Part shown: positions 1 through 64,000 of the stretch, piece by piece
Position numbering within the stretch: the stretch's first letter is position 1
Layout of the letters: the number at the start of each line of letters is the position of its first letter
Source: a virus
Virus record (IMG/VR): IMGVR_UViG_3300027749_000062
Span: 1-64,000 of that record
Strand: one strand, 5' to 3'
Length of the DNA stretch: 64,000 bases
Made by a program: the position numbers and the translations under genes
Notes under the pieces: generated by a model
What the model saw: only the letters and a program-made list of their open reading frames with translations
Database searches by the model: none
What the model was told of the DNA's origin: nothing

Positions 1-371
1 GGTGTCAACTGCCATTCATTCTTTTCTTTGTGTGACAATATTTTGATTTGTGAAATAAAAATTGGTTCAGGTTGTTGTACTTGTGCTTCATTAACAACTT
101 TGACTAAACCCCAATCTTCTAATAGGAGTGCGATAGCATTCCTACGAGATAAATCATTTTCAGATAAATCTGTCGGTTTCCCGTCAAGTGCAAACAATTC
201 TTTAAAATGTACAATATAGTATTTGCCTTGTTTATGCAAGATATGGCAAGATTGGAATAAAGTTTTGTCCTTCTTCGAAGCAACACCAATTCTGGTCAAT
301 GTCTCTCTTACTTTTAGAAAATCGTCTGGTTGTGTTAAAGTTACTTCAACTAAGTCCTGTATTCCTATCAT
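1..371 (-). CDS. regA: Translational repressor RegA (3' end runs off the window; absent from ORF track)
   Basis: Manual translation from ATG at 371 gives MIGIQDLVEVTLTQPDDFLKVRETLTRIGVASKKDKTLFQSCHILHKQGKYYIVHFKELFALDGK, the typical RegA motifs; follows gp62 as in T4. Confidence 0.95.
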   Translation of the reverse strand, partial: MIGIQDLVEVTLTQPDDFLKVRETLTRIGVASKKDKTLFQSCHILHKQGKYYIVHFKELFALDGKPTDLSENDLSRRNAIALLLEDWGLVKVVNEAQVQQPEPIFISQIKILSHKEKNEWQLT

Positions 372-753
372 TACTAATTCCGCCTTTATTTGTTTTTGCT
401 CTTATTTCAGCGATTTGGTCTTCATTAAGTATGCGGAGTGCTTCTTTGGCCTTTTCATTTGAATAACCAAAATATGTTTTAACGCATTCCAAATCTTTCA
501 AAACCTCTGTTTTTTGCCACGGTTGAAATTTCCGTTTCATGGGTCTAATAGTATTTAGAAGATACTGGTACTGGAGGTCTTTATCAACACCTGGATAGAT
601 GTTCATTTCGTTGGCATATAGTACACAGTCCATGTGATAGGACAAAGAACGGTTAATAAGAAAAGCTTTATAATCATCATACCCTTCACCATTGAAAACA
701 TCTTTCTTGGTTTGAAGGATAGAAGGAATAATCTCTTTGAATAAATCAGGCAT
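346..753 (-). CDS. gp62: Clamp loader small subunit
   Basis: Motifs FLINRSLSYHMDCVLYANEMN and YFGYSNEKAKEAL; synteny gp44-gp62-regA. Confidence 0.93.
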   Translation of the reverse strand: MPDLFKEIIPSILQTKKDVFNGEGYDDYKAFLINRSLSYHMDCVLYANEMNIYPGVDKDLQYQYLLNTIRPMKRKFQPWQKTEVLKDLECVKTYFGYSNEKAKEALRILNEDQIAEIRAKTNKGGISNDRNTGLS

Positions 754-1688
754 TATTTAAACTCACAGTCCACCATGATTTCAGTCATACAGGCAATCAT
801 ATTAATCTCATGGTCTGCAACGAATGCAGATTGATATTGATACTTAGCCAAATGCAAGACCAACTGGGGTACAGAGTTTGGTTTCAACAGGTCATATAGA
901 CCATCATAGATTTTACGATAGATTTTTGTTGGATCATTGTCTAGATTTTGTGTGACCCATTTACGAGCTGATGCAAAGTCTTTTTCTTTCAAAGATTTGA
1001 TTAAATCTTTTAGTTGTACATCTGCAACTGAACCGAGAGCACTTTTATCAATGACACCAGAGATGGAGAATCGTTGAAGTTCATTTAGAACCCTACGATT
1101 ATCTGGAAAGTGTTTAGAGATAATTGCCGCAACAACCTCTTTATCATATTTTACTTGTTCAAGTGTAAGGATACTTTCAACACGTTTGAAGAATCTGGAA
1201 GCCATTGCGGCTTTAGAACCATTCAACTTAAAGTCGATACAGGTACAACGAGAATGTATCGGTTCCATGATACGATTCTTAAAGTTGCAAGTAAAGATGA
1301 ACGAACAATTGGATGCAAATTCATCAATCACTCCACGAAATGCAGGTTGAGTTGAATTTGGATTTAGGTAGTCTGCTTCATCTACGATAACAACTTTGCG
1401 TCCACCCATTAAGGACATTGACGAGGCATAGTTCTTAATCTTATTTCTTAGAACATCGATGCCTGAATCATCAGAACCGTTAATCATGATATAATCACAA
1501 CCAACTTCCTGACATAAGGCTTTTGCAACAGTAGTTTTACCGACACCGGCGGTGCCAGACAACAAGAGATTAGGTATCTCTTTACGATTCACGAATTCCT
1601 GAAATGTTACTTTCAGTGATTCCGGAAGAATACATTCTTCAATAGTTTTTGGGCGATACTTCTCAACCCACAACATGTGTTCAGCCAT
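753..1688 (-). CDS. gp44: Clamp loader large subunit (RFC-like AAA+)
   Basis: LWVEKYRP, Walker A GTAGVGKT, Walker B IVDEAD, SRC motif. Confidence 0.97.
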   Translation of the reverse strand: MAEHMLWVEKYRPKTIEECILPESLKVTFQEFVNRKEIPNLLLSGTAGVGKTTVAKALCQEVGCDYIMINGSDDSGIDVLRNKIKNYASSMSLMGGRKVVIVDEADYLNPNSTQPAFRGVIDEFASNCSFIFTCNFKNRIMEPIHSRCTCIDFKLNGSKAAMASRFFKRVESILTLEQVKYDKEVVAAIISKHFPDNRRVLNELQRFSISGVIDKSALGSVADVQLKDLIKSLKEKDFASARKWVTQNLDNDPTKIYRKIYDGLYDLLKPNSVPQLVLHLAKYQYQSAFVADHEINMIACMTEIMVDCEFK

Positions 1689-1721
1689 TCAAAAACTCCA
1701 TAATATAAAAAATTCATTGTA

Positions 1722-2066
1722 TCACACTTTACGCCAAATGTCACCCTCCTTGACGTAAAGTTTACCATCCGGTCCTGGTTTCAAATCCACGGAAACATTT
1801 TTTTCTGTTCCAGGAATATATCTTGTACCATTACGAAATGTGACTGATATTGGATCTACCGGTGATGTATCAATTTCACCATATGTAGCTTTAAAAGATA
1901 GATAATGGCCAGAGTAATTTAGTTGTTTAACAATATCATCTGTGGCAAGTTCATCACTTTTAAAGACAAGTTTTTCACTGGCTTGTTTATAACCTTCTAC
2001 ACCGATTGCAAAAAGGCCTAAAAGGCCTAGTGATTTTGCAAAAGTTCTACGACCTGTGGGTGTCAT
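1722..2066 (-). CDS. Hypothetical protein with twin-arginine (Tat)-like N-terminal signal
   Basis: MTPTGRRTFAKSLGLLGLFAIG resembles the S/T-R-R-x-F-L-K consensus followed by a hydrophobic stretch; start overlaps the upstream stop. Confidence 0.6.
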   Translation of the reverse strand: MTPTGRRTFAKSLGLLGLFAIGVEGYKQASEKLVFKSDELATDDIVKQLNYSGHYLSFKATYGEIDTSPVDPISVTFRNGTRYIPGTEKNVSVDLKPGPDGKLYVKEGDIWRKV

Positions 2067-2338
2067 TTAGCGTCCTTGATACCTTCAATTAGAGCCTCAA
2101 CTTCTTTGAATTCTGCAAAGTCGGTTGATAGAGACTGTTTAAATTCATATACGGCAATTTTACGAATAATCTTTTTTGGAAGATTAAGTTCATCGTAAGC
2201 CAAATCAATCATATCAGAAATAGATTCATTATTGGATCTTGTTCTGTTCATACATGTAACAATTTCCTCAATATAACCCCTGAGACTCTTTAGTTGTTTT
2301 TCATCAAATGTACCAAATAGTGTATTTACTGTAGTCAT
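2063..2338 (-). CDS. dsbA: T4 DsbA-like / GapR-like dsDNA-binding protein
   Basis: 91-aa helical protein; ESISDMIDLAYDELNLPKKIIRKIAVYEFKQ...EVEAL resembles the T4 DsbA pattern. Confidence 0.65.
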   Translation of the reverse strand: MTTVNTLFGTFDEKQLKSLRGYIEEIVTCMNRTRSNNESISDMIDLAYDELNLPKKIIRKIAVYEFKQSLSTDFAEFKEVEALIEGIKDAK

Positions 2339-2339
2339 T

Positions 2340-2528
2340 TTATAGCTCCGCCTGTAGTTTACCTACAACTTCCAATAAAGGTTCTCTTGTTGCAACATTA
2401 CCATTCAATAGGTTAATCATTGTCAATTGAATACCTTCAGGATTTTTACCTTCAAATACAACAGAGATTTGTTTTGGATTTACAAAAATTGTGCCTTCTG
2501 TTTCGGCATCTAAAAATGGAATTAACAT
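2340..2528 (-). CDS. Small hypothetical protein, FlbD-like
   Basis: IFVNPKQI...MINLLNGN..TREPLLEVVGKL resembles the FlbD/SwrD family pattern. Confidence 0.45.
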   Translation of the reverse strand: MLIPFLDAETEGTIFVNPKQISVVFEGKNPEGIQLTMINLLNGNVATREPLLEVVGKLQAEL

Positions 2529-2529
2529 A

Positions 2530-3198
2530 TTACATTACACTTTCATTTTTTTCAAAAGCGACCCAATATTGAATGTCATCTTTTGTGTTTTTAAAATGTG
2601 CAAATCCTTTGAAAGAAATTTGCACTTCGTATTCACCAGGAATCATTTTTAAGTTTTCAACTTTAAAAACAATCTTGTATGATTTACCGTTACCGGCACC
2701 AACATTAATTGAGTTGGTATGTTGTGCATCATCTTTAGCATCATATGCAACCAATTCAACAGATTCACCGTCAGATTGTACAGAGATGTTTGGAGAAGAC
2801 AATACAGAAGATGCCTTCATAATGTCAGAGTAGTCTTCAGCAGTCAAAGTAAAAGAACAATCAACTTCATCCAATTTAATTTCTTTGTTTGGAGGAGTAA
2901 CAATCATTTCTTTTGCAGCTTTACGGAACTTAGTCTTACGGCGACCTCCGTTGAAGATAACATTAGCAGAATCAAATTCCAGTTCTGTTGCATCTTTAAA
3001 CAAAGAATATACAGACAAGAATTGGTTCAAATCATACACACAGAAATCTTCGGGAAAATCATCCTTGAGAATTGCTTGTGCGAGTACAGATTTACCTGCG
3101 GAAATTGTGGTAAGTTTATTACCTTTTTTAAATTCAATACCCTGATTGATTGTTGAAAAGTTTTTCAACACTCCTAGGGTTTCATTAGATAGTTTCAT
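2530..3198 (-). CDS. gp45: DNA polymerase sliding clamp
   Basis: MKLSNETLGVLKNFSTINQGI, YDLNQFL, FKVENLKMIPGEYEV, YWVAFE. Confidence 0.96.
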   Translation of the reverse strand: MKLSNETLGVLKNFSTINQGIEFKKGNKLTTISAGKSVLAQAILKDDFPEDFCVYDLNQFLSVYSLFKDATELEFDSANVIFNGGRRKTKFRKAAKEMIVTPPNKEIKLDEVDCSFTLTAEDYSDIMKASSVLSSPNISVQSDGESVELVAYDAKDDAQHTNSINVGAGNGKSYKIVFKVENLKMIPGEYEVQISFKGFAHFKNTKDDIQYWVAFEKNESVM

Positions 3199-3523
3199 CT
3201 TTTTTCTCCATTACAAAATCTTCACTAGAATACATTATATCATGTTCATACAAAAACATCAAGCAGCACATTGCATGTGCCAAGTGATGAATACCAGATT
3301 CGGGATCCATGACTTCACCCTTTTTCCATGCCCACACATGTCTTTCTAGTGCATCAAAGTACCTGCGTTTTGAATCAGGTACTTTTTTCCAATTATCACG
3401 TTCATATTTTTGAGCACCAAAAGTCAAAACTTTAACAGTTTCTTCTAGCGCTAAAGGTGGAAGTAAACCATACTCTAACTTGTTAGCATCATATTTGCGA
3501 CCAGCCTCTATCATCTTAGGCAT
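3185..3523 (-). CDS. DUF5664 / dATP-dGTP diphosphohydrolase N-terminal-domain protein
   Basis: GRKYDANK..YGLLP...VLTFGAQKYERDNWKK...DALERH...DPESGIHHLAHAMCCLMFL signature. Confidence 0.85.
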   Translation of the reverse strand: MPKMIEAGRKYDANKLEYGLLPPLALEETVKVLTFGAQKYERDNWKKVPDSKRRYFDALERHVWAWKKGEVMDPESGIHHLAHAMCCLMFLYEHDIMYSSEDFVMEKKDETI

Positions 3524-4320
3524 TACATTTCTCCAACATAATTAGCAACAGCTGGCATATCTCCATGGAAGTGATAGGTACCAATGTGTGCAGTACGCAT
3601 CCAAGGACACAACCAGATTGAACCACCCATGTTTCTCCACCATTGACAGAACATGTAATCTTCCGATAGATAACGCTCTGATTTTTTATCAATTACGGTG
3701 TCAAAATATGCATGAATATATCTTGAGCCATCAAAGTTTGCCTGACCCACATGGTCTGGTTTATATTTGAGTTCAGGATACTGTGCAGCAAATTTAGGGA
3801 AAACTTCACGTTTAACCATCATAAAACCAGTTCCAATTTCTAGAACTTCAAGAGGTTGTGTAACCGAAAACTGTGCAGTTCCTTTAACAGGATTAAATAC
3901 AAAGTCACCTGCTACCTTTTCTAGTACACCAGCATCAAGTTCTGGATTCTTTTCAAGAGCTTTCTTGACAGATTTCCATTTGATTGCTTTCTTTGGATAA
4001 GGTCCACCGATAACATCTTTATCAAGTGCTAACATTGCGATAACATCTTGCGGATTAAAATTAATATCCGAATCAATAAACAATAGATGAGTGCATTCTG
4101 AACGATTCAAAAACTCATCGACCAAATAGTTTCTTGCCCTTGTAATCAACGATTCATTGAACAAGAAAGAGAACTTTACCTGGATGCCGTATTGCATACA
4201 AAGGCCTTGTAGGTCCAAACAAGCCTTCATATAAAGACCGTGGTTCATACCACCATACATTGGTGTTGCTACAAAAATACTAAACTTCTGAAGCTCTTCT
4301 TTTTTAATACTTATTTCCAT
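3523..4320 (-). CDS. GT-A-fold glycosyltransferase-like protein
   Basis: VATPMYGG, ESLITRARN, THLLFIDSD (DxD), GTGFMMVKREVF, LSEDYMFC motifs. Confidence 0.75.
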   Translation of the reverse strand: MEISIKKEELQKFSIFVATPMYGGMNHGLYMKACLDLQGLCMQYGIQVKFSFLFNESLITRARNYLVDEFLNRSECTHLLFIDSDINFNPQDVIAMLALDKDVIGGPYPKKAIKWKSVKKALEKNPELDAGVLEKVAGDFVFNPVKGTAQFSVTQPLEVLEIGTGFMMVKREVFPKFAAQYPELKYKPDHVGQANFDGSRYIHAYFDTVIDKKSERYLSEDYMFCQWWRNMGGSIWLCPWMRTAHIGTYHFHGDMPAVANYVGEM

Positions 4321-4341
4321 GTAAACTCCATAAAATAGGGA

Positions 4342-4367
4342 AAACCACTTCCGCAGAGAAGTGGTTT
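4342..4367 (-). terminator. Stem-loop after the HTH gene (terminator or attenuator)
   Basis: Perfect 10-bp inverted repeat AAACCACTTC-cgcaga-GAAGTGGTTT with only a short U-run on the minus strand. Confidence 0.55.
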
Positions 4368-4379
4368 ATGTTTGCTTAA

Positions 4380-4649
4380 TTAAGCAGTTAGTGAGTAACC
4401 TGCGCTCATTGCAGCTTTAACCATTGCTTTGGTTGGTGAACCAAGACGGTAAAAACTGATTTTTTCGCCACTTTCTGTGTAGCGGGTGTTAGTGTAAATA
4501 ACATGACCTTCTTTGCGAAGCTCTTCGATCCGTGCGGAAACATTCTTGATACCGAAACGGCGTTGTGCAGCCTTAACTGTGAAAGTGTTGTAACCCTCAG
4601 TTTGTTTAAGTGCGGTCAAGATTTTTTGTTTTGCGGAAACTTTTTCCAT
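4380..4649 (-). CDS. Winged helix-turn-helix DNA-binding protein
   Basis: SAKQKILTAL...FTVKAAQRRFGIKNVSARIEELRKEGHVIYT...YRLG; GGAG RBS. Confidence 0.75.
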   Translation of the reverse strand: MEKVSAKQKILTALKQTEGYNTFTVKAAQRRFGIKNVSARIEELRKEGHVIYTNTRYTESGEKISFYRLGSPTKAMVKAAMSAGYSLTA

Positions 4650-4697
4650 AATATAACTCCAATAATTAAAAATACCTCACATTGCGTGAGTGTCACC

Positions 4698-4726
4698 ATC
4701 ATACATTTATATATGACGTTTGTCAA
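4698..4726 (-). promoter_or_regulatory. sigma70-type (early) promoter for the HTH gene and downstream genes
   Basis: Minus strand TTGACA-N17-TATGAT in an intergenic gap; inverted repeat CTCAC-N5-GTGAG just downstream (4676-4690). Confidence 0.8.
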
Positions 4727-4748
4727 GCATATTTGTGGTATACTTGTT

Positions 4749-6014
4749 TTACCTGCCAACTTGCGGCAGATATTTTGCCTTGGTTTCTTCCCAAGACAAA
4801 TAGATTAGGTCATCATAGAAAAGATTTTCATATGATACCTTGTTTTGTTTCTGTAGTTGCCGAATACGGCCTTTTGCATACTTTGTTTTCCAAATATTGG
4901 CCAAAGTTTCTTCACTGGTATCAAAAGACTTTACCAATTCTGCATCACCAATTTCTTTCCGTAAGAATTCATTTGTGTTATTATACAGGGGAGAAAAATA
5001 AATTCCGCGTTGGTGTTCGGTGCGAATCAGTTCTTTAGGAATACCAAGTTTAGAATATGCATAATTCAATGAACGATTTTTATGGTCGCGTTTCAATGGA
5101 AGTCCTTGTGGGTTCTTTGCTTCCCACCATTCAAAGTATTTTCTTGGTTCAATTTCTTTAATCCAATCAAACACCATATTGCGGGTAGAACGAGAAGGTT
5201 CAAACGCAACTGAGCCAGAAGAAAATCCCATTTTCTGCCAATGTTCCAAACCATCATACTGAGAAAGCCCGTTGGCTTTGGTTTTACCATATAATGACGT
5301 TGTAGTAACCCCAACAAGAGTGTCTCCATATCTTTCTTTCCAATCTTTCTGTACTGTATCTGCCAAACACAATAATGCCAATAGTTTACCACCCATGTAA
5401 CTATAACCAAGTGGTTGTAATGGAACAATAGTAGAACCAATTGCTGTATGGTTAATCATACTTTGTTGTGTCTTAACATCCCTAGACCATCCAATCGCAG
5501 TATCTCTAGGTGTAAGGTCAAGAAAGTCTGATGATATACAAATAACACCAAGGTACTTACCAGTGACGCCATCTTTGACTGTATAGAATAGATTGCGACC
5601 AATATTTGAGTTGTTCTTCATTGTAGAAGAAAATGTACGGACTGCATTCCATGTTTCTGCAAGTTCACCATTAGATAATTCTAATACAGGTTGCAGTTTT
5701 TCATAGTCATCAGGACCAGTTGGCATCCAAAAGTTCTTCTTGACCTTATTGATTATTTTGGCTTGCTCTTTGTCAATCAATTGTTGTTCCTCACCATCAA
5801 AGATAGTGAAGGTTGTTTCTGTTGGATAACGCTCTTTTACTTCAACCCATTTTTGATATAGTGTATATTCTTTCACATCCATTTTAGATGCATAAGTTAA
5901 ATCTTCAATCAGAATTTTTTTCAGATTGTCAACATCAATGTGTTCATGTTTTGGATTTTTCTCTAACCAATTATCCCATTGTTTTTCTACCGATTCAATT
6001 TGCGGTTTTGCCAT
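4749..6014 (-). CDS. DUF4338 / Druantia DruA-like protein
   Basis: GRNLFYTVKD..TGKYLGVICISSD...PRDTAIGW, VPLQPLGYSYMGGKLLALL, TTTSLYGK...SQYDGL..W.KMGFSSG. Confidence 0.75.
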   Translation of the reverse strand: MAKPQIESVEKQWDNWLEKNPKHEHIDVDNLKKILIEDLTYASKMDVKEYTLYQKWVEVKERYPTETTFTIFDGEEQQLIDKEQAKIINKVKKNFWMPTGPDDYEKLQPVLELSNGELAETWNAVRTFSSTMKNNSNIGRNLFYTVKDGVTGKYLGVICISSDFLDLTPRDTAIGWSRDVKTQQSMINHTAIGSTIVPLQPLGYSYMGGKLLALLCLADTVQKDWKERYGDTLVGVTTTSLYGKTKANGLSQYDGLEHWQKMGFSSGSVAFEPSRSTRNMVFDWIKEIEPRKYFEWWEAKNPQGLPLKRDHKNRSLNYAYSKLGIPKELIRTEHQRGIYFSPLYNNTNEFLRKEIGDAELVKSFDTSEETLANIWKTKYAKGRIRQLQKQNKVSYENLFYDDLIYLSWEETKAKYLPQVGR

Positions 6015-6636
6015 CGTTTAGTTTCTCAATTTTTTTCATCATGTTCATATAGTTAGCTTGAGCTTTAGAAATTTCTCTAATAGTCTTTTGGCGTTTCTCT
6101 TGTCCAGATTTAAGCGCCAAAGGCTTTGCACGGTCAGTATACACTATTCCATCCATGTGGTCAAGCTCATGGAGAAAACATCTTGCAGATATACCATTCA
6201 ATCTTGTGGTATGTTTTTCACCTACAAAATCTTGGTATTCTACCACAATTTCTTGTGGTCTGGTAATCCTAAGGCCCAATAATGGAAAAGATAAACAACC
6301 TTCAATCATATGGCACTCACCTTCAGATGAAATAACCTTAGGATTAAAAAATGCCACATAATCATCATTGGCACCCATGACAAAAACACGATAAGGAAAA
6401 CCACATTGATTCGCAGATAATCCTAAACCTTTATTCTTCTTACAAGTTTCCACTAAAGTAGATGCAAACTCATTAGCGTTCACAGGTGGATTTTGAAAAT
6501 CAAATTCTAATGTTTTTTGCCTAAGAATTTTCGCATTCTCATCAACCAAATCAAAAACTTTAGGTTCTTGTTTTGTTGCTGTTGGTGCAGTTTGTTTTAC
6601 TGCTTCTTCTGTACTATATGTAAATAAATCAACCAT
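5995..6636 (-). CDS. def: Peptide deformylase
   Basis: All three PDF motifs (GLGLSANQCG, EGCLS, HELDHMDG); start moved to ATG 6636 because a GAGGAG RBS precedes it. Confidence 0.93.
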   Translation of the reverse strand: MVDLFTYSTEEAVKQTAPTATKQEPKVFDLVDENAKILRQKTLEFDFQNPPVNANEFASTLVETCKKNKGLGLSANQCGFPYRVFVMGANDDYVAFFNPKVISSEGECHMIEGCLSFPLLGLRITRPQEIVVEYQDFVGEKHTTRLNGISARCFLHELDHMDGIVYTDRAKPLALKSGQEKRQKTIREISKAQANYMNMMKKIEKLNDGKTAN

Positions 6637-7774
6637 TTTCATTCTCCTCATCTTCATCAAAATCTTCAATATTAAAAACTGAATTTAAATTTCTGTTTGT
6701 AAGATAGTTATTGTTTATCTTCTGGTCTGTTTTACCAAAAACAATAAGCTTATTCATATCTTCACAAATGTCTTCAATGTTGGATGGAATGCATCCATAC
6801 AAATAAATTTTATTTGCTTTTGGTGTCATTCTTTCAAAAAATGCATTTGATATTTCATCTAAATGTGTGTGAAATTTATCTTTAAAAGAAAGAATGGATT
6901 TTATATAACATTTTTGTAAATCTTGTCCAGACAATTTACTAACATAAGTAATTACACGAATCTCTTTATTTGGATTCTGCTTAGACAATTTTGCAGCTAG
7001 AGATATTGCTTTCAATGGAGAGTTTGAAACATATGCCATGTATATAACAGTCGGAGTTTCAATATAATTATTTCCTTCCAACCAGGATTGCGCTTCTGTT
7101 GAACCTGCAAAAACCACAGGCAAAAGTTTATTATTTTTAAAAGAATCTGCACGTTGATAAATTTTATCAGCTAATTCATATCTTTTTGTCTGTGAAAATT
7201 TTCCTTTACCTAGGCAATCATTTATCCAATTTCTTATATCTTGAATATTTAACTCCAAGTCTTCATTATTAATTGCTCTTAATGCTCCTTGAAGTAGGTC
7301 ATCTTCTAATACCAAACCGGCCGGTGGACTTTCTTCACCTGCATTTAATCTAAAAGATAATTTTTCTTCTTCAATCTCATTAATTTTAACTACGGCACAA
7401 ATTCTATTTTTAAATTTCTTTTCTTCTAAAATTTTATCTTTTGTTCTACCATCAACTAATGAAAATTTTCCACCGGACATTCGTTTTACGAATATGGGTT
7501 TGCAGTACAATTTCCATCCAGAATCCAAAATGTCTGATTTTAATTCTTTATAATCTGGATTTAAACCACCTGCGCGAATTGATTGTGAAGATCCATAACC
7601 ATCTCTTTGAATTAGATTACTTTCTATCAGAAAAAACCCTTCAAATTGTAATGATTCAAATTTTTCATTACTATAAAATTGAGGAAACGTGTTTTTAGAA
7701 ATATGTTCTTTTACGAATTTTAAATTTTCTTCGGAAAAAGATCCATGTTCTTTGATTGTAATGATTGATTTCAT
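6629..7774 (-). CDS. Hypothetical protein with ParB/Srx-like N-terminal domain
   Basis: ELKSDILDSGW...KPIFV...FSLVDGRTK resembles ParB box motifs; CAGGAG RBS; visibly AT-rich. Confidence 0.5.
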   Translation of the reverse strand: MKSIITIKEHGSFSEENLKFVKEHISKNTFPQFYSNEKFESLQFEGFFLIESNLIQRDGYGSSQSIRAGGLNPDYKELKSDILDSGWKLYCKPIFVKRMSGGKFSLVDGRTKDKILEEKKFKNRICAVVKINEIEEEKLSFRLNAGEESPPAGLVLEDDLLQGALRAINNEDLELNIQDIRNWINDCLGKGKFSQTKRYELADKIYQRADSFKNNKLLPVVFAGSTEAQSWLEGNNYIETPTVIYMAYVSNSPLKAISLAAKLSKQNPNKEIRVITYVSKLSGQDLQKCYIKSILSFKDKFHTHLDEISNAFFERMTPKANKIYLYGCIPSNIEDICEDMNKLIVFGKTDQKINNNYLTNRNLNSVFNIEDFDEDEENENG

Positions 7775-7847
7775 ATAAACTCCTGTTAAAGATTTGAGTA
7801 TTTTTTAGTTACTCTGTTCATTTTACTGAACATTAAAAAGGTAAATT

Positions 7848-9563
7848 TTACTTTACCACCTGTGAAAAGTTGTTCTTCTTTTCAAATTTTACGATTGACC
7901 TAAACTTGTCAAAGAGTTGGTCGCCTTTATGTGATATGACAAATATATTTGTATCTTGTCCCATCTCATGTATCAGTTTCAAAAATTCATCTGTACCTAC
8001 TGTATCTAGGCTGGAATCAAACACCTCATCTAATATCAATAGATTTGTGTTCGTTGAATTTTTTAGTTTTGCAATTTGCCTCCATGTAAACAACAGAGCC
8101 AAATCAATACGCATCTTTTCACCTTCAGAGAAGTTGGAATAACTAAACTCATCACGGTGCCTAGATTTGATTGTTTCTTCAAAGTTCTCATTTAAGTTAA
8201 AGTTAACAAAGAAGTCCATAGCCTTCAGATACTTGTTGACAAACTTGTTTATGATTGGCAAATACTGTTTGATAATCTTGGTCTTAATACCATTATCTTT
8301 CAGTAGGGAAGCTGCATACTCATGATAGTGTTTATCAACAGACAGATTCTCTTGTTCTTTCTCCAAATTGGCCAAATCAGACCTGAGTTCTTTTAGTTTC
8401 TCATTTACATCTGTTAGATTGTCCTTGCGTTCACTCAATTCTTTAATTTCTTTATTCAATTTAACGATATAGTTATTGACGGCAGTGATTGTAGAATTGT
8501 GTTTAACGACCTCATTATTGTGTTCTGTAATGTGTTTGTTGATGGCAATTATTTCATTGGTTCTGGTAGTAAGTTTCGACATTTCATCTATGATGGTTTG
8601 CAAAGCGCCTTCTATTTCCGTTTTCTTGTTTTGCTTTTCTTCTACCTGAGAACTTTTCCACTCTGTTGTGATTATTTGTTTACATGTAGGACAATCATCA
8701 TTGTGTTCATAGAACTGAATGTCCTTCTCTACCTTCAAATAAGTAGATGACATTTTAGCTTCAACTTGTACAAACTTTTTATATCGTTTTTCAACATCTA
8801 ACTTGTCAGTAATTTTGGTAGATAGTTTTTCAATGTGTTTGTTAATCAGTTCAATATCTTTTGTCAGCTTTGAGTTAATTAACTCATTGTCTGCAATTTC
8901 CTGTTTCTTTTTGGCGATTTCTTCATCATTGTTTTTCTTGTGTTCTTCAATGTTGTGTTCCTGCAACAGTATTTTTTCATTCACCAGTTCAAGTGCATAC
9001 TTTGTTTTTGTTGTGGATTCTTTAATCGTGGCCATTCTTTCTTTGATTAGACCATTCATTGAAGTGAAAATTTGAATATCTAACAATTCTTCTATGATAG
9101 TACGCCGGTCAGCTGGTGACAATTGCATGAATGGTACAAATGCTGCTGATCCAAGAATAACGATTTGAGTAAAAGATTTGAAATTAAACTTCAAAATCGA
9201 TTTTTCTAGGAAATCTTGATAATCTTTCGCCCTGGCATCTTGATTTACTAAAATAGAATTGCAGTAAATTTCAAACAAATTTGGTTTAATCCCACGAACA
9301 ATCTTATATTGTTTTTTACCAATTGTGAATTCAACTTCAACTACAGTATCAGAGTTGTTAATGGAGTTTATAAGGTTTGGTTTGTTTATCTTACGAAAAG
9401 GCTTACCGAAAAGACCAAAACATAGTGCATCAAGAATCGTACTCTTGCCTGCGCCGTTATTGCCAATAATCAATGTGTTCGTTGATTTGTTGAGTTTGAT
9501 TTCGGTAAACGTATTGCCAGTGGACAATAAGTTCTTCCATCTAATCGTCTGAAAAATAATCAT
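7848..9563 (-). CDS. gp46: Recombination endonuclease ATPase subunit (Rad50/SbcC-like)
   Basis: GNNGAGKST, CPTC zinc hook, FSEGEKMRIDLALLF, LILDEVFDSSLD. Confidence 0.97.
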   Translation of the reverse strand: MIIFQTIRWKNLLSTGNTFTEIKLNKSTNTLIIGNNGAGKSTILDALCFGLFGKPFRKINKPNLINSINNSDTVVEVEFTIGKKQYKIVRGIKPNLFEIYCNSILVNQDARAKDYQDFLEKSILKFNFKSFTQIVILGSAAFVPFMQLSPADRRTIIEELLDIQIFTSMNGLIKERMATIKESTTKTKYALELVNEKILLQEHNIEEHKKNNDEEIAKKKQEIADNELINSKLTKDIELINKHIEKLSTKITDKLDVEKRYKKFVQVEAKMSSTYLKVEKDIQFYEHNDDCPTCKQIITTEWKSSQVEEKQNKKTEIEGALQTIIDEMSKLTTRTNEIIAINKHITEHNNEVVKHNSTITAVNNYIVKLNKEIKELSERKDNLTDVNEKLKELRSDLANLEKEQENLSVDKHYHEYAASLLKDNGIKTKIIKQYLPIINKFVNKYLKAMDFFVNFNLNENFEETIKSRHRDEFSYSNFSEGEKMRIDLALLFTWRQIAKLKNSTNTNLLILDEVFDSSLDTVGTDEFLKLIHEMGQDTNIFVISHKGDQLFDKFRSIVKFEKKNNFSQVVK

Positions 9564-10636
9564 GCTTGTTCTAGGTTCAGTGCCTCAACATAAAGTTCTT
9601 TTAACATAGTCTTTAGTTTTGTGTTATCGATGCCAGAGTTTTCCAGTGCATCAACGTATTTGTTAATGATGGTTATTGTATCCTCTGCTTCATCTATCTT
9701 ATCATCTTCCATACCTTCTGTCAAGTCTAAAGCGTCTTCAATAATGGTAATATCAAGTGGATTTACCATGTAGAGTTTGTTCATAAACTGGTCGAACAGA
9801 TACGGATTAATTTTGTTGACGGCAACAACTTTCACATATGAACCGGTAAACTTACTTAGGTCTTTTGCCATAACTTCTTGGATTGTTTCAACTTTATCAT
9901 CATAGACAATCCTGTGGAACATAACATTTGGATTCTTTAAGAAAGTAAGTTCTTTGCTTCCAAAATCAAAGATGTGAAAGCCCCTATCATCGCCATAGTC
10001 TTGCCAAGTAAGCTCATACGGGTTCCCGAGATAATGTATATCGTTAGCACTAGATTTATGGTGATAATGACCACTAAAAGTATGTGTAAACTTCCTAAAT
10101 AATCCACGATTCAATCCTTCTTCAGATGGCATGCCTCGATGCATGGCAAAACCTGCAATTTCAAAATGTCCCATGCATATCTCTGCATCGGTTTCTTTTA
10201 TTGTCTCCATACTATCTTCATAGTTTTCTGGACAAATCCAAGGCATCATACAAACTTTATGAGGACCAACATATATGTTTGATGGATGGTCAATCACATT
10301 TATATTACCATACTCTCTCAATAATAAATCTACAGAGTTAACGTCATTGGTGTTCTTGAAATATGTATCGTGATTACCTGCCAGCATATGTACTTCAATA
10401 CCTAGTTCTGCCAACTTATCAAAGAACATTTCTTTTGTTCTTTTGAGCGAGTAGAAGTTTACATATTTGCGCCTATCAAACGTGTCACCAAGAATAAGGA
10501 CAGTATTAATGTTGGCACTTGTGATAGCAGGAAAAAATGTTTCATTATAAAATTTTTCATAGTAATCCAAAAAGTGAACGGAGTCATTCCTGGCTCCAAA
10601 ATGTTGATCCGTGATTATTGCTACTTTCATATTCAC
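9560..10636 (-). CDS. gp47: Recombination endonuclease nuclease subunit (Mre11/SbcD-like)
   Basis: ITDQHFG, GDTFD, GNHD, GHFE, SGHYH metallophosphoesterase motifs; start may be ATG 10630. Confidence 0.97.
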   Translation of the reverse strand: MNMKVAIITDQHFGARNDSVHFLDYYEKFYNETFFPAITSANINTVLILGDTFDRRKYVNFYSLKRTKEMFFDKLAELGIEVHMLAGNHDTYFKNTNDVNSVDLLLREYGNINVIDHPSNIYVGPHKVCMMPWICPENYEDSMETIKETDAEICMGHFEIAGFAMHRGMPSEEGLNRGLFRKFTHTFSGHYHHKSSANDIHYLGNPYELTWQDYGDDRGFHIFDFGSKELTFLKNPNVMFHRIVYDDKVETIQEVMAKDLSKFTGSYVKVVAVNKINPYLFDQFMNKLYMVNPLDITIIEDALDLTEGMEDDKIDEAEDTITIINKYVDALENSGIDNTKLKTMLKELYVEALNLEQA

Positions 10637-11012
10637 ACATTACCCTATCTGTAAGTCTTACGATTCTTTTGCGGTATTCAAACCCTAACAAACTTGCCTT
10701 GTTGCCCTCTGCATACGGAGGATTCTTTCCTCTACTTGTATATTGTCCGGCAGTTAAGTCTATAATCTTGTTTTCTTTATCGATAGCCCACCAATGCCAA
10801 ACATCTTCATAGTCTAGAGCTTTATAGGTGTGCATTGCTTTATATCCAAAAATCTTATACAAACAACCAGTAGCATTATGGCAATGACCAAATAATGGAT
10901 TGGTGGAGTTTTTACCCCACCATTTTCTAGGTAACAGGTCATAGGTTAAGTTTTTAAGGATTAATCCAGAAATTATACCAAGGTTTTTCTCATTATAATC
11001 TAAAAGGTCCAT
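10584..11012 (-). CDS. Hypothetical protein with a papain/transglutaminase-like (YunG-like) Cys-His-Asp triad
   Basis: GHCHNAT...HWWA...IIDLTAGQY. Confidence 0.55.
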   Translation of the reverse strand: MDLLDYNEKNLGIISGLILKNLTYDLLPRKWWGKNSTNPLFGHCHNATGCLYKIFGYKAMHTYKALDYEDVWHWWAIDKENKIIDLTAGQYTSRGKNPPYAEGNKASLLGFEYRKRIVRLTDRVMCEYESSNNHGSTFWSQE

Positions 11013-11020
11013 GTTGTCAA
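10992..11020 (-). promoter_or_regulatory. Perfect-consensus sigma70 promoter upstream of gp47-gp46
   Basis: Minus strand TTGACA (11020-11015), 17-nt spacer, TATAAT (10997-10992). Confidence 0.85.
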
Positions 11021-11607
11021 GCGATTTCTTCTTTATCGTTCAAGAATGCCTTTTCTGCAAGTATTAATGCCATTTCACCTTCAGGTTCCAAGAAAGCCTC
11101 AATGCCTTTTGGTTTTTTAGCATTCTTTTTTTCTTCTTTTTTCTTGGATTGACCTAACTCATAAACCTCTATGAAGTCGGCAATATTATCATATAGTTCG
11201 AACTGCTTAGTGCCTCCTAAATCTAAATCCTGCATCTCATACTCACTTAGGATGCCCATCTGAGCTGTAGACTTGTACTTGATATATGTTTGCTTCTTTT
11301 CTTTCTGTATACGTCTGAGGAATGCAAAGTATATAATCTGTGTGAAGTATGCAAATGGATTGGAAGACTTAGCTGGATTGAAGTTCTCAAAATACATTAG
11401 ACAGTTTTCAATACCATCAGAAATCATTTCATCTCTGTAAGAATAACTAATAAAGTTTGGTTTGTGTGATAGACCCTCGGCAATTTTCATCCAACATTCA
11501 CCAATATAATTTGGTATTGGTTCTTTTGGATTCTCAGACTTACGTTCTTTGTATGCCAGGAGTTCTTGTAGAAAGGTCGCGTTGTTAATGTAATGTTTAG
11601 AGCTCAT
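11017..11607 (-). CDS. gp55: Late-transcription sigma factor
   Basis: HYINNATF, IPNYIGEC..KIAEGLSHKPNF..YSYRDEMISDGIENC, NPFAYFTQIIYFAFLRRIQKEKKQ; likely start MSSKHY at 11607 rather than 11673. Confidence 0.96.
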   Translation of the reverse strand: MSSKHYINNATFLQELLAYKERKSENPKEPIPNYIGECWMKIAEGLSHKPNFISYSYRDEMISDGIENCLMYFENFNPAKSSNPFAYFTQIIYFAFLRRIQKEKKQTYIKYKSTAQMGILSEYEMQDLDLGGTKQFELYDNIADFIEVYELGQSKKKEEKKNAKKPKGIEAFLEPEGEMALILAEKAFLNDKEEIA

Positions 11608-11678
11608 GCATGTATACCAAAATATGTGTTGACAAAAGGGCTTGACTAATGTTAGTCTCCCGGTGTTGACCATTTAAA

Positions 11679-12050
11679 TTAATGTAATACCTTTTCTTCT
11701 GGATCTAAGGCAATAAATGCCTTAATCATTAGGTCTCTAATTTTCTCAGGCAAAGGTTCTTCTTCAGATTCATTTTCAGCAAGTTGATCCACAGAGGTTT
11801 CATAATACTCGGCAAATTCTTCTTTTGGTGTTGTCATAAAAACAACGTCTTTAGAGTGAATAACAACTTCATTCTTTTCAACAAATTGGACTGGTAAGTA
11901 AGGAGCTAAAGTAATATGTGAAACTGGTCCGCGGTTTTGCACTTGAAATTCCATTGGATTAATTAAAAGAAATATATCAGCTTTTATTTCATCAATGACG
12001 GATACAATGTCTGTGCCATCCAATAATCTGACTATTTTGATGTTATTCAT
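11679..12050 (-). CDS. Conserved T4-like hypothetical protein (Sm-like fold) after uvsW
   Basis: IKIVRLLDGTDIVS...LINPM pattern; position between uvsW and gp55. Confidence 0.6.
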   Translation of the reverse strand: MNNIKIVRLLDGTDIVSVIDEIKADIFLLINPMEFQVQNRGPVSHITLAPYLPVQFVEKNEVVIHSKDVVFMTTPKEEFAEYYETSVDQLAENESEEEPLPEKIRDLMIKAFIALDPEEKVLH

Positions 12051-13561
12051 TTTTTTAGTCCTATCTTATAGGTTTTAAATGGGAACTTCTCATCAGTATA
12101 TATCTTAACTCTTTCAATAAAATGTTTTAATGTAAAATTCATATGTTTCTTATAACGTAAATCATCTGCAATATCATATAGTGTTGCAATTTCTTTTCCT
12201 TCATTTTGCCTTAAACCTCGTCCAATTGATTGCAGGTTTCTGACTCTACTTTTAGAAGGTGAAGCAAAAATAATATTATGGAGATTACGAATATTAATCC
12301 CAGTGCTAAAGGTACCAAAAGAAGCCACAACAATAGCGTCATTTTCCGTCTCCATAATTTTCCTAATACTTTCTCTATCGTCTGTTTCCGTTTTACCTGA
12401 AATGAAAAAGACCTTTCGTTCACCAATTTTCTCGGTGTTCTTAATCATATCATAGAGGATTTGTCCATGCTTGGCAACCATTTGATATAATATAAGTGTA
12501 TTATTACCTAAACTAACCGCAAGATTCTTAATGAACTTATTTCTTTGTTCGTTCGCAATAAGATATTGTATTTCTTCCTGATAGTCTTTGCTTTTCATTT
12601 CCAAGCATACTTCATCTGGATGTTTCAAAATAAGACACTTTATTTCAAATTTTGATAGTTCATTCTTGTCAATCAGTTCTTTTGTCGTTATAACGCGATT
12701 GGTTGAACCGAAGAGCCCTTCCAATACTAACTTATGCGTCTTAGTGCCGTCAAGCGTTCCAGTGAGTCCTATTCGATATTTTGCGTTGGTACATGCAGTT
12801 AAAATGCTTGTAAGTGATTGAGCCTTGAATAAATGCGCTTCATCACCAATAACATAGTCAAATTGTTCAAAATATTTTTTAGGCAATTGATATAACGATT
12901 GCCATGTGGAAATAGTTACAGATTTATCTGTAAACTTATCTTTACCTTGATAAATTCTGTGGACGTGTTTGTCATTTTCAAAATTTGTTTCAGCTGAATA
13001 ATCACCAAAATCTGAATATAATTGTTCAACCAAAGAAGTTGTTGGAACAATAATCAGTCCTTTTAATTTCTGATAGTCCATTAACTGTCGAACAATCAAA
13101 TATATGATTAACGATTTACCTGATGCTGTAGGAGATAACAATAAAGCTCTGCGAGTTTGCATTGCATGGCAAAATGCATCCACCTGATGTTCTCTTATTT
13201 CAATCTTCTTACCTCTTGATGAAAGTTGCAAACTGTCTGCAAACTTTTTGGCATGATAGACTGAGAATTCATCTTCAATATCTAAATGATCCGAATCTTC
13301 ACTATAACCAATCGTATAGTCCCTAGATTCACAGAACTCTTGTAGATACTTTATTAAACCAATATACAGGTGATTAGTTCTTAAGTCCAATAGGCGGATT
13401 TTGCCATCCCATATTCTATTACGATATGCTGGAACAAACTGATAACCTGGAACAAAGAAAGTAAAAAACTCTGAGATTTCTTGAGATATGTGTTTCTCAC
13501 ATTTTATCTTCAAGTATACTTCATTAACCTTAGAGATAAATACATGATTACTGTCCTCCAA
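12047..13561 (-). CDS. uvsW: SF2 DNA helicase UvsW
   Basis: LSPTASGKSLIIY, GDEAHLFKA, GLTGTLDG, QSIGRGLR. Confidence 0.97.
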   Translation of the reverse strand: MEDSNHVFISKVNEVYLKIKCEKHISQEISEFFTFFVPGYQFVPAYRNRIWDGKIRLLDLRTNHLYIGLIKYLQEFCESRDYTIGYSEDSDHLDIEDEFSVYHAKKFADSLQLSSRGKKIEIREHQVDAFCHAMQTRRALLLSPTASGKSLIIYLIVRQLMDYQKLKGLIIVPTTSLVEQLYSDFGDYSAETNFENDKHVHRIYQGKDKFTDKSVTISTWQSLYQLPKKYFEQFDYVIGDEAHLFKAQSLTSILTACTNAKYRIGLTGTLDGTKTHKLVLEGLFGSTNRVITTKELIDKNELSKFEIKCLILKHPDEVCLEMKSKDYQEEIQYLIANEQRNKFIKNLAVSLGNNTLILYQMVAKHGQILYDMIKNTEKIGERKVFFISGKTETDDRESIRKIMETENDAIVVASFGTFSTGINIRNLHNIIFASPSKSRVRNLQSIGRGLRQNEGKEIATLYDIADDLRYKKHMNFTLKHFIERVKIYTDEKFPFKTYKIGLKK

Positions 13562-13982
13562 TGAATCTCTCCCATGCGATATATTCTCTTAGTTGCCATG
13601 TTCGTTGTTTTAATTCACCCATTATGGATTCAACCACCGATACTACCTCCTCATGATACATTTTTTTCTCAAGCAATTTAATTAAATCATTGTCTGATTC
13701 TAGGTAGGTGGGCATATCAGATTTAAGAGTGTACCCAAACTGTTCCCAACCATATTTCTCAAGTTCATCTTTGTCCATTTTTCCAGAATAGTATTCGTAT
13801 TTAATCTTACGCATACGGGTATAATCAAAATGGATCCGTTTGGATGCAATTTTGTGTTTGGTAAGTATAGACAAATACTTGTTGTGTAGTTTAGGTATTT
13901 TTAGAAGTTCTTTGCCGGGTTCTGTCTGGTCTATTTCTGAATCGGCTGTCCAGTATTCTAAAATTTGTTCAAGGTTTTCCAT
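13548..13982 (-). CDS. uvsY: Recombination mediator UvsY
   Basis: IPKLHNKYL, KYEYYSGK, YLESDNDL, W.RFIGG; synteny gp3-uvsY-uvsW. Confidence 0.92.
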   Translation of the reverse strand: MENLEQILEYWTADSEIDQTEPGKELLKIPKLHNKYLSILTKHKIASKRIHFDYTRMRKIKYEYYSGKMDKDELEKYGWEQFGYTLKSDMPTYLESDNDLIKLLEKKMYHEEVVSVVESIMGELKQRTWQLREYIAWERFIGGQ

Positions 13983-13999
13983 AATATAAAATAAAAAAG

Positions 14000-14527
14000 T
14001 TAAGCTGGAGTTATATTAAAATATGAATATTGAAATGTTGCTGTTGCTGTTATAATTGTATCTGCATCTAATTGCGTATCAAACTTAATGTCTGATAGTG
14101 AAATAGGAAACATTCTCTGATAATTTATTCTCAATAATGGATTATTTAGGGCAGACATAATAGTTAAAGTTGCATCACAATAATAACTGTTATCTGTAGT
14201 AAATTGATTTTGTAATTGATTGAGTCTATTTCTTTCACTTAAACTATTTGGTGAACCAATTGCCAACATCCATTTATACAATTCATTCCACGACAGTAAC
14301 TGTTCATCTACAATAAAAGTTATATTAAACTCACTATATGACAGTTTATTTCCTGCAATAGGAACATCTCGCAATGGAGTTGTAAATGTGGATTCACTTA
14401 AAGTTACACCAGGCAAATTTGCTTCTTGACAAAAATATTGTACAGTAGGCAACCTTTCAAAAGCCAAGATAAACTTGGACGATTGTAACGGATTCGTATT
14501 CTCTGGTGTTCTAGATAATGCAGACAT
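14000..14527 (-). CDS. gp3: Tail tube terminator / tail completion protein
   Basis: P.VQYFCQEANLPGV, FIVDE.L..W.ELYKWM, FPISLSDIKFD, ATATFQYSYF. Confidence 0.9.
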   Translation of the reverse strand: MSALSRTPENTNPLQSSKFILAFERLPTVQYFCQEANLPGVTLSESTFTTPLRDVPIAGNKLSYSEFNITFIVDEQLLSWNELYKWMLAIGSPNSLSERNRLNQLQNQFTTDNSYYCDATLTIMSALNNPLLRINYQRMFPISLSDIKFDTQLDADTIITATATFQYSYFNITPA

Positions 14528-14700
14528 TACTTAGTCTTTTTGTTGTAATTGCGTTTTTTCTTTTGTGGTGTTTCTGTAACAGGTGTTTCAATAACCGGTG
14601 CAATAACTTCTTCTTCAACCTTAGGTGTTGTTACCGCATCCAACGGATGTTCAAATTTAGATTCTCTTTTGGTGAAGAAAGATTTAATGAATTTAATCAT
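14527..14700 (-). CDS. 57-aa late small protein (below the ORF-track cutoff)
   Basis: MIKFIKSFFTKRESKFEHPLDAVTTPKVEEEVIAPVIETPVTETPQKKKRNYNKKTK*; AAGGA RBS; its TAA overlaps the gp3 ATG (TAATG); CTAAATA motif upstream at 14731-14737. Confidence 0.8.
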   Translation of the reverse strand: MIKFIKSFFTKRESKFEHPLDAVTTPKVEEEVIAPVIETPVTETPQKKKRNYNKKTK

Positions 14701-14742
14701 GATTATTTCCTTTATAAGTTAACATACACCTATTTAGGCGCC

Positions 14743-14772
14743 AAAAAAAAGGGAACCCGAAGGTTCCCTTTT
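14743..14772 (-). terminator. Rho-independent terminator after gp23
   Basis: Minus strand AAAAGGGAACC-TTCG-GGTTCCC followed by T8; cUUCGg tetraloop typical of T4-like phages. Confidence 0.92.
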
Positions 14773-14799
14773 AAATACCTCTCTGCGGAGGTTCCCTGA

Positions 14800-16137
14800 T
14801 TACATCAAGTTTTTAACTGCAAATAGACGGTAATACACATTTGCTTGTGAAGTCAATAGGCCATTGCCTTTTGTGATACCTTCTGCGAATGGGTTTGCAA
14901 CCATGCCGTAACGAGTCTTGAATCCAATTTTTGGTTGGAATGTGAACTGGTCAACTGCACGAACCATTTGTAGAGGAACGTATGGGCAGTAGAATAGACC
15001 AGCGTCATAAGGAGAAGAACCCTTATAACCGATAGTAACCAATTCTTGGTTAGATGTATAACCACCATAGTATGGATCGATATACACTTTGATACGACCG
15101 TGTAACAAACCTGCAAAGGTGTTACCTGTATCATCAACTTGTAGGTCAGCTTGTAGAGCAGGTGTGTAAGAAAGAACACCGGCCATTGCCATCGCAGAAG
15201 CAACGTCAGATGAAACAATCATCACGTTACCTTTACCACGACGAGTTTGTTTTGCAATTACGTTTGCATCACGTTCAACTTGGAAAATCAAGCCTTTGAA
15301 ACGCTCAACAGACCAACGGCCGTTAGAGTCAGTATCAAGGTCAAAATAACCAGCAGTAGTTGTACCGTATTGAGCACCAATTTTTGCTACGTTGTAGATT
15401 GTACGGATAACTTCACGGTTGATTTCAGCAAGAATCTCAGTAGAAAGAATGTTGCTCAATTCTGTTTCAGCATCCAAACCGTGGATAGCTTTCAAGTCTT
15501 GTGCAAGTTCTAGTGAGTATTCAGCTTTCAACGCACGGCTTTGAGCAGTAACAGTAACTTTCTCGATTGAGAATGCCATTTGTTGGAATGCTGCACCGGC
15601 TTCTGAACCAAGCAATTCCGCATTAGCTGTTGGCATACCGATACCAGAAGTGGTATTAGCAGTGCCTGAAGCATTGATTTGGAAGAATGTGTTTGAGTCT
15701 GTCGCTGTTGTACCTGTGAAACCATATGGATTCAATGAAGAATTCATACCAGAGAAAATGGTATTAGCTTCGTTGTAGAATGCTTCTGGGTTACTTGAAC
15801 CTTGACCAGTGTAACGAGCTCGCATTGCGAAAATCAAACCTGTAGGACCAGTCATTGGTTGAACACCAGCAACATCATACGCAATTAGGTTAGGCAATGA
15901 ACGACGAACCAAGCTGATTAAGATTGGGTCAAAGTTAGAGATACCACCAGCTACGTTTGTAGGACCATTGTCTGTCAAAGTCTCATTAAGAGCTTGACGG
16001 TCTTGACGCATTGCTTGGTGTTGATTTTCCAAAACAAGTGCAGTAACTGCTTTCTTGTATGGGTCTTTGATGGATGCCAATTCTGGATGTTCCAAAACTG
16101 GTGCCCATTTTTGTTGTAGTTCTTCTGTCATATACAT
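14800..16137 (-). CDS. gp23: Major capsid protein
   Basis: DPILISLVRRSLPNLIAYD..GVQPMTGPTGLIFAMR, SRALKAEYSLELAQDLKAIHGLDAE, FQPKIGFKTRYG. Confidence 0.99.
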   Translation of the reverse strand: MYMTEELQQKWAPVLEHPELASIKDPYKKAVTALVLENQHQAMRQDRQALNETLTDNGPTNVAGGISNFDPILISLVRRSLPNLIAYDVAGVQPMTGPTGLIFAMRARYTGQGSSNPEAFYNEANTIFSGMNSSLNPYGFTGTTATDSNTFFQINASGTANTTSGIGMPTANAELLGSEAGAAFQQMAFSIEKVTVTAQSRALKAEYSLELAQDLKAIHGLDAETELSNILSTEILAEINREVIRTIYNVAKIGAQYGTTTAGYFDLDTDSNGRWSVERFKGLIFQVERDANVIAKQTRRGKGNVMIVSSDVASAMAMAGVLSYTPALQADLQVDDTGNTFAGLLHGRIKVYIDPYYGGYTSNQELVTIGYKGSSPYDAGLFYCPYVPLQMVRAVDQFTFQPKIGFKTRYGMVANPFAEGITKGNGLLTSQANVYYRLFAVKNLM

Positions 16138-16168
16138 GAGGGTTTCTCCTTGTGTGAAATTGATTTTT

Positions 16169-16175
16169 TATTTAT
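16169..16175 (-). promoter_or_regulatory. gp55-dependent late promoter for gp23
   Basis: ATAAATA about 30 nt before the start, followed by AGGAGA RBS. Confidence 0.75.
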
Positions 16176-17350
16176 TACTTTAGTGATTTAGAAATACCGG
16201 CGACATATTGGTCGATTGAAGGATCAGATGAACGCGGTGTCTTCTTTTCTTCTTCGATTAAAACTTCATCATCTAAAGCTGAATCCGTTGCAACTGTATA
16301 GTCTTCTTTGAAATACGATGACTTCAAAGTTTCTAGTTTGGTTGCGAATTCATCTTCTGTAGTAAATTCCACACTCTCTGCGAGCGATTTTAATTTTTCT
16401 ACTTGAGTTTGTGTCAAGCCGTCGCATGCTTCATAAACAGCTTCGACTTTCTTTTGCTCGTTTAACTCTTTAGTTAAAGCGATACCTTTTGTGATTTGTT
16501 CGTTAAGAGCATCTTCAAGTTCTGCAACTTTTCCTGCCATTTCTGAAACAACATCAACTTTGTCTTCTGGAATATCAATATAGTGTTCGATGAATAGATT
16601 GCGTAGACCACCAATGAAGTCTTCTGCAATTTCTGAACGTAGACCATTTTCAATAGCCAATTCATTTTGTTCCATCCACTCATTAACCATATAGTTTAGA
16701 TACTCATCAACCTTACCTGCTAGTTCTTCTTTGATTTCTTCAACAGCAGATTCGAATTGTTCAACTAATTGTTTTTCAACTTCTTCAGCAATAACTTCGA
16801 TGCGAGACATAACTGCTGCTTCGAAAATTGTAGTTGCCTTTTGTTTGAATTCTTCTGAAAGGTTTTCGCCTTCTAGTAATGCCTTAACATCATCAGACAT
16901 ATCTAAATTCTCAGAATAAGACTGGAATGTAGCGCCTGGATTTGCTTGCATTGTTTGTTTTGGTGGTTTACCAGCAATACGGTCACGGATAGCATCATAC
17001 TGTGATTCTGTGCCTTGAACACCGCCTGGATCACTACTACCAGTATCACCAGCTTTATCTTGACCTGGTTGGCCTTTTAATTTCATCATTCCTTGTGCGC
17101 TAACTGGAGGTGTTGCACCTGGAGGTGTTGCTGTTGGAACGCCCTTTAGGTAATCTGGTAATGGATCATTAACATCATTTGGTGAATCGCCAATTTTACC
17201 TGCGTCTTGCTGGCCATAAGCAATAGATGTTGATAGTTTTCCACCCTTGTTTCCGGGCCCACGCTTTGCTGCAATATTTGAATCGAAAGTTTCTTTAGCA
17301 CCTTCTAGAATAGCAGTAGCGGCTTCTGACAGTTTAAATCTGTTTGTCAT
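16175..17350 (-). CDS. gp22: Prohead core scaffolding protein
   Basis: LSEEFKQKATTIFEAAV, VDEYLNY...W..N.LAIE.GLRSEIAEDF; long Pro/Gly-rich N-terminal region. Confidence 0.94.
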   Translation of the reverse strand: MTNRFKLSEAATAILEGAKETFDSNIAAKRGPGNKGGKLSTSIAYGQQDAGKIGDSPNDVNDPLPDYLKGVPTATPPGATPPVSAQGMMKLKGQPGQDKAGDTGSSDPGGVQGTESQYDAIRDRIAGKPPKQTMQANPGATFQSYSENLDMSDDVKALLEGENLSEEFKQKATTIFEAAVMSRIEVIAEEVEKQLVEQFESAVEEIKEELAGKVDEYLNYMVNEWMEQNELAIENGLRSEIAEDFIGGLRNLFIEHYIDIPEDKVDVVSEMAGKVAELEDALNEQITKGIALTKELNEQKKVEAVYEACDGLTQTQVEKLKSLAESVEFTTEDEFATKLETLKSSYFKEDYTVATDSALDDEVLIEEEKKTPRSSDPSIDQYVAGISKSLK

Positions 17351-17377
17351 TTAAAAATCTCCTTGATTTTGATTATT

Positions 17378-17385
17378 TATTTATA
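17378..17385 (-). promoter_or_regulatory. T4 late promoter for gp22
   Basis: Exact TATAAATA consensus. Confidence 0.85.
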
Positions 17386-17387
17386 GA

Positions 17388-18032
17388 TTAAAGTTTTTTG
17401 ACGAAGTTTTCAAATATGCGAAGACTTACTGCCTCGATTTCCGCTGAAGAAGCTTTTCTGATTTCTCTTACTGCTTCTGCGTGGTCTACTTCAGTCCAAA
17501 CACCATCAACCAACATCCATTCTTTTCCTTCCATGATACCTTGAACGAAAGCTCCAGGTGCTGAAGGGTCTGCTACAATATCCGCCGCTGTGGCCAGATA
17601 AAAATCGGATTGAACAACATTAACACCGTTAACATTTTTCAGTGATCCCATGCCTCTTGATGAAACTCCTAATGACGCACCGCCTTCAATTAATTGACGA
17701 GCGATATTTCCCATAGGAGTTGCCATAATTTTTGCTTTACCAATCCATTGAGTACCGTCTTCACGCAATCCAACAATCATGTGTGATACACGGTCTAAAT
17801 TAATTGTAGGTGAATCTGGATGTCCCAATTCACCAAATGCACGATTTTTGTTGATGTACTCTGTGGTATAACGATACACTTCTTTCTTCATCGTATTATA
17901 TTCATACAGGCGCCCATTCTTGTTTTTCTTTTCAGAAACAAGAAATGGACCTTCTATATACAGTTCTTTTTCTCCGTCAGCACCTTCGGTAATATAATTA
18001 ACGGTTTCGTTGATTTCTTTAATTAATTTCAT
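17388..18032 (-). CDS. gp21: Prohead protease
   Basis: NKNGRLY, GELGHP, LGVSSRGMGSL, ADIVADPSAPGAFV. Confidence 0.97.
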   Translation of the reverse strand: MKLIKEINETVNYITEGADGEKELYIEGPFLVSEKKNKNGRLYEYNTMKKEVYRYTTEYINKNRAFGELGHPDSPTINLDRVSHMIVGLREDGTQWIGKAKIMATPMGNIARQLIEGGASLGVSSRGMGSLKNVNGVNVVQSDFYLATAADIVADPSAPGAFVQGIMEGKEWMLVDGVWTEVDHAEAVREIRKASSAEIEAVSLRIFENFVKKL

Positions 18033-18033
18033 A

Positions 18034-18588
18034 TTAACCTATCCCGTTATTACCGTTTGGTGTAATGCCATAAGGTGTGTAGTTGAATGCTGCAGGATCT
18101 CTGAATTGGCCGCGTGAATAGTATTCGTTATGTTTGCGTAATTCTAGAATGATTGTATAAGAATCATTTGCTAACATGCCGCGAGTTATGATACCAATAT
18201 TTCCATTTGCACCAGCTGTTCCTGCTGTGTTATTTGGAATAGTAATCCAGTTGCCATTGCCGTCATATTCACCATTACCATTTAAATAAAATATTGGTAG
18301 TGGTGTTGTGGCTTGCCAATTTAATTCAACGTCAGCTGTTGTTGCACTTGAACAATCGTACCACAAACGATACAATGAAAGTCCATAGTATGATAGTGCA
18401 GTATTCGCTGCACCACCTTGTGAGTTAGCAACAGGATAACCATTGGTTGCTAATGCACCAGAAAAGGTATTGGCCATGATTCTACTAGCATTAGATTCTT
18501 GGCCGGTACCGTCAAATTTACCTGTTAGTTTAATGACAACGTGTTGCGTGTCATCTTTTAGGATTTGATATGTAAAAGCATTTGCCAT
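18034..18588 (-). CDS. Hypothetical virion/head protein
   Basis: Located in the head operon between the core protein and gp21; YTIILELRK C-terminal motif. Confidence 0.55.
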   Translation of the reverse strand: MANAFTYQILKDDTQHVVIKLTGKFDGTGQESNASRIMANTFSGALATNGYPVANSQGGAANTALSYYGLSLYRLWYDCSSATTADVELNWQATTPLPIFYLNGNGEYDGNGNWITIPNNTAGTAGANGNIGIITRGMLANDSYTIILELRKHNEYYSRGQFRDPAAFNYTPYGITPNGNNGIG

Positions 18589-18602
18589 GTTTTATTCCAA
18601 TT

Positions 18603-19067
18603 TTAGTATCTGTCGCCGCTGCTGTGTGTGCGTCCAGTTTTTGTTTCTTTTGTTTTACCACCAGAAGATGATTTTGCAAACTCAGAAGGACCTTTGCTTT
18701 TCATTGTGAAAGCATTTGGTTTCTTTGGTCTTTCTTCTTTCTTTTCTGCATTTTCACCTTTTTCTTCATCTTCTTCGGCAACATGTTCCACTTCTTCTTT
18801 TTTATGGTCTGCCATAGTGTGCTTGCCATCACCGTTTTTATCTAAAGATTTCATCATCTTCTTTTCGGCTTTTTCATGTGCAGTACCTTCTTCACCTTCT
18901 TCTTTTTCCTCTTTAGCTTCTTGTCTGATTAAACTACCAGCAATTTCTTGTTTCTTTGCTTCAATAGCAGCAGTCACTCTATCGTGAATAGAAGCGTAAA
19001 GTTCGTTACGAAATTCTACACCATTGCTGTCCATTGCGTAATCGATTAAATTTCTTGTTGCGTCCAT
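18603..19067 (-). CDS. Prohead core protein (gp67-like) with an EF-hand-like loop
   Basis: Immediately after portal; highly E/K-rich; DKNGDGKHTMAD. Confidence 0.65.
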   Translation of the reverse strand: MDATRNLIDYAMDSNGVEFRNELYASIHDRVTAAIEAKKQEIAGSLIRQEAKEEKEEGEEGTAHEKAEKKMMKSLDKNGDGKHTMADHKKEEVEHVAEEDEEKGENAEKKEERPKKPNAFTMKSKGPSEFAKSSSGGKTKETKTGRTHSSGDRY

Positions 19068-19079
19068 TTTTATCTCCTA

Positions 19080-20750
19080 TTAACTTAGTGTTCTTTTGAC
19101 TACTTCTAAAACCGGTTTATAATCTTCATTTTTTGGATTCTTCTCTTTTGCCTGGTTAACCTGTTTATCTAAGTTAGCCTGGTGAGTATTCTTCTCCATA
19201 TCTAGTTGTCCTAACATTTGTTGTTGTGCAACATCTGTGGTAACTCCGACTGGCAATCCAAATCCTGCATCTTTTTCTTTTTCCATTTCATCTTGCATGA
19301 CTTTGATTTCATCGTCATCCAAGCGCAATACGTTTCTTTGAATCCATGCCTGAGAGAAATATCTACCAGTGTATGGATCAACCTCACCTAACAACGACAA
19401 TCTTTCTTTCATCAACTCAGCTTCTTTAAGCTCAGTGAAATTATTGTCTTTAATAAAGTTATAGTGAATGTATTCTCTAAATGATTTCCATTCATCATCT
19501 GTACATATGCCTTTAAGTACACATTGTACTCTTAGACATTGGTCAAACAAATCTGAGAATCTACTTCTCATACGTCCAACAAACTTAGCAAACTTCAACT
19601 CGTCACGGGTAATCTCGCCAACACGGCCTAAAGAGAACCCAGACTGATTAGGATCTAACCTAGACACAGGAACATTCAATGACTTATATAGTTTCTTTTC
19701 AAAATACTTAACGTCTTCTAGCTCACCTAGGTTTTGTCCACCTGGAAGTGTAGTAATTTCTGTACCTTTGCCACCTTCTCTACGAGGCAACCAAAAGTCT
19801 TCCATCATAGACAAGAATTTACGGTCATCACGAATTTCACCTGTGTTGGCATCATATACCAACTTGTTCTTATACTTGACCATAATGTCGCGCAGATATT
19901 GTTCTGCTTTCAACTTGGGTAAATTACCCACATCAATGTAGAAAATACGGCGTTCAGGTGCTCTAGAGATACGATAGATAACTGTCGCATCTTCAATCAT
20001 ACGCAGCTGATTTAACGGTTTGATTGCTTTGTGTAGATATGATAAGACAACAGCCCTACGAGAATCCATAAGACCAGAAACCACAGAAACCACTGAATCT
20101 GTAGTAATTCTTGTACCAACTGGGCCATAGTTTGTAGAACTCCCTGTAGTTACTTTGTCATTGTAAATGTAATATTCATTTACAACATTCATAACTTCTA
20201 CGCCAGTGCGTTCATCTTTTTGTTTTTTGACTTCACGAATTTTACGCATTTTTCGTGGGTCAATATATCTTAATTCTCTAATACCTTTTGTTGGTTCTTC
20301 GCGGTCAACAATGATATGGTAATAGAGTTTTCCGTCGATGTAGTATCTACGGAATATGTCTTGTGCCATTTTCGTATAATTCAACATACGCAAAATAGTA
20401 CCGAATTCGTCTTTGATGGCCTTCTTAATCTTATCAGGTTGTTCTAGGTCATCTAAAATAATCTGAATGTTTTTACCATCATCATCTTGGCATATAGCTT
20501 CGTTTACAATATCATCAATAGCAGATTCAATTTCTGGTTGCATTGCCATTTCACGATAACGAGAAATTAATTCAACTTCATTCTTTGCAGTACCATCTAA
20601 GTCAACATATGTTCCATAATATGCAGCAGATGTAATCGTTAATGCACCGTCATCATTACTCGGTGGTGAGAATGATTGTTGAGAATCTTGTTTGTCTTCA
20701 TTCTCTTGGCGAGATATTGTGAAGCCAAAAAGTGAAAATTTATTTGCCAT
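19080..20750 (-). CDS. gp20: Portal protein
   Basis: YRISRAPERRIFYIDVGNLPK.KAEQYL, EDFWLPRREGGKGTEITTLPGGQNLG. Confidence 0.99.
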   Translation of the reverse strand: MANKFSLFGFTISRQENEDKQDSQQSFSPPSNDDGALTITSAAYYGTYVDLDGTAKNEVELISRYREMAMQPEIESAIDDIVNEAICQDDDGKNIQIILDDLEQPDKIKKAIKDEFGTILRMLNYTKMAQDIFRRYYIDGKLYYHIIVDREEPTKGIRELRYIDPRKMRKIREVKKQKDERTGVEVMNVVNEYYIYNDKVTTGSSTNYGPVGTRITTDSVVSVVSGLMDSRRAVVLSYLHKAIKPLNQLRMIEDATVIYRISRAPERRIFYIDVGNLPKLKAEQYLRDIMVKYKNKLVYDANTGEIRDDRKFLSMMEDFWLPRREGGKGTEITTLPGGQNLGELEDVKYFEKKLYKSLNVPVSRLDPNQSGFSLGRVGEITRDELKFAKFVGRMRSRFSDLFDQCLRVQCVLKGICTDDEWKSFREYIHYNFIKDNNFTELKEAELMKERLSLLGEVDPYTGRYFSQAWIQRNVLRLDDDEIKVMQDEMEKEKDAGFGLPVGVTTDVAQQQMLGQLDMEKNTHQANLDKQVNQAKEKNPKNEDYKPVLEVVKRTLS

Positions 20751-20778
20751 TTATTTTAAGTCCGTTCAAAAAATCATT

Positions 20779-20801
20779 AAAAGAGGACCGAAGTCCTCTT
20801 T
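20779..20801 (-). terminator. Terminator after gp19
   Basis: Minus strand AAAGAGGAC-TTCG-GTCCTCTTTT. Confidence 0.85.
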
Positions 20802-20816
20802 ATATAGTAGACTAAA

Positions 20817-21407
20817 TTAGGTTGTTAAACCTGTGCTTTTCCCATCAGTGCCCGTAGTCCAGTACTGATATGCAAAAGTTACAGTAAATTCTTCAATTGT
20901 ATCGTTTGTTCCCCAATCTAAATCAATAGGAGACAAATCAACCGGAAACATGCCAACAAAATTATAAGATTTTATTACCTTGGCCGCATCGCCTGTTGGT
21001 CCACCTTTTCCATACTGATAAACTAGTGCGTCTAATGTATACGGTATTTTTGCTTGACCTCCCGCGGACCCAACTCCTCCATCAGTAGTTCTAACATTGG
21101 TTTCATGTGTGTTAATAGAATTCATCCATGATTCAAATGAATTTCTAATTAAAAAGTCTTCATCGTTAATAATAGTAATTGTCCAATCCGCAAAAGTTCT
21201 ATTACCAGCAAATTTCATTTCACGGCCAAAATAATACATTGGAACAATACCAAGTGTTGAACCCGGTAATTGTGCAGATTTTGCCATAAATTGAAGCTTA
21301 TCGGGAGCTCCTGCTATAGGTATTGCAGGCATACTCACCTGAAATAAATTAGGACGAGCTCCATCTCCCTTTAATCTTGTTGTAAAATCTGTAATCTGAA
21401 AAGCCAT
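20817..21407 (-). CDS. gp19: Tail tube protein
   Basis: GARPNLF, AQLPGS, FAGNRTFADWTITIINDEDF, IEEFTVTFAYQYW. Confidence 0.97.
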   Translation of the reverse strand: MAFQITDFTTRLKGDGARPNLFQVSMPAIPIAGAPDKLQFMAKSAQLPGSTLGIVPMYYFGREMKFAGNRTFADWTITIINDEDFLIRNSFESWMNSINTHETNVRTTDGGVGSAGGQAKIPYTLDALVYQYGKGGPTGDAAKVIKSYNFVGMFPVDLSPIDLDWGTNDTIEEFTVTFAYQYWTTGTDGKSTGLTT

Positions 21408-21437
21408 TTTTTTCTCCTCTATTTGTTAGTTTATTTA

Positions 21438-23207
21438 TTACGCGGTGGTGTTAGTAATTGTTGTGAAATTAACACCAGTACCAACTGCAACAAAATTCAA
21501 CTGGATAAAATTAATAGAACGAGCAGGTTGAATGTAAATATCGCCAACAAACTGATTGTTATTAATAACAGAAGGGGTATTATTTGTTGAATCGCAAACA
21601 ACTTGGAACGAACTGATACCTTTTTGTGCTTGAACAGAACGAAGATAAGGTGTTACCAACGAAACAAATTGTGCTTGTGTAAATGCATCATTAAATTCAA
21701 ATAGTGAGAATCTAGCTGCTCTTGCAATTGCTTGTTCAAGAACGATAAACAATCTACGAACATTGATACGGTCAAACGCAGAAGGTTGAGTTTGCATGGT
21801 TTTATCACCGAACAATACTGTACCTGATCCTGGGAATGAAACGATTGGATTAACAGCAACTTGATATAGATTATCTCTATTAGTTTGTGTTGGATTCCAT
21901 GCTACTTTAATAACATTCTTGATAACGCCGCGAGTATAACCAGCAGGTGAGTACCATGGACTTGTTGTTTGGTCTGTGTTTACGCACAATCCTGCAACGT
22001 CACCATTCATTGGAACCCAAACATAATTGTTATTGTAACGGTCAAACAAATATTTCCAACCAGAATCCGCAAATCCATAAGAACCATTTGGTCCGCCTGT
22101 CAATGAAGAAAGACCTGCCATCCAAGAAAGAACACTTGATTGTTCACTTCCTGAATTATTGACAACTGCTGATATTGGTGGTGAAACAAAAGCAACACAA
22201 TCTTTACGGGTAGCGGCCATGTTGATAGCTGCTGTTTGAACGGCTACATTTGTGTATGGACCTGTTGTCAACAATGAAATTGATGTTTGTGCAGTATCTG
22301 TAAAAAATGCCATAGCAGAAATAACATCCGCATCTGTAACAGCAACATCAACACCACCAGTCATTGGTAATGTATAAGGTGTAGCTAAAGTTGTGAAACT
22401 TGTATTGGCTGCTGTTCTACCCCATGTAGCATTCGTTGCAGAATAATTTACTGGATCAACTGCATAGATATATTTTGAGTTATTGAAAACAGCATTTTTG
22501 TAATAATTTGATTGACCAAGAGAATCAACTGAATCTACTGCTTTTGATAGATACGCGAATGTTTCTAAAACTGTACCTTTTGTTCCAGACAACAAACCAC
22601 CAGTATCAACAACTGCAATGTGAATTTGGTCATTTGCACCACCAACTTGTGTAGTGGAATAACTTGTACTTGGTGCACCATTGAAGAAACCTGCAAGAGC
22701 TACGTTTGCATAATTTGTTCCTGCAACATTATACAATGCAATATTCCATGAAGAAAATTGAGTTGTATTAGAACCAGCATCAACTACAGAAACTGTCAAT
22801 GAGTTTCCTAAAGCACCTGGATAACGAGCAATGAACGCGCCGTAAGAATTAGATGCACCTGAATTTAGTAATGTGTATTGGAAAGCATCTTTATTCAAAA
22901 CCTGTACAGCTGTACCAGCATTAACAGCATTTTTAGTTCCAGAATTAACTGCACGAACAACTTGAAGATTGTTTCCGTATGCCAAAAATGAAGCAGCTGT
23001 CCAAAAGGAAGAAGCAGTATTTGAATCTGGTTGATAAAAAATGTTAACAAGAGTTCTTTCGCTGTCAACTGTTGTAATTAATTTGCCTGGACCCCAGTTA
23101 AAGGCTCCTGCATAAGCACCGGCTGTAGTTAGAACTGAAGGAACAACTGTTGTTAAGTTGGTTTCGGTTGTAATTACGCCTGGAGATAATTGAGCTATTT
23201 GCGCCAT
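21438..23207 (-). CDS. gp18: Tail sheath protein
   Basis: LSPGV, FNWGP, WYSPAG..RG, GDKT, FDRINVRRLFI, PARSINFIQLNFVA. Confidence 0.97.
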   Translation of the reverse strand: MAQIAQLSPGVITTETNLTTVVPSVLTTAGAYAGAFNWGPGKLITTVDSERTLVNIFYQPDSNTASSFWTAASFLAYGNNLQVVRAVNSGTKNAVNAGTAVQVLNKDAFQYTLLNSGASNSYGAFIARYPGALGNSLTVSVVDAGSNTTQFSSWNIALYNVAGTNYANVALAGFFNGAPSTSYSTTQVGGANDQIHIAVVDTGGLLSGTKGTVLETFAYLSKAVDSVDSLGQSNYYKNAVFNNSKYIYAVDPVNYSATNATWGRTAANTSFTTLATPYTLPMTGGVDVAVTDADVISAMAFFTDTAQTSISLLTTGPYTNVAVQTAAINMAATRKDCVAFVSPPISAVVNNSGSEQSSVLSWMAGLSSLTGGPNGSYGFADSGWKYLFDRYNNNYVWVPMNGDVAGLCVNTDQTTSPWYSPAGYTRGVIKNVIKVAWNPTQTNRDNLYQVAVNPIVSFPGSGTVLFGDKTMQTQPSAFDRINVRRLFIVLEQAIARAARFSLFEFNDAFTQAQFVSLVTPYLRSVQAQKGISSFQVVCDSTNNTPSVINNNQFVGDIYIQPARSINFIQLNFVAVGTGVNFTTITNTTA

Positions 23208-23260
23208 TTGTGTCTTCTCCTTAATATTGTTCTGATGTTTGGCAGTTTATACCAATGAAT

Positions 23261-23267
23261 TATTTAT
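23261..23267 (-). promoter_or_regulatory. Late promoter for gp18; the same ATAAATA motif occurs at 21432-21438, 30477-30483, 43174-43180, 47887-47893, 48667-48673, 53778-53784 and 60524-60530
   Basis: Recurrent ATAAATA shortly upstream of structural-gene starts, matching the T4 TATAAATA late consensus. Confidence 0.7.
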
Positions 23268-23279
23268 GAAACATAATTT

Positions 23280-24959
23280 TTACATATTTCTGAGCATATC
23301 TCGCGTGAAAGAACCATAGGTATCTCCACCAACAGTAGAGTCCCACAAATCGCCACCAATCAATTCAAGTTCCATTTGCCTACCATCGTCCATTATCATT
23401 TCTGGTAAGCCTTCATCATCAACCTGATTCATTCTTTCCAATTGAATCTGTTTACGAATGTCATGGCTAACAATTTCTTTGAAGTAGGTTTGAGTAGTTA
23501 ACCATGCAAAAATCACCAAAGACATAACTAAGTCATCATTTGAACCTTCTTCCGCACAAAAAGAGTTTTTCTCTGCAACAAACGTGGTCAATTCTGAAAT
23601 AGTATCAAAATCATTGATTAAAAGTTTATCACCCTCAATCAACATTTTAAGATTAGAACAACCAATTCGTTTGACTTGAGGTGACATTTTCAGACCCAGC
23701 TGAATACCTCTTGCAAAACCTGCCGATAATTGTTGTGGTTTCTTGTTACCAGTAAACACTTTCCAAAGATTTTCGTATTCTAAATCATTGTGTAAAGTTT
23801 CAGCCACTTGTGGTGTGTTATTAATTTCTACAAGAACATATGCATCATTATACAATTTTGCAGTATTATAGATTACAGTTGGAAATAATACAGGTGATAT
23901 AGACGAACTGTGATATGTTGCAACCTGTTTGTATGGAGTATGTGATATGTCCATTACATTAAATGCCGAACAGTCCATGTTTCGACCTTCAGAAACGTCT
24001 ACCGTTATTGCATACAGATGGTCTTTTTGATTTTCTCCATCAGACTCTTTGATAGGTTGTTCGTAGATTTTAACCTTGTCGTGTTCATAAATGGCATCCA
24101 TGTATGCCAATTGTTGGAGTTTTTCACCTGAAATCAAAGTGTTGGTGGAACCCAAAAACTCACATTCAAACTCTTGCCTGAATTGTTCAAGTGAGGTGTT
24201 CTTGATAGTTTCTTCTTTCCATTTTTCATCACGACCTGGAACCATAGACCAATGAATAGAGAAAGTCTTGTATCCATTCTTTTTGCCAATAGCATCCATC
24301 CACAGTTTGTAGAATAGATTCATACCGTTTGGTGTCGATACAATAATAATCTTGGTAGATTTACCAGAAGAAATGACAGGATATACAGAGTTAAAGAATT
24401 CGTTTGCGATATTTGCAGGAACGAAAGCAAATTCATCCAAGAATACTACATTGAAAGAACCTCCACGAACTGCGGATGATGAGGTAGATGCGGCAATAAT
24501 CTTAGAACCATTTTCTAATTCAACATTACCTTTGTTCCAAGTAATGATACCCTGTTGCAACCACATTGGAAGATTCTCATATGCCAACTGATACTTAGCC
24601 AGAATGTCTCTTGCAAGTGATCCCTTGTTTGCCAGGACTGCAATGTTCTGTGAGTCTGTAAAGAGTGTTAACCAAAGAAGATATGCTACCGAGGTTGTTG
24701 TTTTACCAACCTGACGAGGACATTTTGTGATTGCAAAACGATTCTCATGGTATAATCGAATCATGTCTTTTTGAAATGGCCACATATTGAATGGTATCAG
24801 ACCTTGATCCACGTTGACAATCTTGATATAAGTTTCTGCAAAGTATACTGGATCTTTTGCACACTTCATGTATTCTTCCACTTGTTCTTTGGAGAACTTT
24901 ATTTGCACCCCTGCTTTTTTTAACAGAGGATTATCGCGGTATGAATCTTTATTAATCAT
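23280..24959 (-). CDS. gp17: Terminase large subunit
   Basis: PRQVGKTT, FLDEFAF, IIVSTPNG, QEFECEFLGS, DDLVM. Confidence 0.98.
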   Translation of the reverse strand: MINKDSYRDNPLLKKAGVQIKFSKEQVEEYMKCAKDPVYFAETYIKIVNVDQGLIPFNMWPFQKDMIRLYHENRFAITKCPRQVGKTTTSVAYLLWLTLFTDSQNIAVLANKGSLARDILAKYQLAYENLPMWLQQGIITWNKGNVELENGSKIIAASTSSSAVRGGSFNVVFLDEFAFVPANIANEFFNSVYPVISSGKSTKIIIVSTPNGMNLFYKLWMDAIGKKNGYKTFSIHWSMVPGRDEKWKEETIKNTSLEQFRQEFECEFLGSTNTLISGEKLQQLAYMDAIYEHDKVKIYEQPIKESDGENQKDHLYAITVDVSEGRNMDCSAFNVMDISHTPYKQVATYHSSSISPVLFPTVIYNTAKLYNDAYVLVEINNTPQVAETLHNDLEYENLWKVFTGNKKPQQLSAGFARGIQLGLKMSPQVKRIGCSNLKMLIEGDKLLINDFDTISELTTFVAEKNSFCAEEGSNDDLVMSLVIFAWLTTQTYFKEIVSHDIRKQIQLERMNQVDDEGLPEMIMDDGRQMELELIGGDLWDSTVGGDTYGSFTRDMLRNM

Positions 24960-25372
24960 TCTTTGCCCTTAATTAATTTATTAAGTTCAGAAGTTGAACC
25001 AACAAATATGGCTTTATCTATATGTGTTGCACCTGATGGTTGATTTTGTTTATTCATTTCACGCATCTGCTTCTGTACTGCAAGTAGTTCTTTGTTTGCA
25101 TCTACTACATTTTTAAGTAGTGTTCCGTACACTTCAAATGCTCTTGGATGTTGACCTGCTTTTGCAATCATCAATATTTCTTCCATTGCATCTTTGCCTT
25201 GGTCAATCAAGTCTTGAAGATTGGTCTTAGTCTGCTCATAGGCATCGTTCAAATCTTCTTCTAAATTTGAATCTAATTGCGAAACAGGTGTTTCTGGTTT
25301 CACAACAACTGGTGTTTCTGGTTTTGGAGCAATATCAAATATTTCTTCCATGTTTTTTTCAAATGTATTCAT
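24956..25372 (-). CDS. gp16: Terminase small subunit
   Basis: AKAGQHPRAFEV, AIFVGSTSEL. Confidence 0.93.
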   Translation of the reverse strand: MNTFEKNMEEIFDIAPKPETPVVVKPETPVSQLDSNLEEDLNDAYEQTKTNLQDLIDQGKDAMEEILMIAKAGQHPRAFEVYGTLLKNVVDANKELLAVQKQMREMNKQNQPSGATHIDKAIFVGSTSELNKLIKGKE

Positions 25373-25386
25373 ATTATAATCCGTAT

Positions 25387-26700
25387 TTAATAACCAAATC
25401 TTGCTTTATATGTTGCGTGGAGTGATTGAATATCCGCTAAAGCTAATACACCATTGTACGCTTTGACAAATGCAATATTACCCGATTGAACTTCTGTGCC
25501 TGCTGCTCGGCTAAACATTCTTAACTGATTAAAACCTCCACCAGCAGCATTTGTTACTGTGAATGCTGCAGCTGATGGTGCCGTGCTTGTTGATGTATAC
25601 AATTTACCAGTACTTGTAGTTGTATCCCAAGTTGCCCAGTCTAAGTGCCAAACTGTATCAGCACCAGTTGATGGTAAATTAACAGCATAGTTTGGATAAA
25701 AAGTATTTGGGTTACCATTATAAGCACCCATCAACCAATCTTTAACACCTTCATTTTGAGTATTTAATAGTCTACCAGAAGATGTTGCGGATAGTTTGTA
25801 TGCCATGAATACTGTATAACTTTGTCCAGTCACATAATTTGGACCACCGTAAATATAATCTGTTCCTGTACTATTTGATTTAGCAAACGATCCACCATTA
25901 GCACTGTTCCAAGAAAGTGAAGTGCCGTTGTTCTGGGTTATATTATAGGTTCCAGTTGCATCTTTTACATATATGAATGGTGTTGCAGAATTATATGTTA
26001 CAGTACCATTATTTGTAACAGTAAGTGGGGCTGCACTATAATCAGTTAACAATGTTGAACTATTTTGTGGTTGTATAAACAATACTGTATTTGTAATTGG
26101 GTAAAGTGGTTGTGTTGGTGGAGTAAAGTTTGCAGTATAAACTGCTGTTCCCTTGACTATTCTAAAGTTACTTATACGACCATTAAAATAATTGTTGGCT
26201 TGAGATGAACTATATCCAATTTCAAGTATTCTATTAGCTGAACTATCATATCCAATTCCGCTTTGAGACATTACAGAAACTCCATCTACAAATAGTGTTA
26301 CAGTTCCGCTGGCTCTTACTAACGCTATATGCTGCCAAGTATTTAAGTTTATTACTGTATTGGTAGCACTTTGATATTGACTTCCATTGAAGTAAAAAAT
26401 ACCACCATTACCATTAAGGTCTACATTATCGGTGTTAGTTCCAAAATACCATAATCTTCCTGAATTGCTAGTAGTGTAGAACCAACCTTCTATTGTATAA
26501 TCGGCAGTTCCAAACGCAAATGCAGCACTTGAGGCTAATGAAAGATACTGACTGGTGCCATTTAAATTAAAACTGCCACCTGTACTAGGAAGTGCTACAA
26601 AATTAGCTGCGTCTAAATCATAGACCAAACTTGGTGTAAACACTGAAGCAGTAATAGTTCTTTGAAAATTACTGGCTACCATAGCCATCATTCCACTCAT
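25387..26700 (-). CDS. LamG/concanavalin-A-like lectin-domain virion protein
   Basis: FGTADYTIEGWFY, NTWQHIALVRASG..TLFVDG, FNGRISNFRIVKGTAVY. Confidence 0.8.
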   Translation of the reverse strand: MSGMMAMVASNFQRTITASVFTPSLVYDLDAANFVALPSTGGSFNLNGTSQYLSLASSAAFAFGTADYTIEGWFYTTSNSGRLWYFGTNTDNVDLNGNGGIFYFNGSQYQSATNTVINLNTWQHIALVRASGTVTLFVDGVSVMSQSGIGYDSSANRILEIGYSSSQANNYFNGRISNFRIVKGTAVYTANFTPPTQPLYPITNTVLFIQPQNSSTLLTDYSAAPLTVTNNGTVTYNSATPFIYVKDATGTYNITQNNGTSLSWNSANGGSFAKSNSTGTDYIYGGPNYVTGQSYTVFMAYKLSATSSGRLLNTQNEGVKDWLMGAYNGNPNTFYPNYAVNLPSTGADTVWHLDWATWDTTTSTGKLYTSTSTAPSAAAFTVTNAAGGGFNQLRMFSRAAGTEVQSGNIAFVKAYNGVLALADIQSLHATYKARFGY

Positions 26701-27704
26701 TATACTACTCCCGTACCATTAATAAACCATGTATTTGCAGCAACCCTCATTAATGTTGCCATACCATATGTAGTAACATTTCGTGAAGCACTTGTTGTAT
26801 TACCTGCAAGATACAATGACACGCCAGTATTTGGTGTTATTGTTACATTTGCAGCTGATGTTGTTTGTGATACAATTAATACGGCTGCACCATTTTGAAA
26901 TGATGCTTGTCCCGAATTGGGAATATACAATGTTGTATTGGATGCTTGAGTGTAGTAAATATGTTTACCTGCATCAGATACTTGTAAAACATAATTTGTT
27001 GTTTGTAGATTTTGTGGTATTGTATTTGCTGCGGTATTGGCTGCCGTGAAAGCCGCATTAGCATAGAGTGCTGCAGAATTTGCCACATTGCTTGGTGTAT
27101 TGGCTGTTAAAAACGCGGCATTAGCATATGTACCAGAGGTTATTGCGTTGGCATTGGCACCATTGGCTGCTGTATATGCCGAATTGGCGTATGTGCCTGT
27201 AGTATTCTGTGAACCATATGATGAGTTTGCCTGAGTGAACGCAGCCGTAATGTTGGTGTTTTGTGTTAAATTAATTCCGTTTGCAGAAGAAAAAGCAGAA
27301 TTAGCATAAACACCGGATGAAATTGCATTTGCGTTGGCACCATTAGCTGCTGTATATGCTGAGTTGGCATAGCTACCAGTTACGTTTTGAGAACTATAAG
27401 CCGCATTGGCTTGAGCAAAAGCTAAATTGCCTGTGTTATTTTGAGTAACATCTATACCTAAAATTATTGCAACATTAGAAGCAAGATAGGTTAAATCTGT
27501 GTTTGCCTGTGCATATGCTGCATTAGCCTGATTGAATGCTGCCTGTAATGTTATAGCATTTGCAGTATAAAAACCACCAGGTTGACTACCAGTGTGTACT
27601 GTAATTGCATTTAATGTTGTATCTATAATTAATTCACCATTTGCTCCAGTTATACTTGAAAGATTTGCTGTTGTATATCTTCTAAATTGTAATGTTTTTG
27701 CCAT
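26700..27704 (-). CDS. Fibre protein: Mtd-N-like N-terminus, AN-heptad stalk, C-terminal beta domain
   Basis: LQFRR.TTA....TGANGELIIDT...VHTGSQPGG; YANSAY repeats. Confidence 0.7.
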   Translation of the reverse strand: MAKTLQFRRYTTANLSSITGANGELIIDTTLNAITVHTGSQPGGFYTANAITLQAAFNQANAAYAQANTDLTYLASNVAIILGIDVTQNNTGNLAFAQANAAYSSQNVTGSYANSAYTAANGANANAISSGVYANSAFSSANGINLTQNTNITAAFTQANSSYGSQNTTGTYANSAYTAANGANANAITSGTYANAAFLTANTPSNVANSAALYANAAFTAANTAANTIPQNLQTTNYVLQVSDAGKHIYYTQASNTTLYIPNSGQASFQNGAAVLIVSQTTSAANVTITPNTGVSLYLAGNTTSASRNVTTYGMATLMRVAANTWFINGTGVV

Positions 27705-27719
27705 TTTTAAATCCTTGAA

Positions 27720-28796
27720 TTAAGTATTTGGATATTCGGTGATAACAGTATTGTATGTGAAAGGATCAATTGGTCCATTATCACTTGTTACCGTTAGTAA
27801 ATCTTCTGTTCCGGTTTCGGTCATAATATCTTCTGAACCTGTATCTGCCGCTAAATCATCTTGAGATGGACCATATGCGGGTGTGATAACAATATTTGTA
27901 TATTTTTCAGTTACGATATTATAAGAATCAAAAGTCCATGTTGCATCTGTTATGGAACCAATTAGTTTTTGACCTGATATAAAATTACCATCTAAATTAC
28001 TTACTGTTAATTTTAAATTTAAATAGTCCCAATTGACAATCCTTGCACTTGCTGTCGCATAAGCAGGAGAAGCTCCCTGATATACCAATTCACCAATCTG
28101 ATAATCACCTGTTCCAAGAGGAGTAAGCGAAAATATCACAGTATCTCTGTCGGATATTGTATTGTATATATTAGTAATGGATGTTTTAATTACACCAGCG
28201 GTAGATGTTGCACCAAATATAAAACCTTTGACAGTGAAATTTAATGTCCAAATTACAGACCTTGTATCTGAACTATAATCACCTTCATATGTTACTTCAT
28301 ATTTTGTATCTTTTAAAATAACAGGAACTTCTTTAACGATTCCCATTTCAGGAATCATGTTGACCTTAATCGTATAATCTGGTGCAAAAAATGGTAAAAT
28401 ATGTTCGATAATTTGATTTCCGTCTTCAATGTTTCTTACATACAGATACAAAGAGAAATCAAAGTTATATGGAACAGGAACATATTGAGAAGAAGTTACG
28501 GCACCACTTTGATTGAATTGTTTTATGTTTGTCATCTGTTTTCTGGTCGAATCATAAGATAGGCCATTCATCTCATATGACATTCTAGGCAAAGTCATCA
28601 TAACTTTCTTGTCAAGGTTTGGGTCACCTTGTATACGCATTACATATAATTCTTTGGTTGCATATTCAATAGGAACAATGAATCTTTCTTGTTCCGAATC
28701 ATCTGCATTGTAACGAACCATTGTGATGTTCTTAAACAAATCACCAAAAGCAACAGTTATCTTTCTTATCATCCTATTGTAGTAAACATTTGCCAT
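27720..28796 (-). CDS. gp15: Tail sheath stabilizer / terminator
   Basis: IRKITVAFGDLF, TLPRMSYE, PVPYN.DF.L, QIIEHILPFF.P. Confidence 0.93.
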   Translation of the reverse strand: MANVYYNRMIRKITVAFGDLFKNITMVRYNADDSEQERFIVPIEYATKELYVMRIQGDPNLDKKVMMTLPRMSYEMNGLSYDSTRKQMTNIKQFNQSGAVTSSQYVPVPYNFDFSLYLYVRNIEDGNQIIEHILPFFAPDYTIKVNMIPEMGIVKEVPVILKDTKYEVTYEGDYSSDTRSVIWTLNFTVKGFIFGATSTAGVIKTSITNIYNTISDRDTVIFSLTPLGTGDYQIGELVYQGASPAYATASARIVNWDYLNLKLTVSNLDGNFISGQKLIGSITDATWTFDSYNIVTEKYTNIVITPAYGPSQDDLAADTGSEDIMTETGTEDLLTVTSDNGPIDPFTYNTVITEYPNT

Positions 28797-29680
28797 TATA
28801 AACCACCAATTGGATTAGTTTCTGTCGTGTTTATATAAGTGTTACCTTCTGATTGCAATAGACTGTTTGAATATGGTTCAAGATGTCCTGGATTATCTAA
28901 AGGATCATATGAAGATAATGTGAATCTGGCATTACTTGATTGGCCAATAATAGTTACACCATCGACAAATTCACCTGCAATGTATATAACAGAAAGTGTA
29001 TTAGTTGTTGGAATCCAAGTTTGTACAGTAGCAATTGTTGTTGCATTTGCATATGTATTATCAGGTGATTGATATACCAATTCTTTGAGTGTATAAGAAC
29101 CTGTACCAGCACCAACATTTAAATGTAGTGTATATGCAGAATCTGAAGAAGCAACATCTATATCTGCCATACCAGTAGAAATAATTTCTTGTGAATACTT
29201 GAATTTTTCCATTTCCAATTCGTAGTAGTATGGATTTCTTCTTCCCAATGTAAATCCATCTTTGTTTTGGTCAACATATTTAATCTCATACAATTCACCA
29301 CCACCGTTCAAAAATGGAACGTAAACTAAGTCACCTTCAATTGGTCTTAAATAAGTTGTTTGAGGTGTTCTTTGATAGAAAGCCTTGCGTGAAACTAGTA
29401 CATGGACTTGATTGCGTATTTCTAAACCAAATTTGGAAAAGAAATCTTTTTGTCCTTCTGTTCCCATAACACTAGACAAATACATCTCAACAGGAAATGC
29501 TGTGTTGAATTTCTTTACAGGATCTTCACCGTATAATAAATCTCTTGCTATAGAATTATCATTAGGAATATAGTACGCATCAAAGCCCTGAATCTTAATT
29601 GATTCAGCCATCAAATCATCAACGAGCCTTTGTTCGCTGTATTTGGCTTTGTAATTATTGAAATATGGTGATGTTGCCAT
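28796..29680 (-). CDS. gp14: Neck protein
   Basis: EQRLVDDL..ESIKIQG, YGEDP..KF, SKFGLEIR, RP.EGDLVY.P. Confidence 0.94.
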   Translation of the reverse strand: MATSPYFNNYKAKYSEQRLVDDLMAESIKIQGFDAYYIPNDNSIARDLLYGEDPVKKFNTAFPVEMYLSSVMGTEGQKDFFSKFGLEIRNQVHVLVSRKAFYQRTPQTTYLRPIEGDLVYVPFLNGGGELYEIKYVDQNKDGFTLGRRNPYYYELEMEKFKYSQEIISTGMADIDVASSDSAYTLHLNVGAGTGSYTLKELVYQSPDNTYANATTIATVQTWIPTTNTLSVIYIAGEFVDGVTIIGQSSNARFTLSSYDPLDNPGHLEPYSNSLLQSEGNTYINTTETNPIGGL

Positions 29681-29681
29681 T

Positions 29682-30455
29682 TTAGTTCATCATGAATTCT
29701 AGTGGGCCACCGTAATTTGTTTCCATTTCTTGATGGAGTTGTGATATTTCTTCAATAGCTTCATCAAATACTTCTTTGCCATTCAATGTTATTCCGCCGG
29801 GTAATTGAATACCTCCAAATTTCTTCATGTTCTCACCCCAATTTTTCTTAATTAAAGCAGTAGCATAAAGTTTTAGAAATCGGTCTTGCCAAATATTTGG
29901 ATATGAAGTTGGATTAATACCACCATAAGCTTCGGCAACAACTATTGTTCCTACAGGAGCTTCTTGGTCACCCCAAGCCCAATCGATATACAGTCTTTGT
30001 GTTACTCTATTCCAACGAATAGGAACTTCTCCTGTAAACATTATTTCCAATGAACGAAGATGTTGTTGAGTCAGAACATAATTGACATAGGATGCTGAGG
30101 TAAAGTCATATAGTTCATTCAAGCGGAGTTGGTATCTTAGGTCAAACATATTAACATTAGCCTGAGAATCATTAACTGGAAATATACGAGAGATACCAAC
30201 AATTTGTATTGCATTATTGCTTTCGTCCAAAACACCAGATGCACTCAAGTATCTATTATTAATATCTTGTTGTGTTACTGAATGAATCCAATAGAATTTT
30301 TGTGTGCCATCAAAATGATAATCTTGCCAATATTGAATTGCATCATCTACTCTATCTTCAATTTGGTCTTGATCCATGTTAATATCAATAACAGGCGCAC
30401 CTAATCTACGAAGGCAGTAATCTATAAATTCTTGTCTATTATTAATTGTTGGCAT
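29682..30455 (-). CDS. gp13: Neck protein
   Basis: YCLRRLGAPVIDIN, YHFDG, WGENMKKFGGIQLPGGITLNG. Confidence 0.95.
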   Translation of the reverse strand: MPTINNRQEFIDYCLRRLGAPVIDINMDQDQIEDRVDDAIQYWQDYHFDGTQKFYWIHSVTQQDINNRYLSASGVLDESNNAIQIVGISRIFPVNDSQANVNMFDLRYQLRLNELYDFTSASYVNYVLTQQHLRSLEIMFTGEVPIRWNRVTQRLYIDWAWGDQEAPVGTIVVAEAYGGINPTSYPNIWQDRFLKLYATALIKKNWGENMKKFGGIQLPGGITLNGKEVFDEAIEEISQLHQEMETNYGGPLEFMMN

Positions 30456-30505
30456 TGAAAAACTCCTATTATGTTCTATTTATCCAGAACATAATCATTA
30501 GTTAT

Positions 30506-30847
30506 TTAACTTAGAGACACCCAAGAAGTGGTTGATTCGTCCCAAGAATACATCTTATCATCATTATTTCTTGGAACTGGTGCTTGCCATAAACAAGTAT
30601 CTTCGTTCAATATCCAAGATGGAAATGGTTGTGGTGGTATGAAAGCGTCACGGTCGTTATCATATGTATAACCGACACCAGCATAATTCTTACGCAATGG
30701 TGTACCACCTTCATTATGAACACCACCATGTGTATTGTAACTTGTTTGAATCCATCCGTGACCCATTGCACCTGTATTAATAAAATCTTGCTCTGCAACA
30801 AGTACCTGTGTTACTATTCCGTTCTCTACTTTTGCAAAATGGCTCAT
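30506..30847 (-). CDS. Small fibre-associated protein (paralogue of 39003-39347)
   Basis: MSHFAKV...WIQTSYNT..GVH..GGTPLRKNYAGVGYTYD..RDAFIPPQPFPSW; follows a Gly-rich gene. Confidence 0.65.
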   Translation of the reverse strand: MSHFAKVENGIVTQVLVAEQDFINTGAMGHGWIQTSYNTHGGVHNEGGTPLRKNYAGVGYTYDNDRDAFIPPQPFPSWILNEDTCLWQAPVPRNNDDKMYSWDESTTSWVSLS

Positions 30848-30856
30848 GTGTTCTCC

Positions 30857-33800
30857 TTAACGAGCGTTAGCATACTTGAATGGGTTTTCGGCAAAGCAGG
30901 CGTAGATGTAAGTTCCGCCGCTTGTATTTTGCCGTACATCAGATGTTCTTATTTTGAATCCGTTGGACAGTGTGTCAATTGAATACGCACTTTCTTCTGC
31001 GTCAGAAGAATTTGGCTTTAATGTTAAATTTGCGGCGTTGTATGAAATTCGTGAGGAATCCCAAACAAACCAACTATCAATGTCATTGGTATGTTTAACT
31101 AATACAAACCGTGGACGGAATCCCGTGTACACAAACGGCCCATCACTTGAGCCGTTGCCCGTGTAGCTACCAAATGCGCTGTACCCTGCTATTGCGGAAA
31201 AAACGTAGGCAACATAGGTTCCAGCACTTGCGTTGATACCAGAAAAAGCGCCAATACCAAATACAGATGAGGTCGGGCCACCATTCCAGTAGCTTGCTGT
31301 TGTTGCTTGCGCAGCGGTGCTATTCAAATACAAATAACTTGTCGTTGGGTTAGTTAATGAACTGTGATAGGTAAGCCAATTTTCAGACCCAGAATTGCGC
31401 TGCTTCACAATAATCATGCTTGGCGTTACACCCAACCCGTGACCAACAGTGGCAGCGGTATTTGTACCCGTATAGGTAACCACGCTGAACCCAGCCGTAG
31501 GATTTGCGCTCACCGTGCTGGTGATAGAGCCGCTGGTGTTGGATACGCCTGCGCCGTTGGCTTTCCATTGCCAGCCAATGTAGGTTGAACCAGACAAGTT
31601 ACTGTCTGTTGCGCTGCCAGTTGTATTGTTGCCTAAATTAAACCCGTTTGAGTTAAAGGCAATCAGGTCACCACCAGAACCAGTTCCGTTATTTCTTTCA
31701 GCGTCAGTGATATTGCTAGTTAATACGACTCCAGCGCCTCTAAGAACATCAAATAAACCAGAGCTAGCCGCCGCACTTCGCTTCTTAATCCAAACCCAAT
31801 CAGGCTGAAATACTGTGCCATTGACCGTGTTGACAATGCTCTGAGTAGAACCATTGCCCGTGTAGGTCGTAGCCGCCATTTGCGTTGCGCCATTTGGTAT
31901 CGTAGGCGTGGACAGGTTGTAAGTGTTCAGCGCAACAAAGCCGCTTGGTGGGGTGTAGGTGAAGCCTTGTTGACCGAAGTTGGCGGAAATCGCTACAGAA
32001 TTTTCTGGCCTACAAGCAAATGCAAGCGGGCCTGTTCCTGCGACTATGCCGATTTGGTTTGTGCCAGCCGCTGGGTTTCCGCTTGAAATCCAAGTGTTAT
32101 TTTTGGCAAACCATACCTTGCGAGTTGCCCCGTCAAAAGCAATACCAAGCACATCACCAGACGCAAACGTAGCGGCCGATGAAGAAGTGGAGCCATTTAT
32201 AAAGTAGCTACTGTTGTCCCATGCAATTACCCCGCTGACGTTCATCGAACCGCTTGGAGAAATATTGGCAACAGTAATATCTGCAACAGCAACAGTAGGG
32301 TATGTTGTGTTTGAAAGCGTTAATTCTGCATACCAAAGTCCTGAACCTTGTGAAGCAATTGTGGACATAAACGCACCGCTTGGGTAATTTGGCCCTTGCG
32401 CTGTTAAATTCCCATTGGTTAAATATATTGTTGAAATATTATCTTTTCTCAATGGATTCCAAGTAGCGTAATTCGCCACTGTCGCGCTTGTCAGCGTTGG
32501 CACATCCGTCATGGAGTCGTAGGTTGTGCCAGTAGTCACGCTGATGTTGTTCGTCGTCCAGTTGTTGCCCTGCGGGCTGGTGTCGTAGCCCAGCGTGGTG
32601 GTCGATGTGTTGTTGCCGAAGGTCAGATAGAACCCGTTCGTGCCATACGAGCCGCCGTAGGTGATGGGTTGCCATACGCCGTAGCTGTTGAACGTGCCAA
32701 AACTGGATGGTGTCAGGGCTGCGCCGTCAATGAAGTTGACCTCAGCAAGATAGCCATCAAAATTTTCAGTGCTGGACGATGAACATCCTAAGTAATGGGC
32801 AATTGCGCTGTTGAATTGCGTATCAAAATTTTGTGATGGGTAGTTGGTGGCAGAAAATGAAGTAACTACAACTCCATTAACATAAATCAAAATACGATTT
32901 GATGCTGTTGCTTGCGTGGTGTCAACCGCAACTACTATGTGATACCAAGCAGATGGGTCACGATAAAGCGCAGTAGTGTAAGTTCCACCGGAAACTCCAG
33001 CGCTAAATGATACTTGAATAGCATTTGTTGAATCTAAAATAATACCACCCCAAGGAGAACCGCTATGCGCTGTAAAAAGAAATTGCGCCGCGCCTGTAGC
33101 AAGATTTCCGCGCTTAACCCAACCGCTCCATGTCCATGTTTTTTGGTTGGATGCTTTAGCGGGAGTTCGGTTCAAATAAGAATTGTTGGTGCTACGGAAC
33201 CGCAGTGAACGGCTTGCGTACTTGATGGGCGTTAGGTATCCGCTGGAGGTAAATGTGTGGATGACATTGCCGCCAGAGATGGTCACTGTGCCACCAGCCA
33301 TCTGCTGGGTAGAGCCGGCGTAAGAAATGATGACTACGCCAGAGCCGCCGTTACCGCCGGTGCCTGAAACATAAGAACCACCGCCGCCGCCGCCAGTACC
33401 GGCTGTTCCACTGGTGCCGGTTGTTGTGCCACTTCCTGCGCCTCCACCGCCGGCGCCGCCGGTGCCCGCAGTGCCACTACCATAACTACCGCCGCCGCCA
33501 CCGCCAGCATAGGTAACGCTTGAACCACTAATACTGCTTGCCGTGCCTGCACCGCCATTACCTGAAATTGAACCACCAGAACCATTTCCTCCAACTGCAC
33601 TAGCGCCACCGCCACCACCAGCGGGATAAGGAGAAGATAGTTGAGTTCCATTGCTGCCGCCATTATTACCTTGACTTGGGCTGGTACTTGGAGTATTTCC
33701 TGATCCTCCATTTGTTATAGAATTTGAAAATCCGCCACCGCCGCCACCAGATCCACCAGATCCGCCGGACAGTTCTCCACTATTTCCAATTCGTGCGCCG

Positions 33801-34891
33801 TTGCCGCCACCAGCTGAAGTAATATTTAAAAAAACTGAATTAGCGCCATTAGTTGATGCCGGTGTTCCGCTGCCACCAACTCCTCCACTTCCTCCACTGC
33901 CAACGGTGATTACATAATTAGAGTTGGTATCAATCGTGACCCCAGTACCAGTGCGAAAACCTCCAGCACCACCGCCGCCTGAAGCGCCTCCGCCACCACC
34001 ACCAACAACAAGATATTGTGCTGTCAGTGAAGACAAAGGCAACAGAGTTCCTGATGTGTTAAATATGTGAATTGTGTTTGTGCCATCAGTTGTGACAACT
34101 CCGCCACCGAATTGCTGTGCGCCAACGTAGGAGATGATTACGACACCGGAGCCTCCGTTGCCGCCCGTTGTACCACTAACTGATGCTCCACCGCCACCAC
34201 CACCAAGGTTTGCTGTACCGGAGCTACCAGCACCAGAGGATGCACCATTGCCACCACCGCCATTACCACCTGTGCCTCGAGTTGATTGAGTTGTAGCACC
34301 GCCTCCACCGCCACCAGCATAGTAGGTAGATGTGCCTGAGATGCTATTTGCAGTACCTACGCCACCAGCACCAGATTGCCCATTTACACCGGCAGCACCG
34401 ACCGCCGAAGAACCGCCGCCACCACCAGTTGCACTGTAAGAAGCATTGTCCGTAATACCTTGTCCACCAGCGTAACCTTGCACTGGGGATGTAGATGGTG
34501 TGTTTCCAGCGCCGCCAGCGGCTGGTGTTCCATCAGGGCCACCACCACTACCAGAACCACCAGCAACGCCTACGTTACTAGCGGTAACTCCTCCCCCACC
34601 TCCTGCCGAAGTGGTTGCGTTAAATGTGGAATCACTACCAGATGCACCAGTACTATTTGCACCAGCACCTCCAGCGCCAACTGTGACTGTGTAAGACAGT
34701 GATGGGTTTAATGATGCTGTTCCCGTCCGATAACCGCCCGCGCCCCCTCCGCTACCGCCGTGAGAAGCAACGCCTCCACCACCCGCGCCCCCGCCAGCAA
34801 CTACAAGATAACTGACGGTAACCGATTGCAGTCCAGTCCACCCAAAGGCAGCAAGTGCGGCCGCTCCAATTTTCGATAAACGTGGCATCAA
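30857..34891 (-). CDS. Large receptor-binding/fibre protein (two Gly-rich domains, LamG, SPRY-like, C-terminal repeats)
   Basis: YLVVAGGG...GGSGVVII units, RDPSAWYHIVVAVDTTQ (LamG), WYAE...GIAFDG (SPRY), YIYACFAENPFK. Confidence 0.75.
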   Translation of the reverse strand: MMPRLSKIGAAALAAFGWTGLQSVTVSYLVVAGGGAGGGGVASHGGSGGGAGGYRTGTASLNPSLSYTVTVGAGGAGANSTGASGSDSTFNATTSAGGGGGVTASNVGVAGGSGSGGGPDGTPAAGGAGNTPSTSPVQGYAGGQGITDNASYSATGGGGGSSAVGAAGVNGQSGAGGVGTANSISGTSTYYAGGGGGGATTQSTRGTGGNGGGGNGASSGAGSSGTANLGGGGGGASVSGTTGGNGGSGVVIISYVGAQQFGGGVVTTDGTNTIHIFNTSGTLLPLSSLTAQYLVVGGGGGGASGGGGAGGFRTGTGVTIDTNSNYVITVGSGGSGGVGGSGTPASTNGANSVFLNITSAGGGNGARIGNSGELSGGSGGSGGGGGGFSNSITNGGSGNTPSTSPSQGNNGGSNGTQLSSPYPAGGGGGASAVGGNGSGGSISGNGGAGTASSISGSSVTYAGGGGGGSYGSGTAGTGGAGGGGAGSGTTTGTSGTAGTGGGGGGSYVSGTGGNGGSGVVIISYAGSTQQMAGGTVTISGGNVIHTFTSSGYLTPIKYASRSLRFRSTNNSYLNRTPAKASNQKTWTWSGWVKRGNLATGAAQFLFTAHSGSPWGGIILDSTNAIQVSFSAGVSGGTYTTALYRDPSAWYHIVVAVDTTQATASNRILIYVNGVVVTSFSATNYPSQNFDTQFNSAIAHYLGCSSSSTENFDGYLAEVNFIDGAALTPSSFGTFNSYGVWQPITYGGSYGTNGFYLTFGNNTSTTTLGYDTSPQGNNWTTNNISVTTGTTYDSMTDVPTLTSATVANYATWNPLRKDNISTIYLTNGNLTAQGPNYPSGAFMSTIASQGSGLWYAELTLSNTTYPTVAVADITVANISPSGSMNVSGVIAWDNSSYFINGSTSSSAATFASGDVLGIAFDGATRKVWFAKNNTWISSGNPAAGTNQIGIVAGTGPLAFACRPENSVAISANFGQQGFTYTPPSGFVALNTYNLSTPTIPNGATQMAATTYTGNGSTQSIVNTVNGTVFQPDWVWIKKRSAAASSGLFDVLRGAGVVLTSNITDAERNNGTGSGGDLIAFNSNGFNLGNNTTGSATDSNLSGSTYIGWQWKANGAGVSNTSGSITSTVSANPTAGFSVVTYTGTNTAATVGHGLGVTPSMIIVKQRNSGSENWLTYHSSLTNPTTSYLYLNSTAAQATTASYWNGGPTSSVFGIGAFSGINASAGTYVAYVFSAIAGYSAFGSYTGNGSSDGPFVYTGFRPRFVLVKHTNDIDSWFVWDSSRISYNAANLTLKPNSSDAEESAYSIDTLSNGFKIRTSDVRQNTSGGTYIYACFAENPFKYANAR

Positions 34892-34898
34892 TTATCCT

Positions 34899-35393
34899 TT
34901 ATGCAAATTTTGTCAACGAAGCCAACACAACAAAAGTTGCACTTCCAGTTTTCTGAATAACATATGTATAACAGTCAATAGAACTTGCATTACCACTTGT
35001 TGGCGCAGAACCGCCTTGCCATTTAGGTGTTACTGAATTACCGTCAATTGTCACGGCACTATTATAATATGCTGTAGAACCTTGAGTAACTAGAAAAGTA
35101 GCAGAAGCAACTTCACCAGTTGCAAGCATAGAGTCCAAACTGTTACCACTTGAAGCTCGAAAATTAAGTGTCCAGTTTCCGGATGCGTTAGTGCTATAAT
35201 ACATTACAGATTGAGTAGCCAAATCATAGTTAACTGTACCTGTAGCAGCAGTCGCAGCAATCGTATCAACTTCAGCAATGCTTGACGTTTTAATAGAAGG
35301 CAGACTTGACGAACCAGTAAAAATAATGGTGTCAGTATTTTGTTGTTCTTGTATTGATGTTCCGTTAAGAACCAATGTGTATCTAGTTGTCAT
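34899..35393 (-). CDS. Fibre adaptor protein
   Basis: C-terminal PKWQGGSAPTSGNASSIDCYTY beta domain typical of phage fibre proteins. Confidence 0.55.
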   Translation of the reverse strand: MTTRYTLVLNGTSIQEQQNTDTIIFTGSSSLPSIKTSSIAEVDTIAATAATGTVNYDLATQSVMYYSTNASGNWTLNFRASSGNSLDSMLATGEVASATFLVTQGSTAYYNSAVTIDGNSVTPKWQGGSAPTSGNASSIDCYTYVIQKTGSATFVVLASLTKFA

Positions 35394-35401
35394 ATTTTTC
35401 C

Positions 35402-35824
35402 TTAACTTACTGGCACGTTAATTGTAGAACCTGAGCGATTCAAAATTGGCAATAAACCGTTACCAACAGGTATACTAATTGAGGAACCTGCTCTATTTAG
35501 GACGTATAAAGTAGTAGGTAATGTGCTCCAGCTAGCAGTAGTTCCATTTGTTTTTAAGAAATTATTCGCATAACCTGTTTGCGAAGGTAATGGAGAAAAA
35601 GTAGTCCATGCTGGAGGTGAATCTCCTCCACTGATTAGTACTTGTCCTGAAGTACCATATGCAGTATTACTCGTACCAAATGCAATACCTCCATTGGAAG
35701 TCAAAGTAACTACAGTTACATTATTACCTGTTTGAAATTGCAAAGAGCCGGTACTATCGGCACTTGTTTTAAGTCCTGGTACTCCTGTTATTAATCCTGA
35801 ATCTGCTGATATAATGCTAGACAT
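35402..35824 (-). CDS. Fibre adaptor protein
   Basis: SADSTGSLQFQTG N-module, GTSGQVL.S.G and LPSQTG...FLKTNGT..SW fibre repeats. Confidence 0.55.
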   Translation of the reverse strand: MSSIISADSGLITGVPGLKTSADSTGSLQFQTGNNVTVVTLTSNGGIAFGTSNTAYGTSGQVLISGGDSPPAWTTFSPLPSQTGYANNFLKTNGTTASWSTLPTTLYVLNRAGSSISIPVGNGLLPILNRSGSTINVPVS

Positions 35825-35832
35825 TTTTTTCC

Positions 35833-36963
35833 TTATGCTGTGTATGTGCCGCTGGAGGTGAACGTGTGGATTGTGTTTCCACCAGAAGATGTTACTGTAC
35901 CGCCAGAACCGCGTTGTGAACCGGAGTAACTGATGATTACGATACCGGAGCCGCCATTGCCACCAATTCTTCCATTACTTCCGGCATTACCACCGCCGCC
36001 GCCGCCACCGCCAAGATTTGTAGTGCCAGCAACTCCATTTGCGCCGTTGTAAACAGCCCCGGCTCCACCACCGCCAGCGCCGCCTGCTCCGTTGGTTCCC
36101 CCGTTGATACCACCACCTCCACCACCACCAGCGTAATATGTGGAAGTACCTGAAATTGAAGAAGCAAGGCCAGCGCCGCCTGCACCAGAATTAGAGGTAC
36201 TAGAACCGCCTACTGCGCCAGCGCCACCACCGCCGCTGCACCCGTTTCCGCCACTGGCAGTTCCACCTGCATTACCTTGCCCTGCTGTGCCAGCGTAACC
36301 ACTGGTAGCGGGGCCACCGCCGCTTCCAGAACCGCCAGCAATTCCGTTACCAGTGCCTCCGCCAATTGCAGTAAGAGAACTAAGAACTGAATTGCCGCCT
36401 GCTGTTGCGGTGTAGGTGCCATCTCCTGTTCCACCAGCGCCAATGGTGACGGCATATGCAGTTCCCGAAGCAAGACTCAAAGAACTGCCCGACAACAACC
36501 CACCAGCCCCGGCTCCGCCACCTGCTGGCCCATAACCGCCCCCGCCGCCAGCCACAACTAAATAGCTAACTGCGTATGTAGTAACAATTGAACCCCAGTA
36601 GGAGCCGTTGTACAGTTCAAATGAAGACGTTGTGGAGTTGTAGCGAATCATGCCAGCCACTGCTGTGGGCTGCTGTGCAGTAGTGCCGATGGGCAATGTC
36701 AATGCACCCGTGCTATTCAAGGTGACGTTCTGGCTCGTGTCGATGGTGACCGCAGTCGTTCCTGCGCTTTTTATTGTTAGTGCCGTAGCTGCTGCTGAAC
36801 CAATAGTATTTACCGTAGCTGTGCCTGCAAAGGTAGTGTTCCGGCTTGCATCTATGGTGACCGCAGTTGTTCCTGCCGTTTGGAATGCAAGGACTCCTGA
36901 GGCATCTGCGGTCTGTATTAAACCACCTGTACCTGTATTGCTGGCGTTGATTGTTGTGGTCAT
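35833..36963 (-). CDS. Gly-rich fibre/adhesin protein
   Basis: TADASGVLAFQT N-module, LP.GTTAQQP...GMIRYN module, Gly-rich domain ending HTFTSSGTYTA. Confidence 0.65.
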   Translation of the reverse strand: MTTTINASNTGTGGLIQTADASGVLAFQTAGTTAVTIDASRNTTFAGTATVNTIGSAAATALTIKSAGTTAVTIDTSQNVTLNSTGALTLPIGTTAQQPTAVAGMIRYNSTTSSFELYNGSYWGSIVTTYAVSYLVVAGGGGGYGPAGGGAGAGGLLSGSSLSLASGTAYAVTIGAGGTGDGTYTATAGGNSVLSSLTAIGGGTGNGIAGGSGSGGGPATSGYAGTAGQGNAGGTASGGNGCSGGGGAGAVGGSSTSNSGAGGAGLASSISGTSTYYAGGGGGGGINGGTNGAGGAGGGGAGAVYNGANGVAGTTNLGGGGGGGGNAGSNGRIGGNGGSGIVIISYSGSQRGSGGTVTSSGGNTIHTFTSSGTYTA

Positions 36964-37130
36964 GCTGGTGTATCCGCTGGTTCAGGTGTATTACCTTCAG
37001 CAAGCCATTCTAGGTAGGCTTCAGCAGTAACTAAACAAGATTCCTGCTTGCCATCAGACCATTCACGCCACACAACATTTTCTTGTTGAGTCGTTGGGTC
37101 TTTAACTAATTTCCAAATTGGTGTTGTCAT
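36960..37130 (-). CDS. 56-aa fibre-associated small protein (absent from ORF track)
   Basis: MTTPIWKLVKDPTTQQENVVWREWSDGKQESCLVTAEAYLEWLAEGNTPEPADTPA*; overlaps both neighbouring genes (ATGA junctions). Confidence 0.8.
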   Translation of the reverse strand: MTTPIWKLVKDPTTQQENVVWREWSDGKQESCLVTAEAYLEWLAEGNTPEPADTPA

Positions 37131-38344
37131 AATTCACATCCTGTCGCAATAATTAAACTAGTCGCACTACTGCTTTGTAAAGAAGTTGCATTTCCAATAG
37201 TAAGACCACTTGAACCAGTTACATTTAAGGCAAAAGTTGACAAATTTGTTCCAGTTCCATAAATAGCTACTGTTCCTGCGGCAGAAGTTCCATAATTAGC
37301 TGGTATCACAGCAAAAGTTCCACTAGTCGTTATTCCTGTTGCCGCTACTCTAGGCTGAACAGGATAAGGTGCTGTAAAAATAGCCGCAGTTGATGCATAA
37401 CATTGTCCCGCAAACGGGAAATTGCTACTTGCACCAGAAACAGACCAAGCAGGACAATATCTCTGACATAAAGCCAACTCAGTACCATACGGGCGGTAAT
37501 CAAACGATGTAGCTGTGCTGCCTTTTTCTAGCTGTACGCCTGTGATGTAGAACGTGGCTCCGCTTGTGCCGACTACGCTGGTTGCGCCTGTAGCAGAACG
37601 ATAATCACCAGCCGCCCATGCTCCAGCCGTTCCGCTAAAAGTAGAGCCTACACCCAATCCAAAATTAACATAAACCCCAACCCCATTAGTTGCCCCCGCC
37701 CAAGTTCCAGTAGTATCACCAGCAATTGTTATGCTGATTGTTGTCCATGTATTTGCTGAAGAGATGGTGTATGTAAAAGGATATGACCTATTAAAACTTG
37801 ACCCATTTCCTAAACTTCCACCAAAAGTTCCAGTAAGTGATGAATAAACTCTAAAAGATAATGTAACTGTCTGTGCGTTTGCAGTACCCCAAGCCATATC
37901 TGCAAAATTAAACCCTTCAATTGCTTGAATAAATGTGTAAATGCTTCCAGCAACTATTGAAAATGCCGATTGGGATGTTATTCCAAAATAGTTATTAAAT
38001 CCAACTGGAGGAGTTACCGAGCCAGCATTTTGTTGCCCAACAACTTTACCAGTTGTCGGGTATTGAACAACTTGCCATCTATCTACCGTGTATCCACTAA
38101 TAGTATTCGCCGTTGCCGCCCCCGCATTACGCTGGTCAATCACCATCGCACCATTGATGATGCGGTTCTTGAAGCCAAAGGTGTTTGGCAGGTTTGCGTA
38201 GCCAGCAAAGGTGGCATTTTGCGAAGTATCCAGTGTGAGCGCAGTCGTGCCGTTGTTGGTCTGCAATACCAACGCACCTGTGGTATCAGCAGTAGCAACC
38301 AAACCGGTACTGGATGTTGTTCCTGCAGAAATACTTGATGCCAT
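37127..38344 (-). CDS. Fibre protein with a carbohydrate-binding-like jelly-roll domain
   Basis: FKNRIINGAMVIDQR...DRW...ITGVQLEKGSTATSFDYRPYGTELALCQRY. Confidence 0.65.
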   Translation of the reverse strand: MASSISAGTTSSTGLVATADTTGALVLQTNNGTTALTLDTSQNATFAGYANLPNTFGFKNRIINGAMVIDQRNAGAATANTISGYTVDRWQVVQYPTTGKVVGQQNAGSVTPPVGFNNYFGITSQSAFSIVAGSIYTFIQAIEGFNFADMAWGTANAQTVTLSFRVYSSLTGTFGGSLGNGSSFNRSYPFTYTISSANTWTTISITIAGDTTGTWAGATNGVGVYVNFGLGVGSTFSGTAGAWAAGDYRSATGATSVVGTSGATFYITGVQLEKGSTATSFDYRPYGTELALCQRYCPAWSVSGASSNFPFAGQCYASTAAIFTAPYPVQPRVAATGITTSGTFAVIPANYGTSAAGTVAIYGTGTNLSTFALNVTGSSGLTIGNATSLQSSSATSLIIATGCEL

Positions 38345-38353
38345 TTATTATCC

Positions 38354-38968
38354 TTAAAAAATTAACCAGCGTTGGCCGCTGGTAATTGTAACTGATTGTC
38401 CATTCGCCACAGTCACAGGACCAACTGTCATAGCATTATAACCTGCAGCAATTGTATAACTTGAACTTATCGTTGCTCTATTTAGGTATAAACCATTATT
38501 TGCCGTGACTACAGATGCTTGTAATTCACCGGTAGATGGTTTATATAACAAATTTGTATTGCTGGTATAAACTGTAGTCGCAGAACCAGTTGTTGATGCC
38601 GCAAACAATGGATACTCATAACTAGCAGTCGTTGTATCGTTGCTTAGAGTTGCACCACCAACAGAAGTCCATGCAGGAGATGCACCACCATATCCCTCAA
38701 ATTGGCTTGTCGTTGTATTGTAACGCAACATACCAGTAGCTGGACTTGCTGGTTGTTGTCCTGTTGTACCTTTACTTAATGTAAGAGCTCCAGTGGATGT
38801 AAAAGTGCCATTTTGGTTTGCATCAATCAAAAAGGCTTGTGTGCCGTTAGTGGATATAGCTAATTGATTTGTGTTTGGATAGTAAACACCCGTAGTTGTG
38901 CCAGCAGTACCACCTTGTATTGCTGGTGTCGTTGCGCTATTGTCTGTGCCGTTAAGAAATAATGGCAT
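38354..38968 (-). CDS. Fibre adaptor protein
   Basis: GTTGQQP...GMLRYN...FEGY module; C-terminal ...VGPVTV...SGQRWLIF. Confidence 0.55.
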   Translation of the reverse strand: MPLFLNGTDNSATTPAIQGGTAGTTTGVYYPNTNQLAISTNGTQAFLIDANQNGTFTSTGALTLSKGTTGQQPASPATGMLRYNTTTSQFEGYGGASPAWTSVGGATLSNDTTTASYEYPLFAASTTGSATTVYTSNTNLLYKPSTGELQASVVTANNGLYLNRATISSSYTIAAGYNAMTVGPVTVANGQSVTITSGQRWLIF

Positions 38969-39002
38969 AGTTTACTCCACAATTTAGAATGGTTGTTTTC
39001 AT

Positions 39003-39347
39003 TTATTCCAGAACAACCCAAGAAGTAGTTGATTCATTCCATTCGTATATGCCGTCAGTAGGCATTGGTGTTGGTGCATCCCACAGGCAAGTTTCATCAT
39101 TCAATGTCCAAGATGGAAATGGTTGTGGTGGAATAAAAGCGTCACGGGTTCTATCGTAAGTAAAACCAACACCAGCGTAATTTTTACGCAATGGAGTGCC
39201 GCCGTTAGCGTGAACACCGCCTCGGGTATTATAACTAGTCTGGATCCATTCACCAGGACTTGTGTCTACGAATGTTTGAAAAAACTCAGGTTCAGCCACA
39301 ATGACTTGAACTACTACGCCGTTTGATACTTTTGCAAAATGTGCCAT
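39003..39347 (-). CDS. Small fibre-associated protein (paralogue of 30506-30847)
   Basis: Near-identical motifs WIQTSYNT, PLRKNYAGVG, RDAFIPPQPFPSW. Confidence 0.65.
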   Translation of the reverse strand: MAHFAKVSNGVVVQVIVAEPEFFQTFVDTSPGEWIQTSYNTRGGVHANGGTPLRKNYAGVGFTYDRTRDAFIPPQPFPSWTLNDETCLWDAPTPMPTDGIYEWNESTTSWVVLE

Positions 39348-39365
39348 ATTAACTCCTTAACTTTT

Positions 39366-40913
39366 TTATGCTGTGTATGTACCGCTTGATGTAAATGTAT
39401 GTATAGTGTTTCCACCAGAAGATGTTACTGTACCACCTGTGCCTTTTTGCGAACCGGAGTAACTGATGATGACGATGCCGGAACCACCATTAGTGCCCGT
39501 ATTTGGGGCGTTCCATGTACAGCCCCCACCACCACCAGAATTTACAGTCGCGGCATTGGGATATGCGCCGCCGCCACCTGCACCGCCGCTGCCGTTACCA
39601 CCAGCGCCGGCACCACCACCACCGCCAGCGTAAGTAACACTGGAACCGGATATGCTACTTGCTGTTCCAGCACCACCCGTTCCACCAGAAGAACCAGAAC
39701 CAGAATTTCCGGCCGCTGAAGCGCCTCCGCCGCCACCACACGCATTGCCACCACCTCCACCGCCACCGGCATTTCCTTGCCCAGTAGTGCCAGAGCCGCC
39801 GCCATTACCACCGCGGCCGCCACCACCAGAACCACCAGAAACGCCAGTACCGGAACTACCGCCACCACCACCAAGAGCAGTTACAAGACTACCAATACTT
39901 GAATTACCGCCGGTATCACCAACACCGGTTGCCGCTGGTTGAGCGGATCCACCTGCACCAACAGTCACTGTGTATGCGGTTCCAGTAAGAACACTGGTAG
40001 ACGAAGTTAAAAGGCCTCCAGCCCCTCCGCCACCTGAACCTCCGCTGCCACCGCCACCGCCAGCAACTACCAAATAACTGACTGTGTAAAAACCTAAATT
40101 AGCTAATGTGGTGAGAAATGTTGGTGTAAGAGCCGTGCTGAACACAAACCATGAAGTGGATGCAGAACGATATATGTAAGATATTGATTGTCCCGGCACT
40201 AACCCAGGAATTGTGTTATTCAGCGTCTGTCCTGTATTAGCATTAAGTGTAAGTGTAGTAATTTCTTTTGTGCTACTGAAGCTAACCACCATTCCATCAC
40301 TAGGTGAAGCAGGCATTGTAATGGTTCCGGTAAGCAATGTACCGGCCGGGTTGATTATCAGCGTGTTGTAGGTGCTGAAAGTATATGAGAACCCCGTAGT
40401 CGGGACTAGGTAGTCGTAGTTTTGCACTACGCCTTTACCAGTGGATTTAATTGTGCCCGCGAACGTGGCGTTTTGGCTTGTGTCAATAGTGACCGCTGTG
40501 TTTCCATTAGTAGCAATAGTAACTGGACCACCAGACGAGGCCACAGATACGTTAGATGTGCCGTTAGAAATGGATGTTGTTGACAGAGTAGTCCAAGTAG
40601 GTGATGCACTCGATCCTGCTGAAGTCAGAACTTGTCCGTTTGTTCCAAAAGATGGTGTAGAACCTAAACCTATTGCTTGACTTGAATTAAGTGTGAGCGC
40701 AGTAGTTCCTGCACTTTTTAATGTGAGTGATGTAGCTGCTGCCGAAGTGATAGTGTTTGATGTAATTGAACCATTAAATGTTACATTTTGATTAGAATCG
40801 ATAAGAACTGCATTAGCTGAACTTGTACCAGTTTGTATTTGCAGATTGCCAGATAAATCTGACCTTACTGTAAATGCTGTTGTGAGTAAAGTTCCAGTTG
40901 ATAGTGTGCTCAT
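39366..40913 (-). CDS. Gly-rich fibre/adhesin protein
   Basis: SDLSGNLQIQTG N-module; Gly-rich domain ending HTFTSSGTYTA, as in 35833-36963. Confidence 0.65.
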   Translation of the reverse strand: MSTLSTGTLLTTAFTVRSDLSGNLQIQTGTSSANAVLIDSNQNVTFNGSITSNTITSAAATSLTLKSAGTTALTLNSSQAIGLGSTPSFGTNGQVLTSAGSSASPTWTTLSTTSISNGTSNVSVASSGGPVTIATNGNTAVTIDTSQNATFAGTIKSTGKGVVQNYDYLVPTTGFSYTFSTYNTLIINPAGTLLTGTITMPASPSDGMVVSFSSTKEITTLTLNANTGQTLNNTIPGLVPGQSISYIYRSASTSWFVFSTALTPTFLTTLANLGFYTVSYLVVAGGGGGSGGSGGGGAGGLLTSSTSVLTGTAYTVTVGAGGSAQPAATGVGDTGGNSSIGSLVTALGGGGGSSGTGVSGGSGGGGRGGNGGGSGTTGQGNAGGGGGGGNACGGGGGASAAGNSGSGSSGGTGGAGTASSISGSSVTYAGGGGGAGAGGNGSGGAGGGGAYPNAATVNSGGGGGCTWNAPNTGTNGGSGIVIISYSGSQKGTGGTVTSSGGNTIHTFTSSGTYTA

Positions 40914-40922
40914 TTTTTTATT

Positions 40923-43166
40923 TTATAAAATTATCCATCGTTGTCCACTCGCAACATTAACATAGTAACTACTAGCTATGGTTAATGGGCCAACGGAAAG
41001 TCCATTTGTATTTGCTGCAATCGTTGCATTACTGGTTATATATGTACTGTTGAGAAGAATTAATGGAGCAGGACCAGTATTTGCCACAGCGAAAGCTGCA
41101 TTAGCTTGCGTGAAAGCACCGTTAGCATATATGCTGGCACTATTAGCCTGTGCATATGCGGAGTTAGCATATGTACCAGTTGTATTTTGACTACCATATG
41201 CAGAATTCGCTTGAGTGAATGCAGCTGTAATGCTGGTGTTTTGGGTTAAATTGATTGCATTTGATGAAGTAAAAGCCGCATTGGCTTGTACGAAAGAACC
41301 ATTGGCATATATTGAAGCACCATTAGCTTGTGCATATGCGGAGTTAGCATATGAACCAGACGTTATGGCATTAGCATTTGCATTATTGGCCGCCAAATAT
41401 GCTGAGTTGGCATATGTACCAGTTACATTTTGACCACTATATGATGCATTAGCTTGTACGAAAGCACCATTGGCATATATCTGCGCTGAGTTTGCGGTAT
41501 AGTATGCTGAGTTGGCATAAGTTGCGCTTACATTTTGAGAATTGAAAGCCGCATTTGCTTGTACAAAAGCACCGTTAGCATATATCTGTGCTGAGTTTGC
41601 AGTATAGTATGCTGAGTTGGCATATGTACCGGTCACATTTTGTGATGTATATGCAGCATTCGCTTGTACAAAAGCACCGTTAGCATATACACCAGCTGAA
41701 TTGGCGGCTACAAATGCAGAGTTGGCGTAAATACCAGTTGTGTTCTGTGAACCATAAGCTGAATTCGCTTGAGTGAATGCAGATGAAATACTTGTATTAT
41801 GTGTGCTGAATACCGAATTAGCAAATATGTATACTGCGTTAGCCTGTACAAAAGCACCATTAGCATAAACACCAGATGTTATTGCGTTGGCGTTTGCATT
41901 ATTAGCCGCCAGATAAGCTGAATTAGCATAGATACCAGTTGTTATAGAATTAGCATTGGCACCATTAGCTGCTAGATAAGCTGAGTTAGCATAGGTACCA
42001 GTTACATTCTGTGAACCATAAGCCGCATTAGCTTGTACGAAAGCACCATTTGCATATATCTGCGCTGAGTTTGCAGTATAATACGATGAATTGGCATAGG
42101 TACCAGTTGTTATTGCATTGGCATTGGCGTTGTTAGCTGCCAGATAAGCTGAATTGGCATATGTACCGGTTACATTCTGAGAAGCATATGATGAGTTTGC
42201 TTGTGTAAATGCTGATGAAATACTGGTATTCTGTGTGCTGAATACCGAATTAGCAAATATGTATACCGCATTTGCTTGAGTAAATGCGGAATTAGCATAG
42301 GCACCAGATGTTATAGCATTTGCGTTGGCATTATTTGCGGCTAGATACGCTGAATTGGCATAGGTACCAGATGTTATCGCATTCGCATTGGCGTTGTTAG
42401 CCGCTAAGTAAGCTGAATTGGCATATGTACCGGTTACATTCTGAGAAGCATAAGCCGCATTAGCTTGTACAAAGGCACCATTAGCATATAGACTTGCGCT
42501 ATTGGCTTGTGCATATGCTGAATTGGCGTAAGTGCCAGTTACATTCTGACTACCATAAGCCGCATTAGCTTGTACGAAGGCACCATTGGCATATAACTGA
42601 GCTGAATTAGCCGTATAATATGCTGAGTTAGCATAAGTGCCTGTAGTTATTGCATTAGCATTAGCATTGTTAGCTGCTAGGTATGCTGAGTTGGCGTATG
42701 TACCTGTTACGTTTTGAGAACCATAAGCCGCATTAGCTTGTACGAAAGCACCATTTGCATATATCTGCGCTGAGTTTGCAGTAAAATAAGCAGAATTGGC
42801 GTATGTACCTGTTACGTTTTGAGAACCATAAGCCGCATTGGCTTGTACAAAAGCTCCGTTAGCATATATTTGTGCAGAGTTAGCTGTATAGTATGCTGAG
42901 TTAGCGTATGATGCTGTCGCTGCAGGTGATGTTGTTTGTGTTGTTCCATCGACAAAGGTTATACCATTGCCTGTACCTGTAATTACATGATTTCCAGTAT
43001 ACACATTACCAACAACACCCAAACCACCAATCGATATGACAAGCGCACCAGTTAAATTTGATGTAGAATTATTTGCTCCAGAAATAGAAACATTTGAGCC
43101 TACCGTTATAAAGGTATCTACTGATGTATTTCCGTATATTCTTGTTCCACTTAGAAGTTTTGCCAT
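40923..43166 (-). CDS. Ala/Asn heptad-repeat fibre protein
   Basis: Long array of YANSAY/YANGAFVQANAAY/SQNVTGT heptads; C-terminal SGQRWIIL. Confidence 0.7.
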   Translation of the reverse strand: MAKLLSGTRIYGNTSVDTFITVGSNVSISGANNSTSNLTGALVISIGGLGVVGNVYTGNHVITGTGNGITFVDGTTQTTSPAATASYANSAYYTANSAQIYANGAFVQANAAYGSQNVTGTYANSAYFTANSAQIYANGAFVQANAAYGSQNVTGTYANSAYLAANNANANAITTGTYANSAYYTANSAQLYANGAFVQANAAYGSQNVTGTYANSAYAQANSASLYANGAFVQANAAYASQNVTGTYANSAYLAANNANANAITSGTYANSAYLAANNANANAITSGAYANSAFTQANAVYIFANSVFSTQNTSISSAFTQANSSYASQNVTGTYANSAYLAANNANANAITTGTYANSSYYTANSAQIYANGAFVQANAAYGSQNVTGTYANSAYLAANGANANSITTGIYANSAYLAANNANANAITSGVYANGAFVQANAVYIFANSVFSTHNTSISSAFTQANSAYGSQNTTGIYANSAFVAANSAGVYANGAFVQANAAYTSQNVTGTYANSAYYTANSAQIYANGAFVQANAAFNSQNVSATYANSAYYTANSAQIYANGAFVQANASYSGQNVTGTYANSAYLAANNANANAITSGSYANSAYAQANGASIYANGSFVQANAAFTSSNAINLTQNTSITAAFTQANSAYGSQNTTGTYANSAYAQANSASIYANGAFTQANAAFAVANTGPAPLILLNSTYITSNATIAANTNGLSVGPLTIASSYYVNVASGQRWIIL

Positions 43167-43186
43167 AGTATGTTATTTATTCTAGG

Positions 43187-44032
43187 TTAAAAAGGTGTGA
43201 TAGTGTAAGTGTATTCATCAAAGTAACCACTGACCATATACGTTCCAGTGTTGGTTCTGCGTTCGGCAAAATCTGGAGTCACTATCACTCCAGTAGCACC
43301 TATTCCCTGATAAGGAGTTAAATATCCTGCTTCAAATTGAGCACCCCAACCATAAAATCCTGTTGCACCGTCACCTACATAAGTAGGGTTTACAAGGCTG
43401 GCATTAGTGGTACTTTTTGTTATACCAATACTACCTGTTAATGTTCCGGCTCCTGCTAATGCGGTATTGGTGATATTACCAGTTACACTTACTCTATACC
43501 ATCCATTTCCTTTTGGTTCGGAAGTTGAAGTAATATATGTTCCGCTACCGGATGTTGCTATATTATTAATAACTCCGGTAGATGGATTTACATTTATGCC
43601 GATTCTATCAGGTTGTTGATATCCTGTTGCAAAATATAAAGTTAAGTAGGTCGATGCAGAATATGATTTTACATGTACCGACCATGTATAAGTAGCAACT
43701 CTTTCTAATACAGTCATTGGATCTGTGAGTATTGTATGTCTACCTAACGGTGCTGAGTTCAATAGTAAATCTGCGGTTAGCGTACTATTAGGTGCTGCTA
43801 TTGCATTTCCGGTTACTACTACTTGACCCGAGGCAGTGTTCCACCCGGTTGCGTTATCAAATTCTTGAGAAGAAATGGCTAAATTCTTAATAGGTGATTG
43901 TGTAACTTCATCAAATAGTGCCGCATATACTCCTGCGGGTCCTACTTTAACAGAACTATAGGCTACTTCATCAAATGCCACACTTGATTGAAGTATTCCA
44001 GTGGGAAACAGTTTAGTTATAGTTGTTGCCAT
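43187..44032 (-). CDS. Virion protein with FDE(V/Y) motifs flanking a CBM-like domain
   Basis: NLAISSQEFDN..GW, YTWSVHVK, GNGWYRVSVT, WGAQFE. Confidence 0.6.
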   Translation of the reverse strand: MATTITKLFPTGILQSSVAFDEVAYSSVKVGPAGVYAALFDEVTQSPIKNLAISSQEFDNATGWNTASGQVVVTGNAIAAPNSTLTADLLLNSAPLGRHTILTDPMTVLERVATYTWSVHVKSYSASTYLTLYFATGYQQPDRIGINVNPSTGVINNIATSGSGTYITSTSEPKGNGWYRVSVTGNITNTALAGAGTLTGSIGITKSTTNASLVNPTYVGDGATGFYGWGAQFEAGYLTPYQGIGATGVIVTPDFAERRTNTGTYMVSGYFDEYTYTITPF

Positions 44033-47000
44033 TATCCAAATACCGTGTCTAAACTACCTGTAGCTGAGTTATAATATTGATAGACTACACTTACATTGCT
44101 ATTGACAAATCCAACTCTATTACCAACATAAATACTGTCTGCAACGCCGACACCACCAAACACTTGTAATGCACCTGTAGTATTTGATATAGATGTGGTT
44201 GTATTTGTTATTATTAAATTACCAGTAATTGTTACATTACCGGTAATTGTACCACCAGTATTTGCATTGACTGTATTGTTTGCTCTTGTATAAGCCGCAT
44301 TAGCTTGTACAAAAGCACCATTGGCATATAATGATGACGAGTTTGCAACATTAAATCCGGCGTTTGATTGTACAAAAGCACCGTTAGCATATAGTTGTGC
44401 TGAGTTTGCAGTAAAGTAAGCAGAATTGGCATATGTGCCGGTTACATTCTGACTACCGTAAGCAGCATTCGCCTGAACAAATCCACCGTTAGCATAAAGT
44501 TGTGCCGAGTTAGCCGTATAGTAAGCTGAGTTGGCATATGAACCAGTCGTGTTCTGACTTATGTAAGCTGCATTTGCCTGTGTATATGCATTTGTGATAT
44601 AAGTGAATACATTATATCCACTAACATATATTGTGTTGGCTATGACATTTGCTTTTACAGTATTAGCTATTAGATTTGCACGTTGATAAGAAGGATCTGT
44701 AATTATAATATTGTTATTGGGTGATACTTCTGGTGTATAACCTTCAAATATATTCCATTCTTTTGTATCCGAATCTCGGAAAAAACCTGTGTGTGCGTTT
44801 GTTCCATTATTATAATGTGCAGCAAAACCAATATCTAATGCATCTGAGTAATAATTTCCTAAACCCAATAATATCAAAGTATCTTTTACAGTAAAAGATT
44901 CAGTATTGGTTGTTATAGTAGTACCTAATACAGTCAAGTTACCTTGAATTGTTGCATCTTGGACAATGGTTAAATTGCCTGTAATTGTTCCGCCTGCCAA
45001 AGGTAAAGCATTATTAGCTTTCAAGAATGCAGAGTTTGCATATGACCCAGCTGAATTAGCAAAACTAAGTGCAGTATTGGCATATGTACCTGTCACATTC
45101 TGGCTACTATAAGAAGCATTGGCTTGTACAAAAGCACCATTTGCATATAACTGTGCTGAATTGGCCGTATAATATGCCGAGTTAGCATATGTGCCTGTAG
45201 TTATTGCATTTGCATTGGCGCCGTTAGCTGCTAGATAAGCCGAGTTTGCATAAGAACCAGATGTTATGGCATTCGCATTTGCATTATTAGCCGCCAGATA
45301 AGCTGAGTTAGCATAAGTTCCTGTTACATTTTGACTAGTGTATGATGCATTTGCCTGTACGAATGCACCATTAGCATATAACTGTGCTGAATTGGCGGTG
45401 TAATATGCTGAGTTTGCATAAGAACCAGATGTTATTGCATTCGCATTTGCGTTATTAGCCGCTAAGTAAGCTGAATTAGCATAAGTTCCTGTTACATTTT
45501 GACTAGTGTATGATGCGTTAGCTTGAGTAAATGCACCATTCGCATATACACCAGCAGAATTTGCAGAAAGAAATGCTGAGTTAGCATATGCACCTGAGGT
45601 TATTGCATTTGCATTAGAATTGTTTGATGATAAAAATGCAGAATTGGCATATGAACCGAATGTTATTGCATTAGCATTCGCACCATTGGCCGCCAAATAA
45701 GCTGAGTTAGCATAGGTACCAGTTACGTTTTGGGAAGCATAAGCTGAATTTGCCTGTACAAAAGCACCATTGGCATATAACTGAGATGAATTGGCTGTAT
45801 AATATGCTGCATTAGCATATGTACCTGTTACGTTTTGTGAACTATAGGCCGCATTGGCTTGTACGAGAGCACCATTCGCATATACGCCAGCAGAATTTGC
45901 TGTTGTAAAAGATGCATTAGAATATGCATAAGGTGCAGCCGCAGTAACTTGATATGTTGTATCGGGAAATATTACACTAACTGAAGTATTAACAGAATTT
46001 GCATATATGATATTAACACCACCAATATTTCCACTCGAACCGGTTGTGGTAAAATAAGCAGCTGTTACATTATTTGCAACTGTTAAATTATTGGATACAG
46101 TTAAGTTGCCTGCTGTAATTATTGTGCTTGTATTTTGTAATGCCGTATTTGCAACTCCAAAAGATGCATTGGCCTTAACAAAAGCACCATTCGCATATAC
46201 ACCAGCAGAATTTGCTGTTGAGAATGCTGAGTTAGCGTAAATACCAGTAGTATTTTGAGAACTAAATGCTGAGTTAGCGTAAATACCAGTAGTATTTTGA
46301 GAACTAAATGCTGAGTTAGCGTAGGCACCAGTTGTTATTGCATTGGCATTCGCACCATTAGCCGCCAAGTAAGCTGAATTGGCATATGTACCGGTTACAT
46401 TCTGAGAAGCATATGCTGAATTTGCTTGCAAGAAAGCTGCGTTTGCCGCGCTACCAGCTGAAGTTGAATTTGCTGTTGCGAAGGCAGCATTAGCCTGAGC
46501 AAATGCACCATTAGCATATACACCAGCAGAATTTGCAGTATAGTATGCTGAGTTAGCATATGTACCAGATGTTATTGCGTTAGCATTTGCACCATTGGCT
46601 GCTGTATATGCGGAGTTAGCATATGTGCCAGTCACATTTTGTGAAGCATATGATGAGTTTGCTTGTGCAAACGCTGATGTAATACTGGTGTTCTGTGTTA
46701 AATTAATTCCATTCGATGAAGAATAGACCGAATTTGCTTGAGTGAATGCACCATTGGCATATGTACCAGATGTTATTGCGTTGGCGTTTGCATTATTGGC
46801 TGCTAAGTAAGCTGAATTAGCATAAGTTCCAGTTACATTTTGACTAGTATATGCAGAATTGGCTTGTACAAAAGCACCATTCGCATATAAACTCGCTCCA
46901 TTTGCTTGTGTAAAAGCGGAGTTAGCATAGATGCCGGTGGTATTTTGACTATTATAAGCCGAATTGGATTGTACAAAAGCACCATTAGCATATAATGCTG

Positions 47001-47538
47001 CCGAATTGGCGGTATAATATGCTGAGTTGGCATATGTGCCTGTTACATTTTGACCAGTGTAAGATGCATTTGCCTGAGCAAAAGCACCATTAGCGTATAT
47101 CTGTGCTGAGTTTGCGGTATAGTATGCTGAGTTAGCATAGGTTCCAGTTACGTTTTGTGTATTAAAAGCTGCATTCGCTTGAGCAAAAGAACCATTAGCG
47201 TATGTTTGTGCCGAATTGGCTGTATAGTACGCACCATTAGCATAGGTACCTGTAGTGTTTTGGCTAATGTAGGCCGCGTTTGCCTGAATGAAAGCGCCAT
47301 TAGCATATAGTGCCGCAGAATTTGCTTGAGAATGACTAGAATTTCCATGAATATATGCTGCATTTGCTTGTAAGAAAGCTGCATTCGCTGATAAGAACGC
47401 AGAATTGGCATATGATCCAGTAGAGTTTTGACTACTATAAGATGAGTTGGCCTGAAGATATGCGGTATTTGCATAGTCACCTGCAACCCGTACATCTTTA
47501 TTCTCTTGATTACCTAAAATGGTATAAATTGTCTTCAT
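44032..47538 (-). CDS. Long Ala/Asn heptad-repeat fibre protein
   Basis: AN heptads interrupted by beta-strand knots (GNLTV, VKDTLILLG..DIGF); C-terminal YQYYNSATGSLDTVFG. Confidence 0.7.
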   Translation of the reverse strand: MKTIYTILGNQENKDVRVAGDYANTAYLQANSSYSSQNSTGSYANSAFLSANAAFLQANAAYIHGNSSHSQANSAALYANGAFIQANAAYISQNTTGTYANGAYYTANSAQTYANGSFAQANAAFNTQNVTGTYANSAYYTANSAQIYANGAFAQANASYTGQNVTGTYANSAYYTANSAALYANGAFVQSNSAYNSQNTTGIYANSAFTQANGASLYANGAFVQANSAYTSQNVTGTYANSAYLAANNANANAITSGTYANGAFTQANSVYSSSNGINLTQNTSITSAFAQANSSYASQNVTGTYANSAYTAANGANANAITSGTYANSAYYTANSAGVYANGAFAQANAAFATANSTSAGSAANAAFLQANSAYASQNVTGTYANSAYLAANGANANAITTGAYANSAFSSQNTTGIYANSAFSSQNTTGIYANSAFSTANSAGVYANGAFVKANASFGVANTALQNTSTIITAGNLTVSNNLTVANNVTAAYFTTTGSSGNIGGVNIIYANSVNTSVSVIFPDTTYQVTAAAPYAYSNASFTTANSAGVYANGALVQANAAYSSQNVTGTYANAAYYTANSSQLYANGAFVQANSAYASQNVTGTYANSAYLAANGANANAITFGSYANSAFLSSNNSNANAITSGAYANSAFLSANSAGVYANGAFTQANASYTSQNVTGTYANSAYLAANNANANAITSGSYANSAYYTANSAQLYANGAFVQANASYTSQNVTGTYANSAYLAANNANANAITSGSYANSAYLAANGANANAITTGTYANSAYYTANSAQLYANGAFVQANASYSSQNVTGTYANTALSFANSAGSYANSAFLKANNALPLAGGTITGNLTIVQDATIQGNLTVLGTTITTNTESFTVKDTLILLGLGNYYSDALDIGFAAHYNNGTNAHTGFFRDSDTKEWNIFEGYTPEVSPNNNIIITDPSYQRANLIANTVKANVIANTIYVSGYNVFTYITNAYTQANAAYISQNTTGSYANSAYYTANSAQLYANGGFVQANAAYGSQNVTGTYANSAYFTANSAQLYANGAFVQSNAGFNVANSSSLYANGAFVQANAAYTRANNTVNANTGGTITGNVTITGNLIITNTTTSISNTTGALQVFGGVGVADSIYVGNRVGFVNSNVSVVYQYYNSATGSLDTVFG
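46223..46323. repeat. Perfect 42-bp tandem repeat (2.4 copies), in frame
   Basis: AATGCTGAGTTAGCGTAAATACCAGTAGTATTTTGAGAACTA twice plus 17 nt; encodes SSQNTTGIYANSAF. Confidence 0.9.
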
Positions 47539-47539
47539 G

Positions 47540-47866
47540 TTATGTTATTTCTAATAGACTAACTATCACATCAACTGAAGAAGCTGTATTTGTATTTACT
47601 GAAAGATAATCACCAGATTCCAATACTACTTTTTGGCCGCCGCCTATTGGAATTAAAGAACTTCCTGGATCAATCTGAGCACTTTTTACCATATAAAAAT
47701 TTGAACCACTAATGTTTAAAATAACATTTGCAGATATTGAAGTATTTAATAGATTTGCAACTGACATACCAATAATTGTGGCTTGAGTTCCGGCGCCAGC
47801 TGTATACACTACTGTCGGAGATGTACCGACTGCGGCCGATCCATAATTTTTAAAACTATTTGCCAT
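47540..47866 (-). CDS. Small virion beta-sandwich protein
   Basis: MANSFKN...VYTA...TIIGMSVAN...GGQKVVLE.GD.L.V...SLLEIT. Confidence 0.6.
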   Translation of the reverse strand: MANSFKNYGSAAVGTSPTVVYTAGAGTQATIIGMSVANLLNTSISANVILNISGSNFYMVKSAQIDPGSSLIPIGGGQKVVLESGDYLSVNTNTASSVDVIVSLLEIT

Positions 47867-47892
47867 TTTTATTTCCTAATAACTTATATTTA

Positions 47893-48270
47893 TTAACCTA
47901 ATGCAATCGCATAAGCCAATGCATCTGAATCAGCTGTATTTGCTTTAGAGAAAGCTGCATTTGCATAAATTCCAGTTGTATTTTGACTAGCATATGAAGA
48001 ATTTGCGGCAATAAAAGCAGCATTTATTCCAGCAGTCGCAGAATTTGCAGCTGCAAAAGCTAGGTTTGATTGATTATATGCTGTAGAAACTTGCGATAAA
48101 GCAGTATTTGCAGTAGATAAAGCTGAATTAGCTACATCGTAAATTTGCTGAATCTGTTGAGATTGACTTGATGCACCTAAAAATTGTGCAGTGGATTGTA
48201 CAGATGCGGGTGCTCCTGGTCCAACCCTTACACTAATTTGTGATATAGGATTTACTACTACTGTTGCCAT
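47893..48270 (-). CDS. Short AN-heptad protein ending ALAYAIALG
   Basis: ORF translation; coupled to the upstream gene. Confidence 0.6.
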   Translation of the reverse strand: MATVVVNPISQISVRVGPGAPASVQSTAQFLGASSQSQQIQQIYDVANSALSTANTALSQVSTAYNQSNLAFAAANSATAGINAAFIAANSSYASQNTTGIYANAAFSKANTADSDALAYAIALG

Positions 48271-48635
48271 TATGCATCTGTACCATAAGAATTGGTTACA
48301 CCAGTAACTCCTGGAGATACATAAATTTGTCCTTCTAACACCCTAGAAACTTGATTTGTTGCACTTGTTGTGATAACATCATACACATACTTGCCATACG
48401 GAATGTTTGCGGTTACTGGCGCAGTTAAAGAAAGTGTTATAATTCCGTTGTTTGCACTGGTAATTGTTGTTGTAATATTGAACGCAACATTGGCGGTGGT
48501 ATAAGACTTTTTAGCTCTTGATGATACAGTAAATCCTGTAAGATTATAAGGGCTTCCGTAATCGTCAGCTAATGTTAGTTGTGATGTAAAAGTGGAACCT
48601 TGTTCCAAATATTGGTCTGAATATCCTGCGGCCAT
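48270..48635 (-). CDS. Virion structural protein (baseplate/fibre connector-like beta-sandwich)
   Basis: LEQGSTF...YNLTG...KKSY...G.I.LSLT...GKYVYDV...RVLEG.I.VSPGVT. Confidence 0.65.
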   Translation of the reverse strand: MAAGYSDQYLEQGSTFTSQLTLADDYGSPYNLTGFTVSSRAKKSYTTANVAFNITTTITSANNGIITLSLTAPVTANIPYGKYVYDVITTSATNQVSRVLEGQIYVSPGVTGVTNSYGTDA

Positions 48636-48681
48636 TTGTTGTACCTTTTATTTTCTGCACTCAACATATTTATGATATTTT

Positions 48682-51336
48682 TTACGGTAGTTTTGCCTTC
48701 AGTTCCTCTACTTGGTCACTCAGTTCTTTGATGGCCTCAATCAATAATGGCACCAGACGTTCATAATTAATTGTCAAATATTGACTATCTATAGGTGCAG
48801 GATGAACAATTTCAGGTAAAACTGATTGTACTTGTTGTGCAGATACACCAACTTCGCGCCTTACTTTATAACCCAAATCTTGTGCCGTTTGATTAGCTTC
48901 ATAATAGAAACCATTGAGTGACTTAACTTTATCTAAAGCACCTATGATGTTTCCTAAATTCGTTTTTAGTTTATCATCAGAATAATATGCAGTAATAGTT
49001 CCAATTGCACGAATTTCACCAGCCGTTGTTGAAGCAGCCGTACCAATACCAATTGAATTAAATTGAGAATTCTGTGTTGTGCTAGTAAATGTTGCAGCAG
49101 AACCTGTGGTATTTTGATTCAATGTTGGGAATGTACAATTGCTCAAATTACCTGATGATGGAGTACCAAGTATTGGAGTTACTAAAGTGGGACTTGTTGC
49201 AAAAACTAATGCACCAGAACCAGTTTCATCAGTAACAGCTGCCAGTAAATTGGCAGAATTGGAAGTTGCTAAGAAATTAGCAACATTTGTGGCAAGACCT
49301 GAAATACCAGTAGAAACTGGCAAACCAGTACAGTTTGTCAATGTACCTGAATTTGGTGTGCCAAGTACAGGTGTTACTAAAGTTGGAGTATTTGAAAGTA
49401 CAACTGAACCTGTTCCGGTAGAAGATGCAACTCCTGTACCACCAGATGAAACTGGAACAGGTTGTGAAGAAGTTATTTGTCCTGCAGCAATATTTGCATT
49501 TAGTGTTCCATAATTTGCATACACTATAGCACCAACTGAGTTACTTGTTGGATTTGTTGCTAGACCTTGGAATAGATAATAATTACTTCCTGCAACTCTT
49601 ACTAAACCTGCATATTTTGTACCTGCACTTACATATTGGCCATAAAAACCAATGTCAACTGTATCCGATAAATTGTTCGCAGCTAATTCAATCAATGAAT
49701 CAACTGTTTGGAAGGTTGAAACATTAATATATGAAGAAGTTCCATTGACAAATAAATTACCTGTGACACCTAAATCACCAGACAATGTACCACCAGTTCT
49801 TGGTAATGCATTATTTGCCGTTGTGAAAGCTGAATTTGCATAAGAACCTGATGTTACTGCTTTAGTGTCTGCTGTAGCTGCATTTGTTGTTGCTGTATTT
49901 GCTTGTGTATACGCAGCGTTTGCCTGAATAAATGCAGGTTGTGCAGATAAAGCCGCCGTATTAGCAGCACTAAATGCTGAGTTAGCATAAGCACCAGATG
50001 TTATTGCATTAGCGTTGGCATTATTTGCCGCCAAATATGCAGAGTTAGCATAAGTGCCTGTCGTATTTTGAGATTGATATGCTGAATTTGCTTGTGTAAA
50101 CGCAGGTTGTGCAGATAAAGCCGCCGTATTAGCAGCACTAAAAGCGGCATTTGCTTGGATAAAAGCACCAGTTAAAACTTTATTTGTTGGTACTGTTGTT
50201 GTGCTTGTTGATGTTGTACTATCAGAAATCATATTTGCAGTCATGATTTGTGAGTACTGTGTACCATTGTTTACATCTAAAATATCAAAATATTTACCTG
50301 TTTCATACCAACGTATAGTCGCATTGGCATTTGGAATACCAGTTGGTTGATTATTTGCAGTACCTCTATTAACACTAAAATAACTTATAACAGGTGTATT
50401 TGTGTTTGCATTTATTACAAAATTATTTGTTGTATAAACAACTGTTCCATTAAGTACAAAAGAACCGCCAACAGTTACTGAACCTGATGTTGTCAATGAT
50501 TGAAAAGCACCAACAGCATTTGTTGCTGAAAGTGATGATCCAGTCAATGTCATATTATTGATTGTTTGAGCACCAGACTGTAGATTATTAGCAAACAAAT
50601 ACGAAGAATTGGCAAAACTAAATGCCGAATTGGAATATATTCCGGTAGTATTTTGGGAACCATAAGCTGAATTAGCTTGTGTAAATGCTCCTAAGATGTA
50701 TGCAATAATATCATAACCATTAACAACTGCGCTTGTTGCTGCAATAATGGAACCTCCAAAATTACCATTTGAAGTTACTGTTAATTGGCCAGCATTAATT
50801 CTATTATTTGAAGTTAAAAATGATGTATAAGTGTTTCCTGTTATACTTACGTTTCCTGTAATTCCTGCACCTGCACCTACAGTCAATGAATTTTGTAATG
50901 TTGCTGCACCTAATACATTGATTGTGTTAGAAATGGTTGTTGTACCAGAAACACTTAATGTTCCACCTAAGGTTGAATTATTTGATACTGATAAACTAGT
51001 ACCTGTATTTGTGGCGTAGATAGTTCCATTAGAAGTAATCGAACCACTTGCAACTAAACTCTGTGATGTATTTGTGAAATATACTTGTTTACCTACAGTT
51101 AAGTTGTTGTCGATGGTTGCAGAAGAAGATGTACCTGTAACTTGTAATAATCCGGAAATTGTAGCATTATTTCCAACAGATAGAGATGTGCCTGTTCCAT
51201 TTAAAATCAAAGAACCAGAATCTTTTGTCCAATCATACTTACCGATTGAATTGATTTCATTTGAATCGGCGTTTGTTGCAACAATCCAATCACCAAATGT
51301 GTTGGCGAAACCTAAAATATTGACTGTATTTGCCAT
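48682..51336 (-). CDS. Tail fibre with C-terminal intramolecular chaperone (peptidase S74)
   Basis: N-terminal NTFGDWIVATN; C-terminal YYSDDKLKTN...GVSAQQVQSVLPE...YERLVPLLIEAIKEL. Confidence 0.85.
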   Translation of the reverse strand: MANTVNILGFANTFGDWIVATNADSNEINSIGKYDWTKDSGSLILNGTGTSLSVGNNATISGLLQVTGTSSSATIDNNLTVGKQVYFTNTSQSLVASGSITSNGTIYATNTGTSLSVSNNSTLGGTLSVSGTTTISNTINVLGAATLQNSLTVGAGAGITGNVSITGNTYTSFLTSNNRINAGQLTVTSNGNFGGSIIAATSAVVNGYDIIAYILGAFTQANSAYGSQNTTGIYSNSAFSFANSSYLFANNLQSGAQTINNMTLTGSSLSATNAVGAFQSLTTSGSVTVGGSFVLNGTVVYTTNNFVINANTNTPVISYFSVNRGTANNQPTGIPNANATIRWYETGKYFDILDVNNGTQYSQIMTANMISDSTTSTSTTTVPTNKVLTGAFIQANAAFSAANTAALSAQPAFTQANSAYQSQNTTGTYANSAYLAANNANANAITSGAYANSAFSAANTAALSAQPAFIQANAAYTQANTATTNAATADTKAVTSGSYANSAFTTANNALPRTGGTLSGDLGVTGNLFVNGTSSYINVSTFQTVDSLIELAANNLSDTVDIGFYGQYVSAGTKYAGLVRVAGSNYYLFQGLATNPTSNSVGAIVYANYGTLNANIAAGQITSSQPVPVSSGGTGVASSTGTGSVVLSNTPTLVTPVLGTPNSGTLTNCTGLPVSTGISGLATNVANFLATSNSANLLAAVTDETGSGALVFATSPTLVTPILGTPSSGNLSNCTFPTLNQNTTGSAATFTSTTQNSQFNSIGIGTAASTTAGEIRAIGTITAYYSDDKLKTNLGNIIGALDKVKSLNGFYYEANQTAQDLGYKVRREVGVSAQQVQSVLPEIVHPAPIDSQYLTINYERLVPLLIEAIKELSDQVEELKAKLP

Positions 51337-51337
51337 C

Positions 51338-51559
51338 TTAACCTTTTATTAGTAATTGTTGCAACAACGATTTAATCTCGGACATGTCCGATTTGATGCA
51401 ATCTATTTCTGATTTTACTTTATTTATTTCTTCTTTTTGAATCTTTACCAACCTAAGTTTATTATAATACTCATTTTTTTCTGTACTATCTGTAGGCAAA
51501 AGAGCTCTACTGTTTATATCACGAACAAAATTTGTTCCAGTAACTCTTACTAGTTCCAT
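51338..51559 (-). CDS. Small coiled-coil protein following DUF4815
   Basis: FVRDINSRALL...EIDCIKSDMSEIKSLLQQL. Confidence 0.6.
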   Translation of the reverse strand: MELVRVTGTNFVRDINSRALLPTDSTEKNEYYNKLRLVKIQKEEINKVKSEIDCIKSDMSEIKSLLQQLLIKG

Positions 51560-51560
51560 T

Positions 51561-53753
51561 TTAGATTCCTGTTCCTGCTGGCAATGCTAATGCACGAATA
51601 TCAGTTAAGAAAGGAACATTTGTATTATCACTTGTCGCTAAAACAATTTTGATTGCAAATTGAATAAATGATGTATACTTTTGACCTGTTGTTGCACTTA
51701 CATAACTGATGCTGTTGTTTGCTTGGTTACTTGCATAAATGCCAGGCGCAGCTTCATATTCATACAAATCGGTTCTAGATGTGGAAAATGTATTTGGATT
51801 CTGCATAGTTGTCATCAACTGCCAGTTACCTGATTCAAACGGAGCTGTATCTAATGAATTCAAAATTTTGTAATAAACATAGATAGCTGTACCTAATGGT
51901 TTATATGCAGTATAAAATACTCTTAAATCACCTGAATCATTTCCTGGTGCAAGTACAACTTTCTTAGTGAAATATTTTGCATATGAATTACCACCTTTTG
52001 ATGATGTTTCACCTGTTACTGTAACAACAGCATTTGCATTTCCTCCGCGAGTAGCTGGATTGGAAATTGTAATTGTTGGTGATGTTAGATAACCAGAACC
52101 TGGTGTAATTGCATATACAGAAGTAATTGCACCGTTGGCATTTGCAGTAAATCCTAATGTTGCAACATTTGAACCAACATCTGGACTTGAAATTGATATT
52201 GTTGTTGCATTGACGTTATAACCATAACCTGGATTGGTAATAGATATAACATTATTACCAATTCCCATGTTATTGATGAGATAAGAAATCGCATACATCG
52301 TAACACCATCGTCCGAAATGATTGGGGTCACGTTAGGATCACTTGTGGCCATTGTTGCATACAATGAGAAGGAATTATTTGAATACTTTAATAGGGTTCT
52401 TTCTCCATTTCCATCATTTAAGTAAATGTCATCAGGTAAAGGACTTCCTAATCTTCCAGGAGTAATTGAATTTGTACCTGTTGGTACATTTCCAGTCTTT
52501 AATGTTGCTGTATATGAATAATTGATACTTGTTCCTGTTGGTGCAAGGTCAGTTGTGGTGATATTCATTGCATCATAAACTCTACTTGGAGAATAATTAC
52601 CAAATATCTGTGAGGCACTATTCGCATCTATCTTATTCAAAATATCTTGGTTGCCCATTTTTCTAAATGGCAAACCTTTGGGTACAGTAAACTGAACCGA
52701 AGCTGTGGTTGTAGAGAACACACATTTATCAATAACAAACATCAAATCTTTTGTTTGGTCTGCTGACCATGTTATACCATTTTGAGATTCAAACAAAGCA
52801 CCAACATAAGGAGCTGCACCAATTTTTGTTGGATTACTTGGATTTGCATCTGATACATTAGCTTTTGCAGTAGAGGGTACAGCTATTTGATTTTGTTGAC
52901 CATAATAAAGTACATAATCTTTAGAAGCTGAATTAACAATAAAAGCGTACAATACACCAGATTGAATATAAACCGGTGCATCAAAAACAAATTCTGTATA
53001 AGCACTTGGATCCAAATAATGTGGTGTGCTGGATGTGTTTACTTGGTTTGGAAGTAACATAACCGTAGAGTAATCTAATGTAGAACCATCAGGATAACCA
53101 TTAATTGTAGGTACAACACTAATTTTTACTGGAATATTTGTTGAAGGTTTTGAATAGAAAAATAATTTGATTGAGTATAAGAAAATGCCATTGGGGTAAT
53201 TATCTTTTGAAACAATAAATGTTTGTGCAACCGGATCACTATTACCTGTTTGTACGGTAGTAGAACGAGTCGTTGTAACTGAACTAATTAATTGATTGGC
53301 TCTTTGATTTACTTGAGTAAATACAGATTTAGAAGAATCTATTGAAGGTGCAAAATCTAATTTTTGTGAGGATGTTGAAAGACCTGAGGCGACAAATGTT
53401 CCTTCGGCAAATGTTGTTGCGGTTGTTAAATCTGTGGCCACAGTTCTATTATCTACGCGAAATACTCTACTTCCGGTTTGAAATGTAGTGGAAGGAACAT
53501 TGAAAATACCAACAAAATTACCAGCTTCATCTGTCGAAGGTTTAGCTAATGAGTTTCCAGTTTGCACCGCCGAGCTAATTTTAGTTAAATTGCCTGAAAT
53601 GGAATAACGAGAACTAATATCTCCACCCATTTCTGTATTTGTACCCAACGATAAATTTACAGGAGTACTAAGTGTAACAAGTTTTGTTACCGGATCATAT
53701 GCTGTAATGGTTGCAGAATAAGTGTAAAGACTTGAGCGATAAAGTGTTGTCAT
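51561..53753 (-). CDS. C-terminal part of the DUF4815/VrlC-type large structural protein
   Basis: F.TG.RVFR, DPVAQTF, GALFESQNG.TWSADQTKDLMF, F.QFAIKIV...P...DIRALAL; own ATAAATA motif and GGA RBS. Confidence 0.8.
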   Translation of the reverse strand: MTTLYRSSLYTYSATITAYDPVTKLVTLSTPVNLSLGTNTEMGGDISSRYSISGNLTKISSAVQTGNSLAKPSTDEAGNFVGIFNVPSTTFQTGSRVFRVDNRTVATDLTTATTFAEGTFVASGLSTSSQKLDFAPSIDSSKSVFTQVNQRANQLISSVTTTRSTTVQTGNSDPVAQTFIVSKDNYPNGIFLYSIKLFFYSKPSTNIPVKISVVPTINGYPDGSTLDYSTVMLLPNQVNTSSTPHYLDPSAYTEFVFDAPVYIQSGVLYAFIVNSASKDYVLYYGQQNQIAVPSTAKANVSDANPSNPTKIGAAPYVGALFESQNGITWSADQTKDLMFVIDKCVFSTTTASVQFTVPKGLPFRKMGNQDILNKIDANSASQIFGNYSPSRVYDAMNITTTDLAPTGTSINYSYTATLKTGNVPTGTNSITPGRLGSPLPDDIYLNDGNGERTLLKYSNNSFSLYATMATSDPNVTPIISDDGVTMYAISYLINNMGIGNNVISITNPGYGYNVNATTISISSPDVGSNVATLGFTANANGAITSVYAITPGSGYLTSPTITISNPATRGGNANAVVTVTGETSSKGGNSYAKYFTKKVVLAPGNDSGDLRVFYTAYKPLGTAIYVYYKILNSLDTAPFESGNWQLMTTMQNPNTFSTSRTDLYEYEAAPGIYASNQANNSISYVSATTGQKYTSFIQFAIKIVLATSDNTNVPFLTDIRALALPAGTGI

Positions 53754-53772
53754 TTATTTTTCCAAAATTTTA

Positions 53773-56700
53773 TTAATTATTTATTGTCTTGGGAAATGAT
53801 TTATCACCAAAAACTCTACTAATTGTATATAAGAAAGCAAATAGTGCCCACATTCCGTAACCTGTTACTATACCAGCTTGCTTGTCTTTTCTTGGTAATA
53901 AGTTGACTATTTTACTAATTGGTTTACCAATATTCATAATAATTTTACCAGCGAGATTATCTTTATCTCTCTTACCCATTATATATGCCATATGTTCAGC
54001 CCAAGGTGTTGCAATTCTATGAGCCCATTTTGTTGCAAGTTTTGCTTGGACTTCAGAACGCTTCTTATCATCTTTAATCCAGAACATACATTGTGGACCT
54101 TCACCGGACATCCAATCAACAACAACTGTAGCCCAACGAATATAACCATGATAGGCCGCAGGGTCATTCAATTTTAACAATTCACCAAATTCTTGGTCCG
54201 CCTTGTAAATTGATTCATCCATTAGTCCCAATTGGTATAGTTTGGTACAGATAATTTTACCTCCACCACCGCCACCTCCAGAAGGTTTTGGTGGAGGTGG
54301 AACATATGTTGCAGATACATCGAGACTGTAAACATATTTTGATGTAATGTTAATTGTTGAACCAACATAGTAACTAGAAGTATTTGAAGCAGTAGCTGGA
54401 TCCAATCTTAATTGAGTTGCACCAACAAACCACTCTGCGCCAGCTGGCATTCTAACCGAAGTTCCTGCATTAGTATATGTAATCGGTGGATTAATTGTAG
54501 TATACACTATCGTGTTTGATGCATTCTTAATTGTTGCACCAAAAGCTGATGTTGTTGTACCTGAACTTGTTGCGGTCCATCCAAGTTTTACCGTTGTTGG
54601 TGCATTTGATACTGTATAAGTAAAAGTTGTTGTTGATGCTGGTGTGTTCGTTAAAGAAGTTCCAATGCTTGTACCATTCGCATAAACTGTTGCTGAACCT
54701 GATGCACCAACCTCTATCGTGTAAATTCCGTTAGCTGTGAGTGTGACGGGTGAGGTAAAATTGAAATTGGTACTATTAGTTCCATCACCCCAAACTCCAT
54801 AGTTATTCAATAGTGATGAATAACCTTGTACTATTGGTGTTCCAAATATTTGTGTTGTTGTATTACCATTTAATGTATTTGACCAACCACCACCAACACC
54901 ACTAATTGAACCACTTTGGCTTATGTTTATTACTGAATTAGAGGCTACTGTTCCTGATGCAGAAGAAGACAAGTAATTTCCACTAGAGTCAAATGTTGCA
55001 TTCCTTAAAGTTGTAGATCCTAATAAATTAGGAACACCAAGAATATCTGAAACATATAAACGAACTTTTGTCGTATCTGTATAATAATAAACAGTTGTTA
55101 CACGAGCAATTGGATAGAACACACTGGCAATATAAAAACCAATAATATCATCATTATTAAATGTGCCAGAAACACCTGTCAATTCAATTGTATTTGGAGC
55201 AGTCATGTATCGTGATACATCTACACCATCAAAGAATGTCGATACATTTGAATTGACCAACAAACCAGATGCACGAATAATAACTTGTTGCGGTCTAATG
55301 TAAGGCAATACTGTAATATTAGTCAAGTATCCATTATTAATTCCAAATGTGGAAGAAGTAGGATTATATGCACCTGAAGTAACATTTTGAATTTGACTTG
55401 CATATGTTTGCGTTGTTGTGCTTACAGTAGTTGTCCTAGATGTACTAGTAGTGGATACGCTTGAGCTAGAACTACTACTTGATGATAATGTTCCTGGAAT
55501 AGTTTGATAATCACCTGAATTTAACAAGTTAACACCAGTTGTGGCTTGATATATTTGAAAATTAGGATTAGTAACTAAAATCGCTGGTGCTTGATTGTTA
55601 TCTACCCAATTGTCCATTGGTGGGTTCATTTGTAATAACCCCTGTTGGACTGAAACATTGAATGGATTTACAGAAACTGTACTACTTGCAAGTGGTTGAA
55701 CAGCAACATTTTCTGTTGTGTATGGTAAAGTAAACAGATTTGTTTGAGCACCATTGATGCTATTAATTCTATAACTATTTGTATTTGCTATCGTTCCTAA
55801 ACTCGCAAGCACAACAGGATTTTGGAGTTGAAAATTATCAACCAATTGCAATGCAGTTAGTTGATTTTTACGAACATTGATGTTTGCAGCATAGTCTGGA
55901 TTTTGTGTGTCTGCTGTTCCAAATGATGAAAAATCATCAACCAATATACCATTCTTAAAACGATTTAAACCATTAGCATCAGGAATTTGTAAAGAACTAG
56001 CTTTTTGTTCCAAAATACTTAATGATGTATAATATTCTAAATTATTAACACGGGTTTCTAAATCTGTAATATCTTCTTTAGCCCAACGCTTGTGAATAAT
56101 TTTATTGATAGACAAGTTTGATGGAACACCAGGTGTACCCTCACCAGGAACAAAAGCTGTATATGGGTCGTGAAATAAATTTGCAATTATCATAGAACCA
56201 GATGGTTCATTTGGCAATAATGGATTAACAGAAGGTGTACCTTGAATTATATTAAAACTCTTATCTTTTGTTAATACTAATTTGTCGTTTCTACCCAAAT
56301 AGTATTGATAGAAACCTGTAAAGTTTGATAAATTATTGGGTATCAACATACCAATATCATTCGTAGAAGTTTGTGTACCTGAATATTCCCAAACATATGC
56401 AGTCTGACCATTAACTCGGCAAGGCCTAAAATCAATACAATCTCTTAATGCATATTGTACACCATCTTTAGCTGTGTATGAACCAATTTGTGCATAAGCT
56501 TCTGCTGAACTCGATACACCACCATAAGTTGAGCCTGATGTATTATATGATTGGATACTGAAATAACCATCACCAGAAGATGCTTGTGTGTGAGAATAGT
56601 AATCTACAGCAACAAGAATATTTCCTGAAGGAATCGGCGCACCTGGAATCAATGAAACCGATGCATGGTCATAGAAACTATCTCTTTGGCCATTGTCTAA

Positions 56701-59085
56701 TGTGAAATAAGAAGTAATATCTGTATAATTTGACAATGAACCTGATGGATTTGTACCAGCAACACCTGAATCAAATACACCTACAATTCTTTTAACATCA
56801 TTTACATACAATGACATTTTTCCAGTTGCTGTAATGTCTGTTTTACTAATTGTAATTTGACCTTTTGTTAAATCCTGATAAGAATTTGTTCCAGAAACTG
56901 ATGCAAGTGTACCAACAGTTACGGTGTTACCCGTAACTAAAGATTTTGATTTTAAAACATAACTTGAAGAATCACCACTGCTTGCTTGGACTTGTGCAAT
57001 AATTGTAACATTTTTATTTGTACCAACACCAGAACCAACTGTAAATGTTGCTTGAGTTTTATCAGAAGAAATTGAAATTGTATTACCTGATGTAGTAAAA
57101 TCTAAAACATTACCTGTTGAATTATCAACAACCATGAATAATTGCGGCGCAGATGAACTATCTAAAGTACCTGTACCTTCAAATCTTAATGGATTACTTG
57201 CATTGCCTGATGTTGCTTGTAGTGTTAATGTATTACCAGTAAATGTTTTTGAACGATATACTCTTTGTGTAAAATAAGAAGTGGTGGTTAATTGTGCAAC
57301 ATATGGATAACCAATTTGAAATATTAATTCGGGTGAAACTTGTGAATATAATATTGTATCTGAATTTGCAAGACCATTAACTTTACCACTTGCTGCATTT
57401 ATATTCACATTTGCGGTTAGCGCATAAGAACCAGAACCGGCAGTTTTAACAATAGATTCAACATCATAATTTTCATATATCAATGAGAAAGTTGATGTTG
57501 CTGTTGGTGTTACTGTGAATGGAGAATCCACATTTACTACTTTGGAAGCACCATTGTAACTTGTAATATTTCTCAAATCAATAATACCGCCAGTATTCAT
57601 ACTTACTGTTACATTGAAGTAAGAATTTGAAGTGGCTGAGAATGAACCGTTTGTATCATTAATTGTGAAGGTTGTTGCAGTGCCTGATGTAACATTTCCG
57701 GATAATGTGTTTGCAGCAAAATCTGAAATATATGCATTGAAAATATATGTTTTAGTATTTGTTCCAGTACCTGAATTATATTTCAAGTTACGCATGAAAG
57801 CAGAACCAATCAATGTTGATGAATAAGTTGTAGTATTTGTTGAAACAATGTTAGCTGCAGGAACACAATGCAAATCAACTTGAGGCAATGTAGAAATATC
57901 AAATACACCATTAGAGGTGTCTACAACAAAATAATTTCCGTAATCCACATAAACTGGATTATTACTGATATTTGCAACAGACTGAGCTCTTGTGTTTGTT
58001 AATTTAATATCAGATTGGTTCTCTACTCGATAACCATGAACATATGCAACACCTTTACTAATACTTAAATCATAGGTTGTATTTGATGTAGAATTTGCAG
58101 ATGGTGTTAGTTTGAAATCATTAACAATATAATCACCATTTGTTTCATAATCACGTTTTGCAAAGTAATCATCGATGGTTGAGTAAACAGTGCCATCAAC
58201 TTGTTTTAAAATATTACCATTTTCAATCCGAACCAATTCAATAAAATTATCATCATTACCTAAAGTCAAAGGCAACGTAATCAATGTTAGTGTGATAACA
58301 TATCTGTCTGCACCCGGTGCTTGATAGTTGGATGCACCAATAGCAGGATCCAACAAAGAAGAATCATTGATGTAATCGTAAATTGTTTCTGTAATTTGTA
58401 AACCAATGCGGTATGATGGTAAATTATCATACTTGTCTAAAATGATTGTCTGTGGATTAACAGTAACAAAGTTACCTATTGAATATTGGATGCCAGTACT
58501 ATTTGAAATGGAATATCCATTAACAACATAAAATACACCATTCGCAATAGAAGCAACCGATGAAAGACCAGTTGAAGATATGGTTGTTGATACTGAATTA
58601 ACTACTGTAGTGGTCGATGTAGCGACAGAAGCATAGTATGTTGAACCTGTGCTTGTTGAAATAACACTACCATCGGTAAATTGAGCACCTGAGAGATATG
58701 TTACAATCAATGTTGGTGGGTCACCAACGGTGGAACCACTAGTTGTAGTTTCAGCCGTAGCAATAACTCTAGCAAGAATTGTTCCTGTTGAATCTTGAAT
58801 AATTTGGCCTGCGAAATTCCCAGCAGTTACTGTAATACCATTGTAAGTATTGTTCAGTTTAATATAATAACATTGTTGATTAAGTGTGACTTGTCCACCC
58901 GAAACTGGTGTATTTGTAGAATATATCGCAGAAGCAAATTCAGAAATTTGATTCTGTAAAATTGTTTGAGACTGTGTTAATTCACGAGCTTGAACCGCAG
59001 AACCTGGCTTAAACAGTATGCGGTGAAAGTTTTTTGATGGGTCAAAATCGTCAAAATATGGACCAACATTGAAATTTAAAGACAT
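53773..59085 (-). CDS. N-terminal part of the DUF4815/VrlC-type large structural protein, ending in a 'KIICT' domain
   Basis: PYFDDF...RILFKPG.AVQARELTQ.QTILQNQI, APGADRY, LE.RV.NLEYYTSLS.LE, RFKNGILVDDF. Confidence 0.85.
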   Translation of the reverse strand: MSLNFNVGPYFDDFDPSKNFHRILFKPGSAVQARELTQSQTILQNQISEFASAIYSTNTPVSGGQVTLNQQCYYIKLNNTYNGITVTAGNFAGQIIQDSTGTILARVIATAETTTSGSTVGDPPTLIVTYLSGAQFTDGSVISTSTGSTYYASVATSTTTVVNSVSTTISSTGLSSVASIANGVFYVVNGYSISNSTGIQYSIGNFVTVNPQTIILDKYDNLPSYRIGLQITETIYDYINDSSLLDPAIGASNYQAPGADRYVITLTLITLPLTLGNDDNFIELVRIENGNILKQVDGTVYSTIDDYFAKRDYETNGDYIVNDFKLTPSANSTSNTTYDLSISKGVAYVHGYRVENQSDIKLTNTRAQSVANISNNPVYVDYGNYFVVDTSNGVFDISTLPQVDLHCVPAANIVSTNTTTYSSTLIGSAFMRNLKYNSGTGTNTKTYIFNAYISDFAANTLSGNVTSGTATTFTINDTNGSFSATSNSYFNVTVSMNTGGIIDLRNITSYNGASKVVNVDSPFTVTPTATSTFSLIYENYDVESIVKTAGSGSYALTANVNINAASGKVNGLANSDTILYSQVSPELIFQIGYPYVAQLTTTSYFTQRVYRSKTFTGNTLTLQATSGNASNPLRFEGTGTLDSSSAPQLFMVVDNSTGNVLDFTTSGNTISISSDKTQATFTVGSGVGTNKNVTIIAQVQASSGDSSSYVLKSKSLVTGNTVTVGTLASVSGTNSYQDLTKGQITISKTDITATGKMSLYVNDVKRIVGVFDSGVAGTNPSGSLSNYTDITSYFTLDNGQRDSFYDHASVSLIPGAPIPSGNILVAVDYYSHTQASSGDGYFSIQSYNTSGSTYGGVSSSAEAYAQIGSYTAKDGVQYALRDCIDFRPCRVNGQTAYVWEYSGTQTSTNDIGMLIPNNLSNFTGFYQYYLGRNDKLVLTKDKSFNIIQGTPSVNPLLPNEPSGSMIIANLFHDPYTAFVPGEGTPGVPSNLSINKIIHKRWAKEDITDLETRVNNLEYYTSLSILEQKASSLQIPDANGLNRFKNGILVDDFSSFGTADTQNPDYAANINVRKNQLTALQLVDNFQLQNPVVLASLGTIANTNSYRINSINGAQTNLFTLPYTTENVAVQPLASSTVSVNPFNVSVQQGLLQMNPPMDNWVDNNQAPAILVTNPNFQIYQATTGVNLLNSGDYQTIPGTLSSSSSSSSSVSTTSTSRTTTVSTTTQTYASQIQNVTSGAYNPTSSTFGINNGYLTNITVLPYIRPQQVIIRASGLLVNSNVSTFFDGVDVSRYMTAPNTIELTGVSGTFNNDDIIGFYIASVFYPIARVTTVYYYTDTTKVRLYVSDILGVPNLLGSTTLRNATFDSSGNYLSSSASGTVASNSVINISQSGSISGVGGGWSNTLNGNTTTQIFGTPIVQGYSSLLNNYGVWGDGTNSTNFNFTSPVTLTANGIYTIEVGASGSATVYANGTSIGTSLTNTPASTTTFTYTVSNAPTTVKLGWTATSSGTTTSAFGATIKNASNTIVYTTINPPITYTNAGTSVRMPAGAEWFVGATQLRLDPATASNTSSYYVGSTINITSKYVYSLDVSATYVPPPPKPSGGGGGGGKIICTKLYQLGLMDESIYKADQEFGELLKLNDPAAYHGYIRWATVVVDWMSGEGPQCMFWIKDDKKRSEVQAKLATKWAHRIATPWAEHMAYIMGKRDKDNLAGKIIMNIGKPISKIVNLLPRKDKQAGIVTGYGMWALFAFLYTISRVFGDKSFPKTINN

Positions 59086-59094
59086 TTTTTTCCT

Positions 59095-60519
59095 TTAGTA
59101 TCCTAGTACAAATTTAAATTGCTCGATGCCATCAACGCTTCTTTGAACACCAACACGATTCTCAATATATGTTATATATCCTGAAAATGGAATGAGTGAA
59201 GGTGAAGTTACAGAGAAAACCACCCTCGATGCACCTGAAGATAAACCAATAATTGATTGGCCAACTGTATATGTTCCATTTATATTTATCAACTGTAATA
59301 TATTCGTTGATGTGTTGAAATTTAAGACTGTTCCGTAGTAAATAACATTTCCATTATTATCGAATTGTTGTACAATTTCATCGGCCGTGTAGACATTTCC
59401 TGCACCAGCTGAAACTAGAAATTGGGTTGAAGTGTTATATATTGCACCATTTGCGAGTGCTGGACCAGAGGAACCATATACTTGTGGATTAATAAGAAGT
59501 CCAACTTGGCGATAATTTACACCGGTTGTAGGCAAAACACCATTTTCAGAACCATTGAATTCAACTGAATACATTACATGATTGCAACCCAACTCAGATA
59601 TTGGATCGTATGCATGGCCGCCGACTGGTGAAATAGGAGCTACGGCTGTTGCACCAGAACCTAATGAAGAAATATAACTTAGATTCGCTGAGGTGTATGC
59701 CTTGATTGATACATTTGCATATGTATAATTGTTTCCTGCAAAACCTGTTTTGACAACAATATCATTAATTACACCATTGGTTATCTGTGAACTTGTTATA
59801 TTTGCAACGGTTCCTGTACCATCACCTGTTACGGTAACCACAATATATGTGTTAACTGCATCATATCCTGATCCTCCGTTTGTTACATTTATTACCTCAA
59901 TGTCTCCGCAACCTGCGTTAGTCAGATATGGTTGAGGTGTGTTTGCACCAACAGGGATAGGCATCCAATCAGTATCCAAGAAACTTTTCTTGAGACCTGC
60001 ATCAATTGTATACATGTATTTCCATTTATACAGGTCATTACCTTGATAGATATTATTTGTTCCGTATGAACCTGGTTGAAAATATGGCTCAGAAGTTGAC
60101 AGTCCGCCATTATTATTCGCAAGACATTTGAAAACTTGGTCGTAACGGTTCTTTACATAAAAATTATAAAGTGGAAATCCATTGGCATCTTTTGCATTCA
60201 TGTTTACTGAATCGGAATATGCAAAGAAATTGGTGTTATTTGCCCAATTAATCCTTTGAATAACAGGTGAAATGTTACTGGAGTTAATTAGTTTTGCTCC
60301 AAACATATTTTTAAACACTCTTTTCAGATATGTCTGGTCTTCTGTCGGTTGTGTTGGTGTTTCACTTGAATTCACTATTGGCCATGAATCCTCTTGGCCA
60401 ATAAAAGCATATATGGAATTAATGGTAGCACCATTGAGTTTGACTGTCGGATTGTAATAATCCGTCTCAACTCTGATTACTTTTGCTTGATTTGTGAGTA
60501 TGTTTAGATTTGATGCCAT
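59095..60519 (-). CDS. gp8: Baseplate wedge subunit
   Basis: FYVKN...VFKCLANN.G..ST.EP, YKWKYMYTI, WMPIP, PVGGH..D...ELG, YRQVGLL.NP, SG.I.YIENR. Confidence 0.88.
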   Translation of the reverse strand: MASNLNILTNQAKVIRVETDYYNPTVKLNGATINSIYAFIGQEDSWPIVNSSETPTQPTEDQTYLKRVFKNMFGAKLINSSNISPVIQRINWANNTNFFAYSDSVNMNAKDANGFPLYNFYVKNRYDQVFKCLANNNGGLSTSEPYFQPGSYGTNNIYQGNDLYKWKYMYTIDAGLKKSFLDTDWMPIPVGANTPQPYLTNAGCGDIEVINVTNGGSGYDAVNTYIVVTVTGDGTGTVANITSSQITNGVINDIVVKTGFAGNNYTYANVSIKAYTSANLSYISSLGSGATAVAPISPVGGHAYDPISELGCNHVMYSVEFNGSENGVLPTTGVNYRQVGLLINPQVYGSSGPALANGAIYNTSTQFLVSAGAGNVYTADEIVQQFDNNGNVIYYGTVLNFNTSTNILQLININGTYTVGQSIIGLSSGASRVVFSVTSPSLIPFSGYITYIENRVGVQRSVDGIEQFKFVLGY

Positions 60520-60529
60520 GATTTATTTA

Positions 60530-62188
60530 TTAAGCGTGGGTGACAGAACAGAAAGTATTTTGCACGGTACCATCTATTGACATATATCTAAGAAATACAG
60601 TTGATGTTCCTGGAATATTATATGTTGTTGCATTTAAGGTTGAATTTAATGCTGATACTCCTGTAGTTAATGTTTGGTTTGTTCCAGCAGTGTTTGTTAT
60701 CCATGCAACAACTTCTTTACCTGCCAGTAAATTTGATAGTGTAACAACTAAACCTGTGGACGTTTGAGCCCTAACAACAGAAGTATTTGCATGGTCAATT
60801 GTTATTGCGGTTTGAGCACCAGGATATACTATTGGAGTATAAACAAAACCTTTTTGCGGTTCAACACGGCCTGTAAAAGTTACAGAATCTGCATTAAATA
60901 ACGCGATTCTTTGAATTGTATTTGAACCAACTGGTGTATTATAAAATTCAATACGAGTTCCTCTTGCAGAATCGGTAAAATTTTCAGATGCAACAAAGTC
61001 AATTTTTGTTGGACTGGATCCAGGAAATTGTGTTCCTGTGAAACCATTTCCAACAATTCTCATCATAATGTCATTGTTTGAAGTTGCTGCAGGTGCCGCA
61101 GATGAACCGCGACCCATACGGCCGATTAAAACAGGATAGGTATTTTGACCAAAACTATCTAATACTAAGCGTGTTGTTGTGTTTGCTTTACCGGTAATCT
61201 GCAACATATAATTTGTATTTGATGCTTGATAAGCCGTATTAGCTCCAGTTATCTGTATAAAAGCGGTATTTGGATCAAAAGTTGTGTTGTTGAAATCTAT
61301 TAGTGTTCCGTTAGTTACTAGATTGCCTGTTATATTAATATCTTTAGTGATGTTTGTTGTACGATTGATAACCAAATTTGCAGTTGCTATTGATTGGCCA
61401 ATAATCATATCAACAGTTGTTAATGCTGAATATATTGTATTATTTGCAAGTGCTAAACTACCAATATTACCGGTATTAGCAACAACTGCACCTGTAATAG
61501 TTAAAGAACCTGAAAAAGTGCCTGTTGTATTTGCAAGTGCATTATTTGCTTTAGCAAATGCAGACTGTGAGTATGCATTAGAAGCAGCTGCGGTGTTCTG
61601 AGAAGTTCCATCTGAGAAGAAAATTTGATTTCCATTGACCATCTTGAAACCGGTAGAAGTCATCTTAGCAATAACATTGGATGATGTGCCACCAGAAACC
61701 ATAAATCTAGTTTCTGTATTTGATGTTGTAGTACCAATAATCAAATTACCACCAAGTAATCCTGCTGAACTTCCGCCTTGAACATAAAGATAACCATCTA
61801 ATGGAGCAACAGCAGTACCGATGTTATTGAATTCGGAACCTGGTTGATATGCAGGATTTGCCAAACCTAAATCTAAGAAATATGTAGAATCTGTACCATT
61901 GTTTGCAGTAATAACATGGTCAGCTGTGCCGCCGCCATTCAGGTTAACAAAGTTGGTTTGTACATATGATTCACCGGCCAATGAAAACTGTGCAATCGTA
62001 TTAGGTAAAAGGGTGGTATTGTTACCTACAACCAATGCAGTATTCGCATAAAGACCAGCTGCTAATGTTCCGGCAGAAAACTGGAATGTTTGTGCAGAGG
62101 GTATATCAATACCAACAAACAAAGTGTTTGCTGTGTTTGCATTGATTGTTGAAAATTTAGGTAATTCTGAGATTTTAATTGTTGACAT
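60530..62188 (-). CDS. Baseplate-associated fibre/structural protein with KISELP N-terminus
   Basis: MSTIKISELP; beta-rich; short AN-heptad segment. Confidence 0.6.
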   Translation of the reverse strand: MSTIKISELPKFSTINANTANTLFVGIDIPSAQTFQFSAGTLAAGLYANTALVVGNNTTLLPNTIAQFSLAGESYVQTNFVNLNGGGTADHVITANNGTDSTYFLDLGLANPAYQPGSEFNNIGTAVAPLDGYLYVQGGSSAGLLGGNLIIGTTTSNTETRFMVSGGTSSNVIAKMTSTGFKMVNGNQIFFSDGTSQNTAAASNAYSQSAFAKANNALANTTGTFSGSLTITGAVVANTGNIGSLALANNTIYSALTTVDMIIGQSIATANLVINRTTNITKDINITGNLVTNGTLIDFNNTTFDPNTAFIQITGANTAYQASNTNYMLQITGKANTTTRLVLDSFGQNTYPVLIGRMGRGSSAAPAATSNNDIMMRIVGNGFTGTQFPGSSPTKIDFVASENFTDSARGTRIEFYNTPVGSNTIQRIALFNADSVTFTGRVEPQKGFVYTPIVYPGAQTAITIDHANTSVVRAQTSTGLVVTLSNLLAGKEVVAWITNTAGTNQTLTTGVSALNSTLNATTYNIPGTSTVFLRYMSIDGTVQNTFCSVTHA

Positions 62189-62191
62189 TTT

Positions 62192-64000
62192 TTATCCTAT
62201 TAGAAGCCAAGCGCCTGTTTCTGAAGTTAATATATCACCGGTTTCTGTTCCTAGTTGAGCAAGATACTGTGTTCCGACTGGTCCAATAATTTGAACATTG
62301 TTGTATAGAGAAGTAATACTTCTACCAACAGAAATATATCCGTTTGCACCACTTGTCAATGGACCACTTAAAGTAACAGAAGTATACGGAGAACTGAAAG
62401 ATGTTACTGTCTGAGCTACTCCATTAACTGTAATCGTATCACCAACACGAATAATATCTAATATAGGATACGCCGTATTACTATAGGTACCATTGTTGAC
62501 AATGTTATAACTATATGTCAATGATGTTATATTTATTATCTGGTTATTACCATTGGATGCAGAAGTACCTACAGCCACATTTGCAAAGTATGTCCAAACA
62601 TTGTCTTGTAGTGTTACTGTATTCGCTGCATAGTTTATTTTAGAAACTAAACCATGAACGGAATCATTGATTCCTGTTCCATAAACAAATACGATTTCTG
62701 TGGTATTTGCAGTAAGAAAACTAGCAATATTTGCACCATACAAATTATTGAAAGTAACCATGTTATTACTTGGAGTTGTTGCATTACCTGCCGAAATAGA
62801 TACTGTTGCAGCATTTCCTGCATAGAAACCTAGTGTGTGGCCTGTATCTAATGCATCATTGACAATGAAGTTCATATTGTTGCTTGAACGCATTGCAATT
62901 CGACCAATAACTCTTGTGCCTGATGGATGTAATAGATTCAATAACACATCACGATACTTTTCAATCTCTTTAGATAGTGTTATTTGATAGGTGTAGTTAT
63001 TATAATCCACACTTTGCAATACATCAAAGGCGCTTGGTTGACCTGAAGTGTCCAAATATTGGCCATTTCCAATTACCAAACCATTCAAGAAAGTTGCATT
63101 CGCTTTTGCAAAACCATCACCATATGTAATTATACCATTTGCAGAATCAAATCGTGTATTCTCTACAGAATTATCAAATGTGGTATTATGTATGGATGTA
63201 TAACCAGAAACAAGAGAATAAGCAGCACTCCTAACATCAATTTTCAATGGCAGATTTTTATTAGGTATTGCATTATAGTTATATACTCTCAACTGGTATA
63301 TACTGTTATTTGCAGGAATATAATTTTGTAATGCGTTGATTGAGTCCACAGAAGCAATATATGTGGCAGTATTTACATTTGCACCTTGATAAATTATATC
63401 ACCATTCACTGGTATACTCAATGTCGAAACATTGGAAACAATTAAGTCTTGGACTTTTAATGATACTCTTGGTGCGCTAATATAATCTTGACCGTTTTCT
63501 GTGATATTGAATGATGTAATTGCACCTACACGATTTAATGTTTGTGAAAAAGTTGCACCTGTACCTAAAGTTCCAGGTATCGATAATTGTGCCGTTCCTA
63601 AATAATATGAATTTGCATTTCCATTAATTTTAGAATTTGCAGTAAGTATCATTGATGTTGCATTGACAATAGATTGAACCGTACCAATTACAATATTTGT
63701 ATTTGTTACCAGTAAAGCACCATTACTGAATTGTGCAGTAAAGTTTGTTCCGTTACCTGTAACTGTTGAACTTGTTGTTCTTATTGTTACATTACCATTG
63801 GCTGTACGTTTAACAACAGCAACAGGTAATGAATTCATGTAACCCATGCCACCTAAAGAAATCATATTGGTTAAGTTACTTACATAGTCCGCAGATACAA
63901 TTGAACCAGAACTATTGACAGTTACATTAGCAAAAGCACCATAACCAGATCCACCAATAATTGCAATTTGGTCATTGTTAGCATAACCTGAACCCGGTTT
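62192..64000 (-). CDS. Baseplate wedge protein, gp7-like (5' end outside the window)
   Basis: Frame stays open from 64000 (KPGSGYANNDQ...); LQSVDYNNYTYQI...YRDVLLNLLHPSG motif; upstream of gp8. Confidence 0.75.
   Translation of the reverse strand, partial: KPGSGYANNDQIAIIGGSGYGAFANVTVNSSGSIVSADYVSNLTNMISLGGMGYMNSLPVAVVKRTANGNVTIRTTSSTVTGNGTNFTAQFSNGALLVTNTNIVIGTVQSIVNATSMILTANSKINGNANSYYLGTAQLSIPGTLGTGATFSQTLNRVGAITSFNITENGQDYISAPRVSLKVQDLIVSNVSTLSIPVNGDIIYQGANVNTATYIASVDSINALQNYIPANNSIYQLRVYNYNAIPNKNLPLKIDVRSAAYSLVSGYTSIHNTTFDNSVENTRFDSANGIITYGDGFAKANATFLNGLVIGNGQYLDTSGQPSAFDVLQSVDYNNYTYQITLSKEIEKYRDVLLNLLHPSGTRVIGRIAMRSSNNMNFIVNDALDTGHTLGFYAGNAATVSISAGNATTPSNNMVTFNNLYGANIASFLTANTTEIVFVYGTGINDSVHGLVSKINYAANTVTLQDNVWTYFANVAVGTSASNGNNQIINITSLTYSYNIVNNGTYSNTAYPILDIIRVGDTITVNGVAQTVTSFSSPYTSVTLSGPLTSGANGYISVGRSITSLYNNVQIIGPVGTQYLAQLGTETGDILTSETGAWLLIG

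What the first reader, a model, noticed from the sequence alone, without database searches (positions are those of the whole stretch)
3185..7774. Candidate DNA-modification / counter-defence island between gp45 and gp46
Seen: six accessory genes sit inside the replication module: ParB/Srx-like, def, DUF4338/DruA-like, wHTH, GT-A transferase and DUF5664. Knowledge: DUF5664-type dATP/dGTP diphosphohydrolases occur in phages that replace purines (Z-genomes); ParB-like and glycosyltransferase genes commonly accompany phage base-modification loci; DUF4338 is DruA of the Druantia defence system. Inference: nucleotide-pool editing plus transferases could form an undescribed base-hypermodification pathway. 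No purZ, dpdA/que or hydroxymethylase gene is visible in this window, so the chemistry is open and the genes may be unrelated.
Basis: partly seen in the sequence, partly recalled or inferred. Interest (0 to 1): 0.7.

Follow-up and report, generated by a model that had tools for sequence, protein, structure and literature searches.

The report
Mixed accessory genes in replication module
Six accessory genes between the sliding-clamp and recombination-nuclease genes of an abundant freshwater T4-like phage are real, but they are separately inherited genes rather than a DNA-hypermodification pathway; one of them, a DruA-like acyltransferase whose fold is closest to phage Mu's DNA modifier Mom, remains a candidate DNA modifier.

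Summary
All six genes exist on the minus strand between gp45 and gp46. All six family calls hold, including the ParB/Srx call, which only a predicted structure could confirm.

The pathway reading is not supported.
- A 100%-complete close relative that carries all six genes has no PurZ, DpdA/TGT, ThyA-type hydroxymethylase or TET/JBP gene.
- DUF5664 occurs in 1,613 GenBank phage records, including phage groups not known (my knowledge) to modify their DNA.
- The genes assort independently outside this lineage. Cr30/phiM12-type phages keep the glycosyltransferase (GT-A), usually with peptide deformylase (PDF), but never DruA. Marine pelagimyophages keep PDF-DruA, often with MazG, but never GT-A or DUF5664.
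- The wHTH gene has its own promoter-like site and terminator-like hairpin.
- The ParB-like gene is a 1.2-kb presence/absence cassette in lake populations.

Five of the genes are nevertheless fixed in this lineage. GT-A and DUF5664 are about as conserved as gp44.

The best reading is a compact mosaic of independent accessory functions: dNTP pyrophosphohydrolase, GT-A, small regulator, GNAT acyltransferase, PDF and a flexible ParB-like gene.

One lead survives. The DruA-like protein is a GNAT whose top structural match, by a small margin, is Mom.

The scan has noted the same arrangement, and the DruA-Mom resemblance, on other DNA. Interest is moderate to low.

The parts
2530..3198 (-). gp45 sliding clamp (flank). 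Its start overlaps the end of the DUF5664 gene by 14 nt.
   Evidence: PF09116 at 2.5e-10 and phrog_223 at 3.5e-70.
3185..3523 (-). Stand-alone DUF5664 protein (112 aa), a probable dNTP pyrophosphohydrolase.
   Evidence: PF18909 at 2.9e-36 and phrog_801 at 9.3e-46. A stand-alone DUF5664 of Arthrobacter phage Wayne hydrolyses dATP, dGTP and dUTP to dNMP (PMC12884076). Present in 46 of 48 close relatives and replaced by a dNMP kinase in the others.
3523..4320 (-). GT-A-type glycosyltransferase-like protein (265 aa). Its end abuts the DUF5664 start.
   Evidence: Anp1 match below cut-off; phrog_1574 at 1e-64. A family profile hits the STIV A197 GT-A at E 0.0017. The DxD, ED and H positions are invariant. 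Homologues lie between gp46 and gp45 in phiM12, Cr30, DLP_6 and 25 of 25 IMG/VR loci.
4342..4367 (-). Terminator-like hairpin (11-bp stem followed by a T-rich tail) just after the wHTH stop codon.
4380..4649 (-). Small winged-helix (HTH_39) protein, 89 aa.
   Evidence: PF14090 at 1.1e-6 and phrog_4973 at 4.7e-15.
4698..4726 (-). Best sigma-70-like promoter match of the region (TTGACA-17-TATGAT, 11 of 12), in the DruA-wHTH spacer.
   Evidence: This is a consensus match only.
4749..6014 (-). DruA/DUF4338-family protein (421 aa): a helical N-terminal domain followed by a GNAT-fold core (about residues 103-365) with a helical insertion.
   Evidence: PF14236 at 1.4e-22 and PADLOC DruA. AF2 pLDDT 84. 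All Foldseek and VIA matches are GNATs, with Mom 8bv8 on top at Z 9.9.
5995..6669 (-). Peptide deformylase. The true start is probably an ATG downstream of the listed TTG. Its stop overlaps the DruA-like start by 20 nt.
   Evidence: PF01327 at 1.8e-36. Catalytic motifs are intact. PDF is reported as core to pelagimyophages 'inside a DNA metabolism operon' (PMC7029224).
6629..7774 (-). ParB/Srx-fold protein (381 aa): ParB-N-like residues about 37-211, then an unassigned alpha/beta C-terminal domain.
6640..7853 (.). Presence/absence cassette that carries the ParB-like gene.
   Evidence: Contigs of three lake metagenome runs join 6639 to 7854, skipping 1,214 nt. Depth over 6599-7833 is well below both flanks in three of the four runs and modestly below in X2. 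The gene is absent from 76 of 80 related loci. G+C is 0.28-0.31.
7848..9563 (-). gp46 recombination nuclease subunit (flank).
   Evidence: phrog_77 at 2.1e-170.

Best explanation
The gp46-gp45 interval of this freshwater T4-like phage (a relative of the pelagimyophages) is a compact mosaic of accessory genes. They act separately and sit in a slot that holds variable cargo across T4-like phages of Proteobacteria and cyanobacteria.

Shown here:
- The six family or fold assignments.
- The conserved order gp46-PDF-DruA-wHTH-GT-A-DUF5664-gp45 in this lineage.
- The independent distribution of the genes in other lineages.
- The absence of the known enzymes that start base hypermodification.
- The cassette nature of the ParB-like gene.

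Inferred functions:
1. DUF5664 hydrolyses dNTPs to dNMPs, as a MazG-like pool-sanitising or recycling enzyme. Marine relatives carry MazG in the interval, and a few close relatives carry a dNMP kinase in the DUF5664 position.
2. The GT-A enzyme transfers a sugar from a nucleotide-sugar to a non-DNA acceptor (phage or host protein, or envelope glycan).
3. The wHTH protein is a small early regulator made from its own transcription unit.
4. The DruA-like protein is an acyltransferase whose substrate is unknown.
5. PDF removes N-formyl groups from nascent proteins during infection.
6. The ParB-like protein is a dispensable NTP-binding or DNA-binding accessory.
For: Family and fold calls.

Conservation within the lineage, from 48 loci that show whole gp45 and gp46:
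- PDF is present in 47, DruA in 48, wHTH in 48, GT-A in 48, DUF5664 in 46 and the ParB-like gene in 3.
- Median identity is 83% for GT-A and 82% for DUF5664, against 80% for gp44 and 69% for gp45 and gp46.

Independent assortment:
- Among 25 Cr30-type loci, GT-A lies next to gp45 in 25, PDF is present in 19, and DruA, DUF5664 and wHTH are never in the interval.
- Among 16 marine pelagimyophage loci, PDF-DruA is present in 16, MazG in 12, and GT-A and DUF5664 in none.
- In phiM12 the GT-A gene is the only gene between gp46 and gp45.
- In Synechococcus phages the DruA-like gene sits between gp44 and gp62.
- DLP_6 and Cr30 carry DUF5664 elsewhere in the genome.
- The 31 GenBank records with DruA and the listed GT-A records (60 of 64 shown) share no record.

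No PF00709, PF01702, PF00303 or PF12851 match was found in the window's record or in the complete relative G001, which has terminal repeats and 100% estimated completeness.

DUF5664 occurs in 1,613 phage records. The wHTH gene is bounded by a promoter-like site and a terminator-like hairpin. Joints in metagenome contigs skip the ParB-like cassette. PDF has been described as a core pelagimyophage gene inside the DNA-metabolism operon (PMC7029224).
Against: - Five genes keep a fixed order in hundreds of related contigs, and GT-A and DUF5664 are as conserved as gp44. Stable linkage is what a pathway would also show, although vertical inheritance explains it too.
- GT-A, DUF5664 and gp45 overlap or abut, as do PDF and DruA, so they are probably co-expressed with replication genes.
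- DLP_6 and Cr30 share three of the genes (GT-A, PDF, DUF5664).
- The DruA-like protein's best structural match is a DNA-modifying enzyme.
- No acceptor substrate has been shown for the GT-A or the GNAT.
- Unknown modification chemistry that needs none of the searched families cannot be excluded by sequence.
Confidence: 0.6

Rival explanations
1. One gene modifies nucleic acid. The DruA-like GNAT works like Mom, transferring an acyl or aminoacyl group to DNA after replication (or to another nucleic acid). This would give the phage self-marking or counter-defence, for example against Druantia-type systems. The other five genes are bystanders.
For: - The GNAT fold is confirmed, with Mom 8bv8 as the top hit in two aligners: Foldseek probability 1.0, and VIA Z 9.9 over 169 of 202 residues, the longest alignment in the list.
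- The model has a helical insertion between late strands of the GNAT core. Mom also has an essential HTH-like insertion (PMC13219725).
- The gene always lies inside replication or recombination modules.
- Its homologue DruA belongs to a DNA-targeting defence system.
- It is very strongly conserved, with many invariant basic and aromatic positions.
- One GenBank annotator labelled a cyanophage homologue 'methylcarbamoylase mom'.
Against: - Mom leads 49 other GNATs by less than one Z unit (Z 7.7-9.6), and the Foldseek E-values are only 5e-3 to 3e-2.
- There is no sequence similarity to Mom (hhalign probability 0.3%).
- Equivalence of Mom's R111, S124 and R151 could not be checked.
- A Q-x-x-G-type loop at the strand-helix junction (Q200-G203) suggests an acyl-CoA donor, as in ordinary GNATs. 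This is read from the sequence only.
- A shared fold does not give the substrate.
Confidence: 0.2
2. One reading: DUF5664 depletes canonical purine dNTPs, and the GT-A, DruA-like and ParB-like proteins build an undescribed hypermodified base together.
For: - GT-A, DUF5664 and gp45 are tightly packed, and the five-gene order is stable in this lineage.
- DUF5664 enzymes take part in dZTP pathways in some phages (PMC12884076).
- DLP_6 and Cr30 also combine GT-A, PDF and DUF5664.
Against: - No PurZ, DpdA/TGT, hydroxymethylase or TET/JBP match exists in a complete relative, so no known acceptor base for a sugar is made.
- DruA and GT-A never co-occur outside this lineage.
- DUF5664 is replaceable by a dNMP kinase and absent from Mosig, HTVC008M and phiM12.
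- The ParB-like gene is missing from most relatives and from co-occurring populations.
- The wHTH transcription unit splits the block.
- DUF5664 is widespread among phages in general.
Confidence: 0.05
3. PDF and the DruA-like GNAT form an N-terminal protein-processing pair. PDF deformylates nascent phage proteins, and the GNAT then N-acylates them, as Rim-type acetyltransferases do.
For: - The PDF stop overlaps the DruA-like start by 20 nt.
- PDF-DruA adjacency holds in 47 of 48 close relatives and 16 of 16 marine pelagimyophage loci.
- N-terminal acetyltransferases (RimI, Naa10, Naa50, NAA80) are among the GNAT matches at Z 8.0-8.4.
Against: - PDF keeps the same gp46-proximal position without DruA in 19 of 25 Cr30-type loci.
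- DruA-like genes in Synechococcus phages lie between gp44 and gp62 with no PDF beside them.
- HTVC008M has DruA but no PDF.
- So the adjacency is explained by both genes being anchored in the same slot.
Confidence: 0.07

Closest known systems
Accessory genes of the replication module of pelagimyophages and cyanomyophages (HTVC008M, Mosig; Zaragoza-Solas et al. 2020, PMC7029224)
   Same: The gene order is T4-like (gp47-gp46 ... gp45-gp44-gp62). PDF lies next to gp46 'inside a DNA metabolism operon'. A DUF4338 gene lies next to PDF, with 55-59% identity.
   Different: Here the interval is only 4.6 kb against 9-13 kb. It lacks the peptidase, CobS, S21, Hsp20 and 2OG oxygenase genes of the marine phages. 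It adds GT-A, DUF5664 and wHTH, which the marine phages lack in this slot. The habitat is freshwater.
T4-like phages of Alpha- and Gammaproteobacteria (Caulobacter Cr30, Stenotrophomonas DLP_6, Sinorhizobium phiM12)
   Same: They carry a homologous GT-A-like gene (45-58% identity) at the gp45-proximal end of the gp46-gp45 interval. Cr30 and DLP_6 also have PDF after gp46.
   Different: They have no DruA-like gene. DUF5664 is elsewhere in the genome or absent.
DruA (PF14236/DUF4338), first gene of Druantia type I defence systems
   Same: The match is significant in both Pfam and PADLOC, covering profile positions 74-296 of 297. The fold is GNAT, as stated for DUF4338 in PMC10853773.
   Different: The gene is encoded by a lytic-type phage and stands alone, with no DruB-E neighbours in the gp47-gp44 stretch examined. 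It is embedded in replication genes.
Phage Mu Mom (PDB 8bv8), a Gly-tRNA-dependent DNA adenine modifier
   Same: GNAT core with an extra helical insertion. It is the top structural match in two aligners.
   Different: No sequence similarity. The lead over ordinary acetyltransferases is under one Z unit. The protein here is twice as long, with extra N- and C-terminal domains. Catalytic residues were not compared.
Z-genome nucleotide-pool enzymes (DUF5664-DUF550/MazZ, DatZ, PurZ)
   Same: A DUF5664 domain is present, of the kind shown to hydrolyse dATP and dGTP (PMC12884076).
   Different: No PurZ match in the record or a complete relative. DatZ, DUF550 and DpoZ were not searched here. Most phages with DUF5664 are not known Z-genome phages (PMC12884076).
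ParB/Srx superfamily (pNOB8 ParB-N 5k5d, PadC 6ryk, KorB, Noc, sulfiredoxin)
   Same: Residues about 37-211 superpose at Z 9.7 and 9.3. The conserved 'DG-x-TR' motif aligns with that of pNOB8 ParB.
   Different: No ParB_N Pfam match. The C-terminal alpha/beta domain is unassigned. There is no partner ParA. The gene is a dispensable cassette.

Membership tests
Phage base-hypermodification pathway (Z-genome, 7-deazaguanine, or hmC/hmU-derived) | An enzyme that makes the non-canonical precursor or inserts the base: PurZ, DpdA/TGT, a ThyA-family dNMP hydroxymethylase, or TET/JBP. | tested here: not met
   PF00709, PF01702, PF00303 and PF12851 gave no match in the 104-kb record or in five relatives, including a 100%-complete 160.7-kb genome. 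Controls rang for the first three families. The Tet_JBP control was weak.
Phage base-hypermodification pathway | The member genes co-occur across phage lineages. | tested here: not met
   GT-A occurs without DruA or DUF5664 in 25 of 25 loci. DruA occurs without GT-A or DUF5664 in 16 of 16 loci. The GenBank record sets listed do not overlap.
Phage base-hypermodification pathway | Non-canonical nucleoside in virion DNA. | not testable with these tools
   Only short-read contigs of public runs were available.
DUF5664 / dATP-dGTP diphosphohydrolase N-terminal domain (PF18909) | Full-length match above Pfam's gathering score. | tested here: met
   123.8 bits against a cut-off of 27, covering profile positions 2-92 of 99.
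DUF5664 / dATP-dGTP diphosphohydrolase | dNTP-to-dNMP pyrophosphohydrolase activity. | not testable with these tools
   Activity has been shown for the stand-alone Wayne protein only (PMC12884076).
GT-A fold metal-dependent glycosyltransferase | DxD metal-binding motif and a conserved acidic base. | tested here: met
   D83-x-D85, E220-D221 and H245 are invariant in 10 sequences down to 31% identity.
GT-A fold metal-dependent glycosyltransferase | GT-A fold or significant family match. | tested here: inconclusive
   The Anp1 match is below cut-off. A family profile hits the STIV A197 GT-A at E 0.0017 over about 70 residues. No structure was predicted for this protein.
DruA (PF14236) of Druantia type I | Sequence match to the family model. 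| tested here: met
   80.7 bits against a cut-off of 27. PADLOC PDLC00002 at 6.9e-18.
Druantia type I system | Neighbouring druB-druE genes, including the DruE helicase. | tested here: not met
   The neighbours are PDF, wHTH, GT-A, gp45 and gp46. This is a stand-alone homologue, not a defence system.
GNAT superfamily | GNAT fold. | tested here: met
   All 50 listed VIA matches (Z 7.7-9.9) are GNAT-fold proteins, as are the Foldseek matches, over residues about 103-365 of a pLDDT-84 model.
Mom-type DNA aminoacyl/acyl transferases | Mom catalytic residues (R111, S124, D149, R151) and DNA-modifying activity. | not tested
   No residue-level structural alignment was available. hhalign found no sequence relation.
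Peptide deformylase (PF01327) | The three catalytic motifs G-x-G-x-(A/S)-A-x-Q, EGCLS and HExxH. | tested here: met
   GLGLSANQ, EGCLS and HELDH are present. 125.5 bits against a cut-off of 22.8.
ParB/Srx superfamily | ParB-N/Srx fold with the conserved Arg-containing motif. | tested here: met
   Foldseek probability 1.0 to Noc, ParB and KorB. VIA Z 9.7 and 9.3. 'DGRTK', with family consensus G-x-T-R, aligns to pNOB8 ParB 'DGYTR'.

The most novel reading that the evidence does not exclude
The phage DruA-like GNAT is a Mom-like enzyme that covalently marks phage DNA (or another nucleic acid) after replication. The family is conserved in thousands of T4-like pelagimyophage, cyanomyophage and freshwater phage variants and always sits in the replication module. 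By extension, bacterial DruA would be the modification or self-marking arm of Druantia type I, and the phage copy would be an orphan counter-defence modifier.
Probability: 0.15. Interest if true: 0.75.

Novelty: new member of a known kind. Interest (0 to 1): 0.35.

Why it matters
The result removes a tempting false lead. DUF5664, a glycosyltransferase and a ParB-like gene lying together do not indicate a new DNA chemistry here, and DUF5664 alone should not be read as a marker of Z-genomes.

It also describes the gp46-gp45 slot of T4-like phages. PDF is anchored at the gp46 end and a GT-A at the gp45 end, with lineage-specific cargo between them.

It singles out two very abundant and highly conserved phage enzymes of unknown substrate as worthwhile biochemical targets: the DruA-like GNAT and the gp45-adjacent GT-A. 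If the GNAT acts on DNA, that would also bear on the unknown role of DruA in Druantia type I.

Tried and rejected
- Single-sequence searches of the PDB with the DUF5664, GT-A-like, DruA-like and ParB-like proteins gave nothing useful. The DruA profile against PDB sequences gave no hit.
- hhalign of the DruA-like family against Mom found no relation.
- PHROGs gave no 'mom' family for the cyanophage homologue that GenBank labels 'methylcarbamoylase mom', so that label is not from PHROGs.
- The ParB-like protein has no match in 50,697 GenBank phage records. It is not homologous to the 335-aa HTVC008M protein at the same position.
- ESM Atlas gave only weak ParB_N leads for the ParB-like protein and only its own family for the DruA-like protein.
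- Pfam scans of 60 members of the ParB-like family gave no consistent family.
- The Tet_JBP searches were negative, but the controls barely rang, so that negative is weak.
- QueC/D/E, DatZ (PF12917), DUF550 (PF04447), DpoZ and DNA methyltransferases were not searched.
- I looked for restriction-resistance data on phages that share the GT-A. The DLP6 paper used 18 enzymes, but the sentence giving the outcome is incomplete in the held text. The phiM9 paper has nothing on it. No conclusion was drawn.
- Public runs that hold this DNA are all kept as short-read contigs. No long-read or kinetic signal of modification could be examined, and no RNA run was found.
- The C-terminal domain of the ParB-like protein found no fold match, because the ParB domain fills the hit list. 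This says nothing about whether that domain is novel.
- No complex prediction was run, since no protein-protein binding is claimed.

Full report
**What the DNA is.**
The window is the first 64 kb of a 104,241-bp IMG/VR virus record, estimated 62% complete. It is a T4-like phage. Its nearest cultured relatives at the DNA level are the Pelagibacter myophages Mosig and HTVC008M. Public runs that hold this stretch are freshwater and lake metagenomes. Seven runs from seven studies hold at least half of the sampled words, and one of them may be the source sample.

All genes from gp62 and gp44 through gp47 lie on the minus strand.

**Observation.**
Six ORFs lie between gp45 (2530-3198) and gp46 (7848-9563).
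- DUF5664 (3185-3523): PF18909, E 2.9e-36.
- GT-A-like (3523-4320).
- wHTH HTH_39 (4380-4649): E 1.1e-6.
- DruA/DUF4338 (4749-6014): E 1.4e-22 in Pfam, and also a PADLOC DruA match.
- Peptide deformylase (5995-6669): E 1.8e-36, with the GLGLSANQ, EGCLS and HELDH motifs intact.
- A 381-aa protein with no library hit (6629-7774).

The GT-A call rests on four things: a sub-threshold Anp1 match, a family profile hit to the GT-A glycosyltransferase A197 of STIV (E 0.0017), invariant DxD, ED and H positions, and an independent GenBank label, 'dpG-synthase-like', on a homologue.

The 381-aa protein has 153 representative relatives. With 60 of them as the alignment it folds at pLDDT 91.5. Residues about 37-211 match ParB-N/Srx proteins:
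- Foldseek: probability 1.0, E 4e-5 to Noc, ParB and KorB.
- VIA: Z 9.7 to pNOB8 ParB-N, Z 9.3 to PadC and Z 6.9 to sulfiredoxin, clearly above the unrelated rows.
- Its 'DGRTK' motif aligns with the 'DGYTR' of pNOB8 ParB.

**Is it a pathway? Missing partners.**
Adenylosuccinate-synthetase/PurZ, TGT/DpdA, thymidylate-synthase-family and Tet_JBP models find nothing in this record. They also find nothing in five relatives. One of those relatives is a 160,679-bp genome with terminal repeats and 100% estimated completeness. It carries all six genes at 86-97% protein identity.

Without a hydroxymethylated or otherwise pre-modified base, no known acceptor exists for a DNA glycosyltransferase.

DUF5664 is not a Z-genome marker. 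It matches 1,613 GenBank phage records, including Cutibacterium, Mycobacterium, Pseudomonas and Vibrio phages. The paper that measured the activity of a stand-alone DUF5664 (dATP, dGTP and dUTP to dNMP) also places it in canonical-genome Arthrobacter phages (PMC12884076).

**Is it a pathway? Co-occurrence.**
Within the lineage the order gp46-PDF-DruA-wHTH-GT-A-DUF5664-gp45 is nearly universal. Among 48 related loci that show whole gp45 and gp46:
- PDF is present in 47, DruA in 48, wHTH in 48, GT-A in 48 and DUF5664 in 46.
- The ParB-like gene is present in only 3.

GT-A has a median identity of 83% and DUF5664 82%. That is as conserved as gp44 (80%) and more conserved than gp45 and gp46 (69%). 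The DruA figure (81%) is biased upwards because the loci were chosen by DruA similarity.

So five genes are fixed, functional parts of this lineage. This linkage is phylogenetically non-independent, however, and outside the lineage the genes separate.
- In 25 IMG/VR loci anchored on the Cr30-type GT-A, the GT-A always sits directly before gp45. PDF follows gp46 in 19. DruA, wHTH and the ParB-like gene are never seen, and DUF5664 is never in the interval.
- In 16 marine pelagimyophage loci, gp46-PDF-DruA is universal and MazG follows DruA in 12. GT-A, DUF5664 and wHTH are never seen.

Cultured phages agree.
- phiM12 has only the GT-A between gp46 and gp45.
- Cr30 and DLP_6 have PDF ... GT-A there, with DUF5664 kilobases away.
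- Mosig has MazG-DUF4338-PDF.
- HTVC008M has DUF4338 but no PDF.
- Synechococcus phages carry the DruA-like gene between gp44 and gp62.
- The 31 GenBank records with the DruA-like gene and the listed records with the GT-A (60 of 64 shown) share no record.

The window's 4.6-kb interval is therefore a compact hybrid of two older architectures.

**Is it a pathway? Organisation.**
- The best sigma-70-like site of the region (TTGACA-17-TATGAT) lies in the DruA-wHTH spacer. An 11-bp hairpin with a T-rich tail follows the wHTH stop. The wHTH gene therefore looks like its own unit, splitting the block into gp46/ParB-like/PDF/DruA and GT-A/DUF5664/gp45 groups. These are consensus matches, not proof.
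- In five close relatives DUF5664 is replaced by a dNMP kinase (PF21448). In marine relatives a MazG lies in the interval, next to DruA. This fits a general nucleotide-housekeeping role rather than a specific pathway step.
- The ParB-like gene is AT-rich and absent from 76 of 80 related loci. In three of four lake metagenomes, contigs join 6639 directly to 7854, skipping 1,214 nt. Depth over the cassette is well below both flanks in three of the four runs and modestly below in X2. It is a flexible cassette, not part of a conserved module.

**The DruA-like protein.**
With 42 pelagimyophage, freshwater and cyanophage homologues it folds at pLDDT 84. Residues about 103-365 are a GNAT fold. All 50 listed VIA matches (Z 7.7-9.9) and the Foldseek matches are GNAT-fold proteins. 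This agrees with a statement in PMC10853773 that DUF4338 is a GNAT.

The top match in both aligners is phage Mu Mom (8bv8): Z 9.9, 169 aligned residues, rmsd 4.2, Foldseek probability 1.0. Mom is a GNAT with an essential HTH-like insertion. It transfers glycine from Gly-tRNA to adenine in dsDNA (PMC13219725). The model here also has helices inserted between late core strands.

The margin over ordinary acetyltransferases is under one Z unit, and there is no sequence relation to Mom. I could not compare catalytic residues. The family also keeps a Q-x-x-G loop at the strand-helix junction where GNATs bind the CoA pyrophosphate, though this is read from the sequence only.

I therefore rate 'works like Mom on nucleic acid' as a live minority reading (about 0.15-0.2), not a finding.

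The PDF-DruA overlap does not need a functional explanation. PDF keeps its gp46-proximal place without DruA in other lineages, and DruA occurs without PDF in cyanophages and HTVC008M.

**Known or new.**
PDF inside the DNA-metabolism operon is already described as a core pelagimyophage trait (PMC7029224). The DUF4338 gene is annotated in Mosig. The library search for 'DUF4338' returned four papers, and none treats phage copies.

Earlier notes of this scan describe the same DruA/GT-A/DUF5664 arrangement between gp46 and gp45 on other genomes. One follow-up reached the same DruA-GNAT-Mom result on a marine relative. So this finding is a repeat on other DNA.

**Verdict.**
- The pathway or island interpretation is not supported beyond one open candidate gene.
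- The block is best described as a lineage-specific, compact mosaic of independent accessory genes in a slot of the T4-like replication module that holds variable cargo.

**Basis for the proposed functions.**
- Measured homologues or textbook families: DUF5664 as a pyrophosphohydrolase and PDF as a deformylase.
- Motif and fold level only: the GT-A, the GNAT, the wHTH and the ParB-like protein.
- Inference from the absence of known DNA acceptor chemistry and from distant homologues that sit beside tail-fibre and sugar-metabolism genes: a non-DNA acceptor for the GT-A.

Noticed in passing
L008:7176-8285, L009:4738-5847, L055:6493-7602, L073:2383-3498, L035:7286-8413, L059:5423-6505: In a subset of close relatives an extra gene of about 360-375 aa, with no Pfam or PHROG match, is inserted between the DruA-like and wHTH genes. 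This is a second variable position in the interval.
   Followed up: partly
L035:9669-10319 (also L038, L060, L061, L063): In five relatives DUF5664 is replaced at the same position by a P-loop protein of about 216 aa that matches deoxynucleotide monophosphate kinase (PF21448, E 1.6e-8).
   Followed up: partly
window 1722-2528: Three small ORFs (114, 91 and 62 aa) lie between gp44 and gp45. The two tested (114 and 91 aa) have no Pfam match; the 62-aa ORF was not scanned. Their conservation among relatives is patchy (25-100% identity, often absent).
   Followed up: partly
window 10584-11673: Two conserved ORFs downstream of gp47 (142 and 218 aa) have no Pfam match. By tblastn the 218-aa ORF maps to the position of the late sigma factor gp55 in Mosig and HTVC008M (48-56% identity).
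   Followed up: partly
L188:16977, L192:9259: Two marine pelagimyophage loci give weak (22% identity) tblastn matches to the ParB-like protein close to gp45. They may be distant homologues at the other end of the interval.
   Followed up: no
L003:9750-10277 (HTVC008M): The gene that occupies the PDF position in HTVC008M is a JmjC/cupin-like protein, not a deformylase. HTVC008M has no PF01327 match anywhere in its genome.
   Followed up: yes
L089:3980-7527 (Synechococcus phage ACG-2014f), L088:2959-4801 (HTVC027P): Distant homologues of the GT-A (about 31% identity) lie beside another glycosyltransferase, a nucleotide-sugar epimerase and tail-fibre genes. This hints at glycan or protein acceptors in that branch.
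   Followed up: no
window 3141-3387 and 8081-8327: Summed contig depth peaks over the DUF5664/gp45 junction and part of gp46 in all four lake runs. The likely cause is that many related phage populations share these conserved stretches.
   Followed up: no

What the first reader, a model, noticed from the sequence alone, without database searches (positions are those of the whole stretch)
53561..54420. Split DUF4815 virion gene: first half ends in Pro/Gly linker, 'KIICT' Cys domain and membrane tail (candidate intein-analogous autoprocessing module)
Seen: the S/T/N-rich beta protein changes abruptly at ...SATYVPPPPKPSGGGGGG|KIICTKLYQLG. A charged, W/M-rich helical domain of about 160 aa follows and ends in a hydrophobic segment (AGIVTGYGMWALFAFLYTISRVF). 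After a 19-nt gap with its own GGA RBS and an upstream ATAAATA late motif, a new ORF in another frame resumes the same type of sequence (YTYSATITAYDPVTK) and carries the remaining DUF4815 motifs (DPVAQTF). The separate expression signals argue against a sequencing frameshift. Knowledge: poly-Gly followed by Cys is how Hint/Hedgehog autoprocessing domains and CFI-box-CTERM sorting domains begin. Inference: the domain may tether the N-half to the membrane during assembly and self-cleave by an N-to-S acyl shift. It might then ligate to, or assemble with, the separately translated C-half.
Basis: partly seen in the sequence, partly recalled or inferred. Interest (0 to 1): 0.85.

Follow-up and report, generated by a model that had tools for sequence, protein, structure and literature searches.

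The report
Split phage baseplate gene with Cys-led module
A freshwater phage encodes its large VrlC (T4 gp7-like) baseplate protein as two adjacent genes, and the break carries a conserved but uncharacterised 160-residue helical module that starts with an invariant cysteine; related phages have other cassettes at the same break, including a self-cleaving Hint-like domain, or none at all.

Summary
The VrlC/DUF4815 baseplate gene is split into a 1770-aa ORF and a 730-aa ORF on the minus strand, 19 nt apart. The first ORF ends in a Pro/Gly linker plus a 162-aa module (KIICT...) with a hydrophobic tail.

- **Not an artefact.** Contigs from four independent freshwater runs bridge both junctions without indels.
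- **A real domain family.** There are 779 hits among 50%-identity cluster representatives, always C-terminal, with Cys in 133/133. The AF2 model is all-helical (pLDDT 91.6). It has no Pfam, NCBIfam or PHROG match and no clear PDB match. It is not a Hint fold.
- **An exchangeable slot.** In 40 close relatives the same site holds this module, a paralogue (RVICT), a different Cys-led module (CCVIAT), a Hint-like domain starting Gly|Cys-Phe, a short tail, or nothing (fused gene).
- **Recurrent gene breaking.** The module breaks VrlC at three or more positions and breaks Gly_rich_2 fibre domains mid-domain.
- **Under selection and exchanged.** dN/dS is 0.02-0.07, and dS is lower than in the flanks.

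My reading is a gene-fracturing, exchangeable C-terminal cassette. It is probably a detachable membrane tether, but self-cleavage is unproven. First readers of this scan had already noted the same module in other genomes.

The parts
53773..59085 (-). ORF 1 (P0001, 1770 aa): N-fragment of the VrlC/DUF4815 (T4 gp7-like) baseplate protein plus linker and module; the stop TAA is at 53773-53775
   Evidence: PF16075 E 1.8e-57; phrog_358 positions 5-1273
55084..59085 (-). Residues 1-1334: the part homologous to intact VrlC proteins
   Evidence: phrog_358; blastp to ORM_20 and Sf-CH8 VriC; PDB 9euf DUF4815 chain matches residues 926-1165, E 6e-26
54301..55083 (-). Residues 1335-1595: extra S/T/N-rich beta region. 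It is kept in the fused relatives and ends in the strand ...SKYVYSLDVSATYV that precedes the break.
54259..54300 (-). Pro/Gly linker PPPPKPS-GGGGGGG (residues 1596-1609). It is the conserved 5' boundary of the cassette slot.
   Evidence: the same linker precedes every cassette type in relatives
53776..54258 (-). KIICT module (residues 1610-1770): six predicted helices, member of a large uncharacterised C-terminal family
   Evidence: phmmer gives 779 representatives at E<=1e-3; AF2 pLDDT 91.6; dN/dS 0.02-0.07
54247..54249 (-). Invariant Cys codon (TGT, Cys1613) at the start of helix 1
   Evidence: C invariant in A2; 133/133 representatives
53809..53877 (-). Hydrophobic C-terminal helix AGIVTGYGMWALFAFLYTISRVF flanked by basic residues (putative tail anchor)
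   Evidence: A 17-aa hydrophobic window (KD>=1.6) is present in 93/139 family members. The window's own tail scores 1.54, just under that arbitrary cut.
53778..53784 (-). ATAAATA late-promoter-like motif inside the end of ORF 1, 25-31 nt upstream of the ORF 2 start
   Evidence: 14 of 17 copies are on the coding strand and several lie 22-38 nt upstream of starts. It is present at -26 to -40 in 12 of 26 split relatives.
53754..53772 (-). 19-nt spacer with GGA (53761-53763). The restart signal GGAAAAATAAATGACA is conserved whatever the cassette and forms the 3' boundary of the slot.
51561..53753 (-). ORF 2 (P0002, 730 aa): C-fragment of VrlC. Its first strand LYTYSATITAYD pairs by inference with the last strand of ORF 1.
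   Evidence: phrog_358 positions 1308-1612; ORM_20 residues 1127-1719; fused orthologues

Best explanation
This is a fractured baseplate gene. An exchangeable cassette sits in a loop of the VrlC (gp7-like) protein. The cassette consists of the Cys-led helical module and a stop codon, and it lies between two conserved flanks: the Pro/Gly linker upstream and the restart signal downstream.

**Shown**
- The break is real and inherited.
- The module belongs to a very large, always C-terminal, strongly constrained domain family found on phage baseplate and fibre proteins.
- The same slot in close relatives carries alternative cassettes: a KIICT paralogue, a CCVIAT module, a Hint-like domain or a short tail. 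In other relatives the slot is closed again to give one ORF.
- Related modules occur on different host genes and at different break points.

**Inferred**
- The two VrlC fragments reassemble non-covalently. The last strand of ORF 1 and the first strand of ORF 2 would form the hairpin that is continuous in the fused orthologues.
- The module hangs from that loop on the flexible linker and is held at the inner membrane by its hydrophobic C-terminal helix during morphogenesis.
- The module is then detached at or near the linker. This could happen through its own invariant Cys, by analogy with the Hint-like domain that occupies the same slot, or through another protease, so that it is not part of the mature baseplate.

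Cassette turnover probably uses homologous recombination between co-infecting phages, through the (GGN)n linker and the conserved restart sequence.
For: **The split is real**
- The ORFs, the profile coverage and the reads agree.

**The module is a domain family**
- 779 hits among cluster representatives, with the module always within 53 aa of the C-terminus.
- Cys in 133/133; K at -3, I/V at -2 and -1, L at +3 and G at +7 in 86-99%. Invariant C, D, GY, WA and G columns in the alignment of long proteins.
- Confident all-helical model, pLDDT 91.6, pTM 0.84.
- N-terminal partners are diverse: Gly_rich_2 in 15/49, DUF4815 in 11/49, Hint families in 5, plus PA14 and He_PIG.

**The slot is exchangeable**
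- Six states are seen at one site among 40 relatives.
- The RVICT cassette is homologous to the module (hhalign probability 98%, E 1e-13).
- The Hint-like assignment rests on Pfam E 1e-5 to 2e-4 for L102, below the gathering cut-off.
- The C-half tree needs at least 14 state changes. The fused L089 still carries a linker scar and nests inside the KIICT clade (96*). Hint-bearing L117 is sister to KIICT-bearing L118 (99*).

**Breaks recur independently**
- VrlC is broken at roughly ORM_20 positions 1075, 1120 and 1237 in different lineages.
- Gly_rich_2 domains stop at profile position about 167 of 226 and are followed by the module, or by Hint plus the module. In L037 the next ORF resumes the domain.

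**Selection and exchange**
- Module dN/dS is 0.02-0.07.
- Module dS is 0.24-0.31 against 0.51-1.08 in the flanks for two of three relatives (L086, L087; the nearest, L085, shows none).
- VrlC-borne modules are scattered across the module tree, next to modules from other host proteins.
- The CCVIAT cassette is also found on both DUF4815 and Gly_rich_2 hosts.

**Detachment idea**
- Hint-like domains occupy the same slot.
- Full Hint domains ending VHN sit directly before KKIICT (P0023 Hom_end_hint scores 33.5 bits against a cut-off of 32.1).
Against: - No direct evidence of cleavage, membrane insertion or absence from virions.
- The module has no Hint fold, no conserved His, and no known protease or autoprocessing signature.
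- The Cys follows K-I-I, not Gly.
- The hydrophobic tail of this copy is only moderately hydrophobic (KD 1.54), and a distant subclade lacks the tail.
- Fused and short-tail relatives show that the baseplate protein works without any module, so any benefit is accessory or absent.
- The lower dS rests on 98 synonymous sites and could partly reflect codon or mRNA constraints.
- The hairpin pairing is inferred from sequence only.
Confidence: 0.45

Rival explanations
1. Selfish gene-fracturing cassette. The Cys-led modules, and the Hint variants, are mobile insertions that spread by recombination into Gly-rich loops of structural genes. They persist because the host protein tolerates being split. 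The module's conserved function serves the element itself, for example exclusion of or competition against co-infecting phages at the membrane, rather than virion assembly.
For: - Presence/absence and replacement polymorphism among close relatives.
- Independent break points and different host genes.
- Module dS is lower than in the flanks.
- The module is dispensable for VrlC, because fused and short-tail forms exist.
- The arrangement parallels the fractured genes of phage metagenomes (PMC2677866).
Against: - No nuclease or other mobility engine lies in or beside the cassette.
- Very strong purifying selection on a non-nuclease domain is hard to explain without a function.
- The conserved partner ORFs (families A and B) beside module genes in other loci suggest a working system.
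Confidence: 0.25
2. Retained virion domain. The module stays on the baseplate or fibre at the end of its flexible tether and inserts its hydrophobic helix into the host envelope during adsorption, acting as an anchor or membrane-active accessory.
For: - The module is found only on host-contacting proteins: baseplate VrlC, PGII-type Gly-rich fibres, and proteins with PA14, He_PIG or CBM domains.
- It has a long flexible linker and a hydrophobic tail.
Against: - Hint domains ending HN|K between the fibre and the module would cut the module off.
- A Hint-like domain alone can replace the module in this slot.
- An exposed transmembrane helix on a free virion is unfavourable.
- The module is dispensable in close relatives.
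Confidence: 0.15
3. Protein ligation. The Cys forms a thioester at the linker, and the N-terminus of the C-half, or a lipid, resolves it. This would rejoin the two halves or lipidate the N-half.
For: - Only the analogy with the Hedgehog-type Hint-like domains found in the same slot and the adjacency of the two chain ends.
Against: - C-half N-termini are not conserved nucleophiles (T, A, S, P or G after Met).
- There is no IntC-like segment.
- The module is never internal to a protein.
- Short-tail split forms work with no module.
Confidence: 0.05
4. Artefact: assembly chimera, sequencing frameshift, or a programmed frameshift that joins the two ORFs.
For: - None found.
Against: - Independent contigs bridge both junctions without indels.
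- The architecture is conserved at 50-97% identity in many metagenomes.
- The module is under purifying selection.
- The spacing between the ORFs varies (19, -11, 12, 1, 29, -8, -1 nt), so there is no conserved recoding geometry.
Confidence: 0.01

Closest known systems
Fractured genes of phage metagenomes (Dassa et al. 2009, PMC2677866)
   Same: A conserved phage gene is broken into two adjacent ORFs by an inserted element, and the arrangement is seen mainly in environmental phage contigs. [quoted passage not shown] Here the restart signal is instead conserved on the host-gene side, whatever the cassette.
   Different: In the published cases the halves carry a split intein (IntN and IntC), a free-standing homing endonuclease lies between them, and the hosts are DNA-metabolism enzymes. 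Here there is no IntN or IntC and no endonuclease. The insert is a Cys-led helical module fused to the N-fragment, and the hosts are baseplate and fibre proteins.
Hedgehog-type Hint and bacterial intein-like (BIL) autoprocessing domains
   Same: They are C-terminal, start with Cys after Gly, and are used to sever what lies upstream or downstream. Hint-like domains occupy this very slot in sister phages and precede the module in other proteins.
   Different: The module has no Hint HMM match and is predicted to be all-helical. Its Cys follows K-I-I, and it has no TxxH block and no terminal HN.
Peptidase_S74 intramolecular chaperone of phage fibres and tailspikes (present on the neighbouring fibre gene, 48682-51336)
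   Same: It is a conserved, exchangeable C-terminal module on otherwise variable phage fibre proteins, and it is released by autoproteolysis after assembly.
   Different: S74 uses a Ser-Lys dyad, has no hydrophobic tail and does not split genes. P0001 has no S74 match.
Tripartite C-terminal sorting signals (GlyGly-CTERM, MYXO-CTERM, CFI-box-CTERM)
   Same: They share a Gly run or Cys motif, a hydrophobic helix and a basic tail at the extreme C-terminus.
   Different: Those are signals of about 30 aa on secreted proteins, cut by dedicated sortase-like enzymes. Here about 125 aa of folded helices lie between the motif and the helix, the protein has no signal peptide, and NCBIfam gives no match.
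VrlC/VriC (DUF4815), the gp7 substitute of pelagi- and cyanomyophage baseplates (PMC7029224)
   Same: This is the host gene. It occupies the same position, after the baseplate wedge genes and before the tail-fibre/host-recognition cluster.
   Different: In cultured phages it is a single ORF (885 records match P0002; ORM_20 has 1722 aa and Sf-CH8 has 2468 aa). Here it is two ORFs with a cassette.

Membership tests
DUF4815 / VrlC baseplate protein (host gene) | Match to PF16075 above the gathering score | tested here: met
   E 1.8e-57, 195 bits against a cut-off of 30
DUF4815 / VrlC baseplate protein (host gene) | One polypeptide covering the whole family profile | tested here: not met
   phrog_358 positions 5-1273 lie in P0001 and positions 1308-1612 in P0002. 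In ORM_20 the break falls between residues 1111 and 1127.
Hint / intein / Hedgehog autoprocessing domain (for the module) | Hint HMM match | tested here: not met
   No Hint family hit for P0003 or P0001 at E<=1
Hint / intein / Hedgehog autoprocessing domain (for the module) | All-beta Hint fold | tested here: not met
   The AF2 model is six helices, pLDDT 91.6. Foldseek finds no PDB match at E<=1e-3.
Hint / intein / Hedgehog autoprocessing domain (for the module) | Nucleophile Cys/Ser as the first residue, directly after the scissile bond | tested here: inconclusive
   The Cys is invariant but lies four residues after the Gly run, behind K-[IV]-[IV]. 20% of members have a second Cys right after the Gly run.
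Split intein / fractured gene (Dassa 2009) | IntN on the N-fragment, IntC ending HN plus C/S/T on the C-fragment, and an endonuclease ORF between them | tested here: not met
   The spacer is 19 nt with no ORF. P0002 starts MTTLYRS with no IntC-like segment. C-half N-termini vary.
Peptidase_S74 intramolecular chaperone | PF13884 match at the C-terminus | tested here: not met
   No match in P0001 or P0003. The neighbouring fibre protein does match, E 1.2e-9.
CFI-box-CTERM / other CTERM sorting domains | Match to the NCBIfam model | tested here: inconclusive
   No such hit at E<=1 for the module, the CCVIAT cassette or the partner ORFs. I could not confirm that the library holds that model.
NEL (IpaH/SspH/SlrP) Cys-dependent E3 ligase domain | Shared fold with a catalytic CxD loop | tested here: inconclusive
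KIICT module family (unnamed, defined here) | C-terminal position; K-[IV]-[IV]-C-T-x-L...G, Y-x-A-D, G-Y-x-x-W-A, P-W-A-x-x-M-A and G-x(6)-G motifs | tested here: met

The most novel reading that the evidence does not exclude
The Cys-led helical modules (KIICT/RVICT, and perhaps CCVIAT) are a new, non-Hint class of self-processing protein domain. They use the invariant N-terminal Cys to break the peptide chain at the Gly linker, possibly by thioester chemistry, and possibly transfer the upstream fragment to a nucleophile. Together with Hint-like domains they would form a pool of mobile cassettes that fracture phage baseplate and fibre genes.
Probability: 0.15. Interest if true: 0.92.

Novelty: new variant of a known kind. 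Interest (0 to 1): 0.72.

Why it matters
- **A large unnamed family.** The module family has at least 779 clusters at 50% identity, is almost entirely viral where taxa are known, and has no name, fold assignment or proposed function. It sits in host-recognition and baseplate genes of abundant aquatic phages.
- **A natural experiment.** In one slot of one gene the module can be replaced by a Hint-like domain, by other Cys-led modules, or by nothing. This points to a shared role and offers isogenic-like variants to compare.
- **If the module self-cleaves,** it would be a new autoprocessing chemistry scaffold, which would be of interest for protein engineering.
- **If it is a selfish cassette,** it extends the fractured-gene idea from DNA-metabolism enzymes with split inteins to structural genes with a non-intein insert.
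- **For annotation,** the two ORFs should be annotated as fragments of one baseplate protein, not as a frameshift error.

Tried and rejected
- **Single-sequence AF2 of the module.** Poor model, pLDDT 45. It was superseded by the alignment-based model.
- **Sequence searches for the module.** The PDB search with profile A1 found nothing. Pfam, PHROGs and NCBIfam gave no family.
- **ESM Atlas.** Only unnamed viral clusters were returned.
- **hhalign of KIICT against CCVIAT.** Probability 15%, E 1.7e-3, over the N-terminal motif only, so homology is left open.
- **Complex prediction with two copies of the module.** No support, score 0.02. This is not evidence either way.
- **Literature.** No paper holds the motif strings, and no paper describes this module.
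- **RNA runs.** No RNA holder was listed for the stretch.
- **T4 late promoter.** The exact TATAAATA is not near the junction; there is only one copy in the window.
- **Partner ORF families A and B.** They are absent from the window. The remaining 40 kb of the record was not searched.

Full report
**1. What is there**

Both genes lie on the minus strand.
- ORF 53773-59085 encodes 1770 aa (P0001), and ORF 51561-53753 encodes 730 aa (P0002).
- P0001 matches DUF4815 at E 1.8e-57.
- One PHROG profile, phrog_358, is covered by the two proteins in series. Positions 5-1273 match P0001 residues 3-1334, and positions 1308-1612 match P0002 residues 59-388.
- tblastn of P0002 finds 885 phage records, annotated VrlC/VriC or adsorption-associated tail protein.
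- In pelagi- and cyanomyophages VrlC replaces T4 gp7 in the baseplate and precedes the host-recognition cluster (PMC7029224). The window has the same gene order.
- Intact homologues are single ORFs: ORM_20 with 1722 aa and Sf-CH8 with 2468 aa. In ORM_20 coordinates, P0001 ends at residue 1111 and P0002 starts at residue 1127.
- After the last beta strand, P0001 continues through PPPPKPS-GGGGGGG into a 162-aa segment (P0003). That segment starts KIICTKLYQLG and ends in a hydrophobic stretch with basic flanks.
- After the stop there is a 19-nt spacer with GGA. ATAAATA lies 25-31 nt upstream of the second ATG.

**2. Not an artefact**

The genome is a 104-kb IMG/VR virus record, and the stretch is held by freshwater metagenome runs. 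Contigs from four runs in four studies bridge both junctions with no indels. The same two-ORF layout occurs in other IMG/VR contigs at 50-97% identity. The spacing between the ORFs varies (19, -11, 12, 1, 29, -8, -1 nt), which argues against programmed recoding.

**3. The module is a domain family**

- phmmer against 1.8 billion cluster representatives gives 779 hits at E<=1e-3 and 73 hits at E<=1e-30, in proteins of 72-1859 aa.
- The match always lies at the C-terminus, with at most 53 residues after it.
- The Cys is present in 133 of 133 hits that cover it. K(-3), I/V(-2), I/V(-1), L(+3) and G(+7) are 86-99% conserved.
- The 15 residues upstream hold a run of four or more Gly in 68 of 133 hits. 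In the rest they are Gly-rich, made of Cys-Asn repeats, poly-Pro, or the end of a Hint domain.
- Further invariant positions are the AD motif, GY..WA, PW..MA and two Gly.
- With a 50-sequence alignment, AF2 gives a confident six-helix model (pLDDT 91.6, pTM 0.84).
- N-terminal partners are diverse: Gly_rich_2 in 15/49, DUF4815 in 11/49, Hint families in 5/49, plus PA14, He_PIG and CBM domains.
- The only hit among cultured phages is Synechococcus phage SynMITS9220M01 gene 028, where 34 Pro and 8 Arg precede SIICK.

**4. One slot, many occupants**

I fetched 40 close relatives of the C-half and classified what follows the conserved ...SKYVY..ATYVPPPPAPSGGGGG. Six states are seen:
- the KIICT module (the window, L085-L087, L109, L118);
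- an RVICT module, homologous to KIICT (hhalign probability 98%, E 1e-13);
- a different module of about 115 aa that begins CCV[IV]ATAL or GCVVATEL and also ends in a hydrophobic helix (alignment A3). Its relation to KIICT is unresolved;
- a Hint-like domain starting GGGGGG|CF[TS]xNT, with a TxxH block, no terminal HN, and a helical tail of about 90 aa. For L102 the Pfam Hint, Hom_end_hint and Vint matches are at E 1e-5 to 2e-4, below threshold. L117 is weaker (Hint 0.013, PT-HINT 0.053);
- a short aromatic-acidic tail;
- a single fused ORF of 2100-2340 aa.

In L092-L097 the fused sequence runs straight from ..KYVYIYNNKYYDKIQTFKSVITAYD. That looks like a tight hairpin whose turn is the insertion point; this is inference. 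L089 is fused but keeps a PPPQLPSGGAGG scar.

The restart sequence GGAAAAATAAATGACA is conserved whatever the cassette. The slot therefore has two conserved flanks.

On a quick ML tree of the C-half, the slot state changes at least 14 times. L089 nests within the KIICT clade (96*), and Hint-bearing L117 is sister to KIICT-bearing L118 (99*).

**5. Recurrent fracturing**

Among module-bearing VrlC genes from more distant lineages, the break lies at different places in ORM_20 coordinates:
- about 1120 in the window clade;
- about 1237 in L040 and L079, where the C-part starts right at the DPVAQTF motif;
- about 1001-1079 in L080, and similar in L013 and L061.

In Gly-rich (PGII-type) fibre proteins, the Gly_rich_2 profile stops at about position 167-184 of 226 and is followed by the module. 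In P0023 it is followed by a full Hint (C...VHN, Hom_end_hint above the gathering score) and then KKIICT. In L037 the next ORF begins MADGGGGGG... and supplies the rest of the domain. For comparison, the window's own Gly_rich_2 proteins are intact, with profile coverage to position 225.

**6. Selection and exchange**

Against L085, L086 and L087, the module has dN 0.003-0.018 and dN/dS 0.02-0.07, which is tighter than the flanks. Its dS is 0.31 and 0.24 for L086 and L087, against 0.51-0.63 and 0.62-1.08 in the flanking gene parts (98 synonymous sites, so this is suggestive only). For L085 the module dS (0.147) is within the range of its flanks.

At the nucleotide level the module is 90-98% identical where the flanks are 75-92% identical.

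In a module tree, VrlC-borne modules are scattered and often sit next to modules from other host proteins. For example, the nearest neighbours of the P0033 and L040 modules are on 500-930-aa Gly-rich proteins. The CCVIAT cassette is likewise found on both DUF4815 and Gly_rich_2 hosts.

**7. Interpretation**

The firm part:
- This is a fractured structural gene whose break carries an exchangeable C-terminal cassette.
- The KIICT module is a functional, selected protein domain of unknown biochemistry.

The inferred part:
- The fragments reassemble by strand pairing at the hairpin.
- The module is tethered to the membrane by its tail.
- The module is removed at the linker.

The detachment idea rests on the Hint-like domains that occupy the same slot or directly precede the module, and on the fact that the module is dispensable. 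The module itself fails the tests for a Hint domain, a split intein, an S74 chaperone and a CTERM sorting signal.

The rivals are:
- a selfish cassette whose function serves its own spread;
- a retained membrane-active adsorption domain;
- protein ligation;
- an artefact, which is excluded.

The homodimer prediction gave no verdict.

**8. Relation to earlier notes of this scan**

First readers had flagged the same module in this genome and in four others. Those notes included a Gly-rich adhesin split by repeated modules, and a second 'ICT' domain in the next gene. I reproduced both patterns on independent loci (L037, L010 and L016). I found no HMM support for the CFI-box label.

**9. Limits**

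- Model coordinates could not be inspected.
- No expression or proteome data were available.
- The host of the phage is unknown.

Noticed in passing
window 30857-40913 (minus strand): There is a G+C-rich island (0.42-0.51 against 0.35 elsewhere). It encodes three proteins with intact Gly_rich_2 domains (profile coverage to position 225 of 226), one of which is also fused to DUF7483. Gly and Ala codons explain the composition. These are unsplit counterparts of the Gly-rich domains that the module breaks in other phages.
   Followed up: partly
window 48682-51336 (minus strand): An 884-aa tail fibre has a C-terminal Peptidase_S74 intramolecular chaperone domain (E 1.2e-9). This is a known self-cleaving C-terminal module two genes downstream of the split gene.
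   Followed up: partly
window, 17 sites (e.g. 16169, 17374, 21432, 30477, 53778, 60524): ATAAATA is rarer than chance (17 copies against 27.6 expected). 14 of the 17 copies are on the coding strand, and several lie 22-38 nt upstream of start codons. This is consistent with the NATAAATA-type late promoter of T4-like aquatic phages, which I recall from memory and did not check.
   Followed up: partly
L037:8458-8871, L010:8414-9301, L016:8458-9279, L025:3221-3577, L041:2944-3270 and others: In non-VrlC loci the module-bearing gene is usually followed, and often overlapped, by one of two conserved small ORF families. Family A is about 135-155 aa, has a Cys-rich N-terminus, and is sometimes fused to an RVICT-type second module. 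Family B is about 105-125 aa. There are 28 and 29 hits respectively among the 80 loci, and neither family matches Pfam or NCBIfam. They may be partners of the module.
   Followed up: partly
L001:6675-8525 (Synechococcus phage SynMITS9220M01 gene 028): In this cultured cyanophage the module follows a run of 34 Pro and 8 Arg on a 616-aa Gly-rich protein next to fibre genes. It is the only cultured carrier found, so it is the natural test system.
   Followed up: no
proteins P0007, P0029, P0030, P0034, P0040, P0055, P0080, P0092, P0107, P0121: Instead of poly-Gly, these proteins have Cys-Asn/Cys-Asp dipeptide repeats (..NCNCNCNC..CACDC) and 'YNC' repeats directly upstream of the module. This is an unexplained Cys-rich repeat class.
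   Followed up: no
L104, L106, L107, L101 (end of the N-fragment ORF): The split relatives without a module end in a short tail with a shared aromatic-acidic motif (DFSWSDY, WWSWSDWFD, YPWDDFNSWD) after the same linker. This may be a docking peptide rather than a deletion remnant.
   Followed up: no
P0001 residues 926-1165: A solved structure of a DUF4815 protein exists: PDB 9euf and 14 related entries, 'ORF65', 1152 aa, E 6e-26. It could be used to place the break on a real baseplate structure. I did not identify its source publication.
   Followed up: no
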